From an uncultured Chloroflexia bacterium (GTDB lineage Bacteria; Chloroflexota; Ktedonobacteria; Ktedonobacterales; JADMIN01): DNA of 32,000 nt. Positions 1 to 32,000 of this stretch are shown here, piece after piece. The stretch lies in the NCBI GenBank assembly GCA_963718915.1, contig CAVRAI010000015.1, positions 30,001 to 62,000 of the forward strand. The letters run 5' to 3'. The position numbers and the translations under genes are program-made. Under the pieces are notes generated by a model that saw only the letters and a program-made list of their open reading frames with translations, had not been told where the DNA came from and did not search any database. Every line of letters starts with the position of its first letter. Within the stretch, counting starts at the first letter, position 1.

Positions 1-2
1 GT

Positions 3-830
3 CATTTCGCCAGTCGCCAGTTTCTTCCACATCTACCCGCCATTGTGGGATCCGATGGCATTGGTAGGCTTGAGAATGGCCAGCTGATCGGCTTTGGCGG
101 CATGAAGCCTCCCTACGGTGCGATGGCGGAACGGGCAATTATTGCCGACTTGCACTATGTCCAGATTCCCGATGGCGTTGAGGCGGCGGTTGCCGCTGCC
201 GTGCCAGGATCGGCATTGACGGCGCTCTTTCCGCTGAAGTGGGGCGCTCAGCTTCAGCAGGATGAGACGGTGCTGATCAACGGCGCGACGGGATTCGCGG
301 GCAAACTGGCCGTTCAGGTCGCCAGGCTGCTCGGCGCGAAGCGGATCGTCGCCAGCGGGCGCAATGACGAAGCGCTGCGGTCGCTCGCCAACCTTGGCGC
401 GGACAGCGTCATCGATCTCAAGCTATCCGATGCCCAACTCACCGCCGCGTTCAAGCGCGAGGCGGGGGCCACCGGATACGGCGTCATTCTCGATTTCTTA
501 TGGGGGCGTCCGACAGAGATCCTCATCGCAACCCTGGTTCCCGATACGCTCAGCTTTGCAAGGGGTCGGACGCGGCTGGTGCAGATTGGCGAGATGGCGG
601 GGCCGCGCATCACGCTCGCCGCCGATGCGCTGCGCACGTCGGGACTCACCATCGTCGGCGGGGGTAGCGGCATCACGCCAGAAGCGCTGGCCGAGGGAAC
701 CAGTCTGGTGTGGGACTGGATCAAGGAAGGCAAGCTCAAAGCGGATATCGAACAGGCGCCGCTCAAAGACGTGGAACGTGTCTGGAAGCGCACCGATGTC
801 CAGGGCAGGCGGGTCGTCATTGTCCCATAG
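3..830 (+). CDS. MDR-superfamily NAD(P)H:quinone oxidoreductase / zinc-type alcohol dehydrogenase-like protein, 5' end outside window
   Basis: Frame 3 is open from the window edge, so the ORF-track start at 45 is an internal GTG. The translation carries the MDR nucleotide-binding motif (LINGATGFAGKLAVQVARLLGAKRIVASGRNDEAL) and a typical C-terminal region ending RRVVIVP. Confidence 0.8.
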   Translation, partial: HFASRQFLPHLPAIVGSDGIGRLENGQLIGFGGMKPPYGAMAERAIIADLHYVQIPDGVEAAVAAAVPGSALTALFPLKWGAQLQQDETVLINGATGFAGKLAVQVARLLGAKRIVASGRNDEALRSLANLGADSVIDLKLSDAQLTAAFKREAGATGYGVILDFLWGRPTEILIATLVPDTLSFARGRTRLVQIGEMAGPRITLAADALRTSGLTIVGGGSGITPEALAEGTSLVWDWIKEGKLKADIEQAPLKDVERVWKRTDVQGRRVVIVP

Positions 831-870
831 GAGGCCGGTCATAGCGCTTCCGCCATGCGCTATGCGCTGT

Positions 871-899
871 TTGACAGGCGTTCGCCCGCGGGCTATACT
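871..899 (+). promoter_or_regulatory. sigma70-type promoter upstream of tRNA-His
   Basis: TTGACA (871-876), a 17-nt spacer, then TATACT (894-899). It lies about 30 nt upstream of the tRNA 5' end. Confidence 0.55.
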
Positions 900-931
900 G
901 AATGGGCGCGGGGCGAAATCTTCGCGCATAC

Positions 932-1067
<136 letters not shown>

Positions 1068-1096
1068 CTGTGGCTAGTGCGCAAAAGGCTCTCTGA

Positions 1097-1387
1097 ATGA
1101 TGCAGCATACAGAACATCTCTACGTGGTCACCGACGACAGCATCTTGCATGGCGAGCCAATTATCGTTGGCACTCGCACGCCGGTTCGCGCCATTGTCGA
1201 GTTGTGGCGTCAGGGGTTTGCGCCTGAGACGATACCGGCTCACCTGCCCCATCTCACGCTCGCGCAGGTCTTTGACGCGCTGAGCTACTACAGCGACCAC
1301 CAGGACGAGATCAACCAGTATATCGAGCGCAACCGCATCCCCGACGCGCTGATTGACCCGCTATATGGTGCGCGTTGGTTTCACTAG
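1097..1387 (+). CDS. DUF433-domain protein (antitoxin-like small DNA-binding protein)
   Basis: 96-aa ORF. The segment ILHGEPIIVGTRTPVRAIVELWRQGFAPETIPAHLPHLTLAQVFDALSYY matches the DUF433 pattern (GxPxIxGTRxxV...G......yP.Lt...i..Al.Y). Confidence 0.75.
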   Translation: MMQHTEHLYVVTDDSILHGEPIIVGTRTPVRAIVELWRQGFAPETIPAHLPHLTLAQVFDALSYYSDHQDEINQYIERNRIPDALIDPLYGARWFH

Positions 1388-1597
1388 CTATGATGTGTGG
1401 AGTCTGATTTCTTCCGGCCTCGCTCCTGAGATGACAAAAAAGGGATTACCAGCAGACAGACTTGTGGCATCATGGAGACTGTTGTATAGTAGCGAGGCTA
1501 TCTGTACGGTTGGTCGACTGAAGCGTCAGAAAGAAGTAAACAATGCCTACTGAGCCTGAGAGATTCGCTAATCTCTTCATTGCGCCATCCTCGAGGA

Positions 1598-2081
1598 ATG
1601 CACAATCTGTCGCCAAAGGAATTCGAGGGTTTCGTCGCGTATTACTACGACGAGCAGGATATATGTGAGAGAAGTTGGGCCCCACTTCCTCAGAGGCGTA
1701 GACCTTGAAATGCGGTTCCCTAGTAGGACACGCATTGTCGGAGGTGTCGAGTGCAAGCGATACCAACCTGAGCAACTTGTCACAGCTTCAATTGTCAGGG
1801 GAGTAATGGGGGCACCTGCGGTCTCCAGACGAGGGGCAAAGCCATTTGTCATCACCACCAGTGATTTTAATAAGCCCGCACGCCAGATGGCTGAGGCTGG
1901 GGCAAGGCAGGCATTTCTGATGAATGGCTCTCAACTTGTTCGCTATATCCTATATATCCGGGGATCACGACATGATGACGATGATACGATTGCTTCGATT
2001 CCGCCAGAGTTCTTCTGTAGTCAAGGTCATTCTCCCTGCCGCCCGGGTTGGAGACGCCAAGATACTTACCATTGCCAATAA
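1598..2081 (+). pseudogene. Mrr-like restriction endonuclease (Mrr_cat), frameshifted
   Basis: From ATG 1598 the reading is MHNLSPKEFEGFVAYYYDEQ..., which stops. The domain resumes in another frame: RGVDLEMR...GGVECKRYQPEQLVTASIVRGVMGA...GAKPFVITTSDFNKPARQMAEAG...[11 protein letters not shown]. At least one frameshift lies near 1655-1665. Confidence 0.6.
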
Positions 2082-2853
2082 CAAAGGTGGCGTTGGCAAG
2101 ACCACGACCGCCTATTATCTAGGTGCAGAGCTGGCGCGTCAGGGCGAACGTGTACTCCTGATTGATCTGACGGACAAGGAAACCTAACCGAATCGTGTGC
2201 CGGAGCATACTGAAGAACACGGCAGTGGAGTAGAGATTTTCCCTAATATAACGCAGTATTTCTCGGGACAACGTAACCATTGCAGGACTTGATCAAGTCC
2301 ACTAGCAAGGAGCGTTTAGCACCAGTCCTCAGCCTTTTCTTGGCTTCGTGACCTTGGCGGGAATTGTCGTCCTGACATTGATTCGCAGTTCTCTCAGGAT
2401 GTTCAAATGTTAAGCACACAACCGCTCGGAGACTGGGCGGCGTTCCTACCTGGATCATTATCGATACTCCCCCAGCAATGTCGGTCTCCACACCAGCAGG
2501 GTTGGCAGCAGCGAACTCTGTGATTGCTCCTATCCGCCCTCGGAGGCGGTCGCTGCCTGGAACCAGAATAAAGTTTGCTACGGGCGCGACAATGAATGCG
2601 CTGACAGGAACCAACGGGAAATTTCTCGGGACGGTGATCACCATTGGATACCTTAAACTCAGTCAAGGACTTCGAAAACCTATTTCTCCCGCCTACGCTG
2701 CAAGAATCCGGTGGTCGGGCATTCACCGAGAAGATTCCTATCGACAATCGGCTAGAGTATTTGGAACCCGGTGCGAACACAAGCGGAGCCAAAGCATACG
2801 AAAAACTGGCTATTGAAATACTAAATGCCGTCCAGTCGTGGCAAAATAGCTAA
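1972..2853 (+). pseudogene. ParA/Soj-like partition ATPase, split over several frames
   Basis: The N-terminus has the deviant Walker A motif ([37 protein letters not shown]) and stops at 2187. The ParA motif WIIIDTPPAMSVSTPAGLAAANSVIAPI appears at about 2451 in another frame. The C-terminal part (AFTEKIPIDNRLEYLEPGANTSGAKAYEKLAIEIL) lies in a third frame and ends at 2853. Confidence 0.65.
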
Positions 2854-2874
2854 CGAGTTGGAGGGAGGACAAGC

Positions 2875-3162
2875 ATGTCAGAACCAATAGGGGCAAAGGT
2901 TGAATCACGAACCACTCGACCAAGAACGCAAACGAACCCTAGGCCAAAAGTACCAAAACAGACGCTGCCGAAGCCGCCGAAGCCAATGCCCCCATCAAAA
3001 AGGAAGATGCTGCAACCGGAGTTGCTAAAAACCCTTGCTGGGAGTGATCGAGGAACAGCAATCACCACAGCGGCTATTACAGCGGCGCTCGCCGTCGTCA
3101 ACGATTGGCTGGCTATAGATCGTCCATTTCAGCAAAGTGTTCTGGGAAATACAACGAGTTAG
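2875..3162 (+). CDS. Small basic Pro/Lys-rich protein downstream of the ParA-like gene (possible partition adaptor; function unknown)
   Basis: 95-aa ORF with GGAGGGAGG about 10 nt upstream of the ATG. It occupies the position of a ParG/ParB-substitute gene. I recognise no family motif. Confidence 0.4.
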   Translation: MSEPIGAKVESRTTRPRTQTNPRPKVPKQTLPKPPKPMPPSKRKMLQPELLKTLAGSDRGTAITTAAITAALAVVNDWLAIDRPFQQSVLGNTTS

Positions 3163-3693
3163 TGGCGATACAGTACCAGACAAACGACAGAGCGGGTCCA
3201 ATGCCGAAGCCGATAGAGCACCTGGTACTGCATATTCCTACAGTCCACTCGCGATGGCTGATCCTTGCATCTAGCATTCGACTACGGAAATGACGAGTTG
3301 CCAGCGGTTCTTGCTCATGTTTCACAAGATACCTTGGTGAAATGGTCAACTTCGTGCAGTGAAGTTACCCAGGCAAAAAACCGCTCAATGGCAGTAGTAA
3401 TGCATCCATGATTGATGTTTCATCCACAGTACATGACCTACCATTAGAGCGTGGTGTGAAAAAACGCGTCATGTCAACCATTCGTGGCAGCGGACAGGTG
3501 ATGGACTGAAATCAAGGTCTGCGACTGAGATCGGTAAGCTCATTGTCGCGGACTTAGTTGTAAAGCAGTCGACCATCGTCGTCTATAGGTGTGAGAGCGG
3601 ACAGTCCTCCTGGCGGGGAAAGCGACCTAACTGTAACTGACGAAGTCTAGCGATACATATCAGTGCCGAGTATTTCCAGAAACCAGGCAAACA

Positions 3694-3801
3694 CAGATTG
3701 TGGCTCTGGAGGTCGTGGGTTCAAACCCCATCGGGCACCCCCATGATGCACGTCCCGCATCACGATGCCTCGAATGCTGATATCCTCGGCGTTCGGGGCA
3801 T
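3694..3801. repeat. Direct repeat copy 2 (attR-like): partial tRNA-His 3' half plus downstream flank
   Basis: Near-identical to 960-1067. It lacks the tRNA 5' half, so it is not a functional tRNA. Confidence 0.85.
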
Positions 3802-3857
3802 TTTCGCGTTCACGAGCGTCACTGTTTCGGGTAGCGGGGGATCATTCACGCGGTGCA

Positions 3858-3886
3858 TTGACGGCGACGATAAGAGTCGCTAGACT
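3858..3886 (+). promoter_or_regulatory. Candidate sigma70-type promoter for the 3949 membrane-protein gene
   Basis: TTGACG (3858-3863), a 17-nt spacer, then TAGACT (3881-3886). Confidence 0.45.
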
Positions 3887-3948
3887 AAGCGAACCATATG
3901 GAGCGAAGCAGTCATGCACCGTGTGCGCCGTTGAGGAAGGAGACGACG

Positions 3949-5259
3949 ATGAGCCGACGTAGTCAGATGCTATTCGCGGCGGGATCGATTCCCGTCGCCG
4001 CTGGTCTCGGGGCTGTCGGAGCGATTCCGCTGGTCCCGCCGCTGGTCTTCGGCGCCTTCTTTCTCCTGCTGACCATCGTGCTGCTCGTCTGGCATCAGCT
4101 GGCGGTGCGCGCCTACCACGGCAACGGCGTGGTGGTCTTTGCGCGCGGGCCGTGGCCAGTGATGATCGCCCTGATATTGATCGAGGCCATCTGCGCAGTG
4201 GATATCCTGCTCGCGCCGGGCAGCGATATCCGCATCTGGCTCTTTCTCGGCTATTTTCTCTTTGGCATAGTCTATCTGTCATTCCTGCCCAGCGCGCTGC
4301 TTTTCTGGGCCGCGGATACTGCGAGGCTGACAAGCCAGGTGCTGGCGTTCAAGCGCTCGCTGCCCTGGCAAGAGATCGACTGGCTCTATCTGGAGAGCAA
4401 CGAGACCACCCAGAAGCAGTACTTCATCACGGTAGCCAAGTGGAAGGACGAGCAACTAATCGTCGAGGCGGGCCCGCGGCGCAGCATGCAGGTGCTTGTG
4501 CGCTCGCCGCTTTCAGGTGGCGCGCCGTCCCCGCTGCTCCAGGCAATCCGCGCGCGGGCGACGCATGCGGCGGTCGGCATCGATCAGCTTCCCGCTGTGC
4601 AGGCGCGGCGGCGCGGGCTGCCCCCGCCATTTTCGCCACAACCTGAGCCAAACGTCAGCCTGCCTGACGCCATCAAAATTGCCCGCGAACCCTCCCTCCC
4701 CGCGAACTGGGCGCGCTTCTCCGTGCGTCGGGGCATCATCTGGCCCAACCTGATCATCTACACCGTGCTGGCAATCGTCGCGGTGGGCTGTGGCATCTTC
4801 ATCGTCGCGTCAGGTACCATCGTCAGCCTCGACCTGATTCCTAAAGACTGGCTCGTCGGGACGCAGCGGTCGCTGGTGCTCTATGGTGAAGGGATTATCT
4901 GCGCCGGGCTGGGGCTGTGGTTCTTCTACTCCTTTACCCTCCGCTGGCTGCGAACCTTGCAACATCCGCAAGACTACTTCTTTCTGGTGACACCGCGCTA
5001 CGTCGCCGAGGTGAAAGGCCAGAAAGTCGAGGGCGTGGCGCTGGCTGACGTACGCGGCATTCGCCGGAGCGGTGGCGGCAACTACGGCTGGCAGATCGTC
5101 CTCGAGATGCGCAACGGCAAGAAGACGGAGTACGACGTGGGGAGCAATTACGGCCCCTCGCGCGATCTGTACGCATATATTCTCGCCGCGCTCAACACCC
5201 GCCGTCCGGCGCAGTCTGCCGCTCCCTTCGGGCCCACCATGCGCGGCGACAGCGGGTAG
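3949..5259 (+). CDS. Hypothetical multi-pass membrane protein, possibly with PH-like (YdbS/YdbT-type) soluble modules
   Basis: ATG 3949 is preceded by GGAAGGAG. Several hydrophobic helices are present (IPLVPPLVFGAFFLLLTIVLLVW, WPVMIALILIEAICAVDILL, LIIYTVLAIVAVGCGIFIVA). They are interspersed with soluble beta-like segments. The PH-like assignment is a guess. Confidence 0.7.
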   Translation: MSRRSQMLFAAGSIPVAAGLGAVGAIPLVPPLVFGAFFLLLTIVLLVWHQLAVRAYHGNGVVVFARGPWPVMIALILIEAICAVDILLAPGSDIRIWLFLGYFLFGIVYLSFLPSALLFWAADTARLTSQVLAFKRSLPWQEIDWLYLESNETTQKQYFITVAKWKDEQLIVEAGPRRSMQVLVRSPLSGGAPSPLLQAIRARATHAAVGIDQLPAVQARRRGLPPPFSPQPEPNVSLPDAIKIAREPSLPANWARFSVRRGIIWPNLIIYTVLAIVAVGCGIFIVASGTIVSLDLIPKDWLVGTQRSLVLYGEGIICAGLGLWFFYSFTLRWLRTLQHPQDYFFLVTPRYVAEVKGQKVEGVALADVRGIRRSGGGNYGWQIVLEMRNGKKTEYDVGSNYGPSRDLYAYILAALNTRRPAQSAAPFGPTMRGDSG

Positions 5260-5391
5260 TAACGGCCGACCATGCCAGGCAGCCTTCTGGCATTGGAGAT
5301 GGGCATGAAGCCTCCGCAGTTTTGCTTGCGGGGCTGTAGAAACCTGTCTACCAGCCTGACCTGACCCTACTGCCCTCCACTCTCCCCTCTG

Positions 5392-5451
5392 GCCCACCTC
5401 GCACATACCTGATGACCCGTGCCAGGGTAATCAGGTATGTGCGAGGTGGGC
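5392..5451. repeat. Long perfect inverted repeat / hairpin
   Basis: GCCCACCTCGCACATACCTGAT (5392-5413) is the exact reverse complement of ATCAGGTATGTGCGAGGTGGGC (5430-5451). The 16-nt spacer itself contains ACCC...GGGT. No U-tract follows. Confidence 0.85.
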
Positions 5452-5639
5452 GGCTGCGTAGACGACAGGTTCTTGTGCTTACCCATCTACTAACACCGTC
5501 CGTAAGCGTCTGGTTGACCAGGGTGCCACATAACCAGCAATAGCTGGCACACGTCTTGCGGTATGCATGCTTTGAAACGGCGTCAGATTGTCAGGATAAA
5601 CGGCTGTGACATGCCATCCTCAGGAAAGAGAGGCCCACC

Positions 5640-5933
5640 ATGAAGCAAGCGGAACCGCTGCTCATCGCCCCTGAGTGTTCCGCGCCGGGCTGCCATCGCG
5701 ATGGAGAAGCGTCCATGATGATCAAGTGCCACGCATGCGATCACTGGTTCTGTGAGGAGCACTTCGAGACGGCTGAGGCGAATGGGAACTGGAGTCAGCG
5801 GATCACCGGCGTTCCAACGGTCAAGCTGGTGAAGACTGGCCTGGACGGCCTCGCATACTATCTGGGATCCTGTATGGCGTGTCGCGCGAAACAGGCGGGA
5901 CGGCGCCCGGTAGACTCCTCCTGGCTGCGGTAG
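5640..5933 (+). CDS. Small Cys-rich zinc-finger protein (AN1-like Cys/His spacing)
   Basis: 97-aa ORF with AGAGAGG upstream. The pattern is C-x4-C-x11-C-x2-C-x4-C-x2-H (CSAPGCHRDGEASMMIKCHACDHWFCEEH), plus a C-terminal CMAC pair. Confidence 0.6.
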   Translation: MKQAEPLLIAPECSAPGCHRDGEASMMIKCHACDHWFCEEHFETAEANGNWSQRITGVPTVKLVKTGLDGLAYYLGSCMACRAKQAGRRPVDSSWLR

Positions 5934-5995
5934 AAACGGCGTTCGACGCACCTGGAGCAACTGACATAAGCAAGAATCAGAAAGGAGCTTCTGCG

Positions 5996-6316
5996 ATGAC
6001 CCTGATCTTTCATCTCATTAAAAGTCTGTTCCATGCCTTCTTCAAGATCACCTTCACTGCGTTGTTCGTTGGCGTTCTCGCAGCAGGTGCGACGTTGCTG
6101 GTCATCTACATGAACGACGGGCATCTCTGGCCACCATCGACGCTCATCGACGCGGCGGCAGCGGCAATCGGCGTGCTTGCGGCCTATGCCGCTGGCTTAA
6201 CGATGCTGATGCGCGAAGCAGTGCGCGCGGCGCTGACGGTTGAGCATGGCGTAGCCAAGGAAGTTGGGCAGGAGGTCTCAGGCGTCGAGCATGAGCTTGT
6301 GGGTACAAGGAAGTAG
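5996..6316 (+). CDS. Small membrane protein, unknown function
   Basis: ATG 5996 is preceded by AAAGGAG. There are two hydrophobic helices (FKITFTALFVGVLAAGATLLVIY and LIDAAAAAIGVLAAYAAGLTMLM). The longer ORF-track start at 5879 overlaps the previous gene. Confidence 0.55.
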   Translation: MTLIFHLIKSLFHAFFKITFTALFVGVLAAGATLLVIYMNDGHLWPPSTLIDAAAAAIGVLAAYAAGLTMLMREAVRAALTVEHGVAKEVGQEVSGVEHELVGTRK

Positions 6317-6361
6317 ATCTTCGTAGGGGAGTAGACACGAAGCGCACTGCACAATCCTTCG

Positions 6362-7741
6362 CTAGCCGTCTCGTGGAATGACCAGCAGGGGAACCACACA
6401 GCCAATCGCCGAGATGACGACCGCGACCAGCAGCGCGAGCGGAATCGACCGCTCGACCACTGGGCCGGCCAGCGCCGACCCGACGGGCATCCCGGCGAAG
6501 TTCAGGCTCATCGAGACGGCGAAGATACGGCCAAACCAGCGCGAGTCCGTGCGACGCTGGCGCAGCGCGAAGAGGCCGATATCAATCGGGCCAGAAGCCA
6601 GGCCTAGCAGCGCCATCCCCGCCAGCAATGCCACTGGCGATTGCAGCAGAATACACACGCACGCCAGCGCCGCGAACACCATCCCACCGACAATGATCCA
6701 GCGCTCGCGTCCCTCGGTGTTGATGCGTCCGGCCACCAGGCCAGCCACCACCGTCGTCACACCCGCGACCGACCATAACAGGCCGACGCCGTCCGCGCCC
6801 CAGTGGAACTCGCGTAAGATCATGACCGGGAGCGCCACGACGAGGAAACCATAGGGAATATTGGTCATCCACAGCGTCACGATGACACCACGCAATGTGG
6901 GATGGCGCACGACATACACCAGGGACTGCCACGCCGCCCGCAGCAACGGCTCTCGAGCGCCCCGCTCCACTGGCGGCTCCGTGACGCCAAACAGGACGAC
7001 GCAGGTGATGACGAAGATGACCGCCGTCAGCAAAAACGCGCCCTCGCCGCCAAACCACGCGACAAGAAATCCCGCCAGCGCTGGCCCGACGACCATGGCC
7101 AGCGCCATGCTGCCACTATCCACCCCGTTCGCGCGATCCCAGAGCTCGCGCGGCACCGCCCGCGGAAAGAGGGTGCGGGTTCCGCTGATGGTCAACGGAC
7201 TCGTCAGCGAACTGAGCGCCACGATCACCAGCATGGTCACGGGGGTAAGCGCGTTCGCTAGAGAAAGCGCCGTCAGCACCACGAGCGCGAGCGCGGCAAC
7301 GCTGAGATCAATCCGAATCAGGCGCAGACAGCCGTAGCGGTCGAGCAGCGCGCCCGCGATGGGGCTGACCACCAGGCCAGGCACGATGGCGACGAAGGTG
7401 GCGAAACCCGCCAGCGCGGGCGAGTGGAAGCGCTGAAGCACGAACAGCACCAGCGCGACCTGCCAGAGCTGGCCGCCCGTGCGCGCGAGCACGGTAGCCG
7501 CGGCGAGCTTCGGAAATCCCGGCAGGCTGAAGAGTCGGCGATAGCCAACGTCGCGGGTTGTGAAGTCTATGGTGAGGTCTGTCGCTGGGTCTGTCTGGAG
7601 GCCCGTCGTCAGGTCTGTCTTGTCTGCCTCGATGGTCACGCGGTGTTCTCCCCTGCCATATCTTATCATGGCACGCCAGGGAAGGCAGATGTGTCGAGAC
7701 GCCAGCGGCAAGAAGAGTGAGTCGAGACGTACTATAGACAA
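6362..7741 (-). CDS. MFS transporter (EntS/MFS_3-like)
   Basis: About 12 predicted TM helices with MFS-like loops, including LFSLPGFPKLAAATVLARTGGQLWQVALVLFVL and PIAGALLDRYG. The true start may be internal, since the N-terminal ~60 aa are not transporter-like. Confidence 0.85.
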   Translation of the reverse strand: MSIVRLDSLFLPLASRHICLPWRAMIRYGRGEHRVTIEADKTDLTTGLQTDPATDLTIDFTTRDVGYRRLFSLPGFPKLAAATVLARTGGQLWQVALVLFVLQRFHSPALAGFATFVAIVPGLVVSPIAGALLDRYGCLRLIRIDLSVAALALVVLTALSLANALTPVTMLVIVALSSLTSPLTISGTRTLFPRAVPRELWDRANGVDSGSMALAMVVGPALAGFLVAWFGGEGAFLLTAVIFVITCVVLFGVTEPPVERGAREPLLRAAWQSLVYVVRHPTLRGVIVTLWMTNIPYGFLVVALPVMILREFHWGADGVGLLWSVAGVTTVVAGLVAGRINTEGRERWIIVGGMVFAALACVCILLQSPVALLAGMALLGLASGPIDIGLFALRQRRTDSRWFGRIFAVSMSLNFAGMPVGSALAGPVVERSIPLALLVAVVISAIGCVVPLLVIPRDG

Positions 7742-7833
7742 TCCAGCGAACCGCGCTTCATCCCAATCGCTTTCCTGTTGGCGTCCACATAAACGTATAT
7801 ATGTTCATTTTTCATGGCCGCTGCACTGCCCTA

Positions 7834-7861
7834 TTGACATGTTGACAAGCTCATGTATACT
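7834..7861 (+). promoter_or_regulatory. Candidate promoter upstream of the Rhs locus
   Basis: TTGACA (7834-7839), a 16-nt spacer, then TATACT (7856-7861). It sits in the AT-richer divergent intergenic region between the MFS gene and the Rhs start. Confidence 0.4.
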
Positions 7862-8080
7862 GGCTCTTACCAACTCTTGCTTATCGGTGATAGTCCAATG
7901 TACCGATGAAGCAGAACCACAGTACTGATATCCACGAGCAATTGTACTGAGTATGGTAGCGCGCTTTCCTTATTCCCAGCGCCAGCAGACAGCCATACAG
8001 CATCGTCCTCCGTTTGCCTGATCATAGCGCCTTTTGCCGTGTGTAGCCGTCCTCTCGCCGAGGAAATGGAGTAGTCAGTC

Positions 8081-11000
8081 ATGCGTCACATGCGTCACTC
8101 AATCGTGCGCCAGTGGGCCCACATCGCCCGTGTCGCTGTCGTCTCTCTGATGATTCTGGTCGTCTTCCAATCGTCGGGGTTAGGCGCGGGTCCGCTCGGC
8201 CTTCTCGGCGTGGCGCATGCTGCCAGCCTGAAACCACAACCTCCGACCAATACGACATGATGTCGGGCGCTTCGTTCCCTATATCAATGCCCCGCAGCTG
8301 CCCAGTGGCAGCTGGACTCCCAAGCAGTCCACCGCGCCGCGCTCTCAGAGCCATCCAGCCACTGGCCAAACGCCAGCCTCAGGGCGCAAAGCTGGCGAAC
8401 AGGCGGACTTGCGCACGGCAGCGAGTTCGACCACCCTCAACAGCGATGGCACCTGGACCCTCACGTCGTATCCCGTGCCCGTCCATTATCAGGATGCTCA
8501 GGGTAACTGGCAGAATATCGACGACACCGTCGTCACCGATAGTTCAGTCTCGGGCTATGGTTATGGGAATAAGGCAAATGGTTGGCAAGTGCATTTTGCC
8601 CAACAGGCGGGTGGCTCCAAACTGCTCCATCTGCGCTATCCTGGCCTGACAGTCGCCGAGGCGCTGAACGGGGCGGCCACCGTCTCCGCGACGGCCAGTG
8701 GCTCGCAGATCATCTATCCGAGTGTGTTTCCCAGCGTGTTGATCTGCTCTATCTGGTCGGCAATGCCCATCTCGAAGAAACGCTTCTGCTCCACACTGCG
8801 CAGACACCTAGCAGCTATAGCTTCACCTATCACGTTCCCGGCGCGACTGCCCGGTAGACGATGCCGGCAATATTGTCTTCCTGGACACGCACGGTAATGT
8901 CCTGTTAACGGTTGGCGGCATCTCGATGTATGAAGCGGACGCGCAGGGACAGCTGCTGCCCACAGGCAAAGAGACAGATAATGTCACGGTGACACTCTCA
9001 GGAACAAGCCCCAATTATACTGTCACGCTGACGCCAGATCAGGCCTGGCTCACTGATCCCTCACGCCATTTCCCGGTAGCGATTGACCCGACCTTTTCGG
9101 GGCCGATATCGCCATAGCAGCACACGAGTGGCAACACCTATGCTGACACATTCGACGAGAGCGGCAATCCCAGCCTGGGCTTCAATACAATGTCAATACC
9201 GAGCGCATTGGCAATTGCAATGCGATTCCCTCAGGGAGCCACTGGCTATGGTACCGGCACCAATCGGTCATACATCAAGTTCCCGATTGGATCGGCCCCA
9301 GCGGGCGCGCGCGTCACCAGCGCAAACTTGTCGCTTTACCAACTCAGCGCCTATGGGGGCGCGGCAACGACAATTGCCGCCGACGAGATCAAGACTGCAT
9401 GGAATGCGACGACACTGACCTGGAACAACCACCCCACAAGCGTCGCAATAGTCGGGATCGGAACCGCCGAACGGACAACGTACAATGTACTGGTGGCAGG
9501 TCGATGTGACCCAGGCGATCTACAATTGGTGGCAGAATGGCCAGACCGACAATGGCCTCCGGCTGCAGCTATACCGACGAGAGCCAACCGTGTGATCTGT
9601 TCGCCTCCGACGATCGCGGCATCACGAACGAGCTCCCGCAGCTCACGGTCAACTATGTCCAGGACACGACCACGCCTGGTGGCGCCATCACGGCAATCAA
9701 TGGCGGTTCATCCCCAACACCAACAATCCCAACGTCACCCTCGCTACGTCGGTTACGGATACTGGCTCGATCACCGAGTGGGGCAGCAACTGGAGCAACA
9801 CGAATGGGCATTGGTGCCAATGGCGGCACCGCGGCGCATTGGGTGACCAATGGCGCGCAACTGGCCGCCGATACGTCGAGCTGTGGCGCGACGGCTTGCG
9901 CCGCGCAGACATTCATTCCGTCGAACGCCTCGACCTGGTCCAATGTCGCGAACTGGCCCACCTTCACCGCGATGTTCAAGTCAGATCTCGGCGGCCAGTT
10001 CAATTTCGGGATGGTGGCCAGCGGCAATAACAATACCCGCTTCGATCTGGTGGCGGCCGCAGGGATCCTCGGCCTTCACCAGCTTTGGAGTATTCGACCA
10101 CGGCAGGCTCCTTCACCACGCTGGCAGTCAATATTCCCTTCACGGCGAATACCTGGTACTATGGACAGGTCGACTTCACGCGCAGCATCTCGCAGAAATC
10201 TATCTCTGGCCGGTTGGGCAGACCAAACCAGCCGTACCGACCATATTCGCAATGGCGTCTACATGTCGCAGCCGGGCTTGAACTTCTGGGAGCAAGGTGA
10301 CAACAGCGGCAGCGGGTCTCCATACCTACACCATCGCCAATGTCATCGCGACCGCCAAGGATACGAATAGCGGGACCATTGGCTACGGCGTCTATGGCAT
10401 GGAGTTCTCGAATGACGGCAGCACCTGGAGCTGCCCAGCTGGTGGGACCTGGTGCGTCGCGGCCAGCCAACCAGCCCACCTGGACGCTGAGCGCGGGGGA
10501 CGGCGCCAAGACGGTCTCCCTCCGCACGATTGACAACGCGGGCAAAATCTCAAGTTCAGCAAGCAGGACGATTATCTACGATACCACCGGGCCGACCGCC
10601 AGCGTCCTCAGTCCGACGGCAGGCCACGATGTGCGCGGTATCGTGACAGTCAACGCTACTGCCACCGACCCAGCCGCGAGCGATGGATCCTTTTCGGGCA
10701 TTGCCAGTGTCGCGCTCTTCATGGATGGCGGCCAGGTGGGATCGCCTGTCACTGGAACGGATTGCGCCGACCTTCCTCTGGGATACGACCAACGTGGGTT
10801 CTGGCCCGCACACGCTGACTGTGCAGGCCACCGACAACGCGGGCAACGTCGGCCCAATGAGCGCGGGCGTCGTCGTCTCGGTGAGCAACACCGGCCAGAT
10901 GAGCTATGAGACCTATGCGCTGCGTGACCTGCCTGCGGGCGACATCAAGGCCGGGGTCAACGTGGCGACTGGGAATTCCGTCGTCACCGAGCAGGATATC

Positions 11001-12703
11001 GACGTAGCGGGCCGGGGACCAGACCTCGCGCTGGGTCGCGAGTACAACGACCTCATGCCCTCGCCTAAACTCTTCGGCTATGGTTGGTCGAGCGATCTCG
11101 ACGAGAGCATCTACGTCAATGCCGACAACTCGGTGACGTACTATGACGCCAGTGGCGGCGTTCACCTCTTCTTGCCCAATGGGTCGGGTGGCTATATCAC
11201 CCCGCCAGGCTTGTTCCTGACGCTGGCGCATAATCAGGATGGCAGCTATACCCTGACCTCACGCGACCAGACGAAGACGAACTTCAACGTTTCGGGCTCT
11301 CTGAACAGCGTGGTCGACCGCAACGGCAACGCGCTGACCATCGCCTATGATGCGAACAATCTGCCGACGACGATGACCGATTCTTCCGGGCGGACACTGA
11401 CCTTCACGACGAGCGGTGGGCACATCACCCATATCGCCGCGCCCGGCTCGCGCACCTTTGACTACGCCTACAATGCTGCCGGGAACCTGACCGACTACAC
11501 CGATCCGCAGGGGATCGTCACCCACTACGACTACGATGCCAGACCATCGCCTGACCAAGATCACGCTGAATTACCAGTCTGGTGGGCCATCTGACGTGCA
11601 GACCAATGTCGCCACAACGCTCAGCTTATGACGGCGTCCAACCGGCTGGTGAGCCTGGTGGACCCGATGGGCTTCGACGCCGGGATCTGCTATGATTCCG
11701 GCGGAAACTGCTATGGCGCGGATCATCCCTGCGACGGAGCGACGGGGATTCCGGGTCGACCTGTGTGGCGCAATTCTGGAAGCTGGACACCATCCAGATC
11801 GCCTGCAGTTCCGGTCTATCAAGATACTGTCTATACCGCCGCCAATGATGGCTCGGGCGCCGTCACGAAGATCACCGATGCGGCTGAGAAACGATACACT
11901 ATATGCCTACGACGCAGCAACGGCGAACTGACGGAACTTACCGACGCCAATGGGCAATGTCACCGATTACACCTATGACGGCAACGGCAATATGCTGACG
12001 CAGGTGGTGGATCCATCTGGCCTGGCGCTCACGACCTCCTGGACCTATGACAGCGCCAACAACGTCTTGACCGAGACCAATCCCATCCGGACATCGTCAC
12101 CAAGTACACCTATGATGCGCCGACAACCGGGAACGTCGTCACGACCGTCCAAAATTACGAGAGCGGCGGCCCGACGAATAGCGATACCAACGTCACCACC
12201 AGCAACACCTACGATAGCTACGGCGAGGTGCTGACCTCGACCGATCCGCTGGGCGTGGTGACGAAGTACACCTACGACAGCTATGGCGACACGCTGACGA
12301 CCACCGAGAACTACCAGTCGGGTGGGCCGTCGGACGACCATACCAATGTGACGACCAGCGCCACCTATGACGACCTGGGCGAGCAGATGACCTCCACCAA
12401 CGCGCTCGGCATCGTCACCGCGACGGTCTACGATATTCGCGGCAACGTGCAGCAGACGACGGCCAATTACCAGTCGGGCGGGCCAACTGACGCCCAGACC
12501 AATGTCAAGACGCAGTACGGCTACGACGCGCTCGGTCGCCAGATCACCACGACCAACCCGCGCGGCATCGTCACCAAGACCGACTATGATCTTGATGGGC
12601 GTGAGACGCAGACGACTGCCAACTACGTCAGTGGTGGCGCGTCAGGACAGCCAGACCAACGTCGACCACGACGACAAAATATGATGGCGCGGGCAACGCG
12701 ACG
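8081..12703 (+). pseudogene. N-terminal ~4.6 kb of a giant Rhs/YD-repeat protein, broken by at least a dozen frameshifts (or assembly indels)
   Basis: ATG 8081 encodes a signal-peptide-like N-terminus (MRHMRHSIVRQWAHIARVAVVSLMILVVFQSS...). Successive pieces sit in different frames:
- a wall-associated N-terminal region (TLNSDGTWTLTSYPVPVHYQDAQGNWQNIDD);
- a DNRLRE-like module (RSYIKFPIGSAPAGARVTSANLSLYQL...LTWNNHP);
- an Ig-like module (TIIYDTTGPTASVLSPTAGHDVRGIVTVNATATD...HTLTVQATDNAGNVG);
- the Rhs N-terminal region (GRGPDLALGREYN...FGYGWSSDLD);
- many YD repeats (e.g. VTKYTYDSYGDTLTTTENYQSGGPSD). Confidence 0.8.
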
Positions 12704-15238
12704 GTGGCGACGGACGCCAAGGGCAACACGACCACGACGACCTACGATGCCGACAACCGCGCCACCGAGACCAAAGTCCAGGACAGTAGCAACACGGTGG
12801 TGCAGGATACAACGACCGCCTACGATGCCGTCGGAAATACGGTGACCTCGCAGGTGTTCGACAAGACGGGCACACTCCTGACGACGACGACCTATACCTA
12901 TGATGCCGCCAACCGGCTGCTGGCCCAGACCGATCCTCCCGCCGATCCCGGCGCATCGGACCAGAGCGGGCAGTCGAATGTCACGACCTACACCTATGAC
13001 ACCAACGGCAACACGACCGAGACGCTAGTCACCAATGCCGCGCCAATCGGCCCTGGCACGGTCACCGATACGAAAGCGACCTTCGATGCGCTCGGGCGGC
13101 AACTGACCAAGACGCAGGACGCCGATACTGGCTCGCCCAAGACCACCAGCTACGTCTACAATGCGGCTGGGCAGCAGACAAGCATGACCGACGAGGCCAG
13201 CAACACCACCACCAGCAGCTACGATGCATTGGGCCGCGTCACTAGCGTCACCAACCCCGACAGCACCATCGATACGACGATCTATGACGCGGCGGGTGAG
13301 CAGTTGACGCAATCGAACAGTGCGGGAACGACCATTGATTCCTACGACCCGCTGGGCCGAGTGAGTACCGAGCAGCGCAAGAACGGCAGTGGTGTCTCGC
13401 AGGGGATCGTCGCCTACACCTATGACGCCAATGGCAGTGTGCTGCAGAAGGTGACAACACTCGCCGATGGCAGCCAGGTGACGAGCGTCAGCACCTACGA
13501 CGCCCTCGACCGCCAAGCGACGATGAACGACGGCACGCGCAGCTACACCTACGACTTGGCGGGCAACGTCACCCATATGCAAGTGGTCGTCTCCGGCAGC
13601 GGCTACGCGGTGCAGACCGACTCCACCTATGACGGCGGCAATCGCGTCTCCAGCCTCTACGACAAGGTGGGTCCGTCGGCCACCATCTTGCACAGCTACG
13701 GCTATACCTACGATGGCAACGGCAACCGCAGCAGCATCGTCGAGGATGGCGCGACCACAACCAACTACAGTTACGACGACCTCAACCAACTGACTCAGGT
13801 GAAGGTCGGCTCGACCACGACTGCGACCTATACCTACGATGCCAATCACAACCGCACCAGCCTGGTGACGGCCGCCGGGACAACTGGCTATACCTACGAC
13901 GACTCGGACCATCTGACCCAGAAGACCGATCCCGACGGCAAGGTCACGAATTATGGCTACGACACCTCAGGCAACCTGACCAGCGCCAGTTATGATCCAA
14001 CCGGCGTCAACCAGGTCACCCAGTATCACTACGATACCAATAGTCGGCTGACCGAGATCGACCAGCCGAGTGGGACAACGATCCAGTTTGGCTACGACAC
14101 CGACAACAACCGCACCACCAAGACGATTACCAGCGGCGGGGTGAGTCACAGCGTCAACGACGTGTATGTGCTCGGCCATCTCGCCTATGAGACCGACGAG
14201 AACGGGACGGTGCTCGCCACCTTCACCTATGACTCGTCGGGCGTACCGGTCAGCGTCCAGGTCGGCAGCGACCCAAACGCCTCCCCGCGCTACTATTACG
14301 TCTACAACGGCCACGGGGATGTCGTGGCGCTGGTCGACGCGCAGGGGAATGTTGCCGCAAGCTATGCCTACGATGCCTTCGGCCAACTGACCACGGCCTC
14401 CGAGAGCTTTGGGAGCGGAACCATCTGGACCAATCCGTACCGCTATGATGGGCGTGACAGCGTGCGTTACGATGGCGAGACAGATCTCTATTGGATGTCT
14501 GTCCGCGCCTATGACCCTACACTGGACCGCTTCCTTTCACGTGATCCGTTGGGGCGTGCGCCACTGTACTTCAGCGACCAGCCGTATGTCTACGCGGGTA
14601 ATAATCCGCTCGTCAACGTTGATCCCAGCGGGCAACGATTCACTACTGATTCGGGCCAAGTGCGAGCGGCAGGTTCTGCGAGTTCACCAAGTCGCGTGAC
14701 AACGTATCCTGGGCGCCCGCTGGCCGGCGGTAAAGGCAAGGAAAGAGCGTCAGGAAAAGAAGAGAACATCTGGTATTGGAAAGAGGATGGTGGTGGCAGG
14801 CATACGGCGTGGATGGGGCCGATTGAGCCTGATCCCAAAGGCTGGCACTTCAATCTTCATATTGAAAACAAGAAAGGCGAAACCCTTGCTAACTACCACT
14901 TCTACTTCTTCGGGTGGTTGGGTATGGGTAGTGGACACGAAGCTTTCGTCTGGTATGTGATAGATACAGACGGCAAGACAACGCGTTTTAAACAATCCTT
15001 TGAGGTGGAAAACAGCGTGTTAGGGCTAGCCGCTACGAAGGTAGCAGTGGATATGACGAGAATGATCGCAAGCAGATTTTCTTTGCCCATGGAATTCAGA
15101 GAAAAACTCATGGGCGAGGATGAAAATGTGTACTCGCGGATATTTGAGGAGGTGTTTGGTAAGAGTAACTATCTGCAAGACATGTTGAGTCGTCTTAACC
15201 AGAGACCTTTGACCAAGAAAGAGAAGTTTGGGCTCTAA
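12704..15238 (+). CDS. Rhs/YD-repeat core plus C-terminal polymorphic toxin domain (intact 844-aa reading frame; the frame is open slightly upstream of 12704)
   Basis: YD repeats run continuously (xxTYxYDxxGNxxx). The core end is WTNPYRYDGRDSVRYDGETDLYWMSVRAYDPTLDRFLSRDPLG...YVYAGNNPLVNVDPSGQ. A 200-aa unrelated tail follows. Confidence 0.85.
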   Translation: MATDAKGNTTTTTYDADNRATETKVQDSSNTVVQDTTTAYDAVGNTVTSQVFDKTGTLLTTTTYTYDAANRLLAQTDPPADPGASDQSGQSNVTTYTYDTNGNTTETLVTNAAPIGPGTVTDTKATFDALGRQLTKTQDADTGSPKTTSYVYNAAGQQTSMTDEASNTTTSSYDALGRVTSVTNPDSTIDTTIYDAAGEQLTQSNSAGTTIDSYDPLGRVSTEQRKNGSGVSQGIVAYTYDANGSVLQKVTTLADGSQVTSVSTYDALDRQATMNDGTRSYTYDLAGNVTHMQVVVSGSGYAVQTDSTYDGGNRVSSLYDKVGPSATILHSYGYTYDGNGNRSSIVEDGATTTNYSYDDLNQLTQVKVGSTTTATYTYDANHNRTSLVTAAGTTGYTYDDSDHLTQKTDPDGKVTNYGYDTSGNLTSASYDPTGVNQVTQYHYDTNSRLTEIDQPSGTTIQFGYDTDNNRTTKTITSGGVSHSVNDVYVLGHLAYETDENGTVLATFTYDSSGVPVSVQVGSDPNASPRYYYVYNGHGDVVALVDAQGNVAASYAYDAFGQLTTASESFGSGTIWTNPYRYDGRDSVRYDGETDLYWMSVRAYDPTLDRFLSRDPLGRAPLYFSDQPYVYAGNNPLVNVDPSGQRFTTDSGQVRAAGSASSPSRVTTYPGRPLAGGKGKERASGKEENIWYWKEDGGGRHTAWMGPIEPDPKGWHFNLHIENKKGETLANYHFYFFGWLGMGSGHEAFVWYVIDTDGKTTRFKQSFEVENSVLGLAATKVAVDMTRMIASRFSLPMEFREKLMGEDENVYSRIFEEVFGKSNYLQDMLSRLNQRPLTKKEKFGL
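14636..15238 (+). other. Rhs C-terminal tip 1 (CT1): candidate toxin domain, family not recognised
   Basis: It starts immediately after DPSGQ (14621-14635). The DNA turns visibly AT-richer here. The sequence includes ...ENIWYWKEDGGGRHTAWMGPIEPDPKGWHFNLHIENKKGETLANYHFYFFGWLGMGSGHEAFVWYVIDTDGK... I cannot assign a catalytic motif. Confidence 0.6.
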
Positions 15239-15317
15239 CGTGTTGGCGTTTGTCTAAGTGTGACAGTACAGTGATAGGTGAGTCGTAGCGCCCACACCAG
15301 TTGCCCAGGAGAGTTCA

Positions 15318-15968
15318 ATGCCGCATAATGAAGGCCCATCGCAAGAAGCGGGATGGAAGTATGGTCCCGTTTTGGTGACGTATGGAGCGTTCTCCATCCG
15401 CGAGTGTTGGAAGGTGTTTGACGGCATCCGAAGGTTTCACTTTCATGAACTCGTGTTTAGAGCAACGCCATCGTCTCCCAACCAAGACGCAGAAACGATT
15501 TCTATCGCGCTAATTGGTCTGCGGCGGACTGATCTGGTCTATGTGGTGCGTTGGGCGCGTATCTGGGTTAACGGGCGTCGTCATGATTTGGCAATGAATC
15601 ACCGCGCGACTTCACACATGCCAGACGATACTGCACCGCTTTCTCTGCATGTTGCTGAAAACGATAAGAATACCAGCGATGAGTTAGACGGGTCAGATAC
15701 TGGATGGGGCAAAGAGCTGTCCTCGGATCCAAATGGCGCGCAACCCGAGGAAGCAAGCGATGAGGATGTTGATGAAGCCGCTTGGGAAGCCAGGATGGTA
15801 CATGAGACAGAACTTGTTGCGCAGGCCCTTCAGGAACTAGAAGCGCAACACCCCGAACTTGATCTCGAGCCTTTCGAAGAGACGAATAATCCCGATCCAG
15901 AGTTTGACGAGGAATTGAGACGGAGCACTCAGGCCGAGGATAATTGGGACAACAAGATGCAGAGTTAG
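15318..15968 (+). CDS. Candidate cognate immunity protein for CT1 (globular N-domain plus highly acidic tail)
   Basis: 216-aa ORF starting 80 nt after the Rhs stop, with AGGAGAG upstream. The C-terminal ~100 aa are rich in D/E (SDEDVDEAAWE...ELDLEPFEETNNPDPEFDEE). Being the first gene after an Rhs tip is the canonical immunity position. Confidence 0.5.
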   Translation: MPHNEGPSQEAGWKYGPVLVTYGAFSIRECWKVFDGIRRFHFHELVFRATPSSPNQDAETISIALIGLRRTDLVYVVRWARIWVNGRRHDLAMNHRATSHMPDDTAPLSLHVAENDKNTSDELDGSDTGWGKELSSDPNGAQPEEASDEDVDEAAWEARMVHETELVAQALQELEAQHPELDLEPFEETNNPDPEFDEELRRSTQAEDNWDNKMQS

Positions 15969-16040
15969 GTTGGGGGCTGACAGCCACTTAAGAGTCGCAG
16001 GCATTTACGTCAATGAGATAGAATCCAACTACGCTCTTGA

Positions 16041-17111
16041 TGTTCACGTTCTCCCTGTGCAACCAGTATTCAGGTTGGCTGCGCCCCCAACAACTCGTCG
16101 CAGTATAACCACGTCTATAACGGCCACGGCGATGCGGTTACGCTGGTCGATGCCAGTGGCAATACCACCGCCAGCTACAGCTACGATGCCTTCGGCCAGT
16201 TGATCAAGTTCAGCGACAGTTTCGGGGGGACGACTACCTGGACCAACCCCTATCGCTACGACGGACGTGATGGCGTGCGCTATGATGGCGAGACGGGCCT
16301 CTACTGGATGAGTGTGCGCGCCTACGACCCGGCGCTGGGGCGCTTCCTCAGCCGCGATCCGCTGGGCCGTGTCCCGCTCTTCTTCGCCGACCAGCCGTAT
16401 GTCTACGCGGGCAACAACCCGCTCCTCAATGTCGATCCCAGCGGGCAGTTCATGGCGACGGAAGGCGTCTCCAATGCACAGGCGCACGCCATCATGAAGC
16501 AAAAAGCCCGCATATATTGGACCCCACCAAGACCTAGAAAGGGGTGGAATGGTTGCTATGAGGGAGATAGAGCGTGTCAGGGGGCTAAGGCAAAACACGA
16601 CGCTCAGGGAGCCTACAACGAGATTACCAACCAGCTTGTCGAACTGTGGGGAAAAGCCTTCAAAGATTGGCTAAATGAGCATTTCAATATCTTTGAAAAG
16701 CTCATTCACTGGACACTAGATCAGGTACTGGATTGGTTAGGTGGCGAAAGCGCCAAAGCGCTGTTTAGCACGCTGACAAAGGATGGGACAGGTGCCCAAG
16801 TCTGGATGCTTGCTCCTTGGCTCGCGTCAATGTGGGAGGCGAATCAGGATGCCTCATGGTTTAGAGTTCCGAAGAACATTGTCAACTTTGGACGCTGGGA
16901 AGAGGACACCGATTTCGCACTAGGAATTGGTGGAGTTGTCTCTATTGGAGCAGGATTAGCTGGAGGCAACGAAGGAGCTGTTGGGTTTGGTTGGGGCATA
17001 ATTGAGGCTTCAGAAGGTTGGACAACGTTGGATGACTCGGTATGGGATCAGCTACTCGAATATGTAACCAGTTGGCCTATTGGCGGACCTGGACACATGC
17101 AGGTTCGGTAG
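16041..17111 (+). CDS. Orphan Rhs C-terminal cassette (core 3' block plus second, unrelated tip CT2); no convincing own start codon
   Basis: The frame is open from 16041, and the ORF track starts at a TTG at 16200. Bases 16101-16448 encode YNHVYNGHGDAVTLVDASGNTTASYSYDAFGQL...WTNPYRYDGRDGVRYDGETGLYWMSVRAYDPALGRFLSRDPLG...NNPLLNVDPSGQ, homologous to 14294-14635. The 220 aa after DPSGQ are unrelated to CT1. Confidence 0.7.
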   Translation, partial: CSRSPCATSIQVGCAPNNSSQYNHVYNGHGDAVTLVDASGNTTASYSYDAFGQLIKFSDSFGGTTTWTNPYRYDGRDGVRYDGETGLYWMSVRAYDPALGRFLSRDPLGRVPLFFADQPYVYAGNNPLLNVDPSGQFMATEGVSNAQAHAIMKQKARIYWTPPRPRKGWNGCYEGDRACQGAKAKHDAQGAYNEITNQLVELWGKAFKDWLNEHFNIFEKLIHWTLDQVLDWLGGESAKALFSTLTKDGTGAQVWMLAPWLASMWEANQDASWFRVPKNIVNFGRWEEDTDFALGIGGVVSIGAGLAGGNEGAVGFGWGIIEASEGWTTLDDSVWDQLLEYVTSWPIGGPGHMQVR

Positions 17112-17137
17112 CAAAGAGTAATCAGAAAAGAGGCACA

Positions 17138-17875
17138 ATGCGGAACATGAGCCAGTATCTCGTAGGTAGGCGTATACACACTATGTTATCAGTAAGCTGC
17201 GTGCTAGGGATCCTTTCCGTCGTCCTGTGCACCTTGCTTGGTTGCGGTCTTCCTGCTCAAAGTGTGACATCAGCGCCAACGCCAACTATTCAACAGATCT
17301 TAGCGCATGCGCGTGCTGTACGCATTGGGGATGGCATCATCAACTTAACACTAAGCAGTACCAAGCAGGGACAGCCACCTGAACATGGCACAGGAACGAT
17401 AAAATTCACCAGTCAACCGGAGCGCCTAGACTTAGGCATAACACTTTCCTCAGGCGAGACAGTTTTTTCCGGCGAAGAGATTGCTGATGCAGCCACAAAT
17501 AGTGTTTATGCTAAAGTCGACGTTCCCTCAAAATTTACAAGCAATACCTGGACAAAGACACAGAACGGCTTCGATTTTGCCAGCTTCAACAATGTGCTTC
17601 ACTACGCCAATCTCGGTAATCCTGTGCTCTTGGGCGGTGAATCGCTGCAACATGTACGTGTTTGGCATCTGCGCGGATCTGCGGTCAATCAAGGGCCAAA
17701 TACATCACTTGATGTGTATCTACGACAAGACAACTTCTTGCCCGTCGAGGTTGTCCTTACCACCCGAGGAAATCCCTCAGGAACTGTGACTTATTTCTAC
17801 ACCGCACTCAATACTGGGATCTCGATTGTATTGCCCGTGCTCCCTACCCCTACAGTCGGAGCGTCCTCACAGTAG
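17138..17875 (+). CDS. Putative lipoprotein (candidate immunity or accessory protein of the orphan cassette)
   Basis: ATG 17138 is preceded by AAAAGAGG. The signal peptide has a lipobox: RRIHTMLSVSCVLGILSVVLCTLLGC. The mature part is beta-rich and has no motif I recognise. Confidence 0.6.
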   Translation: MRNMSQYLVGRRIHTMLSVSCVLGILSVVLCTLLGCGLPAQSVTSAPTPTIQQILAHARAVRIGDGIINLTLSSTKQGQPPEHGTGTIKFTSQPERLDLGITLSSGETVFSGEEIADAATNSVYAKVDVPSKFTSNTWTKTQNGFDFASFNNVLHYANLGNPVLLGGESLQHVRVWHLRGSAVNQGPNTSLDVYLRQDNFLPVEVVLTTRGNPSGTVTYFYTALNTGISIVLPVLPTPTVGASSQ

Positions 17876-17947
17876 CTCTGGTTGTGGCGATGTCCGATAG
17901 CAGCCATGCTGCCAAATTTGAGTGCGACTTGCCGATGATAGGAGAAT

Positions 17948-18274
17948 ATGATGACCCAGCCCATGTCTATCATGGACTTTCTCTTTGGCATAGGTCAGGC
18001 GATACTAGTGGTGATTTTAGGATTGTTGATTCTACTTTTCCGTACCCCACGAAGTGAGCGCTTACTGCGCAGACGGCGGTTCTTGTATGTTCTGAGCGCG
18101 ATAGCATGCGTTGTCATTCAACTGATGATAACAAGTTTATTGGGGACAGTACTCTCAGGTTCACCAATACACGCGCTTACACTACCTACGATTCTCGGTT
18201 TGCTTTTGATGAGTCCGTTCTATGTTCTAGGGATAGCTGTCTTCTTTCGTGCCATCAGTTATAGGCCCAGTTGA
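17948..18274 (+). CDS. Small multi-pass membrane protein (candidate immunity protein)
   Basis: 108-aa ORF with TAGGAGAA upstream. It has three to four hydrophobic helices (FLFGIGQAILVVILGLLILLF, FLYVLSAIACVVIQLMITSLLGTVL, LTLPTILGLLLMSPFYVLGIAVFF). Confidence 0.6.
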   Translation: MMTQPMSIMDFLFGIGQAILVVILGLLILLFRTPRSERLLRRRRFLYVLSAIACVVIQLMITSLLGTVLSGSPIHALTLPTILGLLLMSPFYVLGIAVFFRAISYRPS

Positions 18275-18307
18275 CGTATCGATATGCATATAAAATATCC
18301 GAGCTGA

Positions 18308-18853
18308 ATGAGCAGCCTGAACACGACACGCGCAGGCGGCAGCGCCACGACACTGCTGGATAGCATCGGCTATAGCGGCGCAGGGAGCGGCAGGACATGC
18401 CACCAGCACCAGCGTGGCTACGACGCCGACAACAACCGCACCACCAAGACCATCACCAGCGGCGGGGTGAGCCATAGCGTCAACGACGTCTATGTGTTTG
18501 GGCATCTGGCCTACGAGACTGATGAGAACGGGACGGTGCTCGCCACTTTCACCTATGACTCGCACGGCGCGCCCGTCAGCGTCCAGGTGGGGAGCGCTCC
18601 CAATACCTCCCCGCGCTACTACTATGTCTATAACGGCCATGGCGATGTCGTTGCCCTCGTTGATGCACAGGGGAATGTGGCTGCCAGCTACGCCTACGAT
18701 GCCTTCGGCCAGTTGACCTCGGCCAGCGAGAACTTCGGCAGCGGCACGACCTGGACGAACCCATATCGCTATGATGGGCGCGATGGTGTGCGCTACGATG
18801 GCGAGACGGCTTGTCTTGGATGAGCGTCCGCGCCTATGATCCCGCGCTCGGAT
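18308..18853 (+). pseudogene. Tip-less orphan Rhs core fragment
   Basis: It encodes DNNRTTKTITSGGVSHSVNDVYVFGHLAYETDENGTVLATFTYDSHGAPVSVQVGS...YYYVYNGHGDVVALVDAQGNVAASYAYDAFGQL...WTNPYRYDGRDGVRYDGET, nearly identical at the protein level to 14090-14525. A 1-nt deletion relative to the other copies (GAGACGG-C, about 18808) shifts the frame. Homology stops at about 18851, before the DPxGQ motif. Confidence 0.8.
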
Positions 18854-19288
18854 AGCCTACTCCACGCCACTCTTGTCGCCCACAATTTGAAGCGCTTTGG
18901 TGGCTATCTGCCGCAGCGGAGCGCGCAGGGCGGCGGGCTGGCGGACGTGTACCAGGAAGTCGAGCGTGAGCAGGTTGTGCGCGATCTACTCCAGTTGCGT
19001 CGCGCCACGGCGAAAGATCACCCCATGCTCCGCTGGCTCCAGTGTAGCCATCATGGCCGGGATAACTTGCCGCGCCCGCTCCATCGTCGTCTGCAGCAGC
19101 GCCTCAACCTGATCGCGTGGCGCCGCGAAGGCGCCCGACCTGCTCGTCGGCGATATCCGCCAGTTCGTCCGCTCGTTGCGCGCGCAGCGGCAGACCGGGT
19201 ACGGTTGGAGATACTGGCTGGGCATGGCGCAATAGCTTGTCCCAGACAGCATCAGGCGATGATGCGTGGACATTATCAGGAGCTTGTC

Positions 19289-20362
19289 ATGACGCCAGCG
19301 GATATCGATTTGCAACGATTGTCTCAGCAGCGGCTCGCAGGCCATCACGTCGCGACGCCGGAGGAGGTGGTCGGCTGGTTCGGCGCGGTCCAGTCGCAGG
19401 AATACCTGGGGGCGATCTGGTCGCTGGGCATGCGCATGGGTGGCGAGACGACCGACGATGTGATCGAGCGCGCTTTCACTGAGGGGACAATCCTGCGCAC
19501 CCATGTCATGCGCCCAACCTGGCATTTCGTGGCCCCCGCCGATATTCGCTGGCTGCTGGCTTTGACCGCGCCGCGCATCAAGGCCACAATGTCCTACTAT
19601 GACCGCCAGCTTGACCTTGACGACACGCTCTATGCCCGCAGCAACGAGGTCATCGCCAGGGCGCTGGAGGGCGGAAAGCATCTGACACGCGCCGAGCTAG
19701 GGAAGGCGCTGGCGGAGGCTAACATCGTCGTAGCGGGGCAGCGGCTGGCCCATATCGTCTCACACGCCGAGCTAGACGCGGTGGTGTGCAGCGGCCCCCG
19801 GCGCGGGAAGCAGTTCACCTACGCGCTGCTGGTGGAGCGCGCACCAACCGCGAGGACGTTGCCCCGCGATGAGGCGCTGGCCGAGCTGACGCAGCGCTAC
19901 TTCACCAGCCACGGCCCAGCGACGGCCCGCGACTTCGCCTGGTGGTCGGGGCTGACGATGGCCGATGCCCAGACGGGCCTGAAGATGGTCGGCTCTGACC
20001 TCACCCACGAGGAGATCGCGGGCCAGACGTACTGGTTCCCGGCATCGCTGTCGCCTGCCCCAGATGCATCTGAGGTGGCTTTCCTGCTGCCGACCTATGA
20101 CGAGTTGCTGGTAGGCTACCATGGTTTCGGCGCGGCGCTGACGGGCGGGAACGGCAACGGCGAGCGGGCGGCATTCAGCGCGACGATGGTGATCAGCGGC
20201 CGGGTCGTCGGCAACTGGCGGCGAACAATCACCAGGGGAGCCGTGGTAATCGAGCTGGCTCCATTCGCGCCGCTGACCGCATCCGAACGCGAGGCCGTCT
20301 CCATCGCCGCTGGGCGCTACGGCGCGTTCCTCGGCTTGCCGGTGGAGTGTGTGGGGCTGTAG
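19289..20362 (+). CDS. Winged-helix DNA-binding domain protein of the AlkZ/YcaQ (DUF1006) type, a putative DNA glycosylase family
   Basis: From ATG 19289: MTPADIDLQRLSQQRLAGHHVATPEEVVGWFGAVQSQEYLGAIWSLGMR...ILRTHVMRPTWHFVAPADIRWLL...RYFTSHGPATARDFAWWSGL...LLPTYDELLVGY. The 150-aa N-terminal extension in the ORF track is Arg-rich and probably not coding. Confidence 0.75.
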   Translation: MTPADIDLQRLSQQRLAGHHVATPEEVVGWFGAVQSQEYLGAIWSLGMRMGGETTDDVIERAFTEGTILRTHVMRPTWHFVAPADIRWLLALTAPRIKATMSYYDRQLDLDDTLYARSNEVIARALEGGKHLTRAELGKALAEANIVVAGQRLAHIVSHAELDAVVCSGPRRGKQFTYALLVERAPTARTLPRDEALAELTQRYFTSHGPATARDFAWWSGLTMADAQTGLKMVGSDLTHEEIAGQTYWFPASLSPAPDASEVAFLLPTYDELLVGYHGFGAALTGGNGNGERAAFSATMVISGRVVGNWRRTITRGAVVIELAPFAPLTASEREAVSIAAGRYGAFLGLPVECVGL

Positions 20363-20413
20363 CTATCTCATCCCGCTGTGTTTCCATGTTATAGTGAAGG
20401 GGCAATCATCCTA

Positions 20414-20426
20414 TCGCATGATGCGA
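20414..20426. promoter_or_regulatory. Palindrome in the antitoxin promoter region (candidate RHH operator)
   Basis: TCGCAT-G-ATGCGA is a perfect palindrome about 33 nt upstream of the GTG start. An extended -10 (TGTTATAGT, 20387-20395) lies just upstream. A 9-bp inverted pair, CTATCTCAT (20363-20371) and ATGAGATAG (20437-20445), brackets the region. Confidence 0.35.
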
Positions 20427-20458
20427 CGACGATTCCATGAGATAGTGAGGAATCACCT

Positions 20459-20731
20459 GTGGCATATCAAATCACACTCTCCGAGGAAGACTACGCAGCG
20501 CTGGCGGCTGCCTCGACGCAGACCGGCGAGCCGATAGAGCAGTTGGTGCATGAGGCGATAGCCGCCCGGTATGAATCCGAGCATCCCATCGGGCGGATGG
20601 AGAAGTATCAATACCCCACCGGGGAGCCTGATTCACCAGAAGAGGAAGAAGAAGACGATGCTCTTGCAACAAGCATTGGCCCAGGTAGACCACTCTCTGA
20701 GATCGTTATAGAAGACCGCGGCCCACGCTGA
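20459..20731 (+). CDS. Ribbon-helix-helix-type antitoxin (VapB-like) with acidic C-terminus
   Basis: The GTG start is preceded by GAGGAA. The N-terminus MAYQITLSEEDYAALAAASTQTGEPIEQLVHEAIAARY looks like an RHH fold. The stop overlaps the ATG of a PIN remnant (TGATG). Confidence 0.6.
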   Translation: MAYQITLSEEDYAALAAASTQTGEPIEQLVHEAIAARYESEHPIGRMEKYQYPTGEPDSPEEEEEDDALATSIGPGRPLSEIVIEDRGPR

Positions 20732-20874
20732 TGGCAACGTATTTTCTCGACACATCAGCGCTCGTCAAGCGCCGCTGCCGCCGAGGGATTGCCATCGAGA
20801 ACCCGAGCGGATCACCCATAGTTTGTGGCGCACACCGTCATCACCGCGTTCACGTGTGGCGTACGAGTACCTGA
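20731..20874 (+). pseudogene. VapC-type PIN toxin remnant with a large internal deletion
   Basis: MATYFLDTSALVKR is the canonical PIN N-terminus with the first acidic residue. It joins directly to a sequence resembling a PIN C-terminus (AAAAEG in one frame, IAIENP in the adjacent frame). Only 47 codons remain, against about 130 expected. Confidence 0.6.
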
Positions 20875-22181
20875 AGGACGCGGCGCCCCTCCACCGCCGC
20901 CACCTCGATCTCCCAGTCCGGCTTCAATTCTATTCGGTCGCCAACGCGCGGCAGCCGACCTAGCCGCAGCATCAGCAGGCCGGGCAGCGTCGTATATTGT
21001 CCGCGTTCCTCGTCGGGTATTTCTGGCAGGCCAATGACCGTGCGCGCGTTCTCGTACGACTCTGACCCCAACACAGCCCAGACGCCATCGGGCCGCTGGC
21101 GGATAGGAGCATCCTCGTCCACGTCGTACTCGTCGTGAATCTCGCCGACAATCTCCTCCAGCACGTCTTCAAGCGTCACCAACCCCGCTACCTGCCCATA
21201 TTCGTCTACGACCAGCGCGAGGTGCGCGCTCTCACGGCGAAACGTCGCCAGCACATCGTCGAGATGTTGTGTCTCCAGCACGAACGACGCCGGACGCATC
21301 ACCGCCTCGATGGATGGCGCGCCGCCCTCGGTAGCGGCAACCTCGCGGGCATGGAGCAGGTCTTTCGCGTGGAGGACTCCAACAACCTGATCGAGCGTCT
21401 CGCGATAGACGGGCAGACGAGTATAGCCGGACTCGAAGCAGACGCGCGCCGCGGCCTCCAGTGACGTGTCATGCGGCAGAGCCACGATATCGCTGCGCGG
21501 TGTCAGAATGTCGCGGGCAACCTTATCGCCAAAGTCGAAGATATGCCGCAGCAGCACCTCTTCCTCGGCGTCGAGCACGCCCGCTTTCCGACTCTGCGCC
21601 ACAATGATTTCCAGCTCTTCGACCGAGTGCGCCGCGGCATGTTCGTCGGGCGAGTCAAACCCCAGCAGCCGGACAATCGAGTTGCCAAGGCCATTCATTA
21701 AGGCAATGAAGGGGCGGAAGACACGCGCAAAAATCAGCAGCGGCGCGGCGACGATAAACGCCACCCGCTCGGTGCGTTGCAAGGCGATAGACTTGGGCAC
21801 CAGCTCGCCCAGCACGATATGGAAGCCAGTTATCAGCACAAAGCTGAGGGCGATGGCGACGGTATTGGCAAGCCCCTCGGCGGTCGAGACGTTGCCGACC
21901 CACTGGAAGAGTGGCTCGATCAGGTGAGAGAGGCTCGGCTCGCCGATCCAGCCGAGGGCAAGGCTGGCGAGCGTGATGCCAAGCTGTGTCGCGGCGATGT
22001 AGCTATCCAGGTGGGCCGTCTGTCGCTGCACGATGCGGGCGAGCGCGTTGCCCTCCATCACCAGCTGCTCGATGCGCGTGACCCGAACCTTGACCAGCGC
22101 GAACTCCGCCGCGACGAAGAAGCCGTTGGCGCCGACCAGCAAGAAGACCGCCAGCACGCCGAGTATTGAGCCAGTATCCAT
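20850..22181 (-). CDS. CNNM/HlyC/CorC-family transporter (DUF21 + CBS pair + CorC_HlyC)
   Basis: Start assigned at MDTGSILGVLAVFLLVGANGFFVAAEFALVKVR, with GGAGG 6 nt upstream. The CBS region is ARDILTPRSDIVALPHD...GYTRLPVYRETLDQVVGVLHAKDLL. The CorC_HlyC C-terminus is YTTLPGLLMLRLGRLPRVGDRIELKPDWEIEVAAVEGRRV. Confidence 0.85.
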   Translation of the reverse strand: MDTGSILGVLAVFLLVGANGFFVAAEFALVKVRVTRIEQLVMEGNALARIVQRQTAHLDSYIAATQLGITLASLALGWIGEPSLSHLIEPLFQWVGNVSTAEGLANTVAIALSFVLITGFHIVLGELVPKSIALQRTERVAFIVAAPLLIFARVFRPFIALMNGLGNSIVRLLGFDSPDEHAAAHSVEELEIIVAQSRKAGVLDAEEEVLLRHIFDFGDKVARDILTPRSDIVALPHDTSLEAAARVCFESGYTRLPVYRETLDQVVGVLHAKDLLHAREVAATEGGAPSIEAVMRPASFVLETQHLDDVLATFRRESAHLALVVDEYGQVAGLVTLEDVLEEIVGEIHDEYDVDEDAPIRQRPDGVWAVLGSESYENARTVIGLPEIPDEERGQYTTLPGLLMLRLGRLPRVGDRIELKPDWEIEVAAVEGRRVLQVLVRHT

Positions 22182-22273
22182 GCTGCCTCCGGTACAGGTA
22201 CGAGAGTTGTGCATGTATGATACCCGCAAATCGCTCAAGAGCACAGTCGTGCCATAGCGCTATGTCTTGTGTG

Positions 22274-22303
22274 TTGACGCACGATGCAGCAGGCATATAG
22301 AAT
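22274..22303 (+). promoter_or_regulatory. Candidate promoter for the TIR-domain gene
   Basis: TTGACG (22274-22279), an 18-nt spacer, then TAGAAT (22298-22303). Confidence 0.4.
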
Positions 22304-22403
22304 GGGAGGCAAGCGAAATGCCTTAGCTGACAGTGGCTCGTGTATTGGGCGATATCGAGCATGTGCGTGTCAACTGAGATGACGATCTTGCGAGGAGGCT
22401 ACC

Positions 22404-23759
22404 ATGCCCGGAGACCTGCCATTCTTGCCGAGTCCGGTCGCTTCCGGGCCATGGCCGACGTTTAGTCTCGATATAGCCACCCGCGAAAGCATTTCCCTCG
22501 GTAAAGGTCCACGGGCTGGAGGCGGAACGTACGTTCTGCCGCAGGGTTCCCCGGTGTCGGGGCCGCCAAACTCGAATCCCGGTGGTGTCTCAGGGCAGGG
22601 CCAGCCCATTCGTGTGGCAGGGCCGGGCGGCCCAATCAACTACCATCCGGCGCCAGTGGCCCGTGCCCCGGTGGGCGAACCAGGTGGAGTCAGGCCGCCC
22701 CAAAAGCCCATCCGAACGGCTGGCCCGCATATGGGTGGTTCGCACACCGGGTCTCCGGGTGCCCCGCCACCTGCGCAATCCGCGCCACCCCCACCGCAGG
22801 ACGCGACGTCTGCCCAGCTCGCGCCCGCATCTGGCGAGGATCAACGCGCTCGCGAAATGCGCGAAATAGCCGAGGATGAGAGGTGGGCGCGTGCAACCAC
22901 GGCAGCAGCGCCGCCGTTCGCGCGAACGCTCCAGTTCACCGCCTACCATCCCAATACCGTCGCCGTCGAGACCTGGAACACGCTGCTCGTCTACACCTAT
23001 GTCACCGAGGCGCTGGCAGACATCCAGGCTGACGCGGGTACCTTCCCAGAACTGGGCAACGCGCCAACCGTGGCCAAAGGGCAATCTTCGCGTGTGGTGG
23101 CGCGTGACGTCGAGTTAACCGTTGAGGCGCACATGGAGGGCGTCACGTTTACCCCGGCGAAAGAAACGTTCACCTTGCGTGAGAACTGGAAGCGCTCGCT
23201 CTTCCGCTTCTCTGGCGAGGCCACACTGGCGGGACGCGAACAGCGCGGCTGGATCGACATCTACGCCGGGCCGATGGTCCCTATCGCCCGCATTGATATT
23301 GCGTTCTCCTTTCGCAAAGGTGGAACGCAACAACTCGCCACCAGCCCGCCACGGGGCATGATCGTCACCAGTAACATCTACGATGTGGCATTCATCTCAT
23401 ACTGCCATCGCGACCGTGAGGCATTCCGCCAGGCATGCGAAGAATACCACCGCTTTGGCATCGCCATCTATACCGACGAGCAACTCGAAGCCGGAGCAAA
23501 CTATGAGGTCGAACTGGCCAGGATGATCGCGGAGGCGAATATCTTCCATCTACTCTGGTCACACGGATCGGCACGATCGATCGAATGTCAGAAGGAGTGG
23601 CTCTCCGCGTTACAGCGTGAACCTACCGAGAGATTCATCAAGCCGTGGTACTGGAAACAGCCGCTGCCGCCACTCCCTGAAGAGTTCAGCCAGCACCGCA
23701 TCTCGTTCAAGTATGAGCCGCTCAAGCGCCGTCTCTTGCGGCCAGCAACCTGGTTCTAA
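22404..23759 (+). CDS. TIR-domain protein with a Pro/Gly-rich N-terminal region and an unassigned beta-rich middle domain
   Basis: ATG 22404 is preceded by GAGGAGG. The C-terminal ~125 aa (from about 23379) read YDVAFISYCHRDREAFRQACEEYHRFGIAIYTDEQLEAGANYEVELARMIAEANIFHLLWSHGSARSIECQKEWLSAL. This is a TIR_2-like pattern (FISY..D, D..l..G, S..S..C..E). Residues ~20-150 are low-complexity P/G-rich. Confidence 0.75.
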   Translation: MPGDLPFLPSPVASGPWPTFSLDIATRESISLGKGPRAGGGTYVLPQGSPVSGPPNSNPGGVSGQGQPIRVAGPGGPINYHPAPVARAPVGEPGGVRPPQKPIRTAGPHMGGSHTGSPGAPPPAQSAPPPPQDATSAQLAPASGEDQRAREMREIAEDERWARATTAAAPPFARTLQFTAYHPNTVAVETWNTLLVYTYVTEALADIQADAGTFPELGNAPTVAKGQSSRVVARDVELTVEAHMEGVTFTPAKETFTLRENWKRSLFRFSGEATLAGREQRGWIDIYAGPMVPIARIDIAFSFRKGGTQQLATSPPRGMIVTSNIYDVAFISYCHRDREAFRQACEEYHRFGIAIYTDEQLEAGANYEVELARMIAEANIFHLLWSHGSARSIECQKEWLSALQREPTERFIKPWYWKQPLPPLPEEFSQHRISFKYEPLKRRLLRPATWF

Positions 23760-23941
23760 CTGGTCTATTTCGTATCCTGAAACACGAAAAACGGGCCGTA
23801 CTCTTCTTCACTAGCGGCGGTACGTTGCGCTTGACGTGACGCATAGTCTGGCGATACGCTCCAGGGGAGGTGTGGATCGCAGTCGGCGGCTTCTCGCGCC
23901 GCGAGCGCCTATCCACGACATTCCTAAATCCAGGAGCAGGC

Positions 23942-24820
23942 ATGAACAACCGCCCAGAGGCGCGATCAATAGGCTGGAATCTTGGCATCGTTAGTGGACT
24001 GTTCGCCGCGCTGCAGGTGCTGATCTCCGCCTCAACCGCGCGCGCCAACATCTCCACCATCGAGAGCATGCGCTGGTCGCTGGCGCGTCTGGAATCGGGT
24101 GGTGGCAATCCCATACCGCTGATTGGCCTGCTCGTCCCTGTGGTGCTCATGACCTATGGCGCGATGATCGTGACTGGCGCGATCTGCCTCGTGCTCTGCT
24201 GGTACGCAGGCCGACTCACCGCGTACGTGAACGGGCGCCGCGGTGGCGGGGCGGGCGCGGGCTTCCGCGTAGCTCTATTGAGTGGCATCATCTGGATCGC
24301 GTTCTCCATCATCATCTCGCTCCTGCTGCACGCCGACGGCACGATTACCGGCGTGGTCGCCTCGACGCACGATGGATCTGCCCTGCCCGCGCAACTGGCC
24401 GGGCTGCTCATTCAGCAACTGATCTTTGGGGCGATTGGCCTGGGGCTGGGCGCGTGGGCTGGCGCGATTGGCTCCAACAGCGCGCCGCTCCCTGAGGCGC
24501 CTCCCACGGCTGCTCCGGCGTACGCGCTGCCCGCCACCTATGGCATGTACCCAGCGTATCCTCCCGTCGCCGGGTATCCCACCTATGGTGGTGGCTATCC
24601 AGTGAGCGTATCGCCCTATCAGGCGCCCGCTCCCTACGCTCCGCCGCAGCCACTCCCGCAGCAGCTGGGCAACACGCCCCCAGCGTATCCCCCACCACCG
24701 GACTACTATCGCATGACCGGAGCGGGCCAGCCGCCCATCGCGCCACAGCCGCCGGCATCATCCAGGCCAGAAGATGCGCCTGCTGCGGATGGGCCTGCCA
24801 ATCAGCCACCTGCCGAATAA
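23942..24820 (+). CDS. Four-TM membrane protein with a Pro/Tyr-rich C-terminal tail
   Basis: ATG 23942 is preceded by AGGAG. Hydrophobic helices are followed by the tail PAYALPATYGMYPAYPPVAGYPTYGGGYPVSVSPYQAPAPYAPPQPLPQQ...PPAYPPPPDYY. Confidence 0.6.
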   Translation: MNNRPEARSIGWNLGIVSGLFAALQVLISASTARANISTIESMRWSLARLESGGGNPIPLIGLLVPVVLMTYGAMIVTGAICLVLCWYAGRLTAYVNGRRGGGAGAGFRVALLSGIIWIAFSIIISLLLHADGTITGVVASTHDGSALPAQLAGLLIQQLIFGAIGLGLGAWAGAIGSNSAPLPEAPPTAAPAYALPATYGMYPAYPPVAGYPTYGGGYPVSVSPYQAPAPYAPPQPLPQQLGNTPPAYPPPPDYYRMTGAGQPPIAPQPPASSRPEDAPAADGPANQPPAE

Positions 24821-24932
24821 CACGCCTTGTCAAACAACGTGCCGTCGGCTAGGATGATGACATAGCGATGTGCGGTAGCGGGCGACACAATACGCGCCCA
24901 ACCACCACACACATTGTCAGGGAGGTCTTTGC

Positions 24933-25682
24933 ATGCAGCCAGTGCAGCCAACCCAAGCACCAACCCAACCAACACAGCCAGCGAAGAAAGTGTCCGCATT
25001 TCGCATTGGGCTGCTGTTCGGGATCATTCTCGCTGTTATCCTGATAGCGCTCGACTTTGCGAGCCTTTTCGTGCCGGACATCTCAACCGTGTTCAGCATT
25101 GTGGGCATCATCGTGGCGCTCGTGGCCTACTTTTTCGCCGGATTCCGCGCCTCATCCCAATCGGGCAAGATCAGCGCCGGTCTGCTGGCGGGCATGTGGA
25201 CGGGTATCGTCGCTCAGGTAATCAGCCGGATAGTCAACGTCGTCACGTTAGCTCTGTCCCCGACGCGCCTTCATCAGTTGACCGATATAGAGAATCGGGC
25301 GTTGAGTAACGCCGGTTCAGCCGTCCACCTGACAGATTCAGACATGCTGGGACTCGTTATCGGCGCCACCGTCGTAGTTATCATCTTCGTCGTCGCGGTG
25401 GCGCTAGGCGTCGGCGCGATTGGCGGCGCGGCGGGCAAGAGTCGCGCGCCGATGTCGCAGCAGGCCTATCAGGAATCATTCTATCAGTCGCCGATGGGCG
25501 GCTATCCGCCACCCCAGCCGGGCTATCCCCAACAGCCGCAGGGCGGCTATCCCGGCTACCCCCCGCAACAACTACCACAACAACTACCACAACAACCACC
25601 ACAACAACCACCGCAGCAGGGCTACCCGCCGCAGCAGGGACAGTATCCCCCCGAATCTGGCGGCTATCCCCCGCAACGATAG
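24933..25682 (+). CDS. Four-TM membrane protein with a Pro/Gln/Gly/Tyr-rich C-terminal tail (same architecture as the preceding gene)
   Basis: ATG 24933 is preceded by GGGAGG. The tail reads GGYPPPQPGYPQQPQGGYPGYPPQQLPQQLPQQPPQQPPQQGYPPQQGQYPPESGGYPPQR. Confidence 0.65.
   Translation: MQPVQPTQAPTQPTQPAKKVSAFRIGLLFGIILAVILIALDFASLFVPDISTVFSIVGIIVALVAYFFAGFRASSQSGKISAGLLAGMWTGIVAQVISRIVNVVTLALSPTRLHQLTDIENRALSNAGSAVHLTDSDMLGLVIGATVVVIIFVVAVALGVGAIGGAAGKSRAPMSQQAYQESFYQSPMGGYPPPQPGYPQQPQGGYPGYPPQQLPQQLPQQPPQQPPQQGYPPQQGQYPPESGGYPPQR
25566..25613. repeat. 12-bp tandem repeat x4 inside the PQ-rich tail
   Basis: CAACAACTACCA occurs twice, followed by CAACAACCACCA twice (the last unit ends in G). 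It encodes QQLPQQLPQQPPQQPP. Confidence 0.85.
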
Positions 25683-25858
25683 GGTTGGCTGGCGAAAAGC
25701 TCATACCGTGCGCCTCTGGATCGATTCTCTTCGGTTCAGCGGCGCATTCGTTTTTGCGCGAGACTACTGCGCAACATTGTATCCATGCTATACTGGTCGC
25801 ACGCAAATATCATGTACCGTTTTTGTTCGCAAACTTGTATGGCAGGGAGACTGAGGCT

Positions 25859-26128
25859 ATGGCCGCTCTTCGTCTATTCATCAGCCACGCGAATGTTGAT
25901 AGCCCGTTTGCAGAGCGTCTCGCCGCAGATTTGCGCGTTGCGGGAGCGGATGTCTGGCTGGACTCCACGCATCTCACTGGTCCAGGCGATTTCGTCGCGC
26001 GTATCAGCCATGCGTTGAACGAGCGCGACGTGCTGGTGCTCGTGCTCTCGCCAGCAGCCATCGCCTCGCAGTGGATGCCCGACGAGATGAACGCCGCCAT
26101 CGTGCGCGCTACAGCAAGTTTCAGGTAG
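25859..26128 (+). pseudogene. TIR-domain gene truncated at the IS630-family element (native coding ends near 26111)
   Basis: MAALRLFISHANVDSPFAERLAADLRVAGADVWLDSTHLTGPGDFVARISHALNERDVLVLVLSPAAIASQWMPDEMNAAIVRA covers only the first ~85 aa of a TIR_2-like domain. The frame then reads into the IS end and stops. An extended -10 (TGCTATACT, about 25786-25794) lies upstream. Confidence 0.65.
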
Positions 26129-27143
26129 GTTGAGCAGGCAGAGCATAGCCGGCGTGGGTGTACCAGGCACTGGCATCTTCGCGGGTAATCGCCTCGACCG
26201 CCACCCCCATGGCCTCCCAGAGCGCTTCCGTGGTGCGGGCACCAAGTCGGCGCAGGATGGCTTTGAGCTTGGAGAACGCCTGCTCAATCGGCGTGAAGTC
26301 GGGCGAGTACGGGGGCAGGAAGAGGAGTCGGCACTGGCGGGCTTCAATCGCGTGGCGAATGCGCTCCGCCTTGTGGACGCTCAAGTTATCGAGCACCACC
26401 ACTTGCCCCGGCCGCAGCGTTGGCGCCAGCTGCTCGCTGATGTACCACACAAAGGTGGCCGTATCCATCGCTCCCTCAATCAGCCAAGGCTCGTGCAGAC
26501 CATCGGGGGTGCGGGCTGCCACCAGCGTCGTGTTCTTGCCATCTGCCGTGGTTGCGTGGCACGGAGCCCGTCGCGCGTTGGTCATGCGGCGCCCAGCCGT
26601 AGCGCCGGGTCAGGGCGATGTTGTCGCCCCTTTCGTCGACGAAGACCACCTGCTCGGGGTCGAGGTGGGCTGCGGCTTCCCGCCAGGCTTGGCGCGCTTC
26701 CTCGTCGCGCTTCCTCGTCACGCTCACGGGCTGCCAGTGCTTTTTTTATGCGTCCAGCCCAGCCGACGGATCGCCCGCCACATCGTCGCCTCGCTCAGGT
26801 GCTGGCCCCCAGCTCCCTCCTGCTCCGCCCACCAGGCGCAGTGCTCTAACACGGTGGCATCAGGAGCGGCCGCTAGCGGGGCGCGCAAACTGGCCTCCTG
26901 TTCCGGGCCAATGCGGCGCGGGCCGCCGGGAATCGGCTGGCGCGCCAGCGAGCCGGTCTCGCGCTCTTGCACCACAGCCCGTTTGACCGTATTCACGGCC
27001 ACTCCAAAGCGGCGCGCGGCTGCTCGCATGGGCTGACCGTTTGCCACCGCGCGCACCAAGCGTTCTTTCAGATCGGTCGAATACGTACGCATACCTGGGG
27101 TCACTGCATAACCCGTGTCTGCCTCTGCTTTCCGCAAGTTGCG
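26112..27143 (-). mobile_element. IS630/Tc1-mariner-family insertion sequence (boundaries approximate)
   Basis: The transposase has an N-terminal HTH and a C-terminal DDE region (see next feature). TA dinucleotides flank the proposed ends (26110-26111 and 27144-27145). The terminal inverted repeats are imperfect: CAGCAAGTTTCAGG...AGCAGGCAGAGCA versus the reverse complement GCGCAACTTGCGG...AGCAGAGGCAGACA. Confidence 0.7.
26121..27092 (-). pseudogene. IS630-family transposase, reading frame interrupted three times
   Basis: The HTH part is MRTYSTDLKERLVRAVANGQPMRAAARRFGVAVNTVKRAV...LGWTHKK. The middle part, in another frame, is RDEEARQAWREAAAHLDPEQVVFVDERGDNIALTRRYGWAP. The DDE part is back in the first frame: KNTTLVAARTPDGL...QVVVLDNLSVHKAERIRHAIEARQCRLLFLPPYSPDFTPIEQAFSKLK. 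Confidence 0.8.
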
Positions 27144-27145
27144 CT

Positions 27146-27330
27146 ATGAGGCGCTGCAAGGTATAGAGGGGTGCGGCCATCCGAATCCCAAGTTTGCGGG
27201 CATGAGCGTTGCGCGCGATGACACAGCCATCGTTATTGCTCAGCACGATTACCGGGCGGTCGGCGAGCGCCGGACGAAAGACAGTTTCACAGCTCGCGTA
27301 GAAGTTGTTGCAGTCAGTCAGAGCATACAT
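27146..27330 (-). pseudogene. umuC: umuC (Y-family DNA polymerase V catalytic subunit), N-terminal ~61 codons only, cut at the IS end
   Basis: MYALTDCNNFYASCETVFRPALADRPVIVLSNNDGCVIARNAHARKLGIRMAAPLYTLQRLI matches the UmuC N-terminus as I recall it (MFAL.D.N.FYASCE.VFRP.L...PVVVLSNNDGCVIAR). The frame then continues into IS sequence. Confidence 0.8.
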
Positions 27331-27347
27331 AGCAGGCCGTTCGCAGG

Positions 27348-27812
27348 CTATCGGCGCGGTGGAAGCGCATATAGCCGATGAATTGTGGCTGTCACTACAC
27401 CCCACAGATGACAGCGCGCGCGATTACGAATCGTGAGCGGCGCGAAATCAGGGTGCGCGGGTAGTAGGTGAAGAGCCTCGCTATCTGGACAGTAATGACG
27501 CGCCAGTAGTTCGCCATCAAGCGCGACCACTACCAACGCGCCATAGACTGGATGCAGCGCGCGATCCACCACCAATATATCCCCCGCGAAGATGCCACTA
27601 TCTATCAGCGACTCGCCTGCCATCTCCACAAAAAAGGTCGCCGCTGGATGCTGAACCAGCAGCGTATGCAGGTCAAGTGGGACCTCAGCCATATCCTCTG
27701 CCGGGCTGGGAAAGCCCGTTGGCGCTCGATTCACCAGCATCGACTTCCTCGACCGTGTCGCAGCCGCAACCTCACCCGCGCCGATGATCCGCATACGAGA
27801 GCTCACTTTCAA
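27348..27812 (-). CDS. umuD: UmuD-like S24 (LexA-type) peptidase; start uncertain (TTG 27812 or ATG 27794)
   Basis: GFPSPAEDMAEVPLDLHTLLVQHPAATFFVEMAGESLIDSGIFAGDILVVDRAL...VVVALDGELLARHY...HLWGVVTATIHRL aligns by eye with E. coli UmuD (GFPSPAADY...[36 protein letters not shown]). Confidence 0.75.
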   Translation of the reverse strand: MKVSSRMRIIGAGEVAAATRSRKSMLVNRAPTGFPSPAEDMAEVPLDLHTLLVQHPAATFFVEMAGESLIDSGIFAGDILVVDRALHPVYGALVVVALDGELLARHYCPDSEALHLLPAHPDFAPLTIRNRARCHLWGVVTATIHRLYALPPRR

Positions 27813-27816
27813 TTCA

Positions 27817-27828
27817 GTACATGTGTTC
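27817..27828 (-). promoter_or_regulatory. SOS-box-like palindrome upstream of the umuD-like gene
   Basis: The minus strand reads GAACACATGTAC. This is one mismatch from the GAAC-N4-GTTC LexA operator core of many Gram-positive-type bacteria. It lies immediately upstream of the umuD-like start. Confidence 0.35.
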
Positions 27829-28064
27829 TACAGAGTAGAAGTAGCCATGGATAGGCGTCAAGTCGGCAGAAGCGGACAGATCGCGTGGTTCGCGCCACGA
27901 AGCTCGTGAGGATGGAACGTCGCTCAGGCAGTCTCCCAATAGCACGAATTGCCCGACGGCGTTGCCGTGCCATGCCCGCTCTGATATACTGCGACACTGG
28001 CTGTGCTCTTGAGTCCAGCGGGAATCCAGAGGGCGCGCGAGCAGCGGAAGGGGCATATGGAAGC

Positions 28065-29336
28065 GTGGAAGCGAAACTGATCGCGGATCGTCGCCTGTGG
28101 AACGAGTTTATCGCGGCGACACCCACCGGCCACCTGTGCCAGACATGGGAGTGGGCCGAGAACTCCGGCGAGGCGGCTGGCTCTGGCTCGCTGCGGGTCG
28201 GCGTGATGGACGGCGACCGGCTGGCTGCCGCCATATTGCTGGTGCGTAGCCACGCTAGCGGACTGCGCGCGCCGTTCTTCTATGCGCCACGTGGCCCCGT
28301 CGTCGCCGACGCTAACTCGCCCGCGCTGCCGTTGCTGATCCGCTTCGCCAAAAGCGAGGCGCGCAAACATGGTGGCATCTTCATCCGCGCTGAGCCGAAC
28401 GTCTTGCAGGATGACCCCGTCTGGCCAGGCGCGCTCAAACGGCTGGGATTCCGGCCCACCTCGCATCATATCTACCTGCGTAGCGCCTGGGTGACGGACC
28501 TCCGCGCCGATGAGGAGACGCTGCTCGCCAACATGATGACCACCTGGCGGCAGAATATTCGGGCAGGCGCGCGCAAAGGGCTGACGGTGCGGCTAGGATC
28601 GGGCGAGGCCGACCTTGACGCCTTCTATCGATTACTGGTCGAAACGGGGCAGCGCGACTCCTTCCACGTCTACCCGAAACAGCTTTTCCACGATATGCTG
28701 GTCAACTATTCCGCCGAGCGCGCGGCCCGCGACGCCACCGCCGAGATGGCGCTGCTGCTGGCCGAATATAACGGCCAGCCTATCGCCGCGGCGACGGTGG
28801 CCGTGCTGGGCCGATGGTCGTGGAATCTGCATAGCGGCTCATCAGGCCTGCCAGAGCATCGTAAGCTGCGTCCGAACTACCTGCTGCAATGGGAGTGCAT
28901 GCGCTGGGTGAAGGCCCACGGCGCCGATTATTACGACTGGCGCACGATTCCCGATGTGCTGGAGCCAGGGCAGGAGCTATACGGCGTCTACGAGTTCAAG
29001 CGGGGCTTTGGCGGCGCGGTGCGGCGGGTGATTCCGACGCAGGACCTGGTGGTGCGTCCGGCGATCTACTGGCCGTACTACACGGCGGTCTCGCTGCGTC
29101 GCAATATGCAGCGGCGCAAACGCGCGGCATTCGAGCGCCGCCGCGAGCAGGCGCGTCAGGGTGCGGCGCAGAAGCAGACGACTGCTGGCCAGACCGGCGA
29201 ATCGGCGCAGGCCACCTCGCCCTTGTGGGCGAGCAGGGCTGCATTGATAGGGCGTTTACGTCCTCTGTCCGTATTACTCCGGCCTTTCAAGGCCGAGAAT
29301 ATCCCATCATCATACGAGAATGCCCCATCATCATAG
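28065..29336 (+). CDS. FemAB-family peptidoglycan-bridge aminoacyltransferase-like protein (paralog 1, extended C-terminal tail)
   Basis: The start is set at GTG 28065 by alignment with the paralog (VEAKLIADRRLWNEFIAATPTGHLCQTWEWAE versus MHVEIINDRDQWNAFVEACPTGNITQTWEWAE). FemX-like motifs are present: FFYAPRGPV, WRQNIRAGARKGLTVR, LRPNYLLQWECMRWVKAHGADYYDWR, YEFKRGFGG. The ORF track offers earlier starts at 27885 and 27972. Confidence 0.75.
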   Translation: MEAKLIADRRLWNEFIAATPTGHLCQTWEWAENSGEAAGSGSLRVGVMDGDRLAAAILLVRSHASGLRAPFFYAPRGPVVADANSPALPLLIRFAKSEARKHGGIFIRAEPNVLQDDPVWPGALKRLGFRPTSHHIYLRSAWVTDLRADEETLLANMMTTWRQNIRAGARKGLTVRLGSGEADLDAFYRLLVETGQRDSFHVYPKQLFHDMLVNYSAERAARDATAEMALLLAEYNGQPIAAATVAVLGRWSWNLHSGSSGLPEHRKLRPNYLLQWECMRWVKAHGADYYDWRTIPDVLEPGQELYGVYEFKRGFGGAVRRVIPTQDLVVRPAIYWPYYTAVSLRRNMQRRKRAAFERRREQARQGAAQKQTTAGQTGESAQATSPLWASRAALIGRLRPLSVLLRPFKAENIPSSYENAPSS

Positions 29337-29345
29337 AGGGATTGT

Positions 29346-30458
29346 ATGCACGTAGAGATTATCAACGACCGCGACCAGTGGAATGCGTTTGTCGAGGCCT
29401 GCCCGACCGGCAACATCACCCAGACGTGGGAGTGGGCCGAGCTGGGCCAGCACCTTGGCAGCGCCGCGTTGCGTCTGGGCGCGCTGGAAAACGGCGCGCT
29501 GGTGGGCGCGATGCTCGTGATCGTCGAGCGCGCGCCACTACTACGCCGACCGTACCTCTACGCGCCACGCGGGCCGGTCGTGGCCGACCCCACATCGCCC
29601 GCACTGGCTGCCCTCGTCACCGCCGCACGCGAACATGCGGCGAAGTCTGGCGCGTTTATGGTGAAGGTCGAGCCGAGCGTTCCGGATGGCGACACCGCCT
29701 GGCTCAGAGCGCTGGCCGACCAGGGCTTCACACGCAATCCTTTCGCCACCCATCCGCGCCGCTCGTGGGTGCTGGATATTACCCCCGATGAGGAGGCGCT
29801 GCTGACGGGGATGCACGAGAAGTGGCGCTACAACGTCCGGCTGGCGGGGCGCAAAGGCGTCACGGTGCGCGAGGGGAGCGGCGCGGCGGATAGAGATGCA
29901 TTCTTCCGGCTCTATCGCGAGACGGCCGACCGCGACGGCATCTTCATCCATGGCCAGCGGCACTACGACGACTTTCTGCGGGTCTATGGCGAGCGCGACG
30001 CGGCGGCGCTGCTGCTGGCGGAGTATGAAGGAGCGCCTATCGCCGCGCTGATTGTGGCGCGCTGCGGCCCGGTCGCCACCTATATGTTCGGCGCGTCCTC
30101 CAACCAGCAGCGCAATCGCATGCCAAACCACCTGCTCCAGTTCACGGCGATGCAGTGGGCCAGGGCGCGTGGCTGCACGCTCTACGACTTCCGCGCCATT
30201 GCCGAGGTGCTGGAACCCGACGAAGATATGTACAGCCTCTACACGTACAAACGCGGCTTCGGCGGCTATTCGCTGCTGACGTTGGAGACGCACGACCTGC
30301 CGCTCTCCGCGCCGCTCTACTGGATGTATCGCCGCACGCTGAAGGTGAAGCGCGACCGTGTCCGCCGCCAGCATCTGCGCGAGCTGCGCGCCCGCGAGCA
30401 GGCGCGGAAATCCGCGGCCACACCTGCGACGACAGGTACCGGCGCCGCGAACGAGTAG
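29346..30458 (+). CDS. FemAB-family peptidoglycan-bridge aminoacyltransferase-like protein (paralog 2)
   Basis: ATG 29346 is preceded by AGAGGGA. Motifs: YLYAPRGPV, WRYNVRLAGRKGVTVREG, MPNHLLQFTAMQWARARGCTLYDFR, YTYKRGFGG. Confidence 0.85.
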   Translation: MHVEIINDRDQWNAFVEACPTGNITQTWEWAELGQHLGSAALRLGALENGALVGAMLVIVERAPLLRRPYLYAPRGPVVADPTSPALAALVTAAREHAAKSGAFMVKVEPSVPDGDTAWLRALADQGFTRNPFATHPRRSWVLDITPDEEALLTGMHEKWRYNVRLAGRKGVTVREGSGAADRDAFFRLYRETADRDGIFIHGQRHYDDFLRVYGERDAAALLLAEYEGAPIAALIVARCGPVATYMFGASSNQQRNRMPNHLLQFTAMQWARARGCTLYDFRAIAEVLEPDEDMYSLYTYKRGFGGYSLLTLETHDLPLSAPLYWMYRRTLKVKRDRVRRQHLRELRAREQARKSAATPATTGTGAANE

Positions 30459-30610
30459 CCGCGTAAGATCCGCCCGCAATCCCGCCTCATCCCCATATCG
30501 CCGCACCAGTTTCCACCTATTACAGACGAGGAATGCGCCGCCGAGCGGCTCAACACCGCGACGCTTGCTCCCAAGATTACATTCGCGATATAACCAATGG
30601 AAAAGCAAGG

Positions 30611-30639
30611 TTGACAGAGCCTTCACTCCAGTCTATACT
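30611..30639 (+). promoter_or_regulatory. Consensus sigma70-type promoter with a ~240-nt leader before the next CDS
   Basis: TTGACA (30611-30616), a 17-nt spacer, then TATACT (30634-30639). Confidence 0.5.
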
Positions 30640-30878
30640 TGCGGTGAAGACGCAGGTGCGGGCGTCAGTGCAAGCAACAGGCAGACACGAGCCCGCGCAG
30701 AAGGCGCGCATGTTGCCCCCCATTGCACAGCGCTAGTGGGTAAATTGACTTAAATAGCGCCATCATATGGATGGATGAGCTGACGACAGCGCGCCGACGA
30801 CATGCTATATGCACAGTTCCCGATCCCAGGTAATGGAGGCAAGCTTTTCGTAGATTCTTGCGAGGGGAGGAAATCAAC

Positions 30879-31313
30879 GTGTCGTTGCAGTCCTTGTTCT
30901 CCGGGGGCTCTTTCAAGAGCGCCATTCTGACTTGTTCGGCGCAAAACGGCTGGACTGTCGCCGAGATCACCGACAAGGTGGCGAAACTTAGATTTACGAT
31001 GCCGTCTGGACGCATCCAGATACTCTACATTGTCAAGTTCGACAGCACCCTGGAATTCTCGGTGCCTAGCGCGGTCATGTTTGACTCCGAAGAAGAGTTT
31101 CCAGGTGTCCTCTCCGCAAAGCTGCTGCGGCGCAACGCGGAGCAGAAGGTCGGTTTCTGGTGCATCGAGCGCCTAGCAGGCAAGTATGGATACTCCTGTA
31201 TGCACAATGTGGAGATGCAGCAGATTGATGCAGAGTACTTCGCGAGGATAGTAAGAGCCCTCATTAAAGAGTGCGATGAATTCGAGGGGATCCTGTTGCA
31301 GCTGCTCCAGTAG
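30879..31313 (+). CDS. Hypothetical cytoplasmic protein (weak resemblance to YbjN / secretion-chaperone-like folds)
   Basis: GTG 30879 is preceded by GGGGAGGAA, whereas the ORF track starts at a TTG at 30858. The product is about 144 aa with mixed alpha/beta character and no diagnostic motif. Confidence 0.5.
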   Translation: MSLQSLFSGGSFKSAILTCSAQNGWTVAEITDKVAKLRFTMPSGRIQILYIVKFDSTLEFSVPSAVMFDSEEEFPGVLSAKLLRRNAEQKVGFWCIERLAGKYGYSCMHNVEMQQIDAEYFARIVRALIKECDEFEGILLQLLQ

Positions 31314-31453
31314 GTTTGATGCCAGATCGGTTGGGATTGTTGTCGTTCGCCGCGCTGGAATCGTGAGCGACCACGGAGTCAAGAAGTGTCGAAGAGCGTG
31401 ACTCCAGCCCAATCCATTTGTCAGGCTGTCAGCCCACGTTGGCCAGATGTGAG

Positions 31454-31547
31454 TAGAAGTTATCTCAATAAATAGGCCCGGCCCTCTTCGCGTTGGCTTG
31501 CCACGCGAGACAGTGTAGCGCCAGGTGGATTTATGAGATAACTTCTA
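31454..31547. repeat. ~94-bp element bounded by AT-rich 19-20-bp inverted repeats
   Basis: TAGAAGTTATCTCAATAAAT (31454-31473) pairs with ATTTATGAGATAACTTCTA (31529-31547), with one indel. The GC-rich interior holds a second small hairpin (CGCGTTGGC/GCCACGCG). Confidence 0.7.
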
Positions 31548-31561
31548 GTGGGCAGCTTTGA

Positions 31562-31918
31562 GCGCCATTTTGCCATGAGCGACCCAATACGGCGTTCTCC
31601 AGTATACCGGATCGTGCCCCAGCCGACCACAGTAACGGATCTCGCAGCTTTCTCCGCCAGCGCTACTGGGATGTATCTCCTCGCCTACTCCGGAGTCTGA
31701 ATGCAATTCAGCTTGCCGCCGCTATGCTTGCAGCCAGAGCGAGTGGAGAAGAAGCGCTCTTTGTTACGGCTGATACCCGACTTGCGGAAATTGCGATGCT
31801 GGAAGACTTCACTGTGTCAATCCTGTCTCCCCACCACCGTATAGTCCTCACAGCACGACTCCCGCACTCCCACACTCCCACAATTGTGACCATCGACCCC
31901 GCTCGGACGGTTGTATAG
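31562..31918 (+). pseudogene. PIN-domain (VapC-like) C-terminal fragment without start codon or N-terminal catalytic region
   Basis: The frame is open from 31562, right after the inverted-repeat element. It reads ...LRQRYWDVSPRLLRSLNAIQLAAAMLAARASGEEALFVTADTRLAEIAMLEDFTV, matching the PIN C-terminal pattern (D/N-A-I-Q-L-A-A-A...fvTaD.rL). An upstream segment appears in another frame, and no DTS/DTN N-terminal motif is present. Confidence 0.55.
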
Positions 31919-32000
31919 CTGACGGCTGAATCATCGGGGAGGCGCGGCCATGCGTAGTGCATATGCAGCGTCTGTCGCCTGGTATAGATGAGGCTGGTAC

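Follow-up and report, generated by a model that had tools for sequence, protein, structure and literature searches.

Does a large Rhs gene followed by two further copies of its own 3' end amount to a working device for exchanging toxin tips, or does it record exchanges made long ago? The question is raised by a 32,000-nt stretch of DNA from an uncultured Chloroflexia bacterium (GCA_963718915.1, CAVRAI010000015.1:30001-62000), which we refer to as the window. The sequence between 8081 and 18853 is, very probably, a chromosomal polymorphic-toxin locus of the Rhs (YD-repeat) type, the host being a Chloroflexia-like bacterium and probably a monoderm. Its arrangement, a large toxin-delivery gene and then two leftover 3' ends, is that of a well-known, ordinary Rhs locus. 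Judged by sequence comparison, its two tips, CT1 and CT2, represent very rare, uncharacterised families.

The main gene comprises the following features.

8081 to 15238, plus strand: main rhs gene, with a conceptual product of about 2,370 aa but no single ORF as assembled.
8081 to 8230, plus strand: putative Sec-type signal peptide, MRHMRHSIVRQWAHIARVAVVSLMILVVFQSSGLGAGPLGLLGVAHA/AS, from inspection of the translation of ORF 8081-8260.
8255 to 12645, plus strand: zone of about 24 frameshifts and one in-frame TAG (9115), from frameshift-aware alignments to two guides.
10956 to 11171, plus strand: DUF6531 domain, the start of the Rhs shell (PF20148, E=8e-14, residues 92-163 of ORF 10683-11594).
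12704 to 15238, plus strand: longest intact ORF, 844 aa, carrying the 3' YD-repeat body, the Rhs core end and tip CT1 (profile searches).
14083 to 14634, plus strand: first copy of the conserved 3' core block, ending NNPLVNVDPSGQ (self-BLASTN, repeat search and translation).
14636 to 15238, plus strand: tip CT1 (200 aa), in which a low-complexity linker precedes a domain of about 155 aa.

An RBS-like GGAG lies 5' of the ATG at 8081, and the gene is collinear with an intact 2,397-aa ORF homolog in the related locus L001, whose protein covers 8247-14701 by TBLASTN with changing frames. The encoded order is a putative signal peptide, then some 900 aa of N-terminal region with CBM96-like (carbohydrate-binding-like) and Ig-like domains, a DUF6531 plug, the YD-repeat shell, the core up to DPSGQ and the 200-aa CT1. 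By inspection, the n-region of the putative signal peptide is positively charged, and a hydrophobic core and an AHA motif can be made out; the N-terminus of the L001 homolog is similar. ORF 12704-15238 matched RHS_repeat (PF05593, E=2e-52, seven stretches), TIGR01643 and, at residues 556-644, TIGR03696. Pfam and NCBIfam found more YD/RHS repeats in the gene fragments upstream of this ORF, as well as in the frame-corrected protein, which also retains DUF6531. Pfam scans of the gene pieces, the frame-corrected protein and the L001 homolog detected no PAAR, VgrG, LXG or WXG domain; Pfam and NCBIfam scans gave domains of the RHS type only and no TPS, FHA or other CdiA-type domain. The neighbouring genes are unrelated to secretion systems.

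The initial annotation did not notice that the main gene is broken in the sequence as given: with about 24 frame changes and a TAG between 8255 and 12645, no full-length protein could be made from it. Upstream of 12704 the gene falls into more than 12 ORF pieces, and within the gene only 12704-15238 is open. Over the shared stretch 8460-11780, both guides agree on frame changes at 8736, 8852/5, 9184, 9234/40, 9490, 9569, 9714/7, 9806, 10056/62, 10084, 10178/87, 10243, 10314/20, 10468/71, 10763, 11541, 11623/6 and 11633; the L001 guide adds 8255, 11883, 11914, 11946, 12085 and 12645. In the main gene, the frame-disrupted 5' part gives way sharply to the clean 3' module.

Were these frameshifts real, the locus would be dead apart from possible immunity genes. 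Such a genuinely decayed Rhs locus, with relics left behind and immunity genes possibly kept against the toxins of relatives, is the strongest rival reading, although we consider it the less probable one. It accounts for the frame changes and the TAG as given, and for the 1-nt deletion and truncation of the downstream copy described below as orphan 2. The protein database also lacks the main ORF, although it does contain the neighbouring ORFs P0001 and P0006; this fits a pseudogene call by the source annotation. Moreover, the rhs gene of a second related locus, L002, is damaged by frameshifts and by IS3 and IS630-like insertions, so real decay of such loci does happen in this lineage. Neutral accumulation of 24 indels should, however, have brought many substitutions with it, by our estimate some 5-10 nonsense codons or more, and should have evened out the bias among codon positions. 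The lesions are instead indels only, bar the single stop codon, and the frame-corrected sequence is 86% identical in amino acids to the L002 ORF, with differences distributed 114/91/383 over the three codon positions. The lesions also end abruptly at 12645: no frame break was found in the following 2.6-kb 3' part of the gene or in 10.9 kb of flanking genes. Because indel-only lesions lie on a sequence that otherwise looks selected, long-read consensus errors seem rather more likely than decay as the source of the frame disruptions. A Nanopore-only MAG project that used Flye+Medaka supplied the nearest relatives; the indels lie mostly outside homopolymers and are thus not of the classic Nanopore error type.

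Downstream of the main gene, the locus continues as follows.

15318 to 15968, plus strand: candidate CT1 immunity gene, 216 aa, pI 4.5, with an AGGAG RBS before the ATG and no signal peptide or TM segment.
16065 to 16447, plus strand: orphan 1 core block (second copy), ending NNPLLNVDPSGQ (self-BLASTN; TIGR03696, E=6e-17).
16448 to 17111, plus strand: tip CT2, 220 aa, following DPSGQ; about 61 residues at its start are conserved in its sole known relative, and the remainder has diverged.
17138 to 17875, plus strand: candidate CT2 immunity gene, a lipoprotein with a signal peptide and an LLGC lipobox, and an AAGAGG RBS before the ATG.
17948 to 18274, plus strand: small membrane protein, 108 aa, with 3-4 TM segments judged from hydrophobic segments.
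18409 to 18851, plus strand: orphan 2, a tip-less core fragment (third copy) with a 1-nt deletion near 18811, ending before DPSGQ.

CT1 has only 3 relatives among 1.84 billion representative proteins, one of them a free-standing secreted protein; their alignment gives the invariant residues W..P.E.D..G.HFNL...AN.H. No Pfam, NCBIfam or PDB match to CT1 was obtained, and its AF2 model, of low confidence (pLDDT 53.5), retrieved nothing by Foldseek at E≤0.001. CT1-like tips are joined to Rhs core ends in L063 and L065-L068 (the fusion was seen in L065/L067 and L063), on contigs of 1.2-1.8 kb that are too short for a full gene. The ORF at 15318 has homologs P0007 (53%) and P0008 (45%). In L065-L068, P0007 lies directly 3' of the CT1-like tip (55%) and 5' of the next orphan core block, the same order as here. 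On this sequence evidence, ORF 15318-15968 is a candidate cytoplasmic, acidic immunity protein for CT1.

CT2 has a single homolog, P0002, which is 41% identical over the full tip. It is joined to a core elsewhere only in L062, as an orphan-like fragment on a 2.7-kb contig; nucleotide homology to L062 runs from 16065 to 16631 at 81% and then ends. CT2 likewise matched nothing in Pfam, NCBIfam or PDB. Its AF2 model is of low confidence (pLDDT 45.8), with a mostly helical toxin part, and a fold search with the tip models found nothing. The ATG at 17138 sits 26 nt past the CT2 stop and opens a protein with a hydrophobic N-terminus that is 29% identical (E=2e-33) to a lipobox ORF located directly 3' of the CT2-like tip in L062. 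Each tip thus appears, from these alignments, to be conserved together with its downstream gene in other metagenome contigs. The pairing of CT2 with an extracytoplasmic lipoprotein hints, more speculatively, at a target in the envelope of monoderm Chloroflexia cells. The 108-aa membrane protein is weakly similar (E=5e-4) to a 105-aa membrane ORF preceding the orphan in L062; as a presumed member of the CT2 cassette, its gene may have an accessory role or provide a second immunity function.

The reading frame of orphan 1 is open from about 16038, and its first ATG, GTG or TTG is a TTG at 16200 without an RBS. Expression of orphan 1 on its own from this TTG, acting inside the producer as a toxin-antitoxin-like module, would find some footing in the open 303-aa ORF 16200-17111, which a public source called as a protein (P0001), and in the precedent of a Salmonella orphan Rhs that has reportedly been proposed as such a module (PMC7043789). 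We nevertheless think it improbable: the TTG lacks an RBS, the ORF would begin in the middle of the conserved core, and the candidate immunity protein is an exported lipoprotein that would not meet a cytoplasmic toxin.

In orphan 2, the deletion shifts the frame to ...RYDGETACLG* with a stop at 18823, and the next frame carries on the homology (MSVRAYDPALG*) to 18851. A further 436 nt of unassigned sequence separate it from an AlkZ-like gene with a likely start at 19290.

The conserved 3' core block thus occurs three times, always on the plus strand; self-BLASTN and a repeat search returned the same three-copy family. By self-BLASTN, the main copy (14083-14517) is 83.2% identical to orphan 2 (18409-18842) over 435 nt (E=8e-128) and, at 14258-14634, 75.4% identical to orphan 1 (16071-16447) over 378 nt (E=1e-68). 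The two orphans (16071-16339 and 18584-18851) share 75.9% (E=6e-47). The longest exact runs between the main and orphan blocks are 24-25 nt. Differences from the main copy fall mostly in third codon positions (22/20/53 and 9/7/48 for the two orphan blocks), which argues that the blocks diverged as parts of functional genes and not by in-situ duplication and decay. With a cutoff of 32.5, TIGR03696 scores 57.7 bits in the main gene and 61.9 bits in orphan 1; in orphan 2 the domain is missing its end. Translated, the block ends ...AGNNPLVNVDPSGQ in the main gene and ...AGNNPLLNVDPSGQ in orphan 1, in both as NNPL(V/L)NVDPSGQ, and orphan 2 stops short of this motif. Past it, CT1 and CT2 share nothing detectable by BLASTP (best E=8.9). 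The GC content is 0.49-0.54 across 14501-18500, save 0.60 over the orphan 1 core block, compared with 0.58-0.63 in the YD-repeat body (9501-14500).

Much of the initial annotation is borne out by these results. It had placed the three same-strand blocks to within about 30 nt, told the main gene apart from a tip-less fragment and from a complete orphan tip cassette, which indeed has a downstream gene of its own, and read the shared motif at the end of the first two copies and its loss from the third. The sequences past the motif are unrelated, as it held, and the AT-richer stretch that it saw at about 14700-18300 is real apart from the orphan 1 block. RHS_repeat, DUF6531 and TIGR03696, the profiles that it named, all match, and the tips, which it could not place, fit no known family in Pfam, NCBIfam or PDB.

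If the 3' end of the gene had simply been duplicated in tandem on the spot, without diversification of tips, three copies in one orientation within 5 kb would be explained, but this reading is effectively refuted by the unrelated post-DPSGQ sequences (the BLASTP result above). Against it also stand the distinct gene downstream of each tip, blocks that differ by 17-25%, mostly at synonymous positions, and the occurrence of the CT1 and CT2 cassettes separately elsewhere.

How the copies arose is best seen in the relatives. The closest of these are Chloroflexia MAGs, and the genome is therefore non-proteobacterial, as had been surmised. Positions 12713-14535 of the window are 80-88% identical to a displaced orphan of L002, whose main gene carries another 3' segment (63-73% over 12750-13500) and another tip. 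Because L002 holds the window's 3' module as a displaced orphan, historical C-terminal displacement is directly and well supported by the sequence comparison. Of 41 related loci that have a core, drawn from several phyla, 11 show repeated same-orientation core-end blocks, including L002, L005 (Anaerolineae) and L007 (Ardenticatenales). The initial annotation had remarked on the architecture's occurrence in a GC-rich, probably non-proteobacterial genome; it is not unusual outside the Proteobacteria, other Chloroflexi being among its bearers.

The initial annotation's proposal of tip switching by homologous recombination survives in part, as the past displacement seen in L002. The sole experimentally shown switch between a main Rhs gene and an orphan, in Salmonella LT2, involved 95% identity over 522 bp (PMC3967940). 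A near-identical tract of this kind is absent here. Identity is 75% in the 378-nt alignment and 82-83% in that of about 440 nt, and no exact run exceeds 25 nt; ongoing switching between these copies therefore appears doubtful. The locus looks like an archive of displaced tips and not an active switch. More tentatively, we propose jointly that CT1 and CT2 may be two undescribed toxin families with new folds or activities and that the sharp boundary near 12700 may mark a real recurrent junction at which entire 3' modules of 1.9-2.5 kb are exchanged in this lineage; it is easier to doubt this pair of ideas than to accept it.

By analogy with characterised Rhs proteins, the Rhs shell would encapsulate the tip, which autoproteolysis at the core motif, present in the main gene, would set free. 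The freed tip would be delivered to neighbouring cells as a toxin, and the immunity protein would shield the producer together with its kin. Export is presumably Sec-dependent, as in Bacillus WapA, since no marker of a T6SS or T7SS was found. The two older 3' ends would have been pushed downstream when new core-end, tip and immunity segments recombined in, with orphan 1 retaining its complete tip CT2, the lipoprotein immunity candidate and the small membrane protein, and orphan 2 losing its tip. Having neither a start codon nor an export region, the orphans are taken to be silent stores of toxin and immunity genes, of which the immunity genes may still be expressed.

Among known systems, enterobacterial rhs arrays (Jackson et al. 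2009, PMC2935791; Poole et al. 2011, PMC3150448; Koskiniemi et al. 2014, PMC3967940) likewise consist of a large main gene and same-orientation, start-less partial cores. They too have a different tip after the DPxG core motif in each copy, with its own small downstream gene, and a tip region with GC below that of the core; the comparison with L002 fits their C-terminal displacement model. The locus differs in its Chloroflexia-like host, in a main gene that is frame-disrupted as assembled, in the length of the one displaced module in L002 (1.85 kb) and in main/orphan identities of 75-83%, with exact runs no longer than 25 nt, as opposed to the 95% over 522 bp of Salmonella LT2. By Pfam scans and neighbouring genes, it also has neither the PAAR/VgrG-type N-terminus nor the neighbourhood of a T6SS Rhs effector, and a putative Sec signal peptide stands in their place.

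Like the WapA-type toxins of monoderms, the locus, as known from sequence alone, has a putative N-terminal signal peptide and lacks a dedicated secretion marker; its YD-repeat shell leads into a polymorphic C-terminal toxin, and a candidate immunity gene comes next. WapA/WapI of Bacillus subtilis is reportedly such an Rhs/YD-repeat toxin system in a monoderm, and Streptococcus suis WapA is reportedly a further toxin of this type (PMC12704120). WapA has wall-binding repeats where the N-terminal region here has CBM96-like and Ig-like domains and DUF6531, and CT1 and CT2 are unrelated to WapA tRNases as far as sequence searches show. In contrast to CdiA/CdiB systems, the locus has no TPS domain, FHA repeats, VENN motif or CdiB, its body being built of YD repeats; the evolutionary logic is nonetheless the same, in that a conserved motif is followed by a polymorphic C-terminal toxin with its cognate immunity gene, and orphan modules lie downstream.

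Self-comparison of the window revealed a core block of ~380 to 550 nt that is present three times on the same strand, once in the main rhs gene (8081-15238, +) and once in each of two downstream partial core copies, orphan 1 and orphan 2.

Copies of the core block in the window
14083-14634, + strand: copy 1, main gene (self-comparison)
16071-16447, + strand: copy 2, orphan 1; 75.4% identity to main 14258-14634, E=1e-68
18409-18851, + strand: copy 3, orphan 2; 83.2% identity to main 14083-14517, E=8e-128

The translated block ends in ...NNPLVNVDPSGQ in the main gene and in ...NNPLLNVDPSGQ in orphan 1. In orphan 2, a 1-nt deletion near 18811 yields ...RYDGETACLG* with the stop at 18823; homology resumes in another frame and ends at 18851, short of the motif. 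The self-comparison and translations thus place the three blocks, the terminal motif, and the truncated third copy nearly to the base where the initial annotation had put them. The AT-richer tip region that it described corresponds to a drop in GC content: the repeat body (9501-14500) has 0.58-0.63, and 14501-18500 has 0.49-0.54, the orphan 1 core block excepted. The post-motif sequences of the main gene and orphan 1 were, as it had also noted, unrelated (best BLASTP E=8.9), which rules out simple duplication of the blocks. Downstream of the point where orphan 2 is cut off, 436 nt of GC-rich sequence (18852-19289) precede the likely start of an AlkZ-like glycosylase gene (ATG at 19290, with an AGGAG ribosome-binding site [RBS]). 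The ORF at 18836-20362 probably over-extends this gene, since the Pfam domain begins only at residue 179.

Differences at the first, second, and third codon positions numbered 22, 20, and 53 between the main and orphan 1 blocks (78% amino acid identity) and 9, 7, and 48 between the main and orphan 2 blocks (92%). Because they concentrate at third positions, the blocks diverged inside functional rhs genes and arrived with their tips, rather than being in-situ duplicates that decayed afterwards. The orphan 1 frame is open from ~16038, and its earliest start codon is a TTG at 16200; no start codon was found upstream of this TTG, and no RBS at it.

The comparison with L002, the locus of a Chloroflexia metagenome-assembled genome (MAG) among the nearest relatives, bears on how such modules move. 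The window and the L002 main gene were 80 to 90% identical up to ~12750 and 63 to 73% identical over 12750-13500, and window 12713-14535 was 80 to 88% identical to the downstream orphan of L002 (L002 10001-11835). The L002 main gene now carries a different 3' segment with a different tip at its end; it has an IS3 element inside and its 5' end is cut by an IS630-like element. The displaced orphan has no tip and is cut within RFLSRDPL. The C-terminal displacement model predicts a displaced 3' module downstream (PMC2935791), and the identity pattern fits this prediction. In L002, an incoming 3' module pushed the ancestral module downstream, and the window has kept the ancestral module in place. 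The pair of loci offers a clean natural example of C-terminal displacement by a long 3' module.

Main/orphan recombination has been demonstrated experimentally in Salmonella LT2 for a 522-bp tract of 95% identity (PMC3967940), as opposed to 75.4% and 83.2% identity for the tracts in the window. Because exact runs within the window's homology tracts are only 24 to 25 nt, compared with the LT2 tract, active switching between these copies is likely rare, and the locus is better read as the trace of earlier displacements. Of the tip-switching reading proposed initially, past C-terminal displacement is well supported, and ongoing switching between these copies is doubtful.

In the L002 rhs gene, the IS3-type element spans L002 6181-7409 (OrfA, 6181-6504; integrase-core ORF, 6504-7409). 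At L002 7951-8952, the gene ends in a third, unrelated tip that lacks a Pfam match; the ORF after it (233 aa) is hydrophobic at its N terminus. Short orphans in three independent loci (window 16065/16071; L062 607-646 and L065 1670, on other contigs carrying tip relatives) start no more than ~40 nt from one and the same core position, ...VQVGSDPN... (main coordinate 14213-14258). Displacement of short modules may thus have a preferred junction, separate from the long-module junction near 12700.

Profile searches identified RHS repeats in the ORF at 12704-15238 (E=2e-52), YD repeats (TIGR01643), an Ig-like domain, DUF6531 at 10956-11171, and, in the main copy as well as in orphan 1, the Rhs-associated core domain TIGR03696, in agreement with the initial assignment to the Rhs family. 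The nearest relatives in the species-representative genome set were two Chloroflexia MAGs. One of their loci, L001, has an unbroken homologous gene. Its 2,397-aa product comprises a signal peptide, CBM96, DUF6531, 24 stretches of RHS repeat, and the core, and it carries a different tip. By inspection, the main gene start at 8081 has an RBS and a Sec-type signal peptide. Domain scans found no PAAR, VgrG, LXG, or TPS domains in the locus, and the adjoining genes (MFS transporter, AlkZ-like glycosylase, CNNM/CorC) are not secretion related. Membership in a T6SS, T7SS, or CDI system was rejected on these grounds. From the Sec signal peptide, the missing domains, and the neighbors, we therefore infer an export resembling that of the WapA-type Rhs proteins of monoderm bacteria, which follow the same logic.

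In the assembly, only 12704-15238 (844 aa) of the main gene is open; its upstream part falls into overlapping ORFs, more than 12 of them, distributed over the three frames. Over 8247-14701, the L001 protein is nevertheless collinear with the window by TBLASTN, with changing frames. Two independent guides were used for frameshift-aware alignment (the L001 protein and the intact L002 ORF), and they gave concordant frame-change sites within the stretch common to both, with ~24 frameshifts and a TAG at 9115 in 8255-12645 and none in 12646-15238. The corrected protein makes sense over its whole reading. Over 8460-11780 it is 86% identical to L002, with differences by codon position of 114/91/383 and 316 synonymous versus 156 nonsynonymous codon changes. 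The lesions are therefore indels only, on a sequence bearing the mark of purifying selection. The genes in ~10.9 kb of flanking sequence have full-length ORFs with domain matches, and the record for the window ORFs places them on a contig of 1.04 Mb. The MAGs of the nearest relatives were produced by a project with Nanopore reads only (Flye plus one Medaka round), a platform that may not be the window's.

Because indels alone affect a seemingly selected sequence with intact flanks, and given the relatives' Nanopore-only origin, we lean towards local consensus error over real pseudogenization. Real pseudogenization of the main gene retains a substantial, if smaller, probability: the indels lie mostly outside homopolymers, and a search for homopolymer context or a common motif at the frameshift sites found none. 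Neutral decay with 24 indels is expected to add several nonsense codons and to flatten codon-position bias, according to our rough estimate of indel-to-substitution ratios in bacterial pseudogenes, whereas the gene has one TAG and a strong third-position bias. The disrupted zone stops at 12645, within ~60 nt of the window/L002 breakpoint. Under consensus error, one might speculate that the 5' part, being present in several loci or in several strains of the sample, was poorly polished, the 3' module being unique. Large repetitive toxin genes in long-read MAGs can hold dense local frame errors, and labels such as "main" or "pseudogene" from these assemblies need checking at the read level.

Neither the main-gene tip, CT1 (14636-15238), nor the orphan 1 tip, CT2 (16448-17111), matched anything in Pfam (E up to 5) or NCBIfam, and PDB sequences gave chance antibody matches only. 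AlphaFold models, built on very shallow alignments, reached pLDDT values of 53.5 for CT1 and 45.8 for CT2 and are thus of low confidence, and Foldseek returned no PDB match at E<=0.001. The tips are as hard to place in a toxin family as they had seemed from reading alone.

Exhaustive HMMER searching of 1.84 billion representatives gave three relatives of CT1. P0003 lies on a short contig showing no core (L070), and its sequence, one residue apart, recurs as a tip fused to the Rhs core end in L065/L067. P0004 is joined to an Rhs core end as part of an orphan-like fragment (L063). P0005 stands alone as a protein and has a signal peptide (L064). Invariant residues in the alignment include W59, P62, E64, D66, G69, H71-F-N-L74, A85-N86, and H88. 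The next ORF after CT1 (15318-15968) is preceded by an AGGAG RBS, and its product is soluble and acidic (pI 4.5). Its homolog P0007 (53%) directly follows a CT1-like tip (55%) in L065-L068, before another orphan core block. Because tip and partner are co-conserved there, the data support CT1 and ORF 15318-15968 as a candidate toxin/immunity pair, which would probably act in the cytoplasm.

CT2 had a single relative, P0002 (41% identity), in L062, an orphan-like piece that is the only other place where a CT2-family tip was seen next to the core. It is followed by a lipobox lipoprotein homologous to window 17138-17875 (29% identity, E=2e-33). A small membrane protein (17948-18274) is weakly similar to its L062 counterpart (E=5e-4 over 31 residues). 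Since nucleotide homology to L062 extends over the core block and ~61 codons at the start of the tip (to 16631) and then stops, CT2 may consist of a conserved linker and a diversifying toxin domain. Its candidate partner being an exported lipoprotein, a target outside the cytoplasm is suggested. A glycine-zipper or pore-forming toxin was dropped, as hydropathy analysis found no strongly hydrophobic 19-aa window in CT2; P0002, unlike CT2, does have one. The two candidate toxin/immunity pairs belong to families almost absent from public data and are candidates for new antibacterial activities.

Several other features were observed in the window. A tRNA-His gene (932-1009) has its 3' part plus ~60 nt downstream (960-1067) repeated at 3694-3801 with 95% identity. 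The repeats flank a 2.7-kb lower-GC (0.50-0.52) segment, 1010-3693, that contains a DUF433 ORF, a fragment of an Mrr_cat restriction endonuclease, and a ParA-type ATPase of which just the first ~38 positions are present; it looks like a degraded element integrated in the tRNA gene with att duplication. A 60-nt palindrome (5392-5451, 90% self-complementary) downstream of ORF 3898-5259 may be a terminator. TIR_2 domains occur in two ORFs, 22404-23759 (451 aa, C-terminal TIR) and 25685-26128 (+, truncated, 147 aa), with ORFs 23870-24820 and 24933-25682 between them, and this region may be a defense-type gene cluster. An IS630-like transposase (26121-27137, -), split into DDE_3 (26121-26585) and HTH (26724-27137) ORFs, sits between the truncated TIR_2 ORF and a truncated IMS/UmuC-like ORF (26860-27405, -), and an S24 LexA/UmuD-like peptidase (27348-27812, -) adjoins. 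A copy with 79% identity (L002 1-839) lies directly against the 5' end of the L002 rhs gene and truncates the gene there. Tandem paralogous FemAB-family/GNAT (Acetyltransf_6) genes (27885-29336 and 29346-30458) have tracts of 67 to 79% nucleotide identity in common.

The same architecture is known from rhs loci of enterobacteria, in which displaced tips and orphan rhs-CT/rhsI cassettes occur (PMC2935791, PMC3150448, PMC3967940). Because same-orientation repeated core-end blocks were present in 11 of the 41 core-bearing related loci fetched, including L002, Anaerolineae and Ardenticatenales MAGs, Paenibacillus, and others, this arrangement is common well beyond Proteobacteria. The architecture is thus already known, and what distinguishes the window is its two nearly unique candidate toxin/immunity families and the example of long-module displacement. 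The locus extends the known Rhs main-plus-orphan architecture to soil Chloroflexia, in an apparently Sec-exporting form.

Follow-up and report, generated by a model that had tools for sequence, protein, structure and literature searches.

A probable effector-immunity cassette with an unassigned C-terminal domain in a WapA-like Rhs locus of an uncultured Chloroflexia bacterium

The Rhs C-terminal domain CT1 and the gene that follows it probably form the variable effector-immunity cassette of a WapA-like polymorphic toxin locus with Rhs/YD repeats, of the monoderm type that bears a DNRLRE domain. CT1 occupies the usual payload site of Rhs proteins, directly after the Rhs_assc_core motif NNPLVNVDPSGQ. 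The locus lies in a window of 32,000 nucleotides, which is the whole stretch of DNA analysed, and has the following features.

8409-12604, + strand: 5' part of the Rhs/WapA-like gene (DNRLRE domain, YD repeats) with at least 10 frame changes; from NCBIfam, stop-free segments and GC3 frame plot
12605-14635, + strand: intact 3' part of the Rhs shell; Pfam RHS_repeat (E 2.1e-52, 11 stretches) and matches to TIGR01643, NF041261 and TIGR03696
about 14369-14635, + strand: Rhs_assc_core plug/autoprotease region, with the motif NNPLVNVDPSGQ; TIGR03696
14636-14764, + strand: CT1 residues 1-43, a basic pre-toxin linker predicted to be disordered; pI 10.4, pLDDT below 50 in model 1
14765-15235, + strand: CT1 folded domain, residues 44-200; AlphaFold2 model and homologs
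14840-14908, + strand: conserved CT1 hairpin GWHFNLHIENKKGETLANYHFYF, residues 69-91, candidate active site; alignments A4 and A7
15307-15311, + strand: Shine-Dalgarno-like AGGAG, 6 nt before the partner ATG at 15318; read from the sequence
15318-15968, + strand: cytoplasmic partner of 216 aa, candidate immunity protein, identical to P0002; homologs P0003 and P0004, synteny with CT1 in locus L002
15345-15605, + strand: conserved N-terminal domain of the partner, residues ~10-96, W..YGPVLVTYGAFSIRE ... TDLVYVVRWARIWVNGRR; alignment A2, and a weak, reciprocal-best similarity to partners from the stand-alone loci
15618-15773, + strand: variable acidic/polar insertion of the partner, residues ~101-152; alignment A2
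15774-15905, + strand: nearly invariant acidic C-terminal segment of the partner, AW..TELVAQALQELEAQHPELDLEPFEETNNPDPE, residues ~153-196; alignment A2
16041-17111, + strand: orphan module 2, an Rhs core-end fragment (to DPSGQ at 16448) with an unrelated CT2 (16449-17108); repeat D1, TIGR03696 and translation
18308-18823, + strand: orphan Rhs core fragment 3, a truncated copy that stops short of DPxG; repeats D1 and D2, RHS_repeat and YD-repeat matches

The Rhs locus and the limits of CT1

The Rhs core ends with DPSGQ (codons 14621-14635). The TIGR03696 match covers residues 589-677 of the stop-free frame starting at 12605 and ends at base 14635, so that the first-pass annotation, which let CT1 begin exactly after DPSGQ, was correct to the base. 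CT1 comprises 200 amino acids (14636-15235) with the stop codon at 15236-15238, and G+C falls from about 0.60 to 0.51 across CT1 and its partner. The linker is partly conserved in L002, an independent metagenomic Rhs locus, and is replaced by a signal peptide in the stand-alone homologs of CT1.

The locus combines RHS/YD repeats, the core-end motif PxxxxDPxG[LQ] directly 5' of the variable C-terminus, and a variable C-terminus inherited together with a small ORF on the same strand. With the WapA-type proteins (Bacillus subtilis WapA; Streptococcus suis WapA, PMC12704120) it shares the DNRLRE N-terminal region, the YD/Rhs repeats, an Rhs_assc_core ending in PxxxxDPxG, a variable C-terminal toxin position after a short pre-toxin linker and a gene directly downstream, here a candidate and there an immunity gene, followed by orphan modules of core fragment and CT. 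It differs in that the gene is frameshifted, that Q takes the place of the usual L after DPxG, and that CT1 matches none of the characterised WapA C-termini, which are tRNases or NucB-like nucleases.

Orphan module 2 marks the 3' boundary of the CT1 cassette; its repeat D1 pairs positions 14251-14550 with 16064-16363. The repeated core-end fragments 3' of the main gene have 72-85% nucleotide identity and are accompanied by different CTs and small ORFs. Repeated core-end fragments with different CTs are also described for the rhs orphan arrays of E. coli and Salmonella (Koskiniemi et al. 2014, as cited in PMC12704120), but the context here is monoderm-like, with FemAB genes nearby and no T6SS, PAAR or VgrG genes in the window.

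The 5' part of the gene does not keep one reading frame. NCBIfam matches fall in three frames (DNRLRE 9118-9600; YD repeats 10647-11591, 11932-12231 and 12051-12700), the frame switches at least 10 times from about 8.4 to 12.6 kb, and no continuous ORF leads from an N-terminal export or anchoring region to the toxin. Because of the frameshifts no intact signal peptide or N-terminus is definable, and the delivery of CT1 may be defunct here. The frameshifts upstream of 12605 are absent from the first-pass annotation.

Judged from the sequence, the carrier gene looks disrupted, and in this genome the cassette may be a module in store, or a relic, that is not deployed as a weapon. The stronger form of this reading, in which the locus is decaying, with a pseudogene as Rhs carrier and with CT1 and its partner disused here, has some weight but is not the likelier case; it is compatible with the cassette assignment. 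Besides the frame switches and the matches in three frames, it is favoured by the truncation of orphan fragment 3 and by a degraded island beside the tRNA at 933-1005. Nevertheless the final 877 Rhs codons, CT1 and the partner form intact ORFs, other long genes of the window are intact too, and indels that affect a single multi-copy gene could stem from errors in assembling or polishing long reads. Recombination can, moreover, reactivate orphan or stored modules (Koskiniemi et al. 2014, as cited in PMC12704120).

Pairing and conservation of CT1 and the downstream gene

L002 contains DPSGQ followed by a CT1 homolog (56% identity) and a partner homolog (53%), and an orphan Rhs core fragment lies directly 3' of the partner gene there as in the window. 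The partner is thus directly 3' of CT1 in both Rhs loci with visible downstream DNA. Between the window and L002, dN/dS is 0.23 in CT1 and 0.30 in the partner gene; dS, at about 1.5, is saturated. These ratios indicate that both ORFs are genuine genes under purifying selection and not chance ORFs, and by sequence comparison the two are inherited as a unit. The GC3 frame plot was uninformative for the partner ORF, because its GAN codons put G at codon position 1, and its coding status was taken from the homologs and dN/dS instead. The intergenic gap is 79 nt, and no terminator-like site was found between the two genes.

A weakly related cytoplasmic partner gene is also found just downstream in five of the seven stand-alone loci examined. 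The downstream genes, on the same strand, in L010, L015, L016, L017/L018 and L019 have motifs in common with the window ORF (G.LV.QYG.F.L, D(V/L)..V...(K/R).W(L/V).G.RR and ALKELE). These distant partners and the window ORF were reciprocal best non-self HMM matches among 796 ORFs (E 0.009-0.02), and shuffle tests of the similarity gave 0/3000, 0/3000, 1/3000 and 10/3000. The two partner subfamilies are weakly homologous (hhalign probability 1.5-18%). No recognisable downstream partner was found in the stand-alone loci L013 and L014, and no CT1 upstream of the partner homolog in L008. Scans of a genome collection with CT1 and, separately, with the partner returned no relative and did not recover the source genome itself; the metagenome scan returned only the L002/L003 contig, and plasmids gave no match.

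The partner changes in character along its length. Residues 1-100 have a pI of 9.8 while residues 101-216 contain 35 D/E in 116 residues, with a net charge of about -29. The strongly acidic tail described in the first-pass annotation is there in composition, but it is not uniform. The most acidic stretch is the variable, lineage-specific insertion (~101-152), which is poorly conserved in P0003, mostly deleted in P0004 and absent from the distant partners. The segment that follows (~153-196) is near-invariant among three close homologs; between the window and L008 its nucleotides differ while the protein is kept, and its acidic part HPELDLEPFEETNNPDPE is under constraint at the protein level. 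The distant partners retain the ...IVEEALKELEA helix. No hydrophobic signal or transmembrane segment was found in any partner subfamily. Searches with the 216-aa protein and its homologs gave no meaningful or common match in Pfam, NCBIfam, PHROGs and PADLOC and no profile match to known immunity families (SUKH/SMI1, Imm*, barstar, CdiI); against PDB the best hit of the partner profile was an unrelated protein (E 0.13).

The earlier proposal of a toxin-immunity pair therefore holds as far as a cognate two-gene cassette of an unassigned family, given the L002 pair and the partner synteny in the stand-alone loci. Its further step to nucleic acids is not supported.

The CT1 family, its fold and its charge

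The CT1 family is, by sequence searches, tiny, very rare and without annotation: about a dozen sequences among 5.8 billion clusters, none annotated anywhere. A full HMMER scan of 1.84 billion representatives gave 8 matches, one of them spurious, and a profile search added 3. The rejected match is P0009, a repeat protein of 2409 aa (E 3e-8), dismissed as a low-complexity artefact because the match ran through five stretches of TDTDG-type repeats. The relatives, ~12 in number, are either Rhs C-termini or mostly small stand-alone proteins with signal peptides. The stand-alone homologs are about 110-160 aa long, seven of eight have a hydrophobic N-terminal signal region, and some have conserved Cys pairs, which suggest disulfides.

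The most conserved block of the family is the His segment that the first-pass annotation had flagged as a candidate catalytic feature. H71, N73, N86 and H88 are invariant across 11 sequences, D66 beside the hairpin is a further invariant residue, and the hairpin invariants in alignments A4 and A7 are G69, H71, N73, G81, N86 and H88. H75 is not invariant, being E in P0010 and G in P0012. There is no invariant Arg or Lys in the family alignment. The first AlphaFold model of CT1, from a 2-sequence alignment, was too poor for use (pLDDT 47.9). Model 2 (AlphaFold2, 11-sequence alignment) had a pLDDT of 78.2 and a pTM of 0.76 and predicts a seven-stranded antiparallel beta sheet (46-124) followed by helices (129-189). 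From the secondary structure and strand pairing of this model, H71/N73/H75 and N86/H88/Y90 would lie on the same face of the hairpin.

The absence of a recognisable toxin motif, noted before from inspection, was borne out by profile and structure searches, and the profile searches also left the 216-aa protein without a profile match. CT1 had no match in Pfam, NCBIfam, PHROGs, PADLOC or PDB sequences, and model 2 had none in PDB and BFVD with Foldseek. No Pfam family was common to more than one of the 11 family members at E <= 10, and CT1 and its homologs gave no significant profile match to described toxin domain families (Tox-/Ntox, HNH, PD-(D/E)XK, deaminase, ART, EndoU, colicin CTs). Against PDB sequences, single-sequence and profile searches returned nothing above noise (antibody heavy chains and ILF3, for example). 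Inspection of the H-phi-N-phi-H pattern suggested a degenerate histidine-triad or 2H-phosphoesterase motif; neither reading was kept, because the central nucleophilic His is Asn, both motifs lie in one hairpin and profiles give no support.

The acidic tail had been taken to point to a basic toxin directed at nucleic acids, and this was not borne out. The folded domain of CT1 (44-200) is near neutral with a pI of 6.6 and only the 43-aa linker is basic. The stand-alone homologs are acidic (pI 4.0-4.8 and net charge -7 to -19 in six of the seven measured, P0011 having pI 6.3), and three of four complete partners are neutral to basic (pI 8.0-9.5). The position of the most acidic stretch in a variable insertion and the lack of an invariant Arg/Lys also count against it. 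A nucleic acid or a nucleotide is a possible target of CT1, without positive support.

It is unlikely that CT1 is a basic nuclease or other nucleic-acid enzyme whose partner mimics nucleic acid with its acidic tail in the style of barstar or colicin Im. The net charge of the tail, the constraint on HPELDLEPFEETNNPDPE, the invariant His residues and the pI of CT1 with its linker (9.0; 9.5 for the L002 CT) agree with such a reading, nucleases are the class met most often among Rhs and CDI payloads whose immunity is cytoplasmic, and acidity also occurs in some secreted RNases (T1, Sa). Apart from the charges and the missing phosphate-binding Arg/Lys, the points against it are the lack of Pfam matches to HNH, PD-(D/E)XK, barnase/T1, EndoU, colicin E3/E5/D and Ntox and of any solved nuclease among Foldseek matches, and the absence of the insertion from P0004 and the distant partners.

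Two nuclease-inhibitor systems are close in arrangement. The colicin E-type DNases and rRNases with their Im proteins likewise have the gene of an acidic cytoplasmic inhibitor, here a candidate one, directly 3' of the toxic domain. The Im proteins are, however, compact four-helix proteins of about 85 aa without a long tail, CT1 lacks an HNH (beta-beta-alpha-Me) or E3-like signature, neither CT1 nor the partner matched an HNH/colicin or Im family, and the acidity of the partner is not family-wide. Barnase-barstar and RNase Sa-barstar resemble the stand-alone loci, where a small signal-peptide protein is encoded beside a small cytoplasmic one, and the acidity of some secreted RNases recalls that of the stand-alone homologs. 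Barnase-like domains are also reused as C-termini of polymorphic toxins. CT1 nevertheless has no sequence or Foldseek similarity to this system, its sheet precedes its helices where barnase has helices and then a sheet, and the barnase/T1 fold and the invariant catalytic Glu/Arg/His set of the N1/T1/barnase family are absent.

Proposed mode of action

In the effector-immunity reading, the Rhs shell would enclose the CT1 payload, and the aspartyl autoprotease of the core would release it after DPSGQ. The basic 43-aa linker and the beta-sheet/helix domain of ~155 aa would enter a neighbouring cell, where the hairpin patch H71, N73, N86 and H88, together with E64/D66 on the strand before it and D110 on a strand after it, would serve an intracellular enzyme toxin as its catalytic or ligand-binding site. 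The partner, in the cytoplasm of the producer, would block CT1 by binding it one-to-one, with its N-terminal domain and its conserved ALQELEA helix making the contact. The proposed logic is that of a secreted enzyme restrained by an intracellular inhibitor.

A wider claim is more doubtful: that the family represents an unrecognised enzyme fold with a new toxic activity and forms, with its dedicated inhibitor, an ancient module of secreted enzyme and intracellular inhibitor. Such a module would be barnase-barstar-like but unrelated, and would exist in two forms, a stand-alone weapon secreted by Sec and an Rhs payload, with the charge polarity of toxin and inhibitor swapped between them. New enzymatic activities and new inhibitor folds are known to come from polymorphic-toxin loci, those of Rhs type included, and here a reasonably confident predicted structure has no Foldseek match in PDB. 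The Rhs payload and signal-peptide forms, usually with a cytoplasmic partner, make a small and clean experimental system (about 155 aa and 130-216 aa). If the family is toxic, it would be a new effector class with a new immunity fold. The practical value is modest, as many Rhs C-termini are unassigned and this genome's copy may be inactive.

The stand-alone relatives are acidic, carry signal peptides and Cys and look extracellular, and therefore fit awkwardly with an intracellular target. A site of action for CT1 beyond the cytoplasm, with the wall, the membrane or a ligand or metal outside the cell as its target and the downstream gene as a regulator or accessory factor in place of immunity, is still quite improbable: the signal peptides, Cys pairs and acidity of these homologs, the two loci without a partner gene and the His/Asn/Asp/Glu invariants, which could form a metal or ligand site, are met by a partner that has no signal peptide or transmembrane segment in any subfamily and that lies directly 3' of CT1 in the window, L002 and five of seven stand-alone loci. 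Immunity to envelope-acting toxins is normally exported or membrane-bound, and Sec-exported enzymes such as barnase and RNase Sa can have cytoplasmic inhibitors. The charges are complementary in five of six pairs, with the sign flipping between the two subfamilies, and this complementarity within pairs points to a direct complex.

Composition of the Rhs locus

The best-supported reading is that this WapA-like Rhs locus carries a cognate effector-immunity cassette, in which CT1 and its 216-aa partner form a polymorphic-toxin effector/immunity pair from a new, very rare family. CT1 is positioned after the autoprotease motif, its family has a dual architecture and the partner carries no export signals.

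Features of the Rhs locus and the nearby tRNA
933-1005, tRNA gene, adjoined by the putative degraded island
9118-9600, DNRLRE domain (family match)
10647-11591, 11932-12231 and 12051-12700, YD repeats (family matches)
12704-15238, Rhs ORF, 844 aa, the intact 3' portion (stop-free from 12605, 877 codons)
14636-15235, CT1, 200 aa, with its stop codon at 15236-15238
CT1-partner gap, 79 nt after the stop at 15236-15238, with AGGAG at 15307-15311 and the partner ATG at 15318
15318-15968, partner ORF, 216 aa
16041-16448, orphan Rhs core fragment, ending again in NVDPSGQ and followed by CT2, which is unrelated to CT1
16449-17108, orphan CT2, with the glycine-zipper-like stretch GIGGVVSIGAGLAGGNEGAVGFGWGII
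17042-17875, membrane-type ORF with a lipobox-like signal, after CT2
17948-18274, 108-aa multi-TM ORF, membrane-type, after the lipobox-like ORF
18308-18823, third Rhs core fragment, truncated before its DPxG motif

The Rhs ORF contains 11 RHS repeats (Pfam E 2e-52) as well as YD-repeat and RHS-core matches. The Rhs-associated core TIGR03696 spans residues 589-677, up to base 14635, where NNPLVNVDPSGQ is encoded; CT1 is therefore delimited as in the first-pass annotation. No terminator-like site was found between CT1 and the partner gene, and the G+C content, about 0.60 in the Rhs shell, drops to about 0.51 over these two genes. The partner had been described as having a strongly acidic C-terminal half, and this agrees with the computed values: residues 101-216 contain 35 D/E and have a net charge of about -29, while residues 1-100 have a pI of 9.8.

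Two more Rhs core-end fragments are found 3' of the cassette as DNA repeats with 72-85% identity. The order of main gene, CT/immunity genes and orphan modules is the classical layout, and the variable cassette is thus bracketed as exactly two ORFs. The same order of DNRLRE, Rhs, PreT and CT, also with orphan modules, is found in WapA of Streptococcus suis (PMC12704120), which the locus resembles. Two FemAB genes lie near the Rhs locus and, together with the DNRLRE domain, point to a monoderm, WapA-like system. CT2 and its two ORFs (16449-18274) gave no family matches and could represent a membrane-active toxin with membrane immunity. The third core fragment abuts an AlkZ-like DNA glycosylase gene (together 18308-20362), the ORF of which is extended at the N-terminus by about 170 aa that match no domain.

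Distribution of CT1 and its partner

CT1 had no match in Pfam, NCBIfam, PHROGs, PADLOC or PDB sequences. When 5.8 billion clusters were searched by word index, P0001 (56% identity) was the sole homolog returned; this search was leaky, since the 844-aa Rhs protein of the window (P0007) is present in the collection and was missed with the CT1 query, so its negatives are not exhaustive. The HMMER scan, exhaustive over 1.84 billion representatives, yielded eight matches at E <= 1e-3, of which one was spurious, and profile search added three further relatives. Scans of genome collections, metagenomes and plasmids gave no additional ones. The pair was also tested for membership in barnase-barstar or other described toxin/immunity families and matched none of them. 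Unassigned Rhs C-termini are common; CT1 is distinguished by its extreme rarity, by a usable model without a Foldseek match and by a two-gene module that occurs both Rhs-fused and stand-alone secreted.

The pair is conserved in a second Rhs locus, L002, on a contig from an NCBI metagenome assembly. A full-length CT1 homolog follows NVDPSGQ, P0003 (53% identical to the partner) lies about 105 nt after it and an orphan Rhs core fragment starts about 55 nt beyond P0003. Between the window and L002, CT1 has a dN/dS of 0.23 and the partner one of 0.30, at a saturated dS of about 1.5. CT1 and the partner are inherited together and are under purifying selection. A third Rhs-linked member, P0008, has 39% identity across its conserved block and is located on a short contig, L012, where the domain is divided between two frames. 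P0008 (L012 245-940) ends after the beta-sheet half and the helical half (...HLPDMLKDLSTKTPIT) is in another frame, which suggests a frameshift or an assembly error in this contig. The partner homolog P0004 (L008 1-882) has no CT1 gene within 354 nt upstream and may therefore be an orphan immunity gene.

The other relatives, P0010-P0017, are stand-alone proteins of 147-217 aa, the mature parts of which can be aligned over the whole CT1 domain with 20-26% identity (tblastn E about 1e-8 in a search within the fetched loci). All but one of the eight carry a basic n-region, a hydrophobic h-region with a Kyte-Doolittle mean of 2.2-3.0 and an A-x-A site, and are for this reason considered Sec-exported. 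Invariant in CT1 numbering are W59, D66, G69, H71, N73, G81, N86 and H88, and near-invariant are P62, E64, Y87, Y91, G93, W106, D110 and A132; H75 is not conserved.

A same-strand gene is found 95-300 nt downstream of the CT1 relative in L010, L015, L016, L017/L018 and L019, and its product in each case lacks both a signal peptide and TM segments. The partner of P0015 has 131 aa. For P0014 and P0012 no recognisable downstream partner was found (L014 1733-2689; L013 154-1122). The stand-alone partners are mutually related (L017 against L010, E 4.5e-10; L017 against L015, E 0.017) and have three co-linear motifs in common with the 216-aa ORF: W..G.LV..YG.F.(L/I), D(L/V)..V(V/I)..(A/V)(R/K).W(V/L).G.RR and (L/I)V..AL.ELEA. 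The hhalign probability between the two partner subfamilies is 1.5-18%. Among 796 ORFs from all loci the best non-self match of each subfamily's HMM is the syntenic partner of the other (E 0.009-0.02), and in composition-preserving shuffles the real score was attained in 0/3000, 0/3000, 1/3000 and 10/3000 cases. These sequence statistics are weak but consistent, and the two subfamilies are probably homologous.

Near P0016 (L019 9716-14947) there is a 923-aa Pkinase + Baseplate_J protein, and also a 344-aa protein with a weak WXG100 match followed by a small ORF. The latter two could constitute an LXG-type toxin locus which, if real, would mean that the CT1-like gene lies among conflict-system genes.

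Charge, predicted structure and activity

The first-pass annotation took the acidic inhibitor as a sign of a basic, nucleic-acid-binding toxin, a step that the pI and charge data of the family do not support. The folded CT1 domain has a pI of 6.6, with the basic part restricted to a disordered linker of 43 aa. Among seven stand-alone homologs for which the pI was calculated, it is 4.0-4.8 in six (net -7 to -19) and 6.3 in P0011; the partners in L015, L017 and L019 have a pI of 8.0-9.5. Charge is complementary within five of six pairs (window, L002, L010, L015, L017 and L019) and the sign flips between subfamilies. The Rhs-linked toxins of the window and L002 have net charges of +3 and +6, against -25 and -14 for their partners; the stand-alone toxins P0010, P0015 and P0016 range from -16 to -19 and their partners from +1 to +7. 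The exception is L010, where both proteins are acidic (-2.5 and -12). Complementary charges with a flipped sign favour a physical toxin-partner complex over nucleic-acid mimicry. The tail of the partner has two parts: residues ~101-152 form an acidic insertion that is variable, mostly lacking from P0004 and not present in the distant partners, and residues 153-196 are nearly invariant. The toxin family has no invariant Arg or Lys. There is no positive support here for CT1 as a nuclease; such an activity is still conceivable because secreted RNases, such as T1 and Sa, can be acidic.

The AlphaFold2 model of CT1 residues 38-200, built on an 11-sequence alignment (pLDDT 78.2, pTM 0.76), has seven antiparallel strands (residues 46-124) and, after them, a 19-residue helix and further, shorter ones; it gave no Foldseek match in the PDB or BFVD. 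In the predicted hairpin 69-78/83-96, H71/N73/H75 and N86/H88/Y90 should lie on one sheet face, as judged from strand pairing inferred from the secondary structure of the model. CT1 would be enclosed by the Rhs shell, cut off after DPSGQ and enter the target cell, with the H71/N73/N86/H88 patch as the putative catalytic site; the partner would inhibit it through direct binding. In functional terms the nearest parallel is a Sec-secreted enzyme whose inhibitor stays in the cytoplasm, as in barnase-barstar, though tests did not place the pair in that family.

State of the carrier gene and its surroundings

The 5' two-thirds of the Rhs gene (8409-12604) changes frame at least ten times from about 8.4 to 12.6 kb, as seen from stop-free segments and the GC3 frame plot, and its family matches are spread over three reading frames. 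The neighbouring genes, the other long genes of the window and the 3' 877 codons of the Rhs gene are intact. The frame changes mean either that the gene is a pseudogene or that indel errors affect this multi-copy gene alone. In this genome the carrier gene seems disrupted and the CT1/partner cassette may therefore be inactive here.

The tRNA gene is followed by about 3 kb of lower G+C (together 933-3900) that contains only short, apparently broken ORFs which by eye resemble a DUF433 protein, an Mrr-type endonuclease and a ParA fragment; this stretch is a probable degraded integrated element. The region 22404-23759, within a few kb of the Rhs locus, encodes a 451-aa protein that bears a TIR_2 domain at its C-terminus and may be a defence or NADase protein.

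What the first reader, a model, noticed from the sequence alone, without database searches (positions are those of the whole stretch)
16449..18274. Orphan tip CT2 has a glycine-zipper hydrophobic hairpin, suggesting a membrane-targeting toxin; two different candidate immunity genes follow
CT2 is 220 aa and has two parts. The first is Trp-rich and amphipathic-helix-like (ELWGKAFKDWLNEHFNIFEKLIHWTLDQVLDWL). The second is a ~30-aa Gly/Ala-rich hydrophobic stretch (FALGIGGVVSIGAGLAGGNEGAVGFGWGII). This resembles the hydrophobic helical hairpin of pore-forming bacteriocins and the glycine zippers of membrane-depolarising effectors.

Two genes follow rather than the usual one: a lipoprotein (17138-17875) and a 108-aa protein with 3-4 TM helices (17948-18274). 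Immunity proteins for pore-forming colicins are small polytopic inner-membrane proteins, so the second gene is the better match. The lipoprotein could be an accessory factor, or an orphan immunity gene left behind by a lost cassette.
Basis: inference. Interest (0 to 1): 0.75.

Follow-up and report, generated by a model that had tools for sequence, protein, structure and literature searches.

The report
Orphan Rhs toxin tip, two partners
A spare, unannotated toxin tip in a bacterial Rhs competition locus is always followed by a lipoprotein gene and often by a small membrane-protein gene, so it is probably an envelope-acting toxin neutralised mainly by the lipoprotein; this is a new family within a well-known kind of system.

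Summary
An orphan Rhs tip (16200-17111) carries a 220-aa C-terminal domain, CT2 (16449-17111). It is followed by a lipoprotein gene (17138-17875, lipobox LLGC) and a 108-aa, 3-TM gene (17948-18274).

- **CT2 family.** It is tiny: 6 hits among 1.84 billion representatives. It has no Pfam, NCBIfam, PADLOC or PDB match.
- **Structure.** The best AlphaFold model (pLDDT 65) is all-helical and matches no solved fold.
- **Hydrophobic stretch.** Its hydropathy is weak (KD19 1.37, reached by 22% of shuffles). Its glycine-zipper motif is not conserved in homologues. Glycine clustering, Trp richness and one amphipathic helix are real.
- **Partners.** A lipobox-bearing homologue of the lipoprotein directly follows a CT2-like tip in 6 of 6 loci and co-diverges with it. 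The TM homologue follows the lipoprotein in 3 of 5 informative loci and co-diverges too.

So the lipoprotein is the core partner, not a leftover. The TM protein is a second, lineage-restricted partner.

Most likely this is an envelope- or membrane-acting helical toxin with extracytoplasmic immunity. Pore formation is plausible but unproven. It is a new toxin/immunity family of a known kind, of moderate interest.

The parts
16056..16448 (+). Orphan Rhs core fragment (C-terminal end of the YD shell, through ...DPLGRVPLFFADQPYVYAGNNPLLNVDPSGQ). It has no ATG of its own; the first start codon in frame is TTG at 16200.
   Evidence: TIGR03696 Rhs_assc_core E 5.9e-17. 75% DNA identity between window 16071-16447 and the main rhs 14258-14634. 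The frame stays open from about 16040. GC is 0.62, like the rhs core.
16449..17111 (+). CT2, a 220-aa C-terminal toxin domain of an unannotated family (stop codon included).
   Evidence: No Pfam, NCBIfam or PADLOC hit and no PDB sequence hit. Only 6 relatives among 1.84e9 representatives. AF2 predicts an all-alpha fold, pLDDT 65.5. No Foldseek match in the PDB. GC is 0.51.
16449..16631 (+). Conserved N-terminal module of the tip. It comprises the pre-toxin linker FMATEG...KQKARIYW and the Cys-pair motif KGWNGC-x6-CQGA (16539-16586).
   Evidence: 81% DNA identity to L001 up to window 16631, after which DNA homology stops. K31, G32, N34, G35, C36, D40, C43, Q44 and G45 are invariant in 5 of 5 members. 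P0007 shares the FMATEG...KQKAR linker but has a different CT.
16641..16739 (+). Trp-rich amphipathic helical segment (ELWGKAFKDWLNEHFNIFEKLIHWTLDQVLDWL).
   Evidence: The maximal 18-aa hydrophobic moment, 0.60, lies at aa 69-86 (p about 0.04 versus shuffles). The segment is helical in the AF2 model.
16833..16892 (+). Most conserved core motif of the family, WE-x6-WF-x4-NI-x2-FG.
   Evidence: E130, W137, N143, I144 and F147 are invariant in 6-7 of 7 sequences.
16914..17003 (+). Gly/Ala-rich moderately hydrophobic stretch. It is predicted as a helix, a turn at GGNEG, then a short helix.
   Evidence: Sequence and coordinates. 11 Gly in 30 aa (p 0.0075), but KD19 1.37 is not exceptional. It is the least conserved part of the family. 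In the AF2 model it falls in helices 117-148 and 151-162 of the 196-aa construct.
17138..17875 (+). Lipoprotein, 245 aa, lipobox LLGC at 17234-17245. It is the candidate primary immunity protein and is extracytoplasmic.
   Evidence: Homologues with a lipobox directly follow CT2-like tips in L001, L002, L005, L007 and L009. Toxin and lipoprotein similarities are correlated (Spearman 0.69). The only family hint is LolA_like, sub-threshold, in 1 member.
17948..18274 (+). Small 3-TM membrane protein, 108 aa. It is the candidate second partner (co-immunity).
   Evidence: It is 45% identical (E 9e-25) to the 104-aa TM protein that follows the lipoprotein in L009. It is weakly similar to the L001 TM, whose start recurs 161 bp after the L001 lipoprotein. 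It is unrelated to the TM genes that follow other tips in L002. The word-based search found no other homologue.
18308..18850 (+). Third orphan Rhs core fragment. It is frameshifted and truncated inside ...WMSVRAYDPALG, with no tip, and marks the end of the array.
   Evidence: RHS_repeat E 3.7e-11. 83% DNA identity to the main rhs 14083-14517. Three-frame translation.

Best explanation
Window 16056-18274 is a silent 'orphan' cassette of a Sec-secreted Rhs/YD-repeat competition locus. It holds a spare toxin tip (CT2) plus two protection genes.

CT2 belongs to a very rare, unannotated, all-helical toxin family. That family acts on the outside of the target cell's cytoplasmic membrane, either in the membrane itself or on a membrane-proximal envelope target.

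The lipoprotein encoded immediately downstream is the cognate immunity protein. It is tethered to the outer face of the membrane and binds the incoming toxin. The small 3-TM protein is a second partner found in one sub-lineage of the family. It probably protects at the level of the bilayer, as polytopic immunity proteins of helical pore formers do.

My preferred mode of action is membrane insertion and depolarisation. Interfacial, Trp-rich amphipathic helices would drive it, together with a small-residue-rich helix-turn-helix.

What is shown: the gene order, the linkage, the co-divergence, the export signals and the absence of any enzyme match. What is inferred: the site of action, the division of labour between the two partners, and pore formation.
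For: **(1) Orphan Rhs tip.**
- The Rhs core domain and its homology to the 3' end of the main rhs are established.
- GC drops from 0.61 to 0.46-0.51 across CT2, the lipoprotein and the TM gene.

**(2) Delivery outside the cell.** The main rhs (from about 8071) opens with a Sec-type signal peptide and carries CBM96, Big_7, DUF6531 and RHS repeats. It shows no T6SS marker.

**(3) Lipoprotein linkage.**
- In 6 of 6 loci a CT2-like tip is directly followed by a homologous protein with a lipobox (LLGC, VAGC, LAGC, IAGC, LAGC, LCGC).
- Toxin and lipoprotein pairwise similarities correlate (Spearman 0.69, Pearson 0.81 over 15 pairs).

**(4) TM linkage.**
- The TM gene follows the lipoprotein in the window, L009 and L001.
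- Its divergence parallels the other two genes. Window versus L009: TM 46%, toxin 46%, lipoprotein 47%. Window versus L001: 25%, 30%, 31%.
- It is not related to the TM immunity genes of other tips, so it is not simply a stray from a neighbouring cassette type.

**(5) CT2 features.**
- It is all-alpha in both AF2 runs.
- It is Trp-rich with a significant amphipathic helix and a Gly cluster.
- An invariant Cys pair is compatible with an oxidising, extracytoplasmic site.
- There is no hit to any enzyme family or fold.

**(6) Neighbourhood.** Sister tips in the same kind of array (L002 tips A-C, P0007) are strongly hydrophobic (KD19 1.8-2.2). In L002 each is followed by a small polytopic TM gene.

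**(7) Precedents.** These include the Rhs pore former Tse5-CT with the membrane protein Tsi5 (PMC9637101), CDI ionophores with polymorphic TM immunity at about 30% identity (PMC11630599), and the glycine-zipper toxin EsxX with two distinct immunity families (PMC12744356).
Against: - The hydrophobic stretch is weak (KD19 1.37, reached by 22% of shuffles). It is weak in most relatives too (0.9-1.3) and is the least conserved part of the domain.
- The glycine zipper is not conserved.
- The second arm of the putative hairpin has about 9 apolar residues, too short to span a bilayer.
- The AF2 model is only marginal: pLDDT 65.5, with the other four models at 50 or below. Foldseek found no similarity to colicin, Bcl-2-like or other pore-forming folds.
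- Lipoprotein immunity is better known for periplasm-acting enzymes, for example the phospholipase Tle1 with the lipoprotein Tli1, mentioned in PMC6889166.
- The TM gene is missing after the lipoprotein in L005 and apparently in L002.
- Three of the seven known family members are pseudogenes (IS insertion, nonsense codon, frameshift). The main rhs in the window is itself broken in about 9 places. The cassette may therefore not be in use here.
- The host's taxon, and hence its envelope type, was not determined.
Confidence: 0.5

Rival explanations
1. CT2 is an extracytoplasmic enzyme rather than a pore former. It could be a lipid II-, peptidoglycan- or phospholipid-directed activity that uses its amphipathic and hydrophobic helices only to reach a membrane-embedded substrate. 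The lipoprotein is a classical active-site-blocking immunity protein.
For: - A lipoprotein partner is present in 6 of 6 loci. Lipoprotein or periplasmic immunity is typical of envelope-acting enzymes (Tle1/Tli1, cited in PMC6889166).
- The best-conserved residues are polar or aromatic and lie outside the hydrophobic stretch (E130, N143, S197, Q201).
- The hydropathy is too weak for a TM hairpin.
Against: - No match to any enzyme family or fold.
- No recognisable catalytic motif.
- The module also contains a co-diverging polytopic membrane protein in three loci.
Confidence: 0.25
2. The 3-TM protein is the true immunity protein, as for pore-forming colicins. The lipoprotein is an accessory factor or an orphan left from a lost cassette.
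For: - The TM protein is of the size and topology of Tsi5, CdiI or colicin immunity proteins (PMC9637101, PMC11630599).
- It co-diverges with the toxin in three loci.
Against: - The lipoprotein, not the TM gene, is the invariant neighbour (6 of 6 versus 3 of 5).
- The lipoprotein lies directly after the toxin stop (26 nt in the window) and co-diverges with the toxin.
- In L005 the lipoprotein is followed by a convergent epimerase gene with no TM gene.
Confidence: 0.1
3. The TM gene is an orphan immunity gene of a different, lost toxin tip. It merely sits between cassettes and has nothing to do with CT2.
For: - In L002, small TM genes follow other, much more hydrophobic tips.
- In both the window and L001 the TM gene lies just upstream of another Rhs core fragment.
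- The TM gene is absent from two CT2 loci.
Against: - The same TM family recurs after the CT2-type lipoprotein in three loci, with parallel divergence.
- It is not related to the L002 TM genes.
- There is no remnant of a tip in the 72 bp between the lipoprotein and TM genes.
Confidence: 0.1
4. CT2 is a cytoplasm-acting toxin. Its helical, hydrophobic part is a membrane-translocation ('entry') region and the real toxic activity resides in a short C-terminal piece.
For: - The tip has a two-part organisation.
- Glycine-zipper segments can serve translocation in other effectors (title and abstract of PMC10240207).
Against: - Both partner proteins are exported or membrane proteins, and no cytoplasmic immunity candidate exists in any locus.
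- The residual C-terminal piece after the stretch is only about 35 aa.
Confidence: 0.05

Closest known systems
Tse5-CT / Tsi5 (Pseudomonas aeruginosa RhsP1; PMC9637101, PMC10684867)
   Same: The toxin is the C-terminal tip of an Rhs protein. It is helical with amphipathic and hydrophobic segments and has no predicted enzymatic activity. A small integral membrane protein is encoded downstream as the protection factor.
   Different: - No sequence similarity (Pfam and PDB searches empty).
- Tse5 is T6SS-delivered in a diderm, whereas the window's Rhs has a Sec signal peptide.
- CT2 is much less hydrophobic.
- CT2's invariant partner is a lipoprotein, which Tse5 lacks.
EsxX with ExiAB and ExiCD (Staphylococcus aureus T7SS LXG toxin; PMC12744356)
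   Same: It is a glycine-zipper, membrane-depolarising polymorphic toxin protected by two unrelated immunity families. One of these is polytopic membrane proteins that act against toxin arriving from outside.
   Different: - EsxX has an LXG/T7SS scaffold, not Rhs.
- Its second immunity (ExiAB) is cytoplasmic and soluble. Here the second partner is an exported lipoprotein, so both partners face the outside.
- No sequence homology.
- The zipper is not conserved in the CT2 family.
CDI ionophore toxins and their CdiI proteins (PMC11630599)
   Same: These are polymorphic helical membrane toxins at the C-terminus of a large surface-displayed protein. Toxin and immunity diverge in step, to about 30% identity within a group, as seen here.
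   Different: - CdiA is delivered by a two-partner system in Gram-negative bacteria.
- It has five-helix-bundle ionophore domains with clearly membrane-spanning helices and receptor-dependent entry domains.
- Its immunity proteins are TM proteins only. No lipoprotein partner is described in the abstract.
Pore-forming colicin domain (Pfam PF01024) with polytopic inner-membrane immunity proteins
   Same: From established knowledge, the colicin domain is a roughly 200-aa bundle of about ten helices with a hydrophobic hairpin at helices 8-9, and its immunity protein is a small polytopic membrane protein. The AF2 model of CT2 also has ten helical elements, with the apolar helix-turn-helix in eighth and ninth position.
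   Different: - No Pfam hit even at E 10.
- No Foldseek hit to any colicin structure.
- The CT2 hairpin is too short and too polar.
- CT2 has a lipoprotein partner.
WapA-type Sec-secreted Rhs/YD toxins of monoderm bacteria with orphan tip arrays (established knowledge)
   Same: These are signal-peptide Rhs proteins with a C-terminal polymorphic toxin. Downstream lie immunity genes and arrays of orphan core-fragment + tip + immunity cassettes.
   Different: The characterised WapA tips are cytoplasm-acting nucleases with soluble cytoplasmic immunity proteins. Here both partners are envelope proteins.

Membership tests
Rhs/YD-repeat orphan toxin-immunity cassette | An Rhs-associated core domain ending in the DPxG...DPxG motif lies directly upstream of the variable tip. 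| tested here: met
   TIGR03696, aa 7-83, E 5.9e-17. The sequence reads ...SRDPLGRVPLFFADQPYVYAGNNPLLNVDPSGQ.
Rhs/YD-repeat orphan toxin-immunity cassette | The core fragment is homologous to the 3' end of a full-length rhs gene upstream and lacks an N-terminal part and a proper start. | tested here: met
   Window 16071-16447 is 75% identical to 14258-14634 of the main rhs. There is no ATG; the only start codon is TTG at 16200.
Rhs/YD-repeat orphan toxin-immunity cassette | A variable tip plus closely linked small gene(s) that co-vary with it, with atypical composition. | tested here: met
   6 of 6 loci show tip followed by lipoprotein, with correlated divergence. GC is 0.46-0.51 versus 0.61.
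Pore-forming colicin domain (PF01024) | Sequence match to the family profile. | tested here: not met
   No Pfam hit at E up to 10 for any of 6 family members. No PDB sequence hit.
Pore-forming colicin domain (PF01024) | A ten-helix globular bundle burying a hydrophobic helical hairpin long enough to span the bilayer. | tested here: inconclusive
   The AF2 model has ten helical elements and a helix-turn-helix at the right place, but pLDDT is only 65.5. Foldseek against the PDB gives a best E of 0.58 and no colicin. The apolar arms are about 18 + 9 aa and KD19 is 1.37.
Glycine-zipper membrane-depolarising toxins (EsxX, CdzC/D and similar) | A (G/A/S)xxxGxxxG or GxxxGxxx(G/A/T) motif in the toxic segment, conserved in relatives. 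| tested here: not met
   Four overlapping matches in CT2 aa 165-187. None in P0002, P0005 or P0006. One each, at other positions, in P0003 and L005.
Glycine-zipper membrane-depolarising toxins (EsxX, CdzC/D and similar) | Dissipation of membrane potential on exposure of the outer face of the membrane. | not testable with these tools
   This needs export-directed expression with DiSC3(5) or DiBAC readouts.
Bacterial lipoprotein (for 17138-17875) | An N-terminal signal peptide ending in a lipobox [LVI][ASTVILC][GAS]C. | tested here: met
   LLGC with Cys36 in the window. A lipobox is present in all six homologues.
LolA-like lipoprotein fold (PF17131) | Profile match above the gathering threshold. 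| tested here: not met
   Only the L001 homologue hits, at 15.3 bits against a cut-off of 30 (E 0.016). The window protein gives no hit.
Small polytopic membrane immunity proteins (Tsi5, CdiI or colicin-immunity type) for 17948-18274 | A small protein with 2-4 TM helices, encoded next to the toxin and co-varying with it. | tested here: met
   Three TM segments. It follows the cassette in 3 of 5 informative loci, and its identity to homologues (46% and 25%) parallels the toxin (46% and 30%).
Small polytopic membrane immunity proteins (Tsi5, CdiI or colicin-immunity type) for 17948-18274 | Protection of cells against the cognate toxin. | not testable with these tools
   This needs co-expression or competition assays.

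The most novel reading that the evidence does not exclude
CT2 founds a previously undescribed family of Sec/Rhs-delivered, outside-acting membrane toxins. Immunity is split between an exported lipoprotein that captures the toxin at the cell surface and a co-evolving 3-TM protein that blocks it in the bilayer. That would be a two-tier, entirely extracytoplasmic immunity not described for Rhs toxins. The family may be a weakly hydrophobic branch of a larger 'NIxxF - helix - (E/D)NP turn - helix' group of hairpin toxins seen in the same arrays (L002 tip C, P0007).
Probability: 0.25. Interest if true: 0.65.

Novelty: new member of a known kind. Interest (0 to 1): 0.4.

Why it matters
Rhs tips are a large reservoir of antibacterial activities, and most tips characterised so far are cytoplasmic nucleases or other enzymes. 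A helical, envelope-acting tip delivered by a Sec-secreted Rhs would add to the few Rhs membrane toxins known (Tse5).

Its extracytoplasmic lipoprotein partner, often accompanied by a membrane protein, would also offer a simple system for two questions. How is a surface-delivered toxin intercepted before or within the membrane? How do two immunity components divide that task?

The practical value is modest. The family is very rare, half of its known copies are decayed, and the function is still only inferred.

Tried and rejected
**Searches that returned nothing or failed**
- Pfam, NCBIfam and PADLOC on CT2, the lipoprotein and the TM protein gave nothing above threshold.
- PDB sequence searches with family profiles gave only chance hits.
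- The first AF2 run, on a 2-sequence alignment, had pLDDT 49.5 and was discarded.
- Foldseek against the PDB with the better model gave no hit below E 0.5.
- Both genome-contig scans (CT2 and lipoprotein profiles) found nothing. The source genome is therefore not in that collection and the taxon is unknown.
- The first metagenome scan found nothing.
- The word-based search with the TM protein found only itself.
- The look-up of P0001's contig failed. Cluster look-up gave no names.
- The promoter and terminator scan of 15200-18900 was no better than shuffles.

**Ideas tested and dropped or left open**
- For a time I held that the TM gene was a leftover from a neighbouring cassette, because in L001 it lies upstream of the tip. 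I rejected this as the leading view for three reasons. The end of the L001 contig repeats the TM gene start after the lipoprotein. L009 shows the same tip-lipoprotein-TM order. The TM family is unrelated to the L002 TM genes.
- A distant relationship between CT2 and the very hydrophobic tips (L002 tip C, P0007) is only suggested. hhalign gives P 0.035 and 0.0098, aligned at the NIxxF and ENP motifs, with probability below 5%. I do not claim it.
- The L005 sequence could not be added to the structure job.
Full report
**1. What is in the window**

The + strand from about 8.07 kb to 18.85 kb is an Rhs/YD-repeat locus. It contains, in order:
- a long main rhs gene that ends at 15238;
- its own tip (CT1) and a 216-aa ORF (15318-15968);
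- a second, orphan core fragment with tip CT2 (ORF 16200-17111);
- two small genes (17138-17875 and 17948-18274);
- a third, truncated core fragment (18308 to about 18850) that abuts an AlkZ-like gene.

The CT2 ORF carries the Rhs-associated core domain (TIGR03696, E 5.9e-17). At the DNA level it is 75% identical to the 3' end of the main rhs. GC falls from 0.61-0.62 in the core fragments to 0.51 (CT2), 0.50 (lipoprotein) and 0.46 (TM). That is the usual signature of exchangeable toxin/immunity cassettes.

The main rhs begins near 8071 with a Sec-type signal peptide. It contains CBM96, Big_7, DUF6531 and RHS repeats. Delivery is therefore by secretion and surface display (WapA-like), not by T6SS.

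**2. Checking the observation**

- CT2 is 220 aa, 6.8% Trp and 12% Gly.
- The lipoprotein has a signal peptide and lipobox LLGC.
- The 108-aa protein has three TM helices and a strongly positive first loop.
- Both downstream genes have good Shine-Dalgarno sequences. The lipoprotein starts 26 nt after the CT2 stop.

Shuffle controls support the glycine cluster (11 in 30 aa, p about 0.0075) and one amphipathic helix (moment 0.60, p about 0.04). The hydropathy of the 'hydrophobic hairpin' is not beyond chance. Its KD19 maximum of 1.37 is below 1.6, and 22% of shuffles reach it.

An independent Logan assembly reproduces 16426-20988 exactly.

**3. What CT2 is related to**

Nothing annotated matches. 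There is no Pfam, NCBIfam or PADLOC hit and no PDB sequence match.

The family is extremely small. A word-indexed search of 5.8 billion proteins found one relative. An exhaustive HMMER search of 1.84 billion representatives found six proteins including the query. A profile search added no more true members; its only extra hit, P0008, is not a family member.

Members are all Rhs tips.

Conservation is concentrated in three places:
- an N-terminal Cys-pair motif, KGWNGC-x6-CQGA;
- a core motif, WE-x6-WF-x4-NI-x2-FG;
- a C-terminal L..S...Q motif.

The Gly-rich stretch is the least conserved segment. No residue in it is invariant. The glycine-zipper pattern is absent from three relatives. KD19 maxima are 0.9-1.4 in five of the six members that contain the stretch.

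DNA homology with the closest locus (L001) stops at window 16631. The exchangeable toxin proper therefore begins near CT2 aa 60.

**4. Structure**

With two sequences AF2 gave pLDDT 49.5. With six sequences the best model reached pLDDT 65.5 and pTM 0.65.

That model is all-alpha with ten helical elements. The Gly-rich region forms the end of a long helix, a turn at GGNEG, and a short helix.

Foldseek against the PDB gave nothing (best E 0.58, TM at most 0.36). So there is no soluble-enzyme fold, but also no colicin-like or other pore-former fold. The model is too weak for a negative result to be decisive. Other fold libraries were unavailable.

**5. Which downstream gene goes with CT2**

This was the most informative test. 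I recovered the genomic context of all the CT2-like tips found.

| Locus | After the CT2-like tip | TM gene after the lipoprotein? | State of the tip |
|---|---|---|---|
| Window | lipoprotein (LLGC) | yes, 72 bp later | intact |
| L001 | lipoprotein (VAGC) | yes, start recurs 161 bp later | intact |
| L002 (tip D) | lipoprotein (LAGC) | probably not; only 122 nt remain and the ORF starting there is not TM-like | intact |
| L005 | lipoprotein (IAGC) | no; a convergent UDP-GlcNAc 2-epimerase gene follows | in-frame stop codon |
| L007 | lipoprotein (LAGC) | uninformative; contig ends | only the C-terminal part on the contig; that part is intact |
| L009 (identical in five or six samples) | lipoprotein (LCGC), frameshifted | yes, 104 aa, intact | frameshifted |
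| L003/L004 | no information | no information | cut by an IS4/5 transposase |

A homologue of the lipoprotein with a lipobox therefore follows the tip directly in 6 of 6 informative loci.

Toxin and lipoprotein pairwise similarities are correlated (Spearman 0.69, Pearson 0.81 over 15 non-independent pairs).

The TM protein has homologues after the lipoprotein in L009 (45% identity, E 9e-25) and in L001. In L001 the contig's last 126 nt repeat its nt 8-133, which places the TM gene start 161 bp after the lipoprotein. This reflects either a tandem array or a looped assembly path.

TM identity tracks the other two genes:

| Comparison | TM | Toxin | Lipoprotein |
|---|---|---|---|
| Window vs L009 | 46% | 46% | 47% |
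| Window vs L001 | 25% | 30% | 31% |

The TM family is not detectably related to the TM genes that follow other tips in L002.

I conclude that the lipoprotein is the core partner and the TM protein a genuine but lineage-restricted second partner.

**6. Mechanism**

*Shown.* This is an orphan Rhs cassette. Both partner proteins are exported or membrane-embedded, and no cytoplasmic immunity candidate exists in any locus. The toxin is helical, Trp-rich and has an invariant Cys pair. It shows no enzyme signature.

*Inferred.* CT2 acts at the outer face of the cytoplasmic membrane or in the envelope. The lipoprotein intercepts it there. The TM protein adds protection in the bilayer.

I favour membrane insertion and depolarisation for three reasons:
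- a polytopic membrane partner co-evolves with the toxin;
- sister tips in the same kind of array are overtly membrane-type (KD19 1.8-2.2), and in L002 each is followed by a small TM gene;
- there are close functional precedents, namely Tse5-CT/Tsi5 (PMC9637101), CDI ionophores with CdiI (PMC11630599), and EsxX with two immunity families (PMC12744356).

The main rival is an envelope-directed enzyme with lipoprotein immunity, as for Tle1/Tli1 (mentioned in PMC6889166). It is favoured by the weak, unconserved hydrophobic stretch and by conserved polar residues outside it (E130, N143, S197, Q201). I put the envelope-acting reading with lipoprotein immunity at about 0.5 overall, and pore formation specifically lower.

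A possible distant link between CT2 and the hydrophobic tips (L002 tip C, P0007) rests on a shared 'NIxxF - about 30-35 aa - (E/D)NP' arrangement and on weak hhalign signals (P 0.035 and 0.0098). It is a lead only.

**7. Comparison and novelty**

The system is a member of the well-known class of Rhs orphan toxin/immunity cassettes, and all the defining features I tested are met.

It is not a member of the colicin pore-forming family: there is no profile or fold match, and the hairpin is too short. It cannot be filed with the glycine-zipper toxins either, because the motif is not conserved.

What is new is the toxin family itself, its lipoprotein partner family and its TM partner family. All three are unannotated and very rare. 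The consistent pairing with an exported lipoprotein is also new.

Caveats:
- Three of the seven known copies are decayed.
- The main rhs of this locus looks broken in about nine places.
- The host taxon is unknown.

The interest is moderate: a solid, testable candidate for an outside-acting Rhs toxin with two-component extracytoplasmic immunity, but not a surprise in kind.

Noticed in passing
window 8071-15238 (+): The main rhs gene is split over at least nine frame changes or stops between about 8.1 and 12.7 kb. Its CBM96, Big_7, DUF6531 and RHS-repeat parts lie in separate ORFs, while six other 1.4-1.5 kb genes in the window are intact. It is either a decayed pseudogene or a locally poor assembly. 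Its N-terminus (about 8071) is a Sec-type signal peptide.
   Followed up: partly
window 14650-15968 (+): The resident tip CT1 (about 200 aa after DPSGQ, GC 0.49) and the following 216-aa ORF with a very acidic C-terminal half (15318-15968) match no Pfam, NCBIfam or PADLOC family. They are presumably another unknown toxin/immunity pair.
   Followed up: partly
window 18308-20362 (+): The third orphan core fragment is frameshifted and ends inside ...WMSVRAYDPALG with no tip. The adjacent 508-aa ORF matches AlkZ-like only from aa 179 on, so its real start is probably much later than 18836.
   Followed up: partly
L002 2254-8921: A metagenomic array of four orphan Rhs tips. Three have strongly hydrophobic, Gly/Ala-rich tips (KD19 1.8-2.2), each followed by a small polytopic TM gene of 107-167 aa. 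The fourth is CT2-like and is followed by the lipoprotein. The tips share a Cys/Gly-rich linker (GHYRCDETGC...).
   Followed up: partly
L006 309-1079 (P0007): A tip with the same Rhs core end and the same pre-toxin linker as CT2 (FMATEGISNAQAHVIMKQKAR) but a different, strongly hydrophobic C-terminal domain. The linker appears to be a recombination joint for swapping toxins.
   Followed up: partly
L001 1-133 and 2545-2670: The contig's last 126 nt are identical to its nt 8-133. This implies either a tandem repeat of a roughly 2.5-kb tip-lipoprotein-TM unit or a looped assembly path.
   Followed up: partly
L009 (identical L008, L010-L012): The same strain's cassette was assembled from five or six different sequencing runs. 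Its toxin is frameshifted in the WESNQ...WFQ motif and its lipoprotein is frameshifted near the C-terminus, but the TM gene is intact.
   Followed up: partly
L005 8360-9842: This CT2-like tip has an in-frame stop codon inside the conserved WE...W(F/Y) motif and a non-hydrophobic version of the 'hairpin' region, yet the lipoprotein downstream is intact.
   Followed up: partly
window 20459-20874 (+): A 90-aa ORF abuts a 47-aa ORF at 20731 that begins MATYFLDTSALVKR. From memory this resembles the start of a PIN/VapC toxin, possibly truncated. Pfam gave no hit.
   Followed up: partly
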